Source of the DNA: a virus
Lineage: Duplodnaviria; Caudoviricetes
Length of the DNA: 41,145 nucleotides
IMG/VR virus record: IMGVR_UViG_3300010362_000896
Location: 1 to 41,145 of that record
Reading direction: 5' to 3' (one strand)
In this document: piece after piece, positions 1 through 41,145 of the stretch
Numbering within the stretch: the first letter of the stretch is position 1
How the letters are laid out: each line of letters opens with the position of its first letter
Position numbers and translations under genes: made by a program
Notes under the pieces: model-generated
Seen by the model: only the letters and a program-made list of their open reading frames with translations
Told to the model about the DNA's origin: nothing
Databases searched by the model: none

Positions 1-296
1 GCGCAAGGGCCGTGTCGCGGGGGGGGGGGGGGGGGGGGGGGGGAGTGGGGTGGTGGGGGGGGGGGCCCGGCGGGGTGGGGGGGGGGCGGGTTTTCGGAGG
101 GGGTTGGTGCAGGGGTTTCAGGGGGGGGCGGGTTGAGGTACTCGTCGGGCGCCTCCTGGCCCGCGCCCGTATCGGGTACCGCCCAGCCGTGCACGAGCTT
201 GACCTTCTTGTTCGGCTTGGGCGCCCAGCCAGGCCGAATGCGGCCCGGTAGCTTGGGCGTATCCTGGTCGGTGGTCAGGTAGCTCGGCGCGGCCAT
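1..296 (-). CDS. Putative virion protein, partial (runs off the window; 3' part low quality)
   Basis: ATG at 296 overlaps the TGA of the giant gene. Reads MAAPSYLTTDQDTPKLPGRIRPGWAPKPNKKVKLVHGWAVPDTGAGQEAPDEYLN before degrading into poly-G. Not in the ORF track. Confidence 0.6.
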   Translation of the reverse strand, partial: MAAPSYLTTDQDTPKLPGRIRPGWAPKPNKKVKLVHGWAVPDTGAGQEAPDEYLNPPPPETPAPTPSENPPPPHPAGPPPPPPHSPPPPPPPPRHGPC

Positions 297-3200
297 CAGG
301 CGTTCTGCGTGGTCAGTGCTCCGGTTCGCTGACCGGTATTCAGATCAGCCTTGACGGTCGGCGCCTGGGCCTGGCCCCACTGCCGCTGGGACTCCTGCCA
401 GAAGCCCTCGGGGGTCTGGCCGAAGAGCCCGCCCATCATCTCCATGCCCGCGCGGCCCGCCTCGCCCGCCGCTGCGGCCTGCATCCTGGTCACCTCCGGT
501 GTGCCACCCTCGGCCGCGAAGTTCTCGCCCATCTGCTGGCCGACGGCTTCCCAGACGCCAGGCCCGAGCGACTCGATGTCGGTCCGATAGGCCGCCCGCT
601 GGAACGGGTCCCAGCCTCGGAACTGCTGGTAGCTGGGCAGGCCGTAGCTCGCGCCGTAGGCCGTCGAGCCCTGCATCTCCTGCGCCCCCGCCGCATTCTG
701 GCCAAACAGTTCGGTGGGCAAGCCGCCCTGTGCACCCTGTGCGGCACCCGTCTGCGCCCCGCCCACGGGCTGCGCGGGCGGCTGGTAATTGCCGACCGAG
801 CCAGGGCCCATGCCCAGGTACGCAGCGTTCTGCAGGCCGTACTTGGTCTCGTTGTACGGCTGCATCAGAGAGTTGACCAGCTTGGCGATGTTCTGCCCGG
901 CCACTTGCTGGCCCTGGTAGCCAGGGCCTGGGGTCATCCCCGCCAGCCGCTGCAGCCACGGATTCTTGAGCGCCGAGTCGAGAATCTTGAAGCCCATGTC
1001 CTGCCTGGTCTGCCAGTCCTTGAATGCCTGGTCGCCCTGCTGCAGGTAGATCTCGGTGCCGTTCTCCATCTGCGTCTGCCACCGCCCGAGCGCGTCCTGC
1101 ATGGCCGCGATCTGCAGATCGGCGTCGATGCGCCGATTGTCGATGGCCTCGGCGGCCTGGTTGTGGCGCGCCGTCTCGGCGTTGATCTCCTTCTGGCGCT
1201 CGTTGTCGTCCTGGTGGATCTTCCAGTTCTGGTCGATCTTGGCCAGTTCCTCGGCGTGGCGGTTCTCCTCGTTGATCCTGTTCTGCTCGGCCGTGGCGCG
1301 GTTGGCCTCGCGCTGCGCGTCGAGCGAGCCATTCCAGTACGCCAGCAGCCCGTTCTCGTACGGGCCCAGCTTGGCCTGGTACTGCGCGGGCGCCTGCGGC
1401 CCACCAGGACCGGCGGGCTTGGGCGCGCCAGGCTGACTGGGCTGCTGCGGTGCGCCCTGATCGGGCGGCAGGCCCTGGTTGTGCTCGGTCACCCAGCGCG
1501 TCTCGGCGTCGGCGCCAAAGGTGTCGCGGAAGCGCTTCTGGGTCTCGGGGTCCTGGCTGGCCAGCGACTGGCCATCGCGCGCGACGGTGGCGCTGCCGTA
1601 CTGGCCCGTCGGCTGATCGACGTACTGGCTGCTTTGCGGGTCACCCGAGCGGTTCGGCTCGCTCGACGAGGCGCCACCCAGCGTCGGGCTCTGGCTCGGG
1701 TCGCTCAGGTTCGAGCCGCCGCTGTCGCTCGGGTCGGCCAGGTCCTCACGCCACTTGCCGTTGACCATCACGCCGCCCGCGCCCATGCCGCCCCAGCCGC
1801 TCCGGTCGGCGCCCGCGCCGATGTTCCGGTCCTCGCGCCGTTGCGGCTCCTGAGTCTGCGGTCGATACCACTCGTAGCCAGGCTCGTCGGGCAAACCGGT
1901 GTCATGACCCAGCCGTCTGAGCCAGGCGACGTAAGCCTGGTGTTCGAGGTCCGACTCACTGCCCCACGGGTCGAGATCGCCGCCGAAGCGGGGCGGGTTG
2001 GTCGCCTCCTCGACGGGCACGTCCTCCACCTGCTCCCAGGAACTCGCGTTCGGGCGGTCGCGCATCGTCGACAGCATGCGCCGACCGCCCTCGAAGTAGC
2101 CCGTCTGTTGTTCCTTGAGCGGCGTGTTGGGGTTCGAGCCGTACGCGTATGCACCGCGCATCTCGGGCGGCTGATAGCGCGCCTGCTCCGCAGAGTTCAG
2201 CAGGAAGCCCTGACCCGCGTCGATCAGCCAATTGATCTCTTCGTTCGAGAAGCGCGACTCACTGGGCTCGGCAGGCGCGGCGCCCGCGCCGACGCCCTGG
2301 CCTGCACCAGGCTTGCCCCACATCTTCCACAGCGGGAGATGCAGCGGCTCGCCCGCCCCCTGCATGTGCTTGTACTCGGGCAAGTTGCACACGTCGCACT
2401 TACCCTCGTTGGTCAGGGAGTCGTAGGCGTGCTTGGTCGGGTCGAGGTTGGGTACCTCGTCCTGGCCTGCGCCTTGCATTGGAGGAGTGCCAGCCGCGCC
2501 AGGCGGAGAACCGGAGCCGCCTGGTGGCCCCATCATTTGAGTGCCAGGAACGGGTGGGAGACCGCCCATGGCACCGAGTGCGGGGGTGGGATCCTGCGGC
2601 TGGCCCGTCTGGTCGCGGATGGCCCAGTGCAGGTGTGAGCCCGTCGTGTTGCCACTCGATCCTACCTCGGCCAGGTTCTGCCCCTTGGCTACAACGAGCC
2701 CACGGTAGGCTTGTGTACTGCGCAAATGGCCCAGTTTGTGCTGATTGCCCATGCCGTCGCGGATGACCACCGTGAGCCCCAGGCCCTGCGGGTCCTCGCG
2801 CACCTCTTCGACAATGCCGTCGACGGGGCTGATCGTGGGCACGCCCTCCTCGGCCTGCAGATCCACGCCGCTGTGGAATGGCTCGCCCTGGTTCATCGGC
2901 TGGCCGAAGCGGTGGCCGATGCCCTGCACGTCGGCGGGCGACACGGGCGGCTGCCAGCCTGGCTGTTGCTCGGCCCCGCCCGTCGGCGGCGGCGCGCCCT
3001 GCGGCTGCTGCACAGGGGTGGGCGGCTGGACGGGGTTGGGCGGCATGGGCGGCTGCTGCGGCGCGGCCTGCGCCTGAGCCTGCTGGGGGATCCCCTGTAG
3101 CTGCATCGGCGGCGCCTGGGGCAGCATGCCTGGGCCCGTCGGCGGCGGGCCGGGGATCTTCGGTCCGCCCTCGCCCTGACCCGCGCCGAGCGTGTCGGGC

Positions 3201-6200
3201 AGCGGCAGCCTGTCGAAGCCAGGCACACGGAAGTCGATGTTCGGCCCGAAAACGTTGGGCTTGATCGGCACGTCCCAGCCGGGTTGGTGACCGCCGCGCG
3301 AGACGATCTGCGGGCCCTCCTGGTGCTGGGTGATGGTGCGGTCGTAGATGGTCGAATTGGGGCTGGAGCGCCTGCCCAGGTTGCCCAGTTCCTGGCGCGC
3401 CGCCTCGGGGTTCTGGCCGCGCCCGTACAGCCGCTGCCACGTGTTCGGGTCACTCGTCTCGGGGATGCCTCGGGGCTCAGACTGCAGCCACTCGGCGTCC
3501 TGACCACCAGCGGGCACGTCGCTCATCGGCTCGCGCATCGGGTCGTCCAGCGGGTCGACGTACTCCCGCTCGCCCGTGCTGAAGCCGCCCGCTGGCGGGT
3601 TGGTCAACCCTCCACCGGACATAAGCTCGTAGTCGTAGTCGGGTCGGTCGCGCAGGCGCTGCGGGTCGGCTCGATCAGCCTGCTGGCCAAACTCGCCCTT
3701 GGTCGTACCCTCACGGAAGGCGCGGTTGGTCTCCTCCTGACTGAGCGGCGCGTTGGGGTTGGCCGAGCGCCAGCCCTGCTCCTGCAGCCACTGGCGGTAG
3801 GCGTCCATCATCTGCTCGCCGCCAAACTTCAGGTCGCCGAAGCGCGATTCGTAAAAGCCAGGCTGAGCCATCATCCACCTGATGAACTCCATCGGCACCT
3901 GGCTCCACGGGTTGCCACTGGGTTCCTCGGCGCCCGCGCCCACGTCGTGGCCCGTGCCCAGCCGCTCGTCGGCTTTGCGGAACCACAGCATGTTCATCAG
4001 GGCGCTCGGATCCCTGTCGTCGAAGATGCTCACGTAGCCGGGCGTGTTGATGCCTACCTGGTTGCCTGTCCACTCTCCCTGCCCCTCGCGTGGACCGTAC
4101 ACCACGTACGGCGGCTCGGGGTTTTCCTCGGTCCCGCCCAGGTTCTGGGTGTACTCGGGCGGGCTGGCCGAGCCGCCTTGTGCCTCGTGCATCCTGCGCG
4201 CGCCTTCGGCCCAGCGCGGAGGCGGCGGATCGACGTTCGGACCCTCTAACTCGAAGGTGCCCCGACCAGGTGCATCCTTTGGACGCATGGGCTCAAAAGG
4301 ATCCTGCTCGGGCTGATAGCCAGGCATCCAGCCACGTCCCCTGAGCGTGTCCATGTACCAGCGCATCAGGCGGTTGAACATCTCGGGCGACAGGTCCCCC
4401 ATGGGGCCCGCGCTGACCCAGTCGGGCAGCTTGATCTCAGGACCTGGAATGTGCCCTGGCGGCAATGGAACGGGGATGCCCGTGTTGATCAGTGGGCCGG
4501 GCGGTTTGACCTCACCGCCCCAGTCGGGGCCATGCCCGCCAACGGGCTCTATTTTGATCTCGGGCGCATGCCCCTTGGGCACGAGGTCGGGGTTGAAGAT
4601 GGTTGAGTTCTGGCTTGCTTCGCGGCCCTGGCGGGTCAGGTCCTGCCAGGCGAAGCCAGGCGCCTGGCCGCGCCCGTACAGGCTGGGCAGGTTCGGGAAG
4701 TCCTCGGGCCGCACGCTGGCTGGCGAGCGCTTGGTGCCAGGGATGTCCTCATCGGCGCTCGGGATGTCGAACTCGGCGCCACTAGCCGGGTCATCAAACT
4801 GGACCAGTTCCGAGCGCTGCCCGCCAGCGGGGATCTCGCCGTGGAGCATCGTACTGTAGGGCTGGTCGCTCACGTTCTCGGGCTCGCCGCGCCTGATGCG
4901 CGCCAGGGCCTGGTTCTCCTGCTCGTTCAGGAGCAGTTGCTGGCGCTGCGCCCAGACCGCCTCGCTCGGTTGGAGCGGCGCGCTGGGGTTCTGAGCACGC
5001 CAGTTCATCAATTGCAGGAACTCGGGCAGGCGCGCGTCCAGATCGTCCTCGGTGAAGCCCTGGTGCCGACGCTCCCAGTTGTCAGGCTGGGTGACGAACC
5101 ACGCCAGGAACTCGCTCGGGTACTGCTGGCCACCGCCGCCGCCCCCACCTGGCGGCTCGTCCTGGCCCGAGCCCAGTCCGCCCGTCTGCTGGCGACGCAG
5201 GATCATGTCGATGAACCCGCGCGGGTCGCCCTCGTCGAAGATGCTGACCACGTCCTGGCTGTACGGCTCGCCGCCTGGCCCAAAGCCCTGCGACTGGTAG
5301 TTGCCAGGCCCGCGCCCCTGACCCAGGCTCTCCCAGGTGCCAGGCTCGGGTTTCGTCCGCCAACTGCGCATTCCTGGCTCTTCCCCCGGCTGGAAGGTCC
5401 ACGGGTTGCGTGAGCCGCCCTCGGCCGCCTGCACGTCGGGCTCGACGCGCATACCGCGTGTGTCACCTGAGCGCATCTCGGGGTAGTCCTGGGCCAGGAT
5501 GTCGGGCTGGGTCATGCGCCACTTGTGAAAATCGGCCAGCCTGCCGCCCGTGCCCGTAATGTTCGCCTCACCCTCGCCGCGCATCTCGGCGCGGAACTCG
5601 TTCATCGCCTGCTGGTAGAGCGGATCGTACGGCTCCTGGCCTGGGCCTGGCGAGCGGGGCACATCGGATTTGTTGAGGCCCAGGATGTCGGGTACCCAGT
5701 TGGTGCCGATGTCCGTGGCGTCGGGCAGCTTGACCTCGGGGCCAGGTACGTGTCCGGTAGGCAGCTTGGGCACCCAGTTGGTGCCGATGTCGGTTGCGCC
5801 TGGGCCCACGCGCGGGGCGACGTTGATGAGCGGTCCAGGCGGCTTGATCTCGCCCTGGTTGATGATGTGGCCGCCTGGTAGCTGAACTGGCTCCTGGGCG
5901 TTCTGCCTGCCCTCGGGACGGCCCTCGGGCGAGATGATGTGCCACGGGTCGGTCTGGTGACTGTTCTCCCACGGCGTGCGGTCGGGCTGCGGCTCCTGCG
6001 GCGGCGGCCACTGCGGCGCCCACGCGCCAGGCACGTCGGTCGCGGGCTGCTGGCCGCGCATCGCCGCCCACACCTCGGCGTAGATGTTCTGGTCGGACGA
6101 CTGCCACTCGTCGAAGTTGCTGGGCACCTCGGTGTGCAGACCGGGGTACAGTCCGAAGAGCCGCTCGGCGTTGGTCAGCGCGCCCGGGTCGCCGCTCGAC

Positions 6201-9079
6201 CGTTGCTGGCCGACCTCCATGCCCTCCTGGAAGACCTCGCCCGGGTTGCGGCGGCGAGTGTACTCGGGGTCGCCGCGCGTGCTGAACTCGGGGTCGTTCG
6301 GGTCGCGCGGGTACTGCGTGTCGCTGGTCAGGTCGCCCGCGTCGGGTGTGCGGTGCGGGTACTCGACGTTGCCCTGTTGTTGCGAGCTTTCGCTCATGCC
6401 CTGCTGGAACGGGGTCAGGTCGGCCGCGCCCTCCATGTTCCCGCCGCCACCCCCAGCGGGCCCCGCCTGGAAATTGGTGTAGCCCTCCTCGGGCGGCCTG
6501 CGCTGGGGTAGCTGGTTGGTCGGGTCGCGCAGCAGGTCGCGGATGTAGTCGGCGAAGCGCTGCTGGTCGATATCCCACCAGTTGCCTTCCATCGGGTTGA
6601 GCGGTCCGCCAGGCACATCACCTTCAGCGCCCGCGCCAAGGGGGTGGGGGGAGGGGTAGGGATCCCACCCCACCCCCGTCGAGCCACGACCCGTCTGCGG
6701 GGTAAGGCCCCGGCCCGCAAAGGTGTCCTGGCCCGCGCCTGGAATGCCGTAGTCCCCGTACTGCTCCTCGGGGATCGGCGTGACGTCGTAGTTCCAGTCG
6801 TCGGTGATGTGGACCTGTTGCCACTGACCGGTGTCTGGATTCTGCTCGTTGTACGGGTCGCCAGGTCCCCACTCGCGCGGTTGTGCGGGGGCAGCAGGCG
6901 CGGCGGGGGCGGCGGGCGCGGCAGGCGTGGGCTTGGGCGCTGGGGCGGCAGGCGCGGCAGGCGCGGGGCGCGGCGCGGGCGTGGGCTGGGTGACCTTGGG
7001 CGGCGCGGGGCGGTCGGCGGGCTTGTAGCTGGCAATCTGCTCGCCGATCTGGCCGCCGAGGGAGCGCATGAAGTTGGCGGTGTCGGTGATCTCCTGGGGC
7101 AGCGGCAGCCCGCCCGCGTGCTCGACGCCCTTGCCGCCGTAGCCGCCGTAGTCGATCTCCATCGACGTGCCAGCGGGAATGATCAGGTTGCCGCCCAGCA
7201 TCTCGGGCTTGGGATGCTCTAGCTCGTACGCCGACTTGTACATCTCGCTGAGCGACTTGATGTTCCCGATCCGGCCCGTGATCAGGTTCTGCTGGGCGGT
7301 GTCCAGATCGGAGTACGCCTTGGCCAGCTTGGTCTGCTCGGTCTGCTCCCAGAACGGGTCAGTCGAGACGACCTGCATCGTCGCGGCGGGGTCGCGCGGG
7401 TCCCATTGGTAGGTCACCCCGTTGAGCGTCTCGACGTGCTTGTCGGCGGGCGCCGAGTAGATCACCGTCGGAATGATCGGGCTGGTTGGATCGTCCGGGT
7501 TCTGGCGCGTGAACTTGACCACATCGCGGTTGCCGACGGTGATCGTGCCCTTGCTCAGGTCCTCCTGGCCGACGACCTGGGCCTGGCCCGTGTTGGTGTT
7601 GAGCAGGATGAACCGCCCGTCAGGCTGCGCGGTGAGCGTGTAGATGCTCGCCGTGGCCAACTGGGTCTGCGATGCCAGCCGATCCTTGGCCGCCTGATCG
7701 TCCGCCTTGCGCTGCTCCTCGGCCGCCCACGCCGTCTGGGCGCGGTTGGTCAGGTTCTGGTCGACCTCGGTCGTGCCGTCGGCCTTGACGCGCTGCCAGA
7801 TCTGGTTGGCGCCGGTGCCCTCGACGAACACGTGGCCAGGCGTCTTCAGCGGCGGCGCGCCAGCCGCGCCAGCAGGCGAGATGCCCAGGTCGGCGACGCG
7901 CTTGCCCGCGTCGTTGAACATGATCGCGTGACGCTGGCCGTCGGGCTCCAGGATGTCGACGATGTGCGCGCCTGCCTTCTGGGCATCGGGAATGCCCTGC
8001 AGTTGCGCGCGCAGCGCCTCGTTGTACTGGACCAGGGTCAACTGGTGCGTGTTCGGGTCGACCGCGAAGTAGCCGACCGGAATGTCTGGCTGACGGCCCG
8101 TGCGGTCGTGGTAGCGCACCTGCTGTGCGACGTGCGTCACCGGGTCGCGGTCGACGTACAGGTCCCACTCGTTGAGGCTGGCCACGACGCCCGACGCCTG
8201 CAGCGCGGCGCGCGCCTGGTTATCAACGGCCGTGGTGTCGGGCGAGCCTGGCGGACGGGTCGACGGCGCGGCGGGCTGGGTCGGGTCGGGCTGGCTCTGC
8301 GACGGCACGGTGCCGCCGCTCTCGACCGTGTCCAGGCCGCGATACACGCCTGGCGCGGTCTGGTCCTGAGCGGGCGGCCGACCCTCCTGGCCCGCGCCGA
8401 AGGTCGCCCCGTTGCCCATGTTCGTCGCGCGCGCGCCAAACGGCCGTTCGGTCGGTCCGCTGGCCTGGATGCGCGGCCCCGGCCCCGTGCCGTACGGCGT
8501 GGGCGTCAGCGGCGGCTGGCCTGGCGAGAACTGGTTGGCCCTGATCGGCGCCTGCTGGCCGTAGCGACCCGTAATCTGGTCCATGCCAGGCTGCGTGCCA
8601 GGTCCCGCTGGCGCACCAGGCGTGGCCGTGCCCGTCTGGCCCGCGTTGTACGGCTGGGTCGCCGCCGAGTACGCTCCGGGAGCTATGTTCGGGGCAACTG
8701 TCTCAGTCGTTGGGCCGGCTACATCGGTCCGAATGGGCTCCGCGCCAGCACCCATCTGGGGCGGCAGCAGGTACTGCTTGAGCCAGTCGCCTGCGCCTTG
8801 CTGCTGTTGCTGGCCGTCCTCGCCCTGGCCCGCGCCCAGGCTGTCCGACGTGGGCACCAGGCTGTAGTTCAGGCGGTCAACGGGGGCGAGGGTGCCAGGG
8901 CTATGCACCTCGGACGTGTCGGGCGTGTAGTTGATCAGATTCATCGGCGCGGGCGTGCCAGGCGGGCTGGCCATGACGTGCGGCTGGGGGTACTCCAGCC
9001 GGCTCATGCCGACTTCGTGCAGCAGGCGGTCGCGGGGCGTCTTGCGCGGCTTGGGGGGCGGGTCCCAGAAGCTAGGCAT
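296..9079 (-). CDS. Giant (2927 aa) putative internal virion/ejection protein with M23 metallopeptidase domain
   Basis: Uninterrupted 8.8 kb ORF downstream of the portal. M23 motifs HSGVD and GSSGNTTGSHLHW (about 2580-2925). C-terminal helical region with EENRH/ETARHN. Beta-rich region at about 7100-8220. P/G/Q-rich linkers. Confidence 0.8.
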   Translation of the reverse strand: MPSFWDPPPKPRKTPRDRLLHEVGMSRLEYPQPHVMASPPGTPAPMNLINYTPDTSEVHSPGTLAPVDRLNYSLVPTSDSLGAGQGEDGQQQQQGAGDWLKQYLLPPQMGAGAEPIRTDVAGPTTETVAPNIAPGAYSAATQPYNAGQTGTATPGAPAGPGTQPGMDQITGRYGQQAPIRANQFSPGQPPLTPTPYGTGPGPRIQASGPTERPFGARATNMGNGATFGAGQEGRPPAQDQTAPGVYRGLDTVESGGTVPSQSQPDPTQPAAPSTRPPGSPDTTAVDNQARAALQASGVVASLNEWDLYVDRDPVTHVAQQVRYHDRTGRQPDIPVGYFAVDPNTHQLTLVQYNEALRAQLQGIPDAQKAGAHIVDILEPDGQRHAIMFNDAGKRVADLGISPAGAAGAPPLKTPGHVFVEGTGANQIWQRVKADGTTEVDQNLTNRAQTAWAAEEQRKADDQAAKDRLASQTQLATASIYTLTAQPDGRFILLNTNTGQAQVVGQEDLSKGTITVGNRDVVKFTRQNPDDPTSPIIPTVIYSAPADKHVETLNGVTYQWDPRDPAATMQVVSTDPFWEQTEQTKLAKAYSDLDTAQQNLITGRIGNIKSLSEMYKSAYELEHPKPEMLGGNLIIPAGTSMEIDYGGYGGKGVEHAGGLPLPQEITDTANFMRSLGGQIGEQIASYKPADRPAPPKVTQPTPAPRPAPAAPAAPAPKPTPAAPAAPAAPAAPAQPREWGPGDPYNEQNPDTGQWQQVHITDDWNYDVTPIPEEQYGDYGIPGAGQDTFAGRGLTPQTGRGSTGVGWDPYPSPHPLGAGAEGDVPGGPLNPMEGNWWDIDQQRFADYIRDLLRDPTNQLPQRRPPEEGYTNFQAGPAGGGGGNMEGAADLTPFQQGMSESSQQQGNVEYPHRTPDAGDLTSDTQYPRDPNDPEFSTRGDPEYTRRRNPGEVFQEGMEVGQQRSSGDPGALTNAERLFGLYPGLHTEVPSNFDEWQSSDQNIYAEVWAAMRGQQPATDVPGAWAPQWPPPQEPQPDRTPWENSHQTDPWHIISPEGRPEGRQNAQEPVQLPGGHIINQGEIKPPGPLINVAPRVGPGATDIGTNWVPKLPTGHVPGPEVKLPDATDIGTNWVPDILGLNKSDVPRSPGPGQEPYDPLYQQAMNEFRAEMRGEGEANITGTGGRLADFHKWRMTQPDILAQDYPEMRSGDTRGMRVEPDVQAAEGGSRNPWTFQPGEEPGMRSWRTKPEPGTWESLGQGRGPGNYQSQGFGPGGEPYSQDVVSIFDEGDPRGFIDMILRRQQTGGLGSGQDEPPGGGGGGGQQYPSEFLAWFVTQPDNWERRHQGFTEDDLDARLPEFLQLMNWRAQNPSAPLQPSEAVWAQRQQLLLNEQENQALARIRRGEPENVSDQPYSTMLHGEIPAGGQRSELVQFDDPASGAEFDIPSADEDIPGTKRSPASVRPEDFPNLPSLYGRGQAPGFAWQDLTRQGREASQNSTIFNPDLVPKGHAPEIKIEPVGGHGPDWGGEVKPPGPLINTGIPVPLPPGHIPGPEIKLPDWVSAGPMGDLSPEMFNRLMRWYMDTLRGRGWMPGYQPEQDPFEPMRPKDAPGRGTFELEGPNVDPPPPRWAEGARRMHEAQGGSASPPEYTQNLGGTEENPEPPYVVYGPREGQGEWTGNQVGINTPGYVSIFDDRDPSALMNMLWFRKADERLGTGHDVGAGAEEPSGNPWSQVPMEFIRWMMAQPGFYESRFGDLKFGGEQMMDAYRQWLQEQGWRSANPNAPLSQEETNRAFREGTTKGEFGQQADRADPQRLRDRPDYDYELMSGGGLTNPPAGGFSTGEREYVDPLDDPMREPMSDVPAGGQDAEWLQSEPRGIPETSDPNTWQRLYGRGQNPEAARQELGNLGRRSSPNSTIYDRTITQHQEGPQIVSRGGHQPGWDVPIKPNVFGPNIDFRVPGFDRLPLPDTLGAGQGEGGPKIPGPPPTGPGMLPQAPPMQLQGIPQQAQAQAAPQQPPMPPNPVQPPTPVQQPQGAPPPTGGAEQQPGWQPPVSPADVQGIGHRFGQPMNQGEPFHSGVDLQAEEGVPTISPVDGIVEEVREDPQGLGLTVVIRDGMGNQHKLGHLRSTQAYRGLVVAKGQNLAEVGSSGNTTGSHLHWAIRDQTGQPQDPTPALGAMGGLPPVPGTQMMGPPGGSGSPPGAAGTPPMQGAGQDEVPNLDPTKHAYDSLTNEGKCDVCNLPEYKHMQGAGEPLHLPLWKMWGKPGAGQGVGAGAAPAEPSESRFSNEEINWLIDAGQGFLLNSAEQARYQPPEMRGAYAYGSNPNTPLKEQQTGYFEGGRRMLSTMRDRPNASSWEQVEDVPVEEATNPPRFGGDLDPWGSESDLEHQAYVAWLRRLGHDTGLPDEPGYEWYRPQTQEPQRREDRNIGAGADRSGWGGMGAGGVMVNGKWREDLADPSDSGGSNLSDPSQSPTLGGASSSEPNRSGDPQSSQYVDQPTGQYGSATVARDGQSLASQDPETQKRFRDTFGADAETRWVTEHNQGLPPDQGAPQQPSQPGAPKPAGPGGPQAPAQYQAKLGPYENGLLAYWNGSLDAQREANRATAEQNRINEENRHAEELAKIDQNWKIHQDDNERQKEINAETARHNQAAEAIDNRRIDADLQIAAMQDALGRWQTQMENGTEIYLQQGDQAFKDWQTRQDMGFKILDSALKNPWLQRLAGMTPGPGYQGQQVAGQNIAKLVNSLMQPYNETKYGLQNAAYLGMGPGSVGNYQPPAQPVGGAQTGAAQGAQGGLPTELFGQNAAGAQEMQGSTAYGASYGLPSYQQFRGWDPFQRAAYRTDIESLGPGVWEAVGQQMGENFAAEGGTPEVTRMQAAAAGEAGRAGMEMMGGLFGQTPEGFWQESQRQWGQAQAPTVKADLNTGQRTGALTTQNA
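5694..5791. repeat. 20-bp direct repeat inside the giant gene (ATDIGTNWVP x2)
   Basis: acccagttggtgccgatgtc at 5694-5713 and 5772-5791, 78 nt apart and in frame. Confidence 0.9.
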
Positions 9080-9356
9080 CCATCAGCCTCCGTCGCGCGG
9101 CGGCGTTGATCTTGGCAATGGGCTTCCCGGTACGTCCGTCAAGAATCTCGACAGGGCCCATGCCCTCAGGGCCGATGCCGTCCCACCGTTCAATGCGCGG
9201 CTCTGGCGCACTCGATCCCACAAGGTGGGCTCGGGCAAACGCGGGCGTGCCCGGTTGCGCATCGTTGAAGACGGAGCCATGCACAGCCTGATGGATGTCC
9301 GCGTCAGGTGAGGCGTGTCGCGCATCGTGGGCCGCCTTAGCGAGGGAATCGGGCAT
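9072..9356 (-). CDS. Hypothetical protein
   Basis: GGAGGG upstream of ATG; overlaps both neighbours in the operon. Confidence 0.65.
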   Translation of the reverse strand: MPDSLAKAAHDARHASPDADIHQAVHGSVFNDAQPGTPAFARAHLVGSSAPEPRIERWDGIGPEGMGPVEILDGRTGKPIAKINAAARRRLMDA

Positions 9357-9576
9357 GGTAGCCCTCCATGTACTGGCGGATGACGTCGGCTGCCGTGTCG
9401 TCCAGCGGCAACTCGCCGTTCATGACCCGTGCGACGTAGTTACCCTGCTTCTCCCTCGCCCGGGCTGGGCCAATCTTCTTCCTGCCCAGCGGGACCGCGT
9501 TCTTGTCGTCGTGGGCGACGATCTCCAGCGCCCTCGGCACCTCGCTCATGATTCGGCGCAGGTTGGCCCCTGGCAT
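9337..9576 (-). CDS. Hypothetical protein (MPGANLRRIMSEVPRALE...)
   Basis: GGAGGAG RBS just upstream of ATG at 9576. The longer ORF-track start (9825) lies inside the upstream gene. Confidence 0.65.
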   Translation of the reverse strand: MPGANLRRIMSEVPRALEIVAHDDKNAVPLGRKKIGPARAREKQGNYVARVMNGELPLDDTAADVIRQYMEGYHARFPR

Positions 9577-10099
9577 CGCTCTCCTCCTGCTCCTGTTCGA
9601 GCATGAACAGGTCACCACCGGTCTTGTCCATGACCTTGGTGCCCAGCGCGCGCGCCAGCCGCACCAGCGGCAGGACGAGCGCCGCCCTGACCTTGAAGGT
9701 GTCGACGGAGTCCCAGTCGGGCGGCTCCTCGACGGCCACCACATACGTGTCCCCGCGCCCAACGTACAGGGCGACCCTACGAGTAGCGGACTCATGGTTG
9801 GGGAAGCGCTGCACCTCGGGGCCATGCACGCTGGGCGCGGGTCGAGTCATGATAGCCGTTGCCGAAACGGGCTCGTCGTGCACGGGCTGGTCCTCCCACG
9901 GGTGGCCGTAGTCGTGCCCTGGCATGTGGTCTTCACCACACCGGTAGCACGGCGGCTTGGGGATGCGCGAGTTGTAGCCTGGCGTACCGGGGATCATCGC
10001 CAGGCTGTGCAGGTTGCCGCTGGCGGTGCGGATGTCAGCCGACGGCGCGGGCGCGCTCGGCCGCATGGCGTTAAACAGACCGAGCGCCTCGTCAGCCAT
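9440..10099 (-). CDS. Hypothetical protein with Cys/His knuckle (CYRCGEDH...H...H)
   Basis: Starts 13 nt after the portal stop with AGGA upstream; plausible codon usage. Confidence 0.65.
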   Translation of the reverse strand: MADEALGLFNAMRPSAPAPSADIRTASGNLHSLAMIPGTPGYNSRIPKPPCYRCGEDHMPGHDYGHPWEDQPVHDEPVSATAIMTRPAPSVHGPEVQRFPNHESATRRVALYVGRGDTYVVAVEEPPDWDSVDTFKVRAALVLPLVRLARALGTKVMDKTGGDLFMLEQEQEESDARGQPAPNHERGAEGAGDRRPRRQERGPAGQEEDWPSPGEGEAG

Positions 10100-10111
10100 C
10101 GGCCGATCCTA

Positions 10112-12088
10112 TCATCCGATCTGGCGTGTCTGTCCACGCCTGTCCGGTGGCTGATTGCCTGGCCGACCGGAGGTGCGCGCGCCGCCGAGCGAGCGAGTTG
10201 CCCGCGCCACGTCCTGGCCAGCCATGTCAGTACGCGGTACGGACACCCCGCCGCCCGACGGTGCGCCCGCCGCTGGCGGCTGCTGGGTCCCACCCTGCGG
10301 CGCCATCGGCGAGCGCGCTTGAGCCTGTTGACCCTGCTGCTCCAGCAGTTTCTGGCTGAGCGCAATAAAGCGTTCGGAATCTTCGCCAAACCAGTTCTTG
10401 ATACGCTCCAGGCCGACCTGCTCGATGACAAAGGGCAGGGCATCGACCGCCTCGCGCACAAGCTCGTCGAGCCACTCCTGGGGGTTGTCCGTGGCGCCGC
10501 TCAACTCGATTGACGTGCGGTGCGGGATCCACTTGTTGGCCTGCAGCGCCTGAAGGGCCTTCCATTGTTCGAGCATCGCGGGGTCGAGCCGTCGGCCCAG
10601 GCTGACTTCCCAGCCGTCCCAGTAGCCGTCAACGTCCTCGGGACGGATCGTGACCTCCCCCATGTCCTCGCCGTTACGGTCCTTACCCGGAACCGGAAGG
10701 GTGAGCCGATCCTGAAGGCACACTTCAAGCTGCATCGCCGCAAGCTCCAGGGCGCGTGTGATGCTGCGTACCAGAGCGTCCTTGGCCGATTCGATTTTGA
10801 GCGTGCGGATCGACTGGATGGCCCACAGTTGCTGGGCCGAGCGAGTCCCTTCGGCGCTCCGGGGCCCCTGCGCCACGCCGTTGCGCTGGATGTACTGGTC
10901 GACGACACCTGTCGTCTGGAGCAGTTCGTCAGGTACGGGCTGCCCTTCGAGCATCTGCAGGTACTCGCCGATGCGCTGGTCGATGGGGATGTACTGACCT
11001 GGCCGGATAGTAATCTCGCGCCCATCCTTGGTCCAACCGAGATACGTGCGCCAGGCGTTGATGGCCAGCATCCAGACCTGCATCGTGAGCACATTTGATT
11101 CGATGGGGTACAGCCCCGCCGCGTTGGTCAGCATGCCCCGGTAGCGCCGCTCGACGTCGTCGAAGGTCAGTTCTCGGAAGGGGACGATCACGTACGGCAT
11201 CTCGGGGTAGCCGTGCTCCGCGACGCCGCGATACGGACCCTCCCCCCCGACCTCGAACAGCGGGTGGTCGTTCAGGATCAGGCAGCGGTAGCGGCCCATC
11301 CACACGTCGTCGACGTAGACCAGTTCGTCGGGCAGCATGCCCCTGAGCGCGTGGGCCGTCTCGGCGTAGCGGTCGAAGGCGTGCAGCGCCTCGGTCTTGC
11401 TGGTCTGGTAGTGCTCGACGACCACCAGTAGCTCGCCATCGTCGGCCTCGCGCCACCTGACCACGCGCGGGTCCCGACGCTGGAAAACGATGGGGTTTTT
11501 GCGCCTGTGCCTGACTTCCCAGACCTCTTCGGGGTCGGCGTCCGACCAGGCTTCCTCGCGCGCGGCGAACTCCTCGTCGCTCTCGTCGGTCATCTGCTCG
11601 GGCTCGGGCCCGCGCGCCTCCATACCTGGCGGCTTGTGCGGCCACAGCGTGCGGTCGACCATGATGCGGAAGACCCCGACGCGCCTGATGACCATGTCGG
11701 TTGAGACCTGGCGCAGCACGTCCTTCTGCTTGCGCCAGTTGAACAGCATCGCCTTGCCGAAGCGGGTCAGCTTGTCAGCTTGCTTTCGATACTTCTGGCG
11801 GCTCCGGGCTGGCCGTACATGCACGGATACATCTGGAGGTACCAGCGAGTCGATTGCGGCGTCGGCGTCGGCAGGCGCCGAGCCCGTCTTGACTGCCAGC
11901 CGACCACCCGGTGATTCGACGTCGAACTGTTGGAAGTACAGGTCTTCCTCGCTCTCCATCGCCTCATCCAGGTCTCCCCATTCCGCCGCCAGGTGGTCGC
12001 GCCAGTAGCACACCTCCTCGTACGTCGGCTTGTCGTCGATCTCGTACCGGTACGCGCCGTCGGGGGTAACCGATTCAGGATCCATCAA
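10112..12088 (-). CDS. Portal protein (head-tail connector)
   Basis: 658 aa, coupled directly behind TerL. HGYPEMPYV...RYRGML segment resembles podovirus-type portals. Q/G-rich C-terminal tail. Confidence 0.8.
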   Translation of the reverse strand: MMDPESVTPDGAYRYEIDDKPTYEEVCYWRDHLAAEWGDLDEAMESEEDLYFQQFDVESPGGRLAVKTGSAPADADAAIDSLVPPDVSVHVRPARSRQKYRKQADKLTRFGKAMLFNWRKQKDVLRQVSTDMVIRRVGVFRIMVDRTLWPHKPPGMEARGPEPEQMTDESDEEFAAREEAWSDADPEEVWEVRHRRKNPIVFQRRDPRVVRWREADDGELLVVVEHYQTSKTEALHAFDRYAETAHALRGMLPDELVYVDDVWMGRYRCLILNDHPLFEVGGEGPYRGVAEHGYPEMPYVIVPFRELTFDDVERRYRGMLTNAAGLYPIESNVLTMQVWMLAINAWRTYLGWTKDGREITIRPGQYIPIDQRIGEYLQMLEGQPVPDELLQTTGVVDQYIQRNGVAQGPRSAEGTRSAQQLWAIQSIRTLKIESAKDALVRSITRALELAAMQLEVCLQDRLTLPVPGKDRNGEDMGEVTIRPEDVDGYWDGWEVSLGRRLDPAMLEQWKALQALQANKWIPHRTSIELSGATDNPQEWLDELVREAVDALPFVIEQVGLERIKNWFGEDSERFIALSQKLLEQQGQQAQARSPMAPQGGTQQPPAAGAPSGGGVSVPRTDMAGQDVARATRSLGGARTSGRPGNQPPDRRGQTRQIG

Positions 12089-14067
12089 TGCGCCACCGAC
12101 AGGTAAGAGCGTGGCTCATACGGCCCGCGCTGATGATAGGTGCGCATCTCCTCGATGAACATCCTGCCGCGCGACTGCGGCTGGCGCGCCAGGACCTCGG
12201 GCGGGGTGCGCTGCGGGATGACATTCTCGTCGATGTCGGGCTCGATGTGCGTATCCAGGTAGGAATAGCTGGCGGCGCCCTCGGGCTCGCCCTCAAAACG
12301 CTTTTTTACCCACACGTAGTAGCCCCACGCGTCCATCGAGTGGTTCATCCAGTCACGCGGCTTCTCCAGATAATTCTCGTTGGTCGATTTGGCGCGTTTG
12401 TCGTACGTGTAGACCTTGAACTCCTGGATGGTGTTGCTGCAGTGGCTATCGACGCGCATTCGGGCACAGGATCTGAGGTACCTGAGCGTTTCGCCCAGCA
12501 AATGCTCGTCGTTAAGTGACTCTTCGACCTGAATGACCAGGGCGCGCTGCTCGTCCTCGGGCAACAGGTGGTCGGACTCGGGTTCACAGCCCATGTCCTC
12601 CAGCAAAACGTTTACCCGGTGTCGATAGAAGCGGAAAAAGCGCACGGGGTCGCGCAATTGGTTCCTCTGGAAGGGGATGCGCTCGTAGATCTGCGGCTTT
12701 TTCTCGATGCAGTAGGCAGGGAAGCCCATGCGCTGCCAGCGGCGCATCTCCTCAGGCTGCGCCGAGTCGGTAATCATGTCCGAGATGCCTTCGATCTCCC
12801 ACTGCGGCAAGAGCGCCCCGTCGGGGCTGATCTGCCTGGCGCGCATCCACGGCCTGGAGCACAGAATCTCGGCCATCTCCTCGGTCGACCGATGAGTTTC
12901 ATAGACCTCGTCGAAGATGACGGTCATGTCCGTGTACTCCTGGATAGCCAGGATGGCATACGGGTTCGAACCGCCACTCGGATCCACGGCCAGAATGACC
13001 GGGAGGTCCGGATTGAAGTCCACGTCCGTGACGTGGACCTTCTCTTTGAACTCGGGGAAGACCCTGCTTCTCGAACTCGCGGGTATACCGCCGAACTGTT
13101 CGAGAAACTCGTATGGCTCCATCTCCTTAGCGGCCTGCGCGAGAGCAGGGGTCTGCCGGCCTTGCGGGAACGCGTAGAAATTGATCTCGTACGACGCGTC
13201 CTGGAACATCTCCCAGGCGGCCTCGGTCCCGTTCTTGTTCATCTCGGCACGGGCGTCGAGTGCCTTCTGATGGAAGAAATCGCCCTCGCCCTCCCACGAC
13301 GAGATGAGCAGCGCCTGGCCATTACGGTCCGTCAGTGGGGGCAGGATGGCCCGCGTCCACGCTTCAGGGTAGATCTGTGCCGCCTCGTCGATGATGGCCA
13401 GGTCGATGGCTGCACCTGCGGCAGTCCACACGTTCTCCAGTGAGATCCCCTCCAGCCGCGCGCCGTTGTCGAGCACGCACAGCTTCTCCTGGTTCGTGTC
13501 GCGCACGGTCCTGGTCTTCAGGCCGTGGTCGCGGACCATCTCCATGCACTTGTCGAATGCGCGCGAGACCAGCTTCATGGTCGGCGCGGCGAGCCAGATC
13601 CACGACCTCGGCCTGAGCCAGGCCACCCCGATGGCCTCCATGGCCGCCTCGGTCGTCTTGCCCCCGCGCCGCCCCCACGCGGCGATGCGGAACCTGGCCG
13701 TAGAACGAGCGAGGGCCTGCTGGCCAACCCAGTGGCCCGAAACGCCTCGACGGGCCCAGCCCTCGGTCTCGTCCTGCAGGGCATGATACTCACGTAAACG
13801 TTCGTCGGGCGTCGGCCGCTCGCCGATCCATCTGAGCCTGCGCTTCAGTTCAAGCTCGGCTTGCCCGTCCTCGGGCAGGAATAGGCCATGTGGCCTAAAG
13901 TTGAAGTGCCGGAACGCTTCGAATCGCTCTTCGGGCGTCACCGGTCGGAAGGGCGCGACGCGTGCGGCGGCGCGCTCTTCCCACTGCTTCAACCAATCAT
14001 CGGGGTTGCCCCTGCTGAGCTTCGAGAAATCGAGCCCAGCCAGGCCGTCGAGCGTGGTCTGGGGCAC
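12085..14067 (-). CDS. terL: Terminase large subunit
   Basis: Walker A AWGRRGGKT, Walker B AIIDEAA, coupling segment LLISS, RNase H-like VDPSG, C-terminal NHSMDAWGY. Confidence 0.93.
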   Translation of the reverse strand: MPQTTLDGLAGLDFSKLSRGNPDDWLKQWEERAAARVAPFRPVTPEERFEAFRHFNFRPHGLFLPEDGQAELELKRRLRWIGERPTPDERLREYHALQDETEGWARRGVSGHWVGQQALARSTARFRIAAWGRRGGKTTEAAMEAIGVAWLRPRSWIWLAAPTMKLVSRAFDKCMEMVRDHGLKTRTVRDTNQEKLCVLDNGARLEGISLENVWTAAGAAIDLAIIDEAAQIYPEAWTRAILPPLTDRNGQALLISSWEGEGDFFHQKALDARAEMNKNGTEAAWEMFQDASYEINFYAFPQGRQTPALAQAAKEMEPYEFLEQFGGIPASSRSRVFPEFKEKVHVTDVDFNPDLPVILAVDPSGGSNPYAILAIQEYTDMTVIFDEVYETHRSTEEMAEILCSRPWMRARQISPDGALLPQWEIEGISDMITDSAQPEEMRRWQRMGFPAYCIEKKPQIYERIPFQRNQLRDPVRFFRFYRHRVNVLLEDMGCEPESDHLLPEDEQRALVIQVEESLNDEHLLGETLRYLRSCARMRVDSHCSNTIQEFKVYTYDKRAKSTNENYLEKPRDWMNHSMDAWGYYVWVKKRFEGEPEGAASYSYLDTHIEPDIDENVIPQRTPPEVLARQPQSRGRMFIEEMRTYHQRGPYEPRSYLSVAH

Positions 14068-14183
14068 TACTTACAGCAGGAGCCTGGACCCTTGGCGGCG
14101 CCGTGGCTGCCTGATTTGACAGGCCCGACGGGCCTGCCTGGGCGCCCGCCCGACGAGTTGCCAGAGCGGATGATGGGCGGCAT
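14067..14183 (-). CDS. Small basic peptide (38 aa, MPPIIRSG...GSCCK)
   Basis: TGATG coupling upstream and TAGTG coupling to terL; GGAAAGAAG purine run before ATG. Confidence 0.5.
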   Translation of the reverse strand: MPPIIRSGNSSGGRPGRPVGPVKSGSHGAAKGPGSCCK

Positions 14184-14419
14184 CAGTACTTCTTTCCTTT
14201 CGGCGCGGCCTTGCGCGCGGGCGGCCTGCTCGCGCCTGCACCGCTCGACTTGGGCGCAGCGGCCTTGGCCTTGCGCTTCATCGGCGAGGGCGCGCGCGCG
14301 GGTCGGCGCGGAGTGACCGGCTTGGCGGCTGGCGGAGGGGGTGCGCCGCCCATGTCGGGCGTGCTGGTCATCGGCCCCGCGAACGGGTTGCTGGTCTGCG
14401 GCCTGCTGGGTGGAAACAT
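14183..14419 (-). CDS. Small basic Pro/Ala/Lys-rich protein
   Basis: TGATG coupling at both ends; histone-H1-like low-complexity composition. Confidence 0.6.
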   Translation of the reverse strand: MFPPSRPQTSNPFAGPMTSTPDMGGAPPPPAAKPVTPRRPARAPSPMKRKAKAAAPKSSGAGASRPPARKAAPKGKKY

Positions 14420-14481
14420 CAGTACTTACCCAGGTTCTTGCTCGACGGGATGCGCCCCGTACCCGCCTTGATCTGAGGCAC
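14419..14481 (-). CDS. Possible 20-aa basic peptide (MPQIKAGTGRIPSSKNLGKY)
   Basis: GTG start; its TGA overlaps the ATG of the next gene. Ends GKY, similar to the neighbour's GKKY. Confidence 0.35.
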   Translation of the reverse strand: MPQIKAGTGRIPSSKNLGKY

Positions 14482-14503
14482 GCAGCGTCCGCCGCTGCCG
14501 CCA

Positions 14504-14662
14504 CTACTTCCCTTTTTTGCCACTCTTGTTCCCTCCTGCGTTGGTGATGGCTGCTGCCCGGGCCTTACCGTACTTGCCCTTGAGCGCCTCGTATTGCTTG
14601 GGGTTCTTGACGAATCCGCCCTTGGCGGTCGTGAACCCTCCGTCAGCCTTCTTCCAGGGCAT
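14504..14662 (-). CDS. Small basic protein (MPWKKADGG...YEALKGKYGKARAAAITNA)
   Basis: GAGGTG RBS before ATG 14662. The YEALK...K..AA.I.NA pattern is typical of small phage proteins. Confidence 0.65.
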   Translation of the reverse strand: MPWKKADGGFTTAKGGFVKNPKQYEALKGKYGKARAAAITNAGGNKSGKKGK

Positions 14663-14810
14663 CACCTCACCCCCTGACACTGTGCACGAGAATCCATACC
14701 ACGGCGCCCAGCAGCATGAGCACCGAGACACACACCAGCAGACACGATGCAAGGGCGGGGCAGTCGGCCTGACCCTCGCGGTAGGGCACGCTCACGGCGG
14801 GCCATCATAC

Positions 14811-15059
14811 TCACTCTTTCTCCTGCTTGAGGTACGTCTCGCGGCCCGCCTTGGGCATCGGGTGCTGCTCCTGATACCAGGCATCGTAGTCCGCCACGCC
14901 GTGCTCCTTGAGCACGATCCCGCGCCAGTAGTCGCGCTCGTCCAGGACCTCGTTGATGCGCTTGTTCTTGGTGATCACGAGTTGCCTGAACAGAAAGGCA
15001 ATTGCCCCGGCCAGTGTCCCCAGGACCCCCGCGATGAGGACGACGATGTCAATTTGCAC
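14811..15059 (-). CDS. Single-TM membrane protein with coiled coil (holin/lysis accessory-like)
   Basis: N-terminal hydrophobic helix followed by ...INEVLDERDYWR; lies in the lysis cluster. Confidence 0.6.
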   Translation of the reverse strand: MQIDIVVLIAGVLGTLAGAIAFLFRQLVITKNKRINEVLDERDYWRGIVLKEHGVADYDAWYQEQHPMPKAGRETYLKQEKE

Positions 15060-15060
15060 A

Positions 15061-15945
15061 TCACGGTTTGGGCGCCTTGGTGGGCTTGGTCTCGGGCTTC
15101 CCAGGCGGCTGGCCAGGCGGGTTCTGGTTGCCAGGCTTGGGCGTCGCCGTCGGCGGCGGCACGGGCGTGGGGCGCGGGGTGGCGGTCGGCTGGGGCGGCA
15201 CGGGCGTCGCGCTCGGCGGCACAGGTTTTTGGGTGCTCGTCGGTTGCGCGGTTGCGGTCGGTGGGTTGGGTGTCGCCGTGGGGGGCTCAGGCTGCGGCTC
15301 CGGTGGCCTGGGCCTGGGCGTCTGGGTCGGTACCGGAGTAGCGCTTGCTTCCGGTACGGAAGTTCCGGTAGGCGTCGGCGTGGGCGGCTCGGCCTGCCCC
15401 CCTGAGGACGTCGGAGGGGGAGCAGGCTCGGCCGTTGCCTCGGGTGGCTCGTCAGACTCCTCTGGGACGGGTGTAACCAGAGGTTGAGGCAGTGGAGGCT
15501 CCACCTCGGCGGGCGCCTGTTCGAGCACCTCTGGCTCTTCGACGGGCGGGCTCACCTCGGGGGCTGGCTCGACGGCCAGGGAAGTGGCTGTCGGAGTCGG
15601 CACCGGAGGCGGGGGAGGCACGCGCGTCGGAGTCGGGGTGGGCGGCGGGGGCACAGGGGTTGGGGTGTCCGTCGGCGCGAGCGTCTCGGTCGGCGGGATG
15701 AGCACGGGCAGGGTGATAGCTGGCGCGGCAATAGTCACGCTCGGCTGCGGGGTGACCGTCCAGACGACCGTGGCCGTGGGCCCCACGGTCCAGGTCGGCG
15801 TGGGCGTCAAGCTCGGTTGCGGAGTCGGCTCAGGCATGGGCGGCGGGGGAGGGGGTTTGAAGGCCAGGATGAGCAGCCCCGCGCTGACACCGACCAGCCC
15901 GCCCAGACCGGTGAACGCGAAGGCGCTGAGCGTGCTGCGCCACAT
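15061..15945 (-). CDS. Membrane-anchored Pro/Thr-rich protein (PTATP repeats)
   Basis: N-terminal TM helix followed by about 260 aa of PT/PE low-complexity sequence. Confidence 0.7.
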   Translation of the reverse strand: MWRSTLSAFAFTGLGGLVGVSAGLLILAFKPPPPPPMPEPTPQPSLTPTPTWTVGPTATVVWTVTPQPSVTIAAPAITLPVLIPPTETLAPTDTPTPVPPPPTPTPTRVPPPPPVPTPTATSLAVEPAPEVSPPVEEPEVLEQAPAEVEPPLPQPLVTPVPEESDEPPEATAEPAPPPTSSGGQAEPPTPTPTGTSVPEASATPVPTQTPRPRPPEPQPEPPTATPNPPTATAQPTSTQKPVPPSATPVPPQPTATPRPTPVPPPTATPKPGNQNPPGQPPGKPETKPTKAPKP

Positions 15946-16149
15946 TCATCCTGGCACCTGCTCCATGCGGAGCCAGTACGCCTGCGGCTTGGCCCCGCTC
16001 TGCTCGCAGTTGGGGCAGTTGGCCTTGACGTCGGGCATCGGCGTGCCCACGTGGGCCTCGGACGGGATCGGGCACTGGTAGGTCGCCTGCCAGCGATGCT
16101 GGCAGTGCGGGCAGACCAGTTGCGCGGTGACCACGTCGGGGCAGATCAC
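15946..16149 (-). CDS. Zinc-ribbon protein
   Basis: CPHC...CPNC; GTGA overlap with the upstream gene. Confidence 0.6.
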   Translation of the reverse strand: MICPDVVTAQLVCPHCQHRWQATYQCPIPSEAHVGTPMPDVKANCPNCEQSGAKPQAYWLRMEQVPG

Positions 16150-16307
16150 AGCAGGCGCGCCACGGCCAGCGCCGCAATCAGGCCGAAGATGGTCACCGGG
16201 GTCATCGGCACGGCGCCGACCAGCCCGACGATGGCCACGATGAGCACGACGATGGCGATCAGTCCGCCGATGGTCAAGGGATACGCTCCTACGGTGGCGA
16301 CTCTCAC
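16146..16307 (-). CDS. Putative holin (two TM helices)
   Basis: GGAGG then GTG overlapping the endolysin stop; LTIGGLIAIVVLIVAIVGLVG and VTIFGLIAALAVARLL. Confidence 0.6.
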   Translation of the reverse strand: MRVATVGAYPLTIGGLIAIVVLIVAIVGLVGAVPMTPVTIFGLIAALAVARLL

Positions 16308-17041
16308 CAGCACGCCTCCAGTTCGAGGGCCTGGGCTAGCTGATCGAACCGCCCGCTGTCCCACCACCGGTCGCCGCAACAGCTTGGCCGTGAACTGGGT
16401 GAGATCACGTTGTGGCCCATCAGGTAGCGGATGCTCGGGTAGGTGCGCAGGGCTAGCTGGCATACGGCCAGCGTAGAGCCCCACTGGGCGTCGGTCACGG
16501 GCGTGGCGCCCGAGCCGTTGTCCTCGGTCTCGACGGTCACCGTCTGGTAGTTCGGATTGCTGCCATTGCCGGTAATCGAGACCCAGTCGTTCCCCGGTTC
16601 GAGCACCCCGTTGGCCCAACTGCCGTTGGAGAGCGCGACGTACTGGTGCTGCTCGCCCGCCAGCCCGATGCCGTAGTGCGAGGAGACCTGCGAGGCGGGG
16701 TTGCGGAACCAGCTATCGCACGAGGCCAGCGTGCCCGCCATGGTGTGGATGACGATGGCGATGACGGGCCAGCCCGCTCGGCCGTGGTAGTAGTTCGGGC
16801 TGCCGATCCAGACCGGGTTGGCCTCGGGCGGCGGCGGCTCGGGCAGGTCGTAGCACGGCGCCTGCGGGCTGATCTGGCCCGTCCAGCCAGGGTTCAGCCC
16901 GTACAGGATGGCCTCCAGGCTGTCTGCGCCGTAGTCGGCGGCCGTCCAGCGGCCCTCGTTCATCGCGTTCAGGCCCGCCGAGATGGCCGCCTGCTGGGCC
17001 TGTAGCTGGGTCAGTTGCTGGATCAGGGCGGGGTCGGCCAT
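16304..17041 (-). CDS. Endolysin, N-acetylmuramoyl-L-alanine amidase (Amidase_2 type)
   Basis: IVIHTMAG, VSSHYGIG, TVETE, GHNVI...SCCG Zn-amidase motifs; extra N-terminal domain of about 60 aa. Confidence 0.88.
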   Translation of the reverse strand: MADPALIQQLTQLQAQQAAISAGLNAMNEGRWTAADYGADSLEAILYGLNPGWTGQISPQAPCYDLPEPPPPEANPVWIGSPNYYHGRAGWPVIAIVIHTMAGTLASCDSWFRNPASQVSSHYGIGLAGEQHQYVALSNGSWANGVLEPGNDWVSITGNGSNPNYQTVTVETEDNGSGATPVTDAQWGSTLAVCQLALRTYPSIRYLMGHNVISPSSRPSCCGDRWWDSGRFDQLAQALELEACW

Positions 17042-17220
17042 CAGGGATACAGCGGGATCTCGGGCGAGGTGGTGATACCCGGGGTGAGCGCCTTGACGTA
17101 CGCGTCGACCGAGTCCTCGCCCGTCCAGCGCGCTTCGAGCGCGGCTTTCAGGGCAGCCGATTGCAGGCTCTGCTGGGCCTGTAGCTGGCTGATGATGGCG
17201 GCCATCTCTTCGTCACTCAT
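17041..17220 (-). CDS. 59-aa protein paralogous to the endolysin N-terminal domain
   Basis: MSDEEMAAIISQLQAQQSLQSAALKAALEARWTGEDSVDAYVKALTPGITTSPEIPLYP. GGGAGAG RBS; TGATG-coupled to the amidase. Below the ORF-track length cutoff. Confidence 0.75.
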   Translation of the reverse strand: MSDEEMAAIISQLQAQQSLQSAALKAALEARWTGEDSVDAYVKALTPGITTSPEIPLYP

Positions 17221-17258
17221 TCACGCTCTCCCTTCGGCGCACATAGTGAAGTAGTGCC

Positions 17259-17624
17259 TCAGGTCGTGGTCAGCAGGGCATTGGGCCCAACCCAGGTCGT
17301 GCCCTGGTTGTCGACGCCGTACGCGGCCACGTTGTACACGGTGGCGGGCCGTAGCTCGCGCAGCACGATGACCGCCGACGGTCCCGCGACCAGGTTCGTC
17401 TTGCGGTTGTAGCCGCCGGGACCCATGCCAGTGCCGAAGAACAGCCCGATCTTGCTGCCCGTGGCGCCAGGCCCGGTCATGGTCACCGTGGTCTGGCCCG
17501 TCGTCGGGGTCTGGCCCGTGAACGAAAGCGCGGTGAACAGGCTGACCGAGTACTTGGAGTCCTGGCACCAGTCGTACGCGTTCCAGCCGTAGCACGGATT
17601 GGGACGGCCAGTGGTGCCCGCCAT
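17259..17624 (-). CDS. Putative structural protein with FN3/Ig-like fold
   Basis: GGAGGT RBS; VLRELRPATVYNVAAYG resembles the FN3 L.P.T.Y signature. Confidence 0.6.
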   Translation of the reverse strand: MAGTTGRPNPCYGWNAYDWCQDSKYSVSLFTALSFTGQTPTTGQTTVTMTGPGATGSKIGLFFGTGMGPGGYNRKTNLVAGPSAVIVLRELRPATVYNVAAYGVDNQGTTWVGPNALLTTT

Positions 17625-17664
17625 CAGCACACCTCCGTGGGCGCGTGACTCGCTACGCGTGCCA

Positions 17665-18147
17665 TCAGGGCGTCGGGTAGGTGGTCATCTTGGGGTTGTA
17701 CTGAGCCCAGGTGTAGCTGGACCAGTTGCCAATCCCCCCGCCACCTGCGGGTCGCGTGCCGTCGCCAAACATGTTCCAGCGCACCGGGACGGCGTTGTTC
17801 TTGGCCACCGTGCGCGCGGCGCCGATGCGGACCGTGCCCTGGAACGGCCGCAGCGTCGGCGGTGGGGTGGTCAGCGAGGTGATCTCGTAGCCCATCACCT
17901 TGCCCTGCGCACTGGCCGTGAGCGGGCTGAGCGCGTAGCTGAAGGTGCGCCTGCCCAGGATGGCGCTGCCCTCCTGGCCGCCGGCAGTGACTGACGGGTT
18001 CTGGGCGTCCCAGACGGTGAAGCGCAGTTGGACCGCCTGGTCGGTCTCGACGGTGAAGACGACCGTATCGCCCGCCGCGTTGGGCGCGGCGGCGACGTTC
18101 GAGAGCGTGACGAAGGCGCTCGGGCCCATGACGATCTGCGGTGGCAT
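17665..18147 (-). CDS. Putative beta-rich structural protein
   Basis: TGATG coupling; beta-strand-like pattern. Confidence 0.6.
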   Translation of the reverse strand: MPPQIVMGPSAFVTLSNVAAAPNAAGDTVVFTVETDQAVQLRFTVWDAQNPSVTAGGQEGSAILGRRTFSYALSPLTASAQGKVMGYEITSLTTPPPTLRPFQGTVRIGAARTVAKNNAVPVRWNMFGDGTRPAGGGGIGNWSSYTWAQYNPKMTTYPTP

Positions 18148-18527
18148 CAGGCGCTCGCTGGCTCGGGCGCGGGCTCCTCTTCGGGCGGCGCCTCGGGTTC
18201 GGGCTCAGGCTCGGGCTCCTCGATGACCTCGCTCGGGAACGGCCTGATCTGCGGTGTATTGGGCACGATGTCGGTCGGGTTCTCGGATTCCACGACCTCG
18301 CGCGAGCGGATCAGGAACTCGGCGTCCGACTCGCCCGCTTCTTTCATGTACGTCAGATCCTGCGGCGCGGGCGCGTCGGCGGGCATCGGCTGCGGGTCGA
18401 GCACGGCGTTCGGCTCGCCAGGCGGGGTCTCCTGAATGACGGGCTCGACGTAGCCAGGATCCCCTGGCTCCAGGACAACGGTCTCGCCTTCCGGGGTGGT
18501 GGTCACATTGGGATCGGTCTCGGTCAT
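18147..18527 (-). CDS. Acidic Pro/Glu-rich protein
   Basis: GGAGG RBS, ATGA overlap, EPEPEP tail. Confidence 0.7.
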
Positions 18528-19462
18528 GAGACGCCTCCGGGTACCAGGGTTCGAAGCTCAGGGAAGGTTACATGGCCCGCTCCGTTCGCGCGCAGAACGG
18601 GTTGCTGTACGAACGGGGTGCTCTGTCGGAGCATGAACGAGTACGGACAGTCAGAGATATAGTGCCACTGGCCAGGCCCGTGGCCCGTGTTCACCTGGTC
18701 GAGCAGGGGCGGCGGGCCGTGGCCGTGCCCGAGCACCTGCAGGCTGAGCAGGTTGTGGTACTCGTCCCAGACGCCGAGCACCACGGCGGGCTTGCACACG
18801 CCGTAGACAGGGTGGGTCATCTCCCACGGGCGCCAGTGGACGATACTGCCGATGGCCAGCACAGGGGTGCCGTACGGGTCGCCTGGGTCGCCCTTCGGTC
18901 CGCGCGGGCCCTCAGGCCCAACTGGTCCAGGCGGGCCAACGGGCCCCGTGGCGCCGTCGACACCGTCGGTGCCAGGCGGTCCCTGTGCCCCCGTGGGGCC
19001 CTGCGCGCCCGTGGCGCCTGGGGCGCCCTGCGCGCCCTGCGGACCGGTCGGCCCCATCGGACCCTGGATCGGGCCGACGTCGTTCCACTGGCTGCCGTTG
19101 CTGATCCACAGGTGGGTGGTGTCCAGGGCCACGTACGCGTCGTTCAGCGGCTGTGGCTGGGCAGGCAGGTTGGCGGCGCTGTTGACGCTGCCCTTCAGGT
19201 TGATGCCCGTGCCCGCTGGACCCTGCGGCCCCGTGGGCCCGAGCGGACCCTGCGGCCCTGCGGGCCCCTGCGCTCCAGGCGGCCCCGTCAGGTCAGTGCT
19301 GGTCTGGGTCCACGTGTCGCCGATCTTGGTCCACACCGAGCCATCGGTGCCCAGGAACATGTCGCCGTCGCCGCCCAGGCTGGCCGACGGCGGCGCGGGG
19401 CCCGTGTACCATGCGGCGGCACCCGCGATCATTTCGTCGTAGAGCGTGTCGCTGAAGGTCAT
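18524..19462 (-). CDS. Collagen-like (Gly-X-Y) fibre protein
   Basis: Two Gly-X-Y blocks ([12 protein letters not shown]...) separated by a small domain; C-terminal IGSIVHW...PAVV...W domain. Confidence 0.85.
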
Positions 19463-19695
19463 CGCTTGAGTTCTCGGGGAATGGTCTCAGGGGCGGGGTG
19501 GTCGTACGGCACGAGCCTGGTGGCTACCCCAAACTGGCCGAAGTGCCTGGTCCAGAGCATGTACGTCGAGTAGTGGTCCCAGTGGCCAGCACACTGGAGC
19601 TTGCCTCCGGTCTGCGCGCAGCGCGCCTCAGGGGAAACCGGTGCCGCGTCCTGCATCGCGCCAGTAGTCGCGCGGCCCGAAGTTCGGGCAGCCAT
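19459..19695 (-). CDS. Hypothetical protein
   Basis: ATGA overlap with the collagen gene; weak RBS. Confidence 0.45.
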
Positions 19696-19773
19696 CGAAC
19701 AGGCACAGGAGGTGGCGGTAGATCCTGGGGTACCACCACACGCGGTGGGCCCACCTGATCCTGTCCCTGCGGT

Positions 19774-20229
19774 TCAGACGATGCCGACCCACGCGCCCGC
19801 TGACTTCACGTAGATGCGCTGATTGGCGGTACCCGGGGTACCGTTGCGGAAGTAGAAGTCGCCATCGACGCCAAGACCAGCAGTGGGTGCGGGGTTACCC
19901 GCGTAGATCTGGACGCCGCCGACGTTCAGACCGACAGAGCTAACCAGCGTATTAGATGCCCAGATGGTGCGCGGACGGGAAGCCGAGCTAGTCCCGATGT
20001 TGTACGTGTTATCGGGCGAAAAGAGCAGGTTGCCACTGAGCGTCAAGGGACCGCTCAGGGTCAGGCTAGTCAGCGTCGTCCCCGCGCCAGCGCCGCCGAT
20101 CAGGCTGGCCTGGACGGCCATCACGGCGTCGGCCAGTTCGGCGTTGGCCTCGTTGGTGATCTCGTCGACGGCCAGCGGGAACACGCTGCGGGTATAGACG
20201 GGGTTATTGGCGGGTCTGGGTTGGGCCAA
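19774..20229 (-). CDS. Tail fibre/minor structural protein
   Basis: GGAGGG then TTG at 20229; DNTYNIGTSSASRPRTIW and GVDGDFYF...IYVK..GAW fibre-type motifs. Confidence 0.65.
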   Translation of the reverse strand: MAQPRPANNPVYTRSVFPLAVDEITNEANAELADAVMAVQASLIGGAGAGTTLTSLTLSGPLTLSGNLLFSPDNTYNIGTSSASRPRTIWASNTLVSSVGLNVGGVQIYAGNPAPTAGLGVDGDFYFRNGTPGTANQRIYVKSAGAWVGIV

Positions 20230-20431
20230 GGCTGTTCCCTCCGAAGGCAATCGCGCAGTTGGCCCACATCCTGGCCTCCTGCAGCTTGCGGATGGCGAGC
20301 GTCCGATCTGGCCCCTCGGGCACATGGTTCAGGATCTCGTCGTACAGGTCCGCCGCCGCCGCATTGACCGCCTCGTAGTGCGGCAGCGTCTCGGGCGTGG
20401 TCGGGATGTAGGTGAACGGGCTAGGCGGCAC
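20204..20431 (-). CDS. Acb2/Tad1-like helical hairpin protein (candidate nucleotide-signal sponge)
   Basis: GGAGG then GTG at 20431. FTYIPTT...YEAV...EILNHVPEGPDRTLAIRKLQEARMWANCAIA matches the FTY...R.LA..KL.EA.MWAN.AIA pattern. Confidence 0.7.
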   Translation of the reverse strand: MPPSPFTYIPTTPETLPHYEAVNAAAADLYDEILNHVPEGPDRTLAIRKLQEARMWANCAIAFGGNSLGPTQTRQ

Positions 20432-20570
20432 GGCGAGCCTCCACGGAGCGGTTACGCCACAAGCTGGGCGTGACCTTCCCGTACGGCCGCGCGGCGCACG
20501 CGGCGCACATCCTGTTGCGCGTGATGACCAGCCGCCGCCCGCAGCGTGCACACACGTCGATGCGCGTCAC
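20421..20570 (-). CDS. Small zinc-finger protein
   Basis: GTGA overlap with the upstream gene; CARC...CAAC. Confidence 0.5.
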   Translation of the reverse strand: MTRIDVCARCGRRLVITRNRMCAACAARPYGKVTPSLWRNRSVEARRAA

Positions 20571-21232
20571 GCTGCCCTCGCACCCTCTAAAGCCGCCCTG
20601 ACGTCCTTCATGATGGCGTGCCACAGGTCGGGCTGCGATGCGGCGAGGTGCTTCTCCACGAGCGACAGGATGGCCTCCGCGACCGCCTGCGACTCCTTGG
20701 TGATGTTCTCGCTCTTCATCGTCTCGGTGTACTTCTGAAGCTGGTTGACGTAGCTCAGCAACTGCGCGTTCAGGCTGGTGTGCTCCGAGGCGGCGAAGCT
20801 GCGCCCGCTGGTCTCCATCTGCTTCAAGCGCACGTGCAGCCCCGCCACCCGCTCGCACAGGAGCCGGTAGTGCGGCCCGCCGTCGAACTGCTCCAGCAGG
20901 GAAGCGAGCATGTCCTGGTACGCCTGGTCGCTCAGCGCGGGCAACTCCAACTGTTTACGCCTGAGTTGCTCACCTAAAGATTGCGCCTGGTCGGCGATCT
21001 CCGACCAGCGCCGATACGCATTCCTGACGTTCCTGCGCGCGTTCTCCAGCAGGTCGGGGTCGTTCTCGGGGTCGATGTCGTCGGCCAGCCTGCAGCACTC
21101 GTCCCACTCGTCGTACGCCCGCCGCTGGGCATCGAGCACATGTCTCAGGCGAAGCTCGGGGTCGAGCCCCTGATCCAGGAATATGCTCGGCGGCGCAGGG
21201 GGGTTCGTCCCGTTCAGTATCTGCAGACCCAC
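20567..21232 (-). CDS. Putative terminase small subunit (first gene of the late operon)
   Basis: All-helical 221 aa; C-terminal AILSLVEKHL...LWHAIMKDVRAAL resembles TerS tails. The assignment is inferred from position and pattern. Confidence 0.4.
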   Translation of the reverse strand: MGLQILNGTNPPAPPSIFLDQGLDPELRLRHVLDAQRRAYDEWDECCRLADDIDPENDPDLLENARRNVRNAYRRWSEIADQAQSLGEQLRRKQLELPALSDQAYQDMLASLLEQFDGGPHYRLLCERVAGLHVRLKQMETSGRSFAASEHTSLNAQLLSYVNQLQKYTETMKSENITKESQAVAEAILSLVEKHLAASQPDLWHAIMKDVRAALEGARAA

Positions 21233-21248
21233 GCGCTCCAGCGTAGCA
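21233..21248 (-). promoter_or_regulatory. Extended -10 promoter giving a leaderless late transcript
   Basis: Minus strand TGC-TACGCT followed 7 nt later by the GTG start at 21232; no consensus -35. Confidence 0.5.
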
Positions 21249-21251
21249 CGC

Positions 21252-21281
21252 TTGACAAGTGGGGAAGTAGGGGGGTATGAG
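21252..21281 (+). promoter_or_regulatory. Sigma70-type promoter
   Basis: TTGACA (21252)-18 nt-TATGAG; -35 sits in the palindrome CTTG-A-CAAG. Confidence 0.5.
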
Positions 21282-21342
21282 TAGCTTTTGAGTCCCGGTG
21301 GCTGGTGTGGGAGCTAGATGCTGGGCACGCAAGGAGTAGCAC

Positions 21343-21543
21343 ATGGCGATCAGAACCGGTTCGATCACGCGCGAGCTTGCCTCCGAAAACCCCGACCTGC
21401 TGGAGATGATCCTGGAGGACTACAAGCGCGCCGCGCGCCGCGAGAAGTCCTCGCGGCAGGACTTTGCGATGGGCTGGCTGGCCCGCGCGCGGCGTGCCCG
21501 CGAGCAGGAGATGGCCCGCCGCCAGGAGGTTCTGCCCTGGTAG
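21343..21543 (+). CDS. Hypothetical protein
   Basis: AAGGAG RBS; shares the K.SRQD[FY]A.GWL motif with the next gene. Confidence 0.75.
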   Translation: MAIRTGSITRELASENPDLLEMILEDYKRAARREKSSRQDFAMGWLARARRAREQEMARRQEVLPW

Positions 21544-21559
21544 CCCAGTGTTAGATGGG

Positions 21560-21589
21560 TTGACACTTCAATTTCCGGTTTGGTACCCT
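21560..21589 (+). promoter_or_regulatory. Sigma70-type promoter
   Basis: TTGACA-18 nt-(TGG)TACCCT. Confidence 0.6.
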
Positions 21590-21620
21590 TGGCGTGTCGT
21601 CGAAAGGAGTCGTTTGAAAC

Positions 21621-22367
21621 GTGAAACGTTGGAATAAGGAAACACGCCAGTGGGAGCGCAAAGACGGTGAGACGTGGGTTGCCCTGGAGCAGGCCGAGAC
21701 GGATCTCGATACGGCCCTGGAGGCCGCCTTCGAAGAGGTGGTCGCGGCCGTACAGCCCGACCCTGCGCCGCCGCCCGAGACCGTGGTGGCGGTGGCTGAT
21801 CTTCCTGCTCCAGCTAGTGACCATCCTGCTGCTGGTAACGGTGAACTGGGAGACGCCCTGGACTTCGGCCGTGATCTCAGCAGTTCGATCCATTCTGTCG
21901 ACGTAGTCGACGAGGTGCCTGGGTTGGTTTCGGGCGATGGTGCACGCGGCGTAGCGGGGGCGCGTGGCGTCCGCGAGCGCTTGCAGAAGCTCAAGAGCAG
22001 GAAGGCGCCCGCCCAGGTGGTCCAGGTCGGGCCCAGGAGTGCCAGGGCGGTCGGCCCCGCCGTGAAGGACACCACGTCCGCCCGCCAGGCGCGCACCAGG
22101 GCACAGGTTGTGGCGCAGAGCGGGAGCGAGCCCAAGCAGCGCTACACGAACCGCCCCGCGCCCGAACTGCTCGCGGCCCGCCCGAAGTGGGTCCAGGACC
22201 TGTTCGAAGCACATTTTCGTTCTGACCTGACCCTCGGCATGCGGCGGACCTTCAACCGCATGAAGATCTCCAGGCAGGACTACGCCATCGGCTGGCTGAC
22301 GCTGCTCGACAAGGTGCGCGAGGACCCGTCCGTGCTGCGCCTGAAGGACCGCGAGAACGGGGCTTAG
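21621..22367 (+). CDS. Hypothetical protein
   Basis: AAAGGAG RBS before GTG; disordered middle and a helical C-terminal domain. Confidence 0.7.
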   Translation: MKRWNKETRQWERKDGETWVALEQAETDLDTALEAAFEEVVAAVQPDPAPPPETVVAVADLPAPASDHPAAGNGELGDALDFGRDLSSSIHSVDVVDEVPGLVSGDGARGVAGARGVRERLQKLKSRKAPAQVVQVGPRSARAVGPAVKDTTSARQARTRAQVVAQSGSEPKQRYTNRPAPELLAARPKWVQDLFEAHFRSDLTLGMRRTFNRMKISRQDYAIGWLTLLDKVREDPSVLRLKDRENGA

Positions 22368-22394
22368 GGGCTACCACAGGCACAGGGTGGTGCG

Positions 22395-22736
22395 GTGCCG
22401 AGTGTGCCGCGCCACCGTATTCTGGTCGGTCGTATGTGTGGCCAGGACGGGAGAGATGGTGTGCTGGGTGGGGAACGGGCTTTTGTGCTCGAACTGTCGG
22501 GCGAAGACGCCGAGACGGTGATGCACATTGTGGAGGAGTGGGTCTCGAACCAGCGCCGCAAGCAGGGCCTGACGAACGCCAACTGGCTGTCGCCCGACCG
22601 ACTACGTGAGCACAGGTTGAGGGAGAAAGAGATCCAGCGCGTGCAGAAGTGGGTCTGGGCGTGGGACAAGCTGGTCAGGGAGTGGGGCCATTCTGCGCGG
22701 TCAGGGGAAGGGATCTCGAAAAACCGGCCAGGGTAA
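22395..22736 (+). CDS. Hypothetical protein (start uncertain)
   Basis: Coding-like composition from about 22460 onward. Confidence 0.5.
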   Translation: MPSVPRHRILVGRMCGQDGRDGVLGGERAFVLELSGEDAETVMHIVEEWVSNQRRKQGLTNANWLSPDRLREHRLREKEIQRVQKWVWAWDKLVREWGHSARSGEGISKNRPG

Positions 22737-22803
22737 AGTCCCGAATTGCGCCCCCTTTATAGTGCAGCACCACCGGGGGGGCGGGCCGGGGGCGCATGTA
22801 ACG

Positions 22804-22945
22804 GTCCGGTAAAGCTCCGGTAACGCTCCGGTTCCGCTCCGGTAACAGTCCGGACACGGGCACTGTTACTGGAGTGACACACACCCGTTACTGGAGCGAG
22901 CGCACTCCGTGAACGAGCCGTTGCGTAACGACCAGTTCACGGAGT
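22804..22945. repeat. 11-bp tandem repeats with inverted copies
   Basis: About five units of gctccggtaac-like sequence (22804-22857), then gttactggag x2 (22865, 22887) in inverted orientation, then the inverted repeat actccgtgaac/gttcacggagt. Confidence 0.8.
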
Positions 22946-23235
22946 CGTGACACTCCACACCCAGCAGCACCACACTCCGAGAAGCGCTCGTTACCCAAAC
23001 TGGTACCATACTGTGCCGGATCTGGTAAGCACGAGGTGTTGCATGGGTGTACTTTGGTGGTGTCACCAGCGAGCGGGGCCGACAGGCGGGGCTCGACAAG
23101 GTGGCGAACCCGACCAAGAGGTCTCCCCCGCGTGCGAGTGTCATCGTTACGGCATGTGGAGCGAGGGGAATCGGCTAGTTCAAGCGGGTTACTGGTATCG
23201 CGGCCAATCCTGGCCATACCAACTGAGGGAGATGC

Positions 23236-23643
23236 ATGAGCATCCTCGATTCACTGGGCAGCGCGAGCCCTCAAGAGCGCACTCTAGCGGTGGTCGTTGA
23301 CTTTGTGGTGAGCGTTGAGAAACACGTCTCCAAGACCACAGGGAAGACGTCCTACGGGTTCAAGATTGCGCCCAAGCTGGCCGATGGCAGCATCGGTCGC
23401 TTCGGCGATATGTGGATCCGTCTCGATTCGCCCGACGCACTGCGCGCGTTCGTCGCCGCGCTGCCTCGCATTGCGAAGGCAGCGGGCGCGCTCGACGCGA
23501 AGATGGTCGAGGCGAAAGAATGGGCCGCGCCCCCGAAACCCGCCACATCGACGCCCAAGCCGAAAGCTGAGGCGCCTGCAAAAGCTGAGCCTGCAGAGAG
23601 GCGCTCGGCACTCGACGATATCCTCGGCGACCTGCCCGCTTGA
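23236..23643 (+). CDS. Hypothetical protein, possibly ssDNA-binding (PC4-like core, acidic tail)
   Basis: GAGGGAG RBS; beta-beta-beta-alpha-like core and C-terminal LDDILGDLPA. Confidence 0.55.
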   Translation: MSILDSLGSASPQERTLAVVVDFVVSVEKHVSKTTGKTSYGFKIAPKLADGSIGRFGDMWIRLDSPDALRAFVAALPRIAKAAGALDAKMVEAKEWAAPPKPATSTPKPKAEAPAKAEPAERRSALDDILGDLPA

Positions 23644-23699
23644 GGATCATGGCTGGATGGGGGGCGCTGCCTCCCATCCTCCCGCGTCGGGAGGTACCA

Positions 23700-24137
23700 A
23701 TGGTCAAGGTTCAATTCGAGTCCGCTGCTGAGCAGCAGACATGGAGCGAGCGGGCAGAAAAGCTGCAGAAGCTAGCCGACAACATCGACGTTGCGGTGAC
23801 CTACCTGCAGCTTCTGGCCAAGGACGCACGCGAGGCGCTGCAGCAGAGCCGCGAGGCGCTGCAGCAGGCGCCCGCCAAGCCCGTCCCCACGGTCGATGAG
23901 TACATCGCGGAGGCGACCAGCGCCACCGCGATTTACAAGGCCATGGAAGGTGAGCTTGGCATCGACCGCCGAACGATCCTCGCGCGCGTGCAACGGCTGG
24001 TACTCAGCCATGGCTTGCAGAAACGCTGGCCAGATTGGAGTACGAACGTCGCGCTGGCCCGCTCACTGGCGCAGCGCACGCCCTCAGGTGAGTTTCGCCT
24101 GACGGTTGCGCTGCGCGAGCTTGAGTCCAAGGTCTAG
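23700..24137 (+). CDS. Hypothetical helical protein
   Basis: GGGAGGT RBS before ATG 23700. Confidence 0.7.
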   Translation: MVKVQFESAAEQQTWSERAEKLQKLADNIDVAVTYLQLLAKDAREALQQSREALQQAPAKPVPTVDEYIAEATSATAIYKAMEGELGIDRRTILARVQRLVLSHGLQKRWPDWSTNVALARSLAQRTPSGEFRLTVALRELESKV

Positions 24138-24143
24138 CCTAGT

Positions 24144-24173
24144 GCGCACGAGGGGTAGCCGCCCCTCGTGCGC
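24144..24173 (+). terminator. GC-rich hairpin (terminator or processing site)
   Basis: Perfect 12-bp stem gcgcacgagggg/cccctcgtgcgc right after a stop codon; no U-tract. Confidence 0.55.
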
Positions 24174-24193
24174 TGCCCACATCGGAGGGACCG

Positions 24194-24340
24194 ATGCAAC
24201 GTAACGCTACCCGCGCGCGGCAGCGCCGCACAAGAGACAAGCGCGAGGCACTCGCGCGCCGCGCCGCCGTGCGCGCGGCCGATACCCGTAGCTTCCGCGC
24301 CTACGCGCGCAAGCTGGTCTCATGGGTCACCGCAAGGTGA
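24194..24340 (+). CDS. Small Arg-rich protein (48 aa)
   Basis: GGAGGGA RBS; MQRNATRARQRRTRDKREALARR... Confidence 0.55.
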   Translation: MQRNATRARQRRTRDKREALARRAAVRAADTRSFRAYARKLVSWVTAR

Positions 24341-24363
24341 CCCTCTCGCGCTACTGGGGCGCC

Positions 24364-24564
24364 ATGGCGGCTGACCGCTGCAGCGTATGCGGGCGCATCG
24401 TGGCCCAGCAGAACGGCGGGCTGCGCCCGCACAAGACCATCGGCCGCCCGATCAACGGGCGCAACGAGCGCGGGCGCATGACGCTCGACCAGTGGCGCGC
24501 GGCTGGGCCCGCGTGGTGCTGGGGCGGAGCACAGCAGTTACGTCTACCTGAGGCGGGCGAGTAG
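24364..24564 (+). CDS. Small Zn-binding protein
   Basis: CSVCG...PH...WC; followed by a GC hairpin at about 24575-24615. Confidence 0.5.
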   Translation: MAADRCSVCGRIVAQQNGGLRPHKTIGRPINGRNERGRMTLDQWRAAGPAWCWGGAQQLRLPEAGE

Positions 24565-24686
24565 CCCACCTCTCCCCCCCGGCGCGGCCCGGTGTTACCG
24601 GGCCCGCACGGGGGCGGGGTCGCTTTTCCGCGTGCGCTGGCTGGGCTGATGGACTTTGACCGCGCTGTATGGGCCGGCGGAACCGG

Positions 24687-24919
24687 GCCCTGGACATGAC
24701 ATAACGTAGGATTTGTCTAGGCACCATGTCCAGTAGCTAACCAGCGGACATTGTCCATTTCACCGGTAAGCTAGTGGACATGGTGACAGCGATGTCCAGG
24801 GCATATAAGCTAGTACCGGTCTGCTTAATCTTAGCTAATACCGGTTATTGGCCACAGCTTAGTAATGACCAAAGGCACCCCCCGGTACCGTTTCTATTGC
24901 CTAAGCTATGGCCAATAAC
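24687..24919. repeat. Nested inverted repeats in an AT-richer non-coding island
   Basis: gccctggacat/atgtccagggc (24687/24792); 21-bp inverted repeat 24722-24742/24765-24785 (2 mismatches); 19-bp inverted repeat 24844-24862/24901-24919 (1 mismatch). Confidence 0.85.
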
Positions 24920-24998
24920 GAGCTAAACTAGGGCTGATTGAGGCTTCTTTCGAACTCGTATACCCCTCTGTGTCCGTGACCAGGCTGTGGCCAATCGC

Positions 24999-25027
24999 TT
25001 GACAAGCTAAAAACACCTAGCTAACAT
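24999..25027 (+). promoter_or_regulatory. Sigma70 promoter, probably leaderless
   Basis: TTGACA-17 nt-TAACAT; ATG at 25035 coincides with the expected TSS and has no SD. Confidence 0.7.
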
Positions 25028-25034
25028 GTGCTAC

Positions 25035-26309
25035 ATGGCCCAACACGACCCCGCAGCCCTGGCCCTGCAGGTACCCGAGCACGAGATCGAAGCCCTGCTC
25101 GCCACGCCCTTGCCCACTACTCCTGGGCTCCATCCGTCCCTGCGTCCTGAGATGCAGCAAGCCCCCAGCCATGTGCACACCACTGCCTTCCCAGGTACCG
25201 CCATGCCCGTGCTGCTAACCGATGTGCGTCCCGACCCGCACAATGGGGCCCATTACCCGCAGAAACCGTTTGCCTGGCACAAGACGGGGCTCGTGCAGCA
25301 CGTCAAGCTCTATCCCGTCTTCCCCATCCCAGGTGGGCGCCCGGACTGGTTCCCAGGCTGGTCGGTGCTGCATCTGGGATTTATCCACCCTGCCTTCAGC
25401 ATTCAAGCACTGGGCGGACAGACGGGGCCCGACCATATGCGTGCCTATGCTCACCTGCTCGTCCGCACTCGCCGGGCGGTCAGCCTCATGACTCCACCGC
25501 CCGGCGGATTGGCTGCTAGCTTGCTTATCGAGTGGACGCAGTGGGAGCGTACGCTGCACATGCAGTGGCTCACGCGCATCCTGCCCCACCTCGATGTGTC
25601 CTCGTTCCAGCCTGACAAGACACGCTGCTGGCCGTGGCGCCGTGGTGCCCCGCAGGATCGGGGCAGACCGGTCGTCAACATCGGACATGCCAGCAATGTG
25701 TCGGTCACTCGCTATCTGTGGTCGTTCGAGAAGCCCGAGGTCTGGCTGCCGTCCGACAAGCGTCTGTTCCACCGGGACGATCACTCGGCCGATGCTGAGC
25801 GGTGCGTCAATCCGAATCACTACGACTTCGTGCCCGACGGCAGGCTGGACTACGTGCGCGATACGCGTACTCAGCCCTTCAAGCGGGGTCAGTGGTCGCG
25901 TCGTACGTCCTGGAATACTGCTGACGTCAGCCAGCTACGGGATGGCCAGATCATCTGCACCAACTGCAACGAGCCGATGGGAGGCCGGGCACAGGAACGG
26001 TTCGAGTCGGGCACCGTCAAAGGTCGTGATCATTGCCCGTCGTGCTGGCGCAAGATGACCGGAGCCAGATCCCGAGTGCGCAGGGATAGCTTCGACGATC
26101 TGCAGCGCAATATCACCTATCAGGACAGGATCGACGAGGCAGCCATGTTCGAGAGCGTACGCAAGGCTCAGGATGAGCGGGTCATGTCCAACCCGCCTGC
26201 ACTGGGCGAACCAGCGCCGGTACGGTATGCAGACAACGTGGACAAAGACATCGCGGCCTATCGCAGGCTCAAGGCTGCACACCCTGAGCTATTCGAAGAT
26301 GACGATTAG
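25035..26309 (+). CDS. Large protein with HNH/His-Me-finger-like domain and Zn ribbon
   Basis: CWPW...GRP...RYLW...HR...CVNPNH motif plus CTNC/CPSC; the N-terminal ~170 aa are unassigned. Confidence 0.6.
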   Translation: MAQHDPAALALQVPEHEIEALLATPLPTTPGLHPSLRPEMQQAPSHVHTTAFPGTAMPVLLTDVRPDPHNGAHYPQKPFAWHKTGLVQHVKLYPVFPIPGGRPDWFPGWSVLHLGFIHPAFSIQALGGQTGPDHMRAYAHLLVRTRRAVSLMTPPPGGLAASLLIEWTQWERTLHMQWLTRILPHLDVSSFQPDKTRCWPWRRGAPQDRGRPVVNIGHASNVSVTRYLWSFEKPEVWLPSDKRLFHRDDHSADAERCVNPNHYDFVPDGRLDYVRDTRTQPFKRGQWSRRTSWNTADVSQLRDGQIICTNCNEPMGGRAQERFESGTVKGRDHCPSCWRKMTGARSRVRRDSFDDLQRNITYQDRIDEAAMFESVRKAQDERVMSNPPALGEPAPVRYADNVDKDIAAYRRLKAAHPELFEDDD

Positions 26310-26315
26310 ACTAGC

Positions 26316-26367
26316 CCGGCATTAGCGGCAATCGAGTGTTGACAACTGTGGACCATCGTGGTACGGT
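26316..26367 (+). promoter_or_regulatory. Upstream box + sigma70 promoter
   Basis: ccggcattagcgg (26316-26328); TTGACA (26339)-17 nt-(TGG)TACGGT. Confidence 0.75.
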
Positions 26368-26415
26368 GGGAGTGCGCGGTCGGACGCCGCGACATTCCAC
26401 CCCTGAGGAGGGACG

Positions 26416-26763
26416 ATGGACAAGATCAAACTCAGCGAAGCCGAGCGGCAGGCTTTCAGCCGCAGCATGGTGCACCTCGGGCCATGCACGTGTCAGCCCA
26501 TCCCTGGCAGGTGGGCGGGCAACTGGTGCCCTGGCCACAAGTTCCTGTCCGAGCAGGACAGCCCGCACACCAATCGGATGCACAAGCTGTTGTGGATCCG
26601 CCGCACGCTCAACCACTGGCAGATGGGCGAGTGGACGGGCCGCTGCAAGGATTGCGGGGCCGAGAACGTGGCCATTGCCCACGGCTCCGAGGTGTGCGTC
26701 TCGTGCAGCATCCTGAAACGGGTTGCCGAGCACGGTACCGACCAGGGTGTGCTGCCCTGGTGA
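26416..26763 (+). CDS. Cys-rich hypothetical protein
   Basis: GAGGAGG RBS; CTC...CPGH and CKDC...CVSC. Confidence 0.7.
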   Translation: MDKIKLSEAERQAFSRSMVHLGPCTCQPIPGRWAGNWCPGHKFLSEQDSPHTNRMHKLLWIRRTLNHWQMGEWTGRCKDCGAENVAIAHGSEVCVSCSILKRVAEHGTDQGVLPW

Positions 26764-27644
26764 GCCCGTCCACATCACACCAGCGCTGCAAGGTGTGCCG
26801 CGTGGCCACCGTGCACCGCACCGCCAGGTTCGGCATGTGCCCCAAGCACGAGCACATGGAGAATCAGCGGCGCCGATTGGAGCGGCGCAAGACCAAGCTG
26901 CGTCGGGCCCAGCGTGTGGCCCAGTCGGTACCCATCGAGCAGGAGATCGCCGACCTCCTGCCCGAGCCTGCTCTTGAGGAGGAGCCAGTGCCCAAGATCA
27001 AGCGCACCCCACCCCATGTGCCTGCCCGGATCTCGGACGAGATCAAGGTAGAGATCGCCCACCACTACGCGGACAGCCGCATCCCGATCAAGTGGATCCA
27101 GCGGCAGTTCAGTGTCGGGGCCCCGACCATGTTCGCCATCGTCGATGAGCTTGGCGTGCCGCGCCGTGGTGCGGGCTCGGGCAGTGGCCGTGAGATGGGC
27201 GGCCAGTTCATGCCCGACCCATCGGGCCAGTACAAGTTCGCCTGGGTGCCGTCGGTCGAGCCCGCCGTGCCAGGTGCGCCCGTGGCCCTGCCGTCGGGCG
27301 ACGGGGTGATCGACGCCGAGGACGAGGCCAACAACAGGCTGGTCATGGACAGGATCCCTGAGCCTGCCAGGCATGCGCTGGAGCACATGATCACCGAGCC
27401 CGACCGCAGCCAGGTACCGCCCCGCCTGGCGCCGCGACCCGAGCCCGTGGCCCCGACACCAGCGGTCGAGCGGCGGGCCCAGAGCAAACCACCTGTGCCA
27501 GCGTGGCAGGAGCAGGAGCACTGGCTGATCACGGTCAAGGGTCTGATCTCGGTCAGTGCCACCAGCCTGGAAGATGCCATCGCCACGATCAAGCATGAGC
27601 ACCCCAACCTGATCATTACCAAGGTAGAGCTACAGGACAGCTAG
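26760..27644 (+). CDS. Putative DNA-binding regulator (Zn finger + HTH)
   Basis: GTGA overlap; CKVC...CPKH; HTH-like EIAHHYADSRIPIKWIQRQFSVGAPTMFAIVDELGVPRRG. Confidence 0.65.
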   Translation: MSPSTSHQRCKVCRVATVHRTARFGMCPKHEHMENQRRRLERRKTKLRRAQRVAQSVPIEQEIADLLPEPALEEEPVPKIKRTPPHVPARISDEIKVEIAHHYADSRIPIKWIQRQFSVGAPTMFAIVDELGVPRRGAGSGSGREMGGQFMPDPSGQYKFAWVPSVEPAVPGAPVALPSGDGVIDAEDEANNRLVMDRIPEPARHALEHMITEPDRSQVPPRLAPRPEPVAPTPAVERRAQSKPPVPAWQEQEHWLITVKGLISVSATSLEDAIATIKHEHPNLIITKVELQDS

Positions 27645-27646
27645 CT

Positions 27647-27699
27647 CCGGCTATAGCGGTGTGACAGGGGTTGACAACGGACGCAACACCTGTCACACT
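27647..27699 (+). promoter_or_regulatory. Upstream box + sigma70 promoter inside a 15-bp inverted repeat
   Basis: ccggctatagcgg (27647-27659); TTGACA (27671)-17 nt-CACACT. Confidence 0.7.
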
Positions 27700-27728
27700 T
27701 GGGGCGTCCTTGAGGAGGGACAGAGCAC

Positions 27729-28100
27729 ATGACCAACATCTATCGGTTGGCACTGCAGGTACAGGATGCAAGCAACATCCAGGGCGTGATCCGCTCCCTG
27801 CAGACAGAGATCTTGCCCGCTATTCGACTCGAAGCGGGCTACACCGAGCAGGGTACGTCGTACGTCGCCGAGCATCCAGCGGTGCTGTTGTTCCTGGATA
27901 AGCTGGTCAGCCTGACCCACGCCGGGTTCATCCACGACTTCGATCTCAAGATCAGCAACGCCTACACCGAATGTGCCGTCAAGGCCGAGCAGTACGAGCA
28001 GCGTCAGGCATGCATCGGCAAAGAGCGCGGCACCGTCATCTGCGTCGATAGCGAGGACGCCATTCGGGCCCGCATCGTGGCCAGGTCGGAGGGCAAGTAG
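27729..28100 (+). CDS. Hypothetical protein
   Basis: CTTGAGGAGGG box upstream of ATG. Confidence 0.75.
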   Translation: MTNIYRLALQVQDASNIQGVIRSLQTEILPAIRLEAGYTEQGTSYVAEHPAVLLFLDKLVSLTHAGFIHDFDLKISNAYTECAVKAEQYEQRQACIGKERGTVICVDSEDAIRARIVARSEGK

Positions 28101-28727
28101 ATGGGACTCAGCATGCAGATCGACTGGCACTGTGTATGCGGGGACGGTGAGGGATCTCACCGTTCCACCGCCGAGGGCGAGCAGTGCTGGGGCCACTGCC
28201 AGAAGACGGACCGAGACTGCGCCGGGTTGGGGTATCGGCCCATCGAGCACACCTGGCGACCCCCAGCGTTTGCCGCCATTCTGCAGACGGCCATCGACAG
28301 GCGCCAGCCCGAGCACTACACGTGCGACCTGAGCACCGACTACCAGGCGCTGAAGTTCTACCAGGGCAGGTTCATCTGGATCTGCAGGTCGATGGGTACC
28401 CACCTGTACCTGCTCGACTGGCAGATGAGCGACGAGGCCCGCGACTGGACCCGCGACTACACCGTCTCGGCGCTCAAGTACCACGCCAGGGAGGCGAGCG
28501 CCCAGCAGGCACAGGCGTACTACTGGGACGGCTCCACGCTCGTCGCCACGGACATGAGCACTGCGGTGCTGATCGCCGAGCAGTCGGGCCCGCCTGAGCC
28601 GCGCTGCCTGTGCGGTCATGTCGAGGAGCAGCACGAGGACGACGATGGCCCGTTCTGCATGGAGTGCGAGACGCTCTACGACGAGCATCGCCATCGGTTC
28701 CAGCCCGAGCTACAGGTACCAGCGTAA
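28101..28727 (+). CDS. Hypothetical protein with two Cys/His knuckles
   Basis: CVCG...H...C..C at the N-terminus and CLCGH...H...C..C at the C-terminus. Confidence 0.7.
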   Translation: MGLSMQIDWHCVCGDGEGSHRSTAEGEQCWGHCQKTDRDCAGLGYRPIEHTWRPPAFAAILQTAIDRRQPEHYTCDLSTDYQALKFYQGRFIWICRSMGTHLYLLDWQMSDEARDWTRDYTVSALKYHAREASAQQAQAYYWDGSTLVATDMSTAVLIAEQSGPPEPRCLCGHVEEQHEDDDGPFCMECETLYDEHRHRFQPELQVPA

Positions 28728-28733
28728 TCCGCC

Positions 28734-28762
28734 AGGGCGGGGGCTACGGCCTCCGCCCTTTT
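28734..28762 (+). terminator. Rho-independent terminator
   Basis: Stem agggcgggggc/gcctccgccct with TACG loop, followed by a short T-run. Confidence 0.7.
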
Positions 28763-28782
28763 CCGTGTCTTGAGGAGGGCAC

Positions 28783-29025
28783 ATGCTGCCGATCAAACCG
28801 ACCGTCTTTATCTTGCTGGTGACCCAGCACACGGCGGGCCAGGTGCAAGTGGCCGTCGGGCCCGTGTACTGGAATCGCATCGACGCGCATGCCGCCATGC
28901 GCCGCTTCCCGTACGACAGCCCCGACGTGCACGTCGAGGTTGCCGAGCGTGAGGTTCGGGGCCAGGTGCCGGTTATGGCGGCTGGGCTCCAGGAGAGGGG
29001 CAACTCGCCCGAGGTGGACCGGTAA
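28783..29025 (+). CDS. Hypothetical protein
   Basis: CTTGAGGAGGG box upstream. Confidence 0.65.
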   Translation: MLPIKPTVFILLVTQHTAGQVQVAVGPVYWNRIDAHAAMRRFPYDSPDVHVEVAEREVRGQVPVMAAGLQERGNSPEVDR

Positions 29026-29240
29026 TGCGCCGGGTTATGATGGGCTGTGACGGGGCCCTGCGGGAGCATCTCGGGACCGAGCTACGCGAGTACACGATGC
29101 CTGGTGGACACCTCGTCCTGCTCTGCCAACTGTGCTTCGTGTACGAGACGACGGCGTACGACAGGACTCGCCTGGACTGGCACAAGGCTGTCGTTGCTAG
29201 GCCGGATTGGCTCAAGCCCAGTCGACAAATCGAGGGTTGA
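29025..29240 (+). CDS. Hypothetical protein
   Basis: TAATG coupling; LLCQLCF motif. Confidence 0.55.
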   Translation: MRRVMMGCDGALREHLGTELREYTMPGGHLVLLCQLCFVYETTAYDRTRLDWHKAVVARPDWLKPSRQIEG

Positions 29241-29267
29241 CATCGTCGGACAATTGTGCAACGATGT
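29237..29267 (+). promoter_or_regulatory. Sigma70 promoter overlaid by a 28-bp imperfect palindrome
   Basis: TTGACA-17 nt-(TGC)AACGAT; acatcgt-cgg-acaattgt-gca-acgatgt. Confidence 0.65.
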
Positions 29268-29310
29268 TGGGGTCGCAGGACGGCGACAAATACACTTGAG
29301 GAGGGCAGAG

Positions 29311-30363
29311 ATGCCAGCGGATATCTTCTCGAACAAGTTCTACGGTGCCCGTGGCCTGGCGGCCTGGCACAACATGGGCTTTGTGGACAACCTGGAGCAC
29401 ACGGCGGCCGAGGCGTTCAGCCTGGTCGGCGAGTACACGGTGCACAAGCTGCAGCTTCAGACCATCGTCACCAAGCAGAATGGTGAGCACATCGAGGTGC
29501 CTGCCTTCGGGCTGATTCGGGGCCCCGTCCCCGAGGATCCCCAGGAGGCGTACTTCGGCACCGTGTCGGGTGACTATCGCCTGGTCACCCCCCAGGAGTT
29601 CGTGGCGTTGTGTGACGAGCGGGTCCGCCGCCCCGTCGAGACGCTGCTCGCGCTGAAGGACGGCAAGCAGTTCGTGGCCACCTTCAAGCTCCCCGCCTTC
29701 AACGTCAGGGGCGACGAGATCGACAACTTCCTGATGGCCTGGAGCATGATGGACGGTTCCACCGCGTCCGGGGCTAACACCAGCAGCGTCAGGACGGTCT
29801 GCAGCAACACCTTCGCCGCTGCGCTGGCCGCGTCGACCCAGCAGGCCAGGTTCGTCCATGACGCCTGGATCATGCAGCGCATGGGCCGCTGGCTGGAGGA
29901 TGTGGTCGAGCGGGCCGAGGCCAAGCTGCCCGAGCTTCAGGAGGCGTACGACGTCATGGCGGGTTACGCCCTGACCAGGGCCCGCCCCGAGGCGCCGCGC
30001 GAGATCAAGTACGTGCTCCAGCAGACCTACCCGCAACTGCCCGAGTACGTCGAAGACCCCGTGCTGACCATCGAGGCCAACGCCGAGCGGGCCAAGCGGC
30101 GTGAGAGCGAGCGGCGCATCACCGACGAGCGGCGGGTCCAGGCGTTCGAGTTGTTCCGTGGGGCGGGCACGGGTATGAAGAACCGCGCCACCTGGGGCAC
30201 GGCGTGGGGCCTGTACCAGGCGGTGGTCGAGCTTGAGGACTGGAAGGGCGGATCCAAGGGCTCGGGGCTGGCCCACTCGGTCCTGTTCGGCGAGCGCGCC
30301 GACACCAAGGGCCGCGCCTTTACCGCCACCATGGCCGTCGTGCAGGGCAAAGCGGAGATCTAG
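29311..30363 (+). CDS. DUF932 family protein
   Basis: AWH.MG, FGTVSGDY, SMMDGS, RTVCSNT, WGTAWGLYQAVVE motifs. The true start follows the CTTGAGGAGGG box. Confidence 0.8.
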   Translation: MPADIFSNKFYGARGLAAWHNMGFVDNLEHTAAEAFSLVGEYTVHKLQLQTIVTKQNGEHIEVPAFGLIRGPVPEDPQEAYFGTVSGDYRLVTPQEFVALCDERVRRPVETLLALKDGKQFVATFKLPAFNVRGDEIDNFLMAWSMMDGSTASGANTSSVRTVCSNTFAAALAASTQQARFVHDAWIMQRMGRWLEDVVERAEAKLPELQEAYDVMAGYALTRARPEAPREIKYVLQQTYPQLPEYVEDPVLTIEANAERAKRRESERRITDERRVQAFELFRGAGTGMKNRATWGTAWGLYQAVVELEDWKGGSKGSGLAHSVLFGERADTKGRAFTATMAVVQGKAEI

Positions 30364-30552
30364 ATGCCCTGGTGGGTCTGGGCCCTGGCCGCCTGGCTGG
30401 GGCTCTGCACCCTGTTCACCTGGGCCCTGGCCCGCTGGTTCAAGTGGCTGCGTGATGATGAGCAGGCAATTGGGGACTCCGAGTCCCCGAGGGAGGGTTC
30501 GGTAGACGGGATCCGTGCAAGCAACGCCAAGCACGGGCGCCGTCGGCTATGA
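30364..30552 (+). CDS. Small membrane protein
   Basis: Trp-rich N-terminal TM helix directly after the DUF932 stop. Confidence 0.55.
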   Translation: MPWWVWALAAWLGLCTLFTWALARWFKWLRDDEQAIGDSESPREGSVDGIRASNAKHGRRRL

Positions 30553-30628
30553 CGAGCACAATTCGTGTGGGTCGGGGCTGCCCGTATCTCAGCCCCACGA
30601 GTACTACCTGCCTTGAGGAGGGCAAGCA

Positions 30629-30925
30629 ATGCACGAGTACGCTGACATTCTGGCTGCGGTGCCCTGGCACTGCACCAAGCACGAGACGGGCGAGACCTGG
30701 CACAAGGGCCAGTACTGGGTCTATGGCCACAGCGACGGCGGCCACACCTACAGCTACGATGCGTTCAGCGACGGCGACCACGTCGAGATCGCCGAGGATG
30801 AACTGCCCGACCCGGATGAGGAGATCAAGGCGTGGGCCGAGTACCGCGTCTGGGCGACCGAGCACGAGCAGGATCCGCTCGACGAGTTCATCGGCGCCAA
30901 GCCGTGGGAGCGGGCCGGTGAGTAA
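30629..30925 (+). CDS. Acidic hypothetical protein
   Basis: CTTGAGGAGGG box upstream. Confidence 0.7.
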   Translation: MHEYADILAAVPWHCTKHETGETWHKGQYWVYGHSDGGHTYSYDAFSDGDHVEIAEDELPDPDEEIKAWAEYRVWATEHEQDPLDEFIGAKPWERAGE

Positions 30926-31106
30926 GACCGAGGTGATCCTGTCGTGGTCGGATCCCCAGGCGCTGTACCTGGGCAGCCACGGCGAGACGCGCGAGATGCT
31001 CAGTTGCAGCGAGCTTTGGGATCTGATCACGCGGGGCCGCCGGGACACCGACGGCAGCGTGGTGACCAGCCTGGTCATCTGGACACAGGTGGCCGAGCAT
31101 GCTTAG
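30918..31106 (+). CDS. Hypothetical protein
   Basis: GGGAG RBS, GTG start overlapping the upstream stop. Confidence 0.5.
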   Translation: MSKTEVILSWSDPQALYLGSHGETREMLSCSELWDLITRGRRDTDGSVVTSLVIWTQVAEHA

Positions 31107-31263
31107 CCTGAAGTTCTGGGCGGCCCACGTGCTGGGCCGTCCGCTCTTCTGGCTGTGGGGCAATCTGGTGGGCGGGGTCATGACGACCCTGCTCTTTTTT
31201 GTGGTCATCGGCATGGCCGCCGTGGTCATCCAGCTTCTACGCTGGCTTGGAGCTTACATATGA
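31099..31263 (+). CDS. Small membrane protein (54 aa)
   Basis: MLSLKFWAAHVLGRPLFWLWGNLVGGVMTTLLFFVVIGMAAVVIQLLRWLGAYI; overlaps neighbours. Confidence 0.55.
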   Translation: MLSLKFWAAHVLGRPLFWLWGNLVGGVMTTLLFFVVIGMAAVVIQLLRWLGAYI

Positions 31264-31568
31264 GTCACATCCCCGGTATCCCACACGCGGTGGCACTGCG
31301 GGCCGAGATCAAGGCCCTGCAGCAGACCATCCAGGGCTACATCCAGGCGGGCAACTACCGCCGCGCGGCCAATGCGGCGCTCGAACTGGGCACCGTGCTG
31401 GAGAAGCTGGCCAACCTGGAGATGCCCAACGACCGGGTACGCAGCAAGCGCTACGACCCGCCACCCCCTGTGCGACCATACCGCAGCCATCGGGCCCAGG
31501 CGGTCGAGCAGCAGCCGCGCTACGAGTACACCCAGGTCGAGCCGCCCGCCCTACCGGAGGGCGAATGA
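31260..31568 (+). CDS. Hypothetical protein
   Basis: GGAG RBS, ATGA overlap. Confidence 0.6.
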   Translation: MSHIPGIPHAVALRAEIKALQQTIQGYIQAGNYRRAANAALELGTVLEKLANLEMPNDRVRSKRYDPPPPVRPYRSHRAQAVEQQPRYEYTQVEPPALPEGE

Positions 31569-31966
31569 GGTTCTGGCTGCTCGTCCTGCTGGCTGTCGTG
31601 GCCTGGCTGCTGCTCAGCAGGCTCGACGTCAGGGCCCAGGAGTCGGACGAGGACTGGCAGCCGCGCCGCGAGTACGTGCGGCTGACCTTCTACACCCTCC
31701 GGGGCACCATGGCCAGCGGGCAGTACACCCGGTTGGGTGCCGCCGCCTGTTCGTATGGCTTCCCGATGGGCAGCGTGCTCATGCTGCCCGACGGCTGGGA
31801 GGTGACGTGCCTGGATCGGGGCCTGCTCGGGCGGGGCACGGGCTGGGTCGACGTCTGGGCCCCGAGCCTGGCGTGGGGCAGGCAGTACGTCACGGGCGAC
31901 TACGGCGACTACGCCTGGGTGAGCGTGCTGCGCTGGGGCTGGGGGTCTAGCTTTATCCGGCTATAG
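31565..31966 (+). CDS. Secreted 3D-domain/DPBB protein (lytic transglycosylase-like)
   Basis: Signal peptide; LTFY...TMASG...AAC...PMGS...CLDRG...VDVW pattern. Confidence 0.75.
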   Translation: MRFWLLVLLAVVAWLLLSRLDVRAQESDEDWQPRREYVRLTFYTLRGTMASGQYTRLGAAACSYGFPMGSVLMLPDGWEVTCLDRGLLGRGTGWVDVWAPSLAWGRQYVTGDYGDYAWVSVLRWGWGSSFIRL

Positions 31967-32009
31967 CGGCAAATTGGTGTTTGACACGAGACACCAGTTG
32001 TGGCACCAT
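31957..32009 (+). promoter_or_regulatory. Upstream box + sigma70 promoter
   Basis: ccggctatagcgg (31957-31969); TTGACA (31981)-17 nt-(TGG)CACCAT. Confidence 0.7.
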
Positions 32010-32103
32010 GGTTGTGGCGGCGGAACATGTGACGAGGGACGGACGATACCCCTCTGATCGACCCCGCCGCAGCCAATTCAATTGCCTTGAGGAGGGCACA
32101 GAC

Positions 32104-32958
32104 ATGAGCTATTTCGGTTTGGTCGACATCGGCTTGAACGTCGACACCTCGGGTCTGGAGCAGACCCTTGATGAACTGAAAGCGGCAGTCAGCGAGAGCG
32201 CCATCAGCGAGATGGTGCGCAACGCTCTGGAGGATCAGGGCGACGGCGACTACGTCGTCAACGAGGACTTCAACAAGCTCAGCGAGCGGGTCACTGAACT
32301 GGATAGCAGCGTATCCACGCGGCTGGTTGCGCTGGAGGCGGGCCAGGATATTGACGAGATGGTCGAGGGCGCCATCAGGGACGCCGGCTTCCCGACCGAG
32401 GACAGGGTCCAGGAGATGCTGGCCGAGAAGGTCGAGCAGTACGTCGACGACCACGTTGATGAGACGGTCAACGAGCGCATCGAGGGCTACCTGTCGGTCA
32501 ACAACTACCCCGACGAGAGCCGCGTCGAGGAGATGATCGGCGAGGCGGATCTGTCCGACGTGGTCAGCAACGAACTGGACAATGTGCTTGAGCAGCGCAT
32601 CGACGACGACCTGAACCAGCGGGATCTGGTCACCGAGGACACGGTCGACGAGAAGATCCAGGAGGCGCTGAGCGACTACACCACGGCGAGCGACGTCCGG
32701 GACATCATCAGTGAGGAGGCCGAGACGGTCGACGAGGATGCCCTGGAGAATCGCATCTGGGAGCGCATCACCTCGACGGACAACGACGAGTGGCGCAAGC
32801 TGGACCAGCGGGTGTCGACCATGGCCCAGACCCAGGACCAGCGCATCGCTGCGCTGGAGGCCAAGCTCGATGCGCTCAGCGCCGAGGCGACCGAGGCCAT
32901 GACGCTCATGGACCTGCTGCGCCACGCGTACCGCATCATCACGGGGGGTCGGGCGTAA
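32104..32958 (+). CDS. Highly acidic helical repeat protein
   Basis: CTTGAGGAGGG box; very D/E-rich; repeats FPTEDRVQEML, YPDESRVEEMI, LVTEDTVDEKI, YTTASDVRDII. Confidence 0.8.
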   Translation: MSYFGLVDIGLNVDTSGLEQTLDELKAAVSESAISEMVRNALEDQGDGDYVVNEDFNKLSERVTELDSSVSTRLVALEAGQDIDEMVEGAIRDAGFPTEDRVQEMLAEKVEQYVDDHVDETVNERIEGYLSVNNYPDESRVEEMIGEADLSDVVSNELDNVLEQRIDDDLNQRDLVTEDTVDEKIQEALSDYTTASDVRDIISEEAETVDEDALENRIWERITSTDNDEWRKLDQRVSTMAQTQDQRIAALEAKLDALSAEATEAMTLMDLLRHAYRIITGGRA

Positions 32959-33257
32959 TGCCCGCCCCCTTCCCCGACGCCTTCTCGCTGGTCGGGATGG
33001 CCATCGAGAAGATCGGCGAGCACGACATCCGCTACAACTGCGACACCCTGGAGATGGCCGAGGCGCTGCGCTACTTGCTCCAGGCGCGCGAGCTACTGCG
33101 GGTCAATCCGCACCCCGACTGGCAGGCGTGCGACATCGACGAGTGCACCATCTGTGCGGTGCGTGACTGCCCGTACGACGAGCCGCTGCACTATCACCAC
33201 GATGGCTGCCCGTCGTGCGACACCGTCGGGGAGGGCTTCCATGTCGATGTCCCGTAA
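32958..33257 (+). CDS. Cys/His-rich hypothetical protein
   Basis: TAATG coupling; CTICAVRDCPYDEPLHYHHDGCPSC. Confidence 0.7.
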   Translation: MPAPFPDAFSLVGMAIEKIGEHDIRYNCDTLEMAEALRYLLQARELLRVNPHPDWQACDIDECTICAVRDCPYDEPLHYHHDGCPSCDTVGEGFHVDVP

Positions 33258-33423
33258 GGACTACGAGGCTCTGGCCGCCGCGCTTGCGTCGGTCAGGCCG
33301 TCCCCCGCGCAGCATGCGCAGATGCTGCGCTGGCAACTGGCCCGCAACGCCATTGCGAAGGTGCTGCAGGACGACAATCCCAGCTTTGAACCGTGGCGGT
33401 TCGACAAGGCGTGTGCGAAATGA
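33247..33423 (+). CDS. Conserved small phage protein (MSRKDY...DNP.F...RF..AC family)
   Basis: Recognisable widespread phage early-gene motif; GGAGGG RBS. Confidence 0.7.
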   Translation: MSRKDYEALAAALASVRPSPAQHAQMLRWQLARNAIAKVLQDDNPSFEPWRFDKACAK

Positions 33424-34931
33424 GCGAGCACGTCGTCAAGCTGTACGGCCCGCCGGGTACGGGCAAGACCACCCGCCTGACCGCACAGGCGCTACGGGTC
33501 GTGAACGAATACGGCCCTGATCGACTGTGCGCCATCACCTTCACTCGGACCGCAGCAGACGAGTTGAAGGAACGCATCGCCACGGCGCGGGGGCTCAAGC
33601 CCCCCGCCGACGGCTGGGCGAGGCGCAAGTTCTTCAACAACATCCTGCCGTGGGTCGGCACGATCCACAGTCTGGCCCTGAAGATGACCGGCGGCAAGGT
33701 CATGGACTCGGACGATCTCAAGGCGTTCGTGCTCTCGCTTGGCGGTACCCCCACGCGGCATGACATGGACGAACTGGAAGGCTACACGTGGGCCGAGCCT
33801 GGCCGAGATGAGGTCGAGGCCGCGCTCGCCGTGCACTCCGCTGCCAGGCACCGCATGATCCCCATCGAGCAGGCGTACCTGGTCGTGCCGTGGGATCCGC
33901 GCGGGCCCGTCGTCTCGGTCGAGCGGTGCGAGCACATCGCTCAGGCGTATACGGACTTCAAGGTCCAGATCGGGCGGATCGACTTCGAGGACATGCTCGA
34001 AGCGGGCCTGTTCGAGACGCCCCCGGTGGACGTCGTGCTGGCCGACGAGGTCCAGGACAACAGCCCGCTGCTGTGGCGGGCGGTAGACGCCTGGTCGGTT
34101 GGAAGGTTGACGGCCCTCGCAGGAGACCCGTACCAGGCCATCTACCTGTTCAGCGGCGCGGCACCGGAGCTATTCATCAACCACCCTGGTGTACTGCGCC
34201 CACTCGGGGACAGCCGACGCCTCACGGCGCACGCCGCTGAACGGGCACAGTCTATCCTGTACAGCGCGGGCTACAGGGACGAGGAGTGGCTGGGCACCTG
34301 GACGGGCACGGGCTCGGGCGAAGTGACCGACGGCACCGAGTTCTGGCTGGCGCGCACGGCGCGTCTGCTGCGGCCCGTCTACGAACAGCTTGAAGAGGCG
34401 GGCGTCCCGTACGGCAACGTCAGGGGCGGCGGGCCGCTGGAGCGCAAGGCGGCGCACGCCTTTCGGGCCCTGGTCCAGCTACGTCAGCGCGGGGCCATCT
34501 CGGCGCTGGCCATGGCGGGGCTGATCGACCAGTTGAGTGGGCTGCCGCGCGGGCTCAAGGCCGAGTCGGCTCGGCTGGCCAGGCAGGCCCCGGAGCACAT
34601 GGTCGAGGCGCACATCCTGGGCCGAGACCTGAGGGCCGAAGCCCTCGGTCTACCGCACGGCGAGTACTACGAACGCGTGCTGGCTCAGCACGGCCTCCAG
34701 GCGTTCGTGCAGCCGCCACTGGTACGGGTAGGCACGATCCATGCCGCCAAGGGCAGGGAGGCCGACACCGTCCATCTGGTCGATAGCTGGGGCACGCTGC
34801 CCTACCGCAACCTGCTCACCCCCGAGGGGGCCAGGGCCGAGGCATGCGTGGCCTACGTCGGGACGACCAGGCACCGGCGCCTGTTGGAGTTCGTGCCTGG
34901 CCAGGAGGGAACACCGTACCCTGGCTTCTGA
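33420..34931 (+). CDS. UvrD/Rep-like superfamily 1 helicase
   Basis: GPPGTGKT, ITFT, DEVQD, GDPYQAIY, TIHAAKGRE, YVGTTR motifs. Confidence 0.92.
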   Translation: MSEHVVKLYGPPGTGKTTRLTAQALRVVNEYGPDRLCAITFTRTAADELKERIATARGLKPPADGWARRKFFNNILPWVGTIHSLALKMTGGKVMDSDDLKAFVLSLGGTPTRHDMDELEGYTWAEPGRDEVEAALAVHSAARHRMIPIEQAYLVVPWDPRGPVVSVERCEHIAQAYTDFKVQIGRIDFEDMLEAGLFETPPVDVVLADEVQDNSPLLWRAVDAWSVGRLTALAGDPYQAIYLFSGAAPELFINHPGVLRPLGDSRRLTAHAAERAQSILYSAGYRDEEWLGTWTGTGSGEVTDGTEFWLARTARLLRPVYEQLEEAGVPYGNVRGGGPLERKAAHAFRALVQLRQRGAISALAMAGLIDQLSGLPRGLKAESARLARQAPEHMVEAHILGRDLRAEALGLPHGEYYERVLAQHGLQAFVQPPLVRVGTIHAAKGREADTVHLVDSWGTLPYRNLLTPEGARAEACVAYVGTTRHRRLLEFVPGQEGTPYPGF

Positions 34932-35176
34932 TGACTGAGATAGCCCAGACGCTACCCGCGCCGATGGCCGCGCCCGTTCCGTACCTGACGCTGCATCCGC
35001 GCGAGCCCAACTACGAGATTGCCAGGCTGGCCACGGCGCACGTCGGCGGCTGGGGTACCTACTACCGCAATCCCGGTGAGCCGATCAGGACGTTCGTGGT
35101 CACCATCTGGGGCCAGATGTTCGATGCCGCCGAGACGCTCGCCGAGATCGACGCGGCGATGGGCTTCGTTGGCTGA
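34931..35176 (+). CDS. Hypothetical protein
   Basis: TGATG coupling to the helicase. Confidence 0.55.
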   Translation: MTEIAQTLPAPMAAPVPYLTLHPREPNYEIARLATAHVGGWGTYYRNPGEPIRTFVVTIWGQMFDAAETLAEIDAAMGFVG

Positions 35177-35196
35177 GGGAGAGGGGTAACTCGCCC

Positions 35197-35727
35197 ATGC
35201 CCAGACTGACACCGGAGCGCACTGCCCGGGGTGATTTGACCTGGAATCCCGCGTGGACCGAGAGCTTCGATGCACGCGTCCGCTTCGGCGAGCGGCACTG
35301 GCTGTGGACGGGCTACGTCAACCCCAACGACGGCTATGGCAGGTTCAAGCCGCACCACAACATGTCGGGCGAGCTAGCCCACCGGGTGGCGTACGTCAGG
35401 TGGATCGGGCCGATCCCCGACGAGGCCCCGATCATCGACCACCTCGGGCACCCGTTTGGTCTCAGGCGGTGCGTCCGCCCCGACTGCCTGGAGGCCATCA
35501 GCCACGCCGAGAACGTGCGCCGTGGCCAGGGCCCAACTGGCATCAACGCCCGCCGGACCCACTGTCCCCGGTGCGGCAGTGAATACAATGAAGCCAACAC
35601 CGTGTACCGCGCGGATGGCGAGCGCCGCTGCCGCATCTGCCGCGAGAATTACAAGCGCGCGTACCGAGCTAAACAAGCACAAGGCGCATCACCGACTCGG
35701 ACGTCCCGTCGGGCCAGTACTGAGTGA
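35197..35727 (+). CDS. HNH endonuclease
   Basis: WLWTG...GYGRF...AHRVAY...IDHL...CVRP..LE.I...EN..RG followed by THCPRCG...CRIC. Confidence 0.85.
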   Translation: MPRLTPERTARGDLTWNPAWTESFDARVRFGERHWLWTGYVNPNDGYGRFKPHHNMSGELAHRVAYVRWIGPIPDEAPIIDHLGHPFGLRRCVRPDCLEAISHAENVRRGQGPTGINARRTHCPRCGSEYNEANTVYRADGERRCRICRENYKRAYRAKQAQGASPTRTSRRASTE

Positions 35728-37225
35728 ACGGCTCGTAGTGGCCCAGGATGCGGTACACGCGCTCCGAAAGCTGGGGCTGGAAGTTGTGATCGAGGGCCCG
35801 CCAGATGTGCAGCACGCGCATCCCGCGCAGGTAGTACGTGTTGCCCACCCGCCAGCCCAGCCCAGAGGTGTGGCGGGCGCTCTCGGGCTCGCCATCCCTG
35901 AGGGCCCGAAGCTGGTCCCGCAGCGCCATGGCCAGCAAGCCGAAGCGCGTCTGCACCTCCAGGGCGACCCTGACCTCGGTCACCGAGTTGGCCACGGCCT
36001 GACCAAATGTGCTCTTGAAGTGGCGCCCCTGCTGGTTGTTGGCGAAGTCCGGGACGAACTGGATCTGCTTCAGGCACGCGCTCTGGAAGCGGTCCATGGA
36101 GAGCAGATCCTCGTCGTCGATCTCGACCTGCGCCTGGAACGTGGACATGTCGCTCCTGGTGCACTCAACCGCTAACCGGTACCGGCTCTCCCCGACGTCG
36201 AACTGGATGCGCAGCGCATCGAGCACCTTGAAGTTGGTCCCCGCCGCGACCCTGGCCGCCTGGCGCTCGCGCTCGACTTCGGCCCACGCCGCGTCGTACG
36301 TCGCCTTGAGATAGCTGTAGCCGTGGTTCGAGCGCTGCTTGTTCCGGTAGCACGCGGCGCCGACCAGGCACGCGGCGAAGATGCGCTCGATCTGCTCGAA
36401 GCCCTGGCCCTTCCTGATCAGTTCGCAGCACACCGCGAAGTCGATCTCGCTGTGGCTGGATACGCTGCGCTGCCAGTGCCTGGAGTTGAAGTCCTGGTTT
36501 CCCGGCACCAGCAGCGTGTCCTTGATCCTGGCCTTGAGCTTGAGCGCGCGTACGCCATCGAAGACGCGCTGACGCTCGTCGTCGTCCAGATCGAGGATCG
36601 TCTTGCTGCTGCTCGCGGGCGGCGGCAGGGCGGGCTGCGGGTGGCTCTGCAGGTACGTGGCCAGGATGTCCTGCAGGAACTGCTCGCCGTTGGGGACCAC
36701 GGGTAACCGCTCGAAGCTACCCGTGCGGACCACGTACGCCTCGCCGGTGTCGGGGTGGATGCTCGGCGGCACGACCATGTACGAGGGCCCCGCGCCGCCC
36801 GAGCCGTCGCCGCGTATGTCGCCGACGGCTTTGCCACCTCTGGGCTTCCAGCGCCCCGAGAAGACCTGCGAGTCGGACCTGAACCAGATGTGCGCCTTGT
36901 GCGAGCCCGACTCGACGATGCACGCGCCCTTGAAGATCGGATCCCGGGCGTGCTCGATGACCCAGCGGGCGAAGACGGGCTCGTCTACGTCGCCGCAGTA
37001 GAGCCCGCCCGAAACCTGTCCGCACACCACGCCCCAGTTGTGCTCGACCCCGCGCGCCAGCCAGCCGCGCACCTCGTCCTGCGTTGGACGCCTGTTCTGG
37101 TAGGGTGCCCAGGTCTGGCCGTCCAGGATCGAGCTATACGGGCGCTTGTCGTGCGGCGCCAGCGGGATCACGCTGGCCCCCAGCCGCAGATACTGCAGCG
37201 GGACCGGAGTATCCGGTGCGAACAT
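35669..37225 (-). CDS. Bifunctional DNA primase/polymerase (Prim-Pol) domain protein
   Basis: SVIPL...KRP...W..YQ..RPT, NWGVVCG..SG...DVD, AHIWF, YMVVPPSIH..TG..Y; PriCT-like SEIDFAVCCELI region. Confidence 0.88.
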   Translation of the reverse strand: MFAPDTPVPLQYLRLGASVIPLAPHDKRPYSSILDGQTWAPYQNRRPTQDEVRGWLARGVEHNWGVVCGQVSGGLYCGDVDEPVFARWVIEHARDPIFKGACIVESGSHKAHIWFRSDSQVFSGRWKPRGGKAVGDIRGDGSGGAGPSYMVVPPSIHPDTGEAYVVRTGSFERLPVVPNGEQFLQDILATYLQSHPQPALPPPASSSKTILDLDDDERQRVFDGVRALKLKARIKDTLLVPGNQDFNSRHWQRSVSSHSEIDFAVCCELIRKGQGFEQIERIFAACLVGAACYRNKQRSNHGYSYLKATYDAAWAEVERERQAARVAAGTNFKVLDALRIQFDVGESRYRLAVECTRSDMSTFQAQVEIDDEDLLSMDRFQSACLKQIQFVPDFANNQQGRHFKSTFGQAVANSVTEVRVALEVQTRFGLLAMALRDQLRALRDGEPESARHTSGLGWRVGNTYYLRGMRVLHIWRALDHNFQPQLSERVYRILGHYEPFTQYWPDGTSESVMRLVLV

Positions 37226-37233
37226 CCGACGGC

Positions 37234-37509
37234 CTAGCCAGCTACAGCTACGCCAGGATCGCTCCGATTCTTGCCAAGGTCCGGATGACTCTTCTTGTAC
37301 GCGTCTAAATCGGAGATCCTGAACATCAGTACGCTGGACTTCTCGCCGAGCATGAAGCCGGGTATACCAGCCCCACCATTGTCGTAGATAGCCTTCAGCC
37401 TGTAGATGTATTCGCGGGATACGTTGAGATGATCAGCCGCCTCCTGCGCGGGCAGCCAGCCCTGGAAACTCACTCGATTCGTATCGGCACTAGCAACAGT
37501 GCTGGGCAT
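37234..37509 (-). CDS. HTH DNA-binding protein (excisionase/MerR-like)
   Basis: WLPAQEAADHLNVSREYIYRL...FRISDLDAY; GGAGGT RBS. Confidence 0.8.
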   Translation of the reverse strand: MPSTVASADTNRVSFQGWLPAQEAADHLNVSREYIYRLKAIYDNGGAGIPGFMLGEKSSVLMFRISDLDAYKKSHPDLGKNRSDPGVAVAG

Positions 37510-37532
37510 GTGTACCTCCGCCTAGATGGAAA

Positions 37533-37589
37533 GTTGCCACTTGACGGCAACCACCCACGAGTGTAGGATGACCAGTGGCATTTGTGCAA
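37533..37589. promoter_or_regulatory. Overlapping divergent promoters
   Basis: Plus: TTGACG (37541)-17 nt-TAGGAT (37564). Minus: TTGCAC (37589-37584)-18 nt-TACACT (37565-37560). Inverted repeat gttgcc/ggcaac brackets the plus -35. Confidence 0.65.
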
Positions 37590-37657
37590 CAGTCGCCACG
37601 GACGAGGCGGCGCACAGGTGTCGCATCTCTAGTAGATCTCTTGAGGAGGGATCGCAT

Positions 37658-39106
37658 ATGACCGTAGCGTTGCACCCGTATCAGCGTGAGGGGATCACAC
37701 GAGCCTATCACGCGCTGCAGGACCCTCGTGCAAGTCACGGTTTCTACCTGCAGTGGAAGCCAGGCATGGGCAAGTCGCTCGGGGCCATTGCCCTGCATCG
37801 GCTGCTCAAGTCCACGCGGACCATCATCGTGTGCCCTGTCGTCGCTCAGGGTGTCTGGCGGCGCGAGTTCGACAAGTGGCTGCCAGGCGAGGTGATCAGC
37901 GACGTCGATAGCCTGGATGCCAGCACCGAGGTGGTCATCACCACCTACGACAAGCTCAAGGACCCCAAGTCGCAGAGCCTGACCGCTCAGCGGCGCACTG
38001 GGGCGGGGCGGCTGCATCGGCTCCAGGCGTGGTCGCCCGTGCTGCTCATCCTGGACGAGGCGCAGTACATCAAGTCGCCCAGCGCCGCCAGGACGCGCTC
38101 GATGTGGAAGCTCGCCGCTGCTGCCGAGCACAAGCTGTTGCTGTCGGGTACCCCAGCGCATTCCCCGCTCGACTGGTGGTCCCAGTTCCGCATCGTCAGC
38201 CCGCACGAGCCCGTCTTCCGTGAGGGCTACATCCAGTTCAAGCAGAACACCGTGGTGCTCGCGCAGGGCCCCAACGGGGCGTATCCGATGCGCGGCAAGG
38301 GCGGCGCGCTGATCCTGCGCAGCGACGGCCACGAGAAGCTGGTGCGGGCCATGGCGCCGTACGTCCACGCCGTGCCCAAGTCGGCCCTCAACCTGCCCGA
38401 GCCCATCGTGACCGAGGTGCCGATCACCCTCAGCCCCGCCGAGCGCAAGGCGTACACCCAGATGGAGACGATGCTCCGGGCCGAGTTGGACAACGGCAAC
38501 GGCGAGGTGACCGAAGCCAACGCCACGATTGTGCTGACCAAGATCCTGCGCCTGACCCAGATCGCCGCTGGCCACGTGACCGACGAGAACGGCCAGAGCG
38601 TCAACATCGGTACCTCGAAGCTCGAAGCGGCCATGGAGCTACTCGACGAGCGCATCGACGAGAAGGTCGTCGTCGCCGCCAGGTTCAGACCCGACCTGCA
38701 GCGCCTGGCCGAGACCCTGGAGGGCACGGGCCGTCCGTACCGCGTCATCGACGGCTCGGTCTCGGGGCCGCTGCGCACCAGGGCCGAGGACTGGTTCCAG
38801 AAAGAGGATCACAACGGGGTGATGCTGCTCAACTACGCCGCTGGCGGCGTGGCCATCACGCTCACGGCGGCGTCGAGCATGATCCTGTTCTCGCTCACTC
38901 CGAGTGTCATCCAGTGGGAGCAGACGACGTCCCGGGTACACAGGATCGGGACCACGACGAACGTCCAGTTGCTGTACCTGATCGGCCAGCAGACCCAGGA
39001 CGAGATCATGATCAGGGCGCTCGAACGGGGGGCCAGCGCGGTCGACATGGCCAGGCTGCTGCTCAAGTACCTCAAGCGCACCGACGGGGGGAACGGCAAT
39101 GGCTAA
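37658..39106 (+). CDS. SNF2-like superfamily 2 helicase
   Basis: LHPYQ, PGMGKS, LDEAQ, LSGTP, QTTSRVHRIG motifs; start follows the CTTGAGGAGGG box. Confidence 0.92.
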   Translation: MTVALHPYQREGITRAYHALQDPRASHGFYLQWKPGMGKSLGAIALHRLLKSTRTIIVCPVVAQGVWRREFDKWLPGEVISDVDSLDASTEVVITTYDKLKDPKSQSLTAQRRTGAGRLHRLQAWSPVLLILDEAQYIKSPSAARTRSMWKLAAAAEHKLLLSGTPAHSPLDWWSQFRIVSPHEPVFREGYIQFKQNTVVLAQGPNGAYPMRGKGGALILRSDGHEKLVRAMAPYVHAVPKSALNLPEPIVTEVPITLSPAERKAYTQMETMLRAELDNGNGEVTEANATIVLTKILRLTQIAAGHVTDENGQSVNIGTSKLEAAMELLDERIDEKVVVAARFRPDLQRLAETLEGTGRPYRVIDGSVSGPLRTRAEDWFQKEDHNGVMLLNYAAGGVAITLTAASSMILFSLTPSVIQWEQTTSRVHRIGTTTNVQLLYLIGQQTQDEIMIRALERGASAVDMARLLLKYLKRTDGGNGNG

Positions 39107-40133
39107 TCCGCTGGACGCGCTCCACTTTCGCCAGGCGTACGGCGCGCTGCTGCGCCGAGACAGGGGCTTCGAGCACGCGTTTCGAGTCGCACCGCTCAGA
39201 GACGACATGACCGACACCCAGGCGGCGAACATGGTCGAAGCGGTGCGCAGGCACATGGTGGGTATCGTCGACTTCGGCGAGACGTTCTACGTTTCCCGTG
39301 AAATCACCGACCTGCTGCGCGACGCCGCCGAGCAGTTGAGCATGACCCTGTTCCACTTCGAGCCCGACGACTTCCCGAGCCTGACGGGGACCGTCTACTT
39401 CGACGGCGCCGTGCCGCTGCCGACCCACCTGGACCCGAGCGGCAGCCAGCCGCTGCGGGCCCTGCTGTGGGGCCAGTTCACCAACCCCAAGGATCCGCAC
39501 CACGGCGAGCACGGCTCCAGCTTCCAATTGAGCGGGATCGACAGGAACAACACGCCGCACAACATCGACGGCAAGATCCTGTACAGCATCGTCGACACAC
39601 CCGAAGCGCATCGCCAGCAGATGGGGCCGTGGATGCCCAGGCACTGGATGCCGCTCGGCTATGGCATCCGCTACTCGACCGAGCAGATCCGCAACCACGG
39701 CAACGAGGACCGACGGTTCAGGGACCAGGGGCTGACCGACGCCGAGGTCGAGATGGACGATCAGGATGCGCGCCGCTCGGCGGGCCTGATCTACCGCCTG
39801 CTGTACGTGTGGACCAACTTCCTCAAGACCGAGATCGCTGGCCACCGCACGCTCGACCTGGATCGGCTGCACAAGAAGATGGCCAGGCGTGAGGGCAGAC
39901 CGCTGCCCCAGGTCAGGATCGTCGTGCTGCGCCGCTACGCCAGCGGGCCCGTGCTGGGTGAGGGCGAGGCGCCCGAGTGGACGCACCGCTGGAAGGTCAG
40001 GGGCCACTGGCGCCAGCAGCGCGTGGGTCCAGGGCGGGCGTTCATCCGCCCGACGTTCATCCCCGAGTACACCAAGGGGCCCGCGCATCTGCCGCTGGAT
40101 GAGCGCGATACGATCCAGGCGATTGTGCGCTGA
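39099..40133 (+). CDS. Conserved phage hypothetical protein (C-terminal W.VRGHWR.Q motif)
   Basis: HRWKVRGHWRQQ...FIPEYTKGP. Confidence 0.75.
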   Translation: MANPLDALHFRQAYGALLRRDRGFEHAFRVAPLRDDMTDTQAANMVEAVRRHMVGIVDFGETFYVSREITDLLRDAAEQLSMTLFHFEPDDFPSLTGTVYFDGAVPLPTHLDPSGSQPLRALLWGQFTNPKDPHHGEHGSSFQLSGIDRNNTPHNIDGKILYSIVDTPEAHRQQMGPWMPRHWMPLGYGIRYSTEQIRNHGNEDRRFRDQGLTDAEVEMDDQDARRSAGLIYRLLYVWTNFLKTEIAGHRTLDLDRLHKKMARREGRPLPQVRIVVLRRYASGPVLGEGEAPEWTHRWKVRGHWRQQRVGPGRAFIRPTFIPEYTKGPAHLPLDERDTIQAIVR

Positions 40134-41145
40134 TGTCTGGCTGCGCTGAGTGTCCTGCCGCTGCTGGCCCACGCGTCGGTGGGGAGTGGTGGTCGGCTGG
40201 GGAGTGGAGTGGGCCCGCGTGCATGGCCGTGGGCATCAACCCTGGCTGGAACGAGACCCAGGAGGGCCGACCGTTCGTCGGCCCTTCGGGGCAATTACTC
40301 AAAGAGGGACTGGTCCAGGCGGGTATAAAGCGCGCCTACCTGACCAACACCTACCAGTGCCCCGGTGAGCCCGACATGAGCTTCGCCAGGCTGTGTGCGC
40401 CGAACCTGGAGGAGGAGATCGAGCGTGTCAAGCCCGCTTTCATTCTGGCTCTGGGCAACATCGCCGTCCAGAGACTACTGGGCAAGGGCACAGTGGGACA
40501 GGTTTCGGGTAAGGAAATATGGTCAGCGAAGTATCAGGCGTGGGTCCTCCCGGCCTACCATCCTGCAGCTATCCTGCGGGATCGAGGTCGGGAGAACGCC
40601 TGGCGAGCAGATGTCCATCGCTTTGGGCGTCTGGTGCGGGGTGACCTGGTCCCCCCGCCGAATACGCCACCTGTCCGTGTGGATCTCGTTACATCGGGAT
40701 CGGGGCTCAAGGTGCTGGACACTGCGCTACGGACGGAGCCCGCATTCACCTACGACTTCGAGACCAACGTCACGCCAGGCTGGTGGCACCACGACTTCCG
40801 GGTCTATTCAATCGCCTTCAGCTTCACCGGCGCCGAAGCCTACTGCCTACCCATCGACCACCCCGAGTGTGACGACCAATGGGTGGCGCTCGTATCCCGA
40901 TGGCTCACCGAACGAGCCACGCCGATCCTGACCGGCGAGCGCAACCACACCGAGCGGACCGTGCACAACGGCATGTTCGACGACCTGGTCTGGTACCGCC
41001 TGACCGGGGCGCTCAGCCGCCCAACATGCGACACGATGCTCGTGCTGCAGTTGCTCGACGAGAACGCGCCCAAGTCGCTCAAGTGGGCGGGGCGGGCCCA
41101 TCTGGGCTGGCCCGACTGGGACATCGACGCGCGCAAGTACCACGC
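40133..41145 (+). CDS. UDG-like domain fused to a 3'-5' exonuclease: N-terminus of a family A DNA polymerase (partial)
   Basis: TGATG start, open to the window end. CAEC, GINPG..E...GRPFVGPSG, YLTN..C, LALG, YHPAAILR (UDG fold), then TYDFET (ExoI), HNGMFD (ExoII), DTML. Missing from the ORF track. Confidence 0.85.
   Translation, partial: MSGCAECPAAAGPRVGGEWWSAGEWSGPACMAVGINPGWNETQEGRPFVGPSGQLLKEGLVQAGIKRAYLTNTYQCPGEPDMSFARLCAPNLEEEIERVKPAFILALGNIAVQRLLGKGTVGQVSGKEIWSAKYQAWVLPAYHPAAILRDRGRENAWRADVHRFGRLVRGDLVPPPNTPPVRVDLVTSGSGLKVLDTALRTEPAFTYDFETNVTPGWWHHDFRVYSIAFSFTGAEAYCLPIDHPECDDQWVALVSRWLTERATPILTGERNHTERTVHNGMFDDLVWYRLTGALSRPTCDTMLVLQLLDENAPKSLKWAGRAHLGWPDWDIDARKYH

Follow-up and report, generated by a model that had tools for sequence, protein, structure and literature searches.

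A recurrent glycine motif in the giant, probably internal proteins of uncultured podovirus-like phages: candidate processing sites

Gene organization of the locus and its relatives

The DNA analysed here, called the window throughout, is the whole of a linear virus record of 41,145 bases with 67% G+C and an estimated completeness of 65%. Its terminase large subunit gene (terL, 12085-14067, minus strand) was recognized by a family match and is followed on the same strand by a likely portal of 658 amino acids (10112-12088), named from its position after terL and from viral look-alikes, one cluster of which is 12% SPP1_portal, a lead only. Three small conserved genes of 219, 78 and 94 amino acids (9072-10099, minus), motif-free in the window and without a family, separate the portal from giant protein 1 (296-9079, minus), which has 2927 amino acids, 42% of them Gly, Pro, Ala or Gln, and which we infer to be an internal virion or ejection protein. 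The start of giant protein 2 (3-296, minus) follows as a 3'-open reading frame truncated by the contig end; in relatives giant 2 has 2260 to 2810 amino acids and its cargo is glucosaminidase plus NlpC/P60, M23 or C39_2. An Amidase_2 endolysin gene (16304-17041, minus) occupies the slot that holds a C39-like peptidase in 16 of 17 related loci, and the same lysis region encodes a Pro/Thr-rich protein of 294 amino acids with a hydrophobic N-terminus and no family (15061-15945, minus).

With the portal as query we retrieved 33 viral loci at 63 to 87% identity and no homologue in a cultured phage. The fullest of these relatives are G006, which is complete with terminal repeats, G002 (98% complete) and G003 (92%). 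Their gene order starts with terL, portal, small genes, giant 1 (1400 to 2900 amino acids, with M23) and giant 2, and continues 3' of giant 2 with two small basic genes, a scaffold-like gene, an N4-gp56 type capsid gene, adaptor- and nozzle-sized genes (named from size and position) and fibres. The capsid protein matches TIGR04387 above the cut-off in G002 and G004 (71 and 80 bits against 60); its gene lies outside the window's contig. Podovirus ejection proteins are large wall-hydrolase proteins of genomes that have a portal, an adaptor and a nozzle in place of a tail tube and tape measure; the layout and the hydrolases of the relatives, with their adaptor- or nozzle-sized genes, would fit this type. 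By this layout, and by analogy with phi24B gp47 and cyanophage A4 gp28, the clade would consist of podoviruses and its giants would be internal ejection proteins. The clade has no cultured close relative, the nearest capsids being those of Streptomyces Beephvirinae at about 29% identity, and a GTDB scan gave a single marginal match (E 8e-4) that was set aside. Literature searches run on terms other than the motif letters listed no paper on the motif or the clade.

The motif in giant protein 1

The original prediction held that a GAG[Q/A] motif punctuates giant 1 at domain boundaries and recurs in the next gene as a shared signal for cleavage or docking. Its counts hold: the reading frame at 296-9079 encodes 14 GAG tripeptides, 11 of them with Q or A next and nine of these 11 with D or E within two residues, and TGAGQE is in frame in the adjacent gene (GAGQ at 167-156). 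Its positions correspond to the low ends of the GAGx tetrapeptides (8825 stands for the GAGQ at 8836-8825), apart from 1773, which is off by one. Against the 11 observed GAG[QA], the mean was 0.70 in 2000 global shuffles and 0.84 in 2000 shuffles within 50-residue blocks, and no shuffle reached 11. GAG ranks first of the 1925 tripeptides in giant 1 (Poisson p 9e-5), and GAGQ is its top tetrapeptide outside a PAAPA tandem repeat (Poisson p 2e-6). These k-mer p values fail correction for all k-mers, so that the window alone would leave post-hoc picking possible; it is excluded by the enrichment in held-out homologues reported below.

Read from its N-terminus on the minus strand, giant 1 first shows a conserved N-terminal block (8843-8995, 62 to 76% identical among six genomes) directly followed by LGAGQG at residue 81 (8822-8839), MGAGAE at residue 109 (8738-8755) and FGAGQE at residue 227 (8384-8401). 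A motif-free region of beta-meanders and helices covers residues 286-690 (7010-8224); its model (pLDDT 71, pTM 0.31) gave no fold match in PDB or BFVD, TM scores staying under 0.15. PGAGQD follows at residue 780 (6725-6742), then GWDPY at 804 with LGAGAE at 814 (6623-6670). LGSGQD at residue 1302 (5159-5176) lies within the first copy of an internal duplication, and the tandem LGTGHD-VGAGAE stands at residues 1707 and 1713 (3926-3961). The M23 metallopeptidase module (2507-2965) lies between LGAGQG at residue 1964 (3173-3190) and QGAGQD at residue 2202 (2459-2476). Further copies are the tandem PGAGQG-VGAGAA at residues 2257-2267 (2279-2311) and IGAGAD (2420) with GMGAGG (2431) at 1772-1822, at the opening of the motif-free C-terminal region. 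In two lineages of relatives the conserved motif-free C-terminal region (299-1340) is encoded by a gene of its own. When this region and the beta-rich one were used as single-sequence queries for loci, neither gave a match.

The duplication was missed by self-BLASTP and found by a chunked search, which aligned residues about 1278-1526 (4502-5248, minus) with residues about 1683-1941 (3257-4033, minus) at 30 to 45% identity. It changes how two pairs of predicted variants are to be read: LGSGQD/LGTGHD and the two YGRGQ are present as described and are not independent of each other, because they are paired copies within this one duplication. The claim that motifs surround each internal repeat module is weakened, since the variants sit inside the repeat unit. 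A putative zinc knuckle of two Cys and two His, placed after M23 by the original prediction, was seen in none of the 19 relatives listed.

Conservation of the motif across the family

For an independent estimate we de-duplicated the homologous giants to 49, leaving out the frameshifted fragment L075, and took expectations from 30-residue-block shuffles. The pattern [MLIVFYW]G.G[QA][DE] occurs 102 times in these held-out homologues against 4.3 expected, GAG[QA] 121 times against 27 and G.G[QA][DE] 138 times against 18, while patterns lacking one or the other Gly stand at 0.6 and 1.1 times expectation. The motif is kept, and its true form is hydrophobic-G-x-G-[Q/A]-[D/E], broader than the GAG[Q/A] first described. 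In these homologues A, G, T, M, S and V all occur at x, and the residue before the first Gly is mostly Met; the final position is often G in place of D or E (105 against 37). An M23 profile search of 50%-identity cluster representatives gave 50 distant M23-subfamily proteins, in which the strict motif occurs 108 times against 5.6 expected, at least one copy being present in 42 of the 50 and Val taking the place of Met before it. The control bin of other M23 proteins (n=47) has six copies against 2.3, in two carriers, and probably includes two misbinned family members (P0110 and P0144). Since sites at homologous positions are counted repeatedly, all these folds overstate the number of independent events.

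Across six genomes G.G[QA][DE] occurs 41 times in the giants against 6.6 expected and three times in all other predicted genes against 8.2, in bins where one tail-fibre gene (G001) was counted as a giant and one piece of giant 2 (G002) as other. In these genomes, then, enrichment is confined to the giant proteins, whose genes lie between those of portal and scaffold. The 147 motif sites are encoded by 107 different DNA 15-mers with background codon use, and on that ground we rejected a DNA-level repeat. Internal translation starts were rejected too: Shine-Dalgarno-like words precede 5% of the 121 motif ATG or GTG codons against 7% of 3130 others, and motif Val is GTG in 11 of 29 cases (background 44%). 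The signal shared by both giant genes is therefore one of protein, located between recognizable units, as had been proposed for either cleavage or docking. Lineages have variants of their own (VGMGQS five times in P0036, VGWGD/E in P0135, the preference for M or V), which under a cutting or a docking model imply a co-evolving reader. In 5 of 47 representatives a motif stands among the first 10 residues; nine neighbouring pairs are spaced by only six residues, and copies are mostly isolated rather than arrayed.

The leader of giant protein 2 and a second motif

In the window, TGAGQE (153-170, minus) ends a conserved basic leader of about 45 amino acids in giant 2. G-x-G-[QA] stands at this leader end in 12 of 14 relatives with a start, the others being one variant, GAGDD, and one that is out of view; a further motif follows the hydrolase pair of giant 2 in relatives, and the C-terminal half is motif-free. 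The leader also holds GWAPK (216-230, minus), a sequence match to a second motif, G-W-x-P-[R/K], which occurs 42 times against 1.3 among the close homologues; among the distant proteins enrichment is limited to G-W-x-P (87 against 25). G-W-x-P precedes a Gly motif by at most 25 residues in 36% of its cases against 13%, and W-x-P or W-x-x-P lies within the first 16 residues in 29 of 47 representatives. Written as G-W-x-P-[R/K/P], the second motif is seen at the N-termini of giants 1 and 2, at the start of the M23 module and 16 to 35 residues before many Gly motifs, with window sites at 216-230, 6656-6670 and 2945-2959. It is a candidate packaging tag.

Module boundaries and gene splits

With the motifs masked and decoys masked equally, alignment blocks begin or end at 47 to 58% of 107 motifs against 22 to 36% of decoys, an excess of about 1.6-fold, which bears out the predicted placement at unit boundaries. 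From relative to relative, the short modules that separate motifs occur duplicated and in changed order. No motif lies in three large conserved regions: the beta-rich and C-terminal regions of giant 1, and in giant 2 the C-terminal half. Giant 1 is spanned whole in 28 redundant loci, fused in 19 and split in nine; eight of the nine represent two independent split types, both at a motif, and the ninth, L075, is an error-ridden assembly that we rejected as split evidence for being frameshifted throughout. One type (G001/G005) divides directly after MGGGQE. In the other (G006/L063) the second gene begins MSMSADTLWDLY where fused relatives read GQD-SADxRWDLY, so that the natural split begins directly after Q-D. 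Each split-off gene retains motifs of its own.

The M23 domain and its bracket

The M23 module of the window was assigned by a match to PF01551 over residues 2068-2164 (E 1.9e-18, 66.9 bits against 28.7), and its HSGVD, GHL and HLH elements are intact, followed by a conserved PPVPGT tail. Its closest fold is EnpA (Foldseek E 5e-9), a LytM fold. In an AlphaFold2 model of M23, tail and motif the core reaches pLDDT 83 to 94; its flanks (residues 1-34 and 137-176) fall under 50, which makes the model uninformative on the motif. M23 is present in all eight complete giant-1 genes found via the portal, and its identity across six genomes is 64 to 71%, in contrast to the turnover of the giant-2 hydrolases.

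That motifs bracket the M23 segment is borne out in relatives: of 44 relatives, 40 have a motif in the nearest 50 residues upstream, and of 43, 38 have one in the nearest 50 downstream, against 3 to 13 in each of the farther windows (five per side). These counts use a pattern widened after the data had been seen; with a narrower pattern fixed beforehand they are 22 of 44 upstream and 18 of 43 downstream, against 2 to 7. The subfamily has natural HxH, HxD and NxH active-site variants (P0024, P0036, P0135; most distant representatives are HxD).

Search for a protease

The original prediction saw no separate maturation protease in the window, and none of the classical prohead type is found even in the complete relative G006, where Pfam covered 70 of 76 predicted genes and gave M23 and NlpC/P60 as the only peptidases; the other six genes have homologues that are annotated as replication, terminase or fibre genes. 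Searches for S78 and S49 proteases, with working controls, found none in five genomes; those for S77 and S80 likewise gave no match in five, with silent controls, and carry no information. NlpC/P60 was rejected as the motif protease, being missing in G001/G005 and L073 and without a match in G003.

Of the 17 related loci that span the slot, 16 (two are copies) carry a small C39-like gene of papain fold upstream of terL. Its Q..C, H and N-S positions are conserved, its Pfam match to C39_2 is weak (E 0.015) and it is about 41% identical among relatives. It is absent from the window, whose genome is 65% complete and may have a copy elsewhere, and from L005. The lysis slot holds the C39-like peptidase in most relatives (L016:3333-3758 and 15 others), the amidase here and nothing recognizable in L005. 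The gene is flanked by LGFP-like and GH25 genes, and a C39_2 domain replaces NlpC/P60 as cargo within giant 2 of G003. The amidase in the window's slot, L005 with neither gene and the LGFP-like and GH25 neighbours point to a lysis cassette, and the features of the C39-like gene fit an endolysin.

Comparison with known systems

T4 gp21 and phiKZ gp175 are examples of prohead-protease maturation. The clade resembles such systems, of which SPN3US gp245 with its A-X-E sites is another (PMC10052503), in that a short motif recurs in several internal head proteins, and G-[QA]-[ED] is akin to the small-X-acid sites given there. In that account SPN3US sites are clustered in N-terminal propeptides and portal and capsid are cut (PMC10052503). 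Here, by contrast, the sites are spread along the whole chain with two invariant Gly, no S78 or S49 protease was found, and portal, scaffold and capsid N-terminus are motif-free. With no protease found and with head shell proteins devoid of the motif, the clade falls outside the prohead-protease system.

A second parallel is Tal2009/TalTP901-1, a virion protein whose M23 is reported to be freed by cleavage at a Gly-rich motif; it has one site in a siphovirus tail tip, whereas the internal proteins here are podovirus-like, with 5 to 14 sites and another motif. Polyvalent proteins (Iyer et al. 2017), phi24B gp47 and N4 vRNAP are likewise described as very large, capsid-packed and modular, with an embedded peptidase proposed to release domains. 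The polyvalent peptidases are zincin-like MPTase or papain-like, 'M23' occurs nowhere in PMC5512222, and these proteins are not known to share a recurring motif. The clade shares with polyvalent proteins a large modular protein with shuffled domains in a head-packaging operon; Pfam gave no match to MPTase, MuF or LPD domains, finding only M23 in giant 1 and glucosaminidase plus NlpC/P60 in giant 2. Cyanophage A4 gp28 (PDB 9k2v) is a podovirus ejection protein with M23 and a glycan hydrolase; unlike the giants it is compact and helical, and it is not known to be processed.

The nearest cultured capsid match is that of Immanuel3, a Streptomyces podovirus of the Beephvirinae (about 29% over 55%), which shares the order terL, portal, small genes, large internal proteins with wall hydrolases, scaffold and capsid. 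There, matched by position, the slot of the giants holds five separate genes including NlpC/P60 and SLT proteins of about 430 amino acids, with lower P/G/A/Q content and no enrichment of the motif. Taken together, these comparisons suggest that the motif system resembles prohead-protease maturation or Tal processing in how it works, within a polyvalent-like design that has none of the marker domains.

Interpretation

The explanation we favour, with middling confidence, is that the motif marks cut sites which would free separately acting pieces of virion polyproteins. We prefer it because motifs bracket M23, large regions lack them, natural splits fall at them and Immanuel3 encodes separate genes; the clustered sites of SPN3US propeptides and the processing of Tal at a Gly-rich motif are precedents. 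Each giant would enter the procapsid as one mostly unfolded chain, many cargoes being brought in at once, and the basic leaders with G-W-x-P would target it there. If the motif were then cut, either as the head matures or at ejection, the wall hydrolases (M23, glucosaminidase and NlpC/P60) would come free, and so would the beta-rich and C-terminal regions, in pieces that could pass through a short tail and open a thick cell wall. The protease is possibly a host enzyme or an unrecognised phage protein. Several points tell against cleavage. Our searches found no prohead protease, and the motif often ends in G. Portal and scaffold are motif-free, unlike SPN3US with its cut portal and capsid; by analogy, N4-like and phi24B capsids are unprocessed and N4 vRNAP is packaged whole. 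The N-terminal motifs (5/47) and six-residue pairs would suit docking equally, an excess at boundaries of the size found would also be expected if modules duplicate together with a docking motif, and the sites flanking M23 may be two inherited ancestral sites.

The main rival, though less probable, is an uncut, repeated docking signal, many copies of which along the disordered chains would bind a groove inside the capsid, on the portal or scaffold, or on the LytM/M23 fold itself, and pull the giants into the procapsid. Encapsulin cargo-loading peptides, short motifs that dock to the inside of an HK97-fold shell, and the T4 capsid-targeting sequence would be parallels; a literature search on encapsulin-type loading here found nothing. 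The lack of a dedicated protease in our searches, an unprocessed capsid of the N4-gp56 type, the closely spaced and N-terminal copies, the motifs kept by each split-off gene, the lineage variants with the co-evolving reader they imply and the NxH relatives that retain the motif all agree with docking, as does the existence of protein-binding LytM domains (EnvC-AmiB is among the Foldseek matches). Docking alone explains neither the two-sided bracket of M23 within 50 residues nor motif-free stretches of 500 to 1300 residues such as the C-terminal half of giant 2. The bracket is equally unexplained if the motif serves as a sticker in the structure, or as a turn that binds metal, through which chains self-associate into an inner core or ejection conduit, a reading we consider unlikely. 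RTX repeats have such a turn, G-x-G-x-D, and the invariant Gly pair, free x, acidic end and tandem copies of period six would fit it, as would a similar W-G-x-G-A strand, conserved in the capsid protein as part of its structure; the mostly isolated copies do not. That the motif has no function and follows from a composition rich in Gly, Ala and Gln, from DNA microhomology used when modules are shuffled, or from internal starts is largely refuted, and we give it a very slight chance: modules are indeed duplicated and swapped near motifs and the hydrophobic residue is often Met or Val, but composition-keeping local shuffles give 4- to 24-fold fewer copies, and the diverse 15-mers, background codons and missing start-site signal speak against it.

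Within the cleavage reading, the embedded M23 is improbable as the protease. The idea of self-processing, raised speculatively in the original prediction, is that hydrophobic-G-x-G mimics the L-D-L-D stem peptide of peptidoglycan, an analogy inferred by us. M23 enzymes accept Gly or D-Ala at P1, and LasA and pseudoalterin cleave Gly-X bonds in proteins (PMC9662197); Gly would therefore be the only residue at which M23 could cut a ribosomal protein. EnpA, the closest fold, is reported to cut D-Ala-Gly/Ala/Ser. The intact catalytic residues of the window and the persistence of M23 while the giant-2 hydrolases turn over agree with such a role. Against it, HxH is replaced by NxH in three relatives, of which P0036 and P0135 carry eight to nine motif copies (P0135 without a second M23), and the Zn ligand switches from HxH to HxD across the family with no change of motif. 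Processing of TP901-1/Tuc2009 Tal at its Gly-rich site beside M23 persisted after mutation of a Zn ligand (PMC9692632), and in cyanophage A4 the M23 domain of the ejection protein has been interpreted as a hydrolase of the cell wall. Self-processing is thus so far unsupported. C39 peptidases cut after double-glycine-type motifs, and the C39-like gene, with its conserved residues and its presence in nearly all slot-spanning loci, is nonetheless a quite improbable protease, being absent from the window, which has the most motifs and an amidase in the slot, and from L005; its flanking genes, its divergence and the C39_2 cargo in G003 also count against it.

A bolder proposal, which we consider doubtful, makes the M23 fold a self-processing or self-reading domain: the clade would mature virion polyproteins of several thousand residues with no prohead protease, the fold reading the motif as an L-D-L-D mimic and G-W-x-P serving as packaging tags. 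If so, a two-motif code would load and unpack swappable ejection cargo. For phi24B gp47, the way in which podovirus capsids take up and let go of very large ejection proteins has been described as an open question. A strongly enriched motif conserved across more than 60 sequence clusters offers a handle on it, with sites to mutate and peptides to assay; cutting would mean a maturation route independent of any known prohead protease, and docking a natural multi-copy capsid-loading tag.

Additional observations

Residues 239-246 of the capsid protein (L037:18001-19221, minus) read K-x-F-W-G-x-G-A, with both Gly nearly invariant in 93 homologues. The element precedes an insertion domain, matches the motif core and is probably structural; an internal WGAGAA is also seen in a solved N4-like capsid (weak match, E 0.08). 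A gene of 120 amino acids (L081:15499-15858, minus, and homologues), immediately next to that of the capsid protein on its 3' side, has a conserved C-x4-C, H and C, is 47 to 66% identical and belongs to no family. The product of the 219-amino-acid gene (within 9072-10099) carries a knuckle, C-x2-C-x3-H-x6-H, that is kept in five genomes; its C-terminal domain is also conserved and matches no family, and an atlas look-up gave no usable match for it. Complete relative G006 encodes a Flp/Fap pilin-like peptide (E 2e-4, under the cut-off) and an Rpf-type transglycosylase; corresponding sites are L081:6969-7112 (plus) and L080:7078-7476 (plus). An Acb2/Tad1 hairpin domain (PF24729, E 5e-7) at L079:9988-10209 (minus), with a weak homologue in the window, is a possible anti-defence sponge. 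DNA polymerase A is fused to an N-terminal uracil-DNA-glycosylase domain in the window (40133-41143) and at L080:15005-17350.
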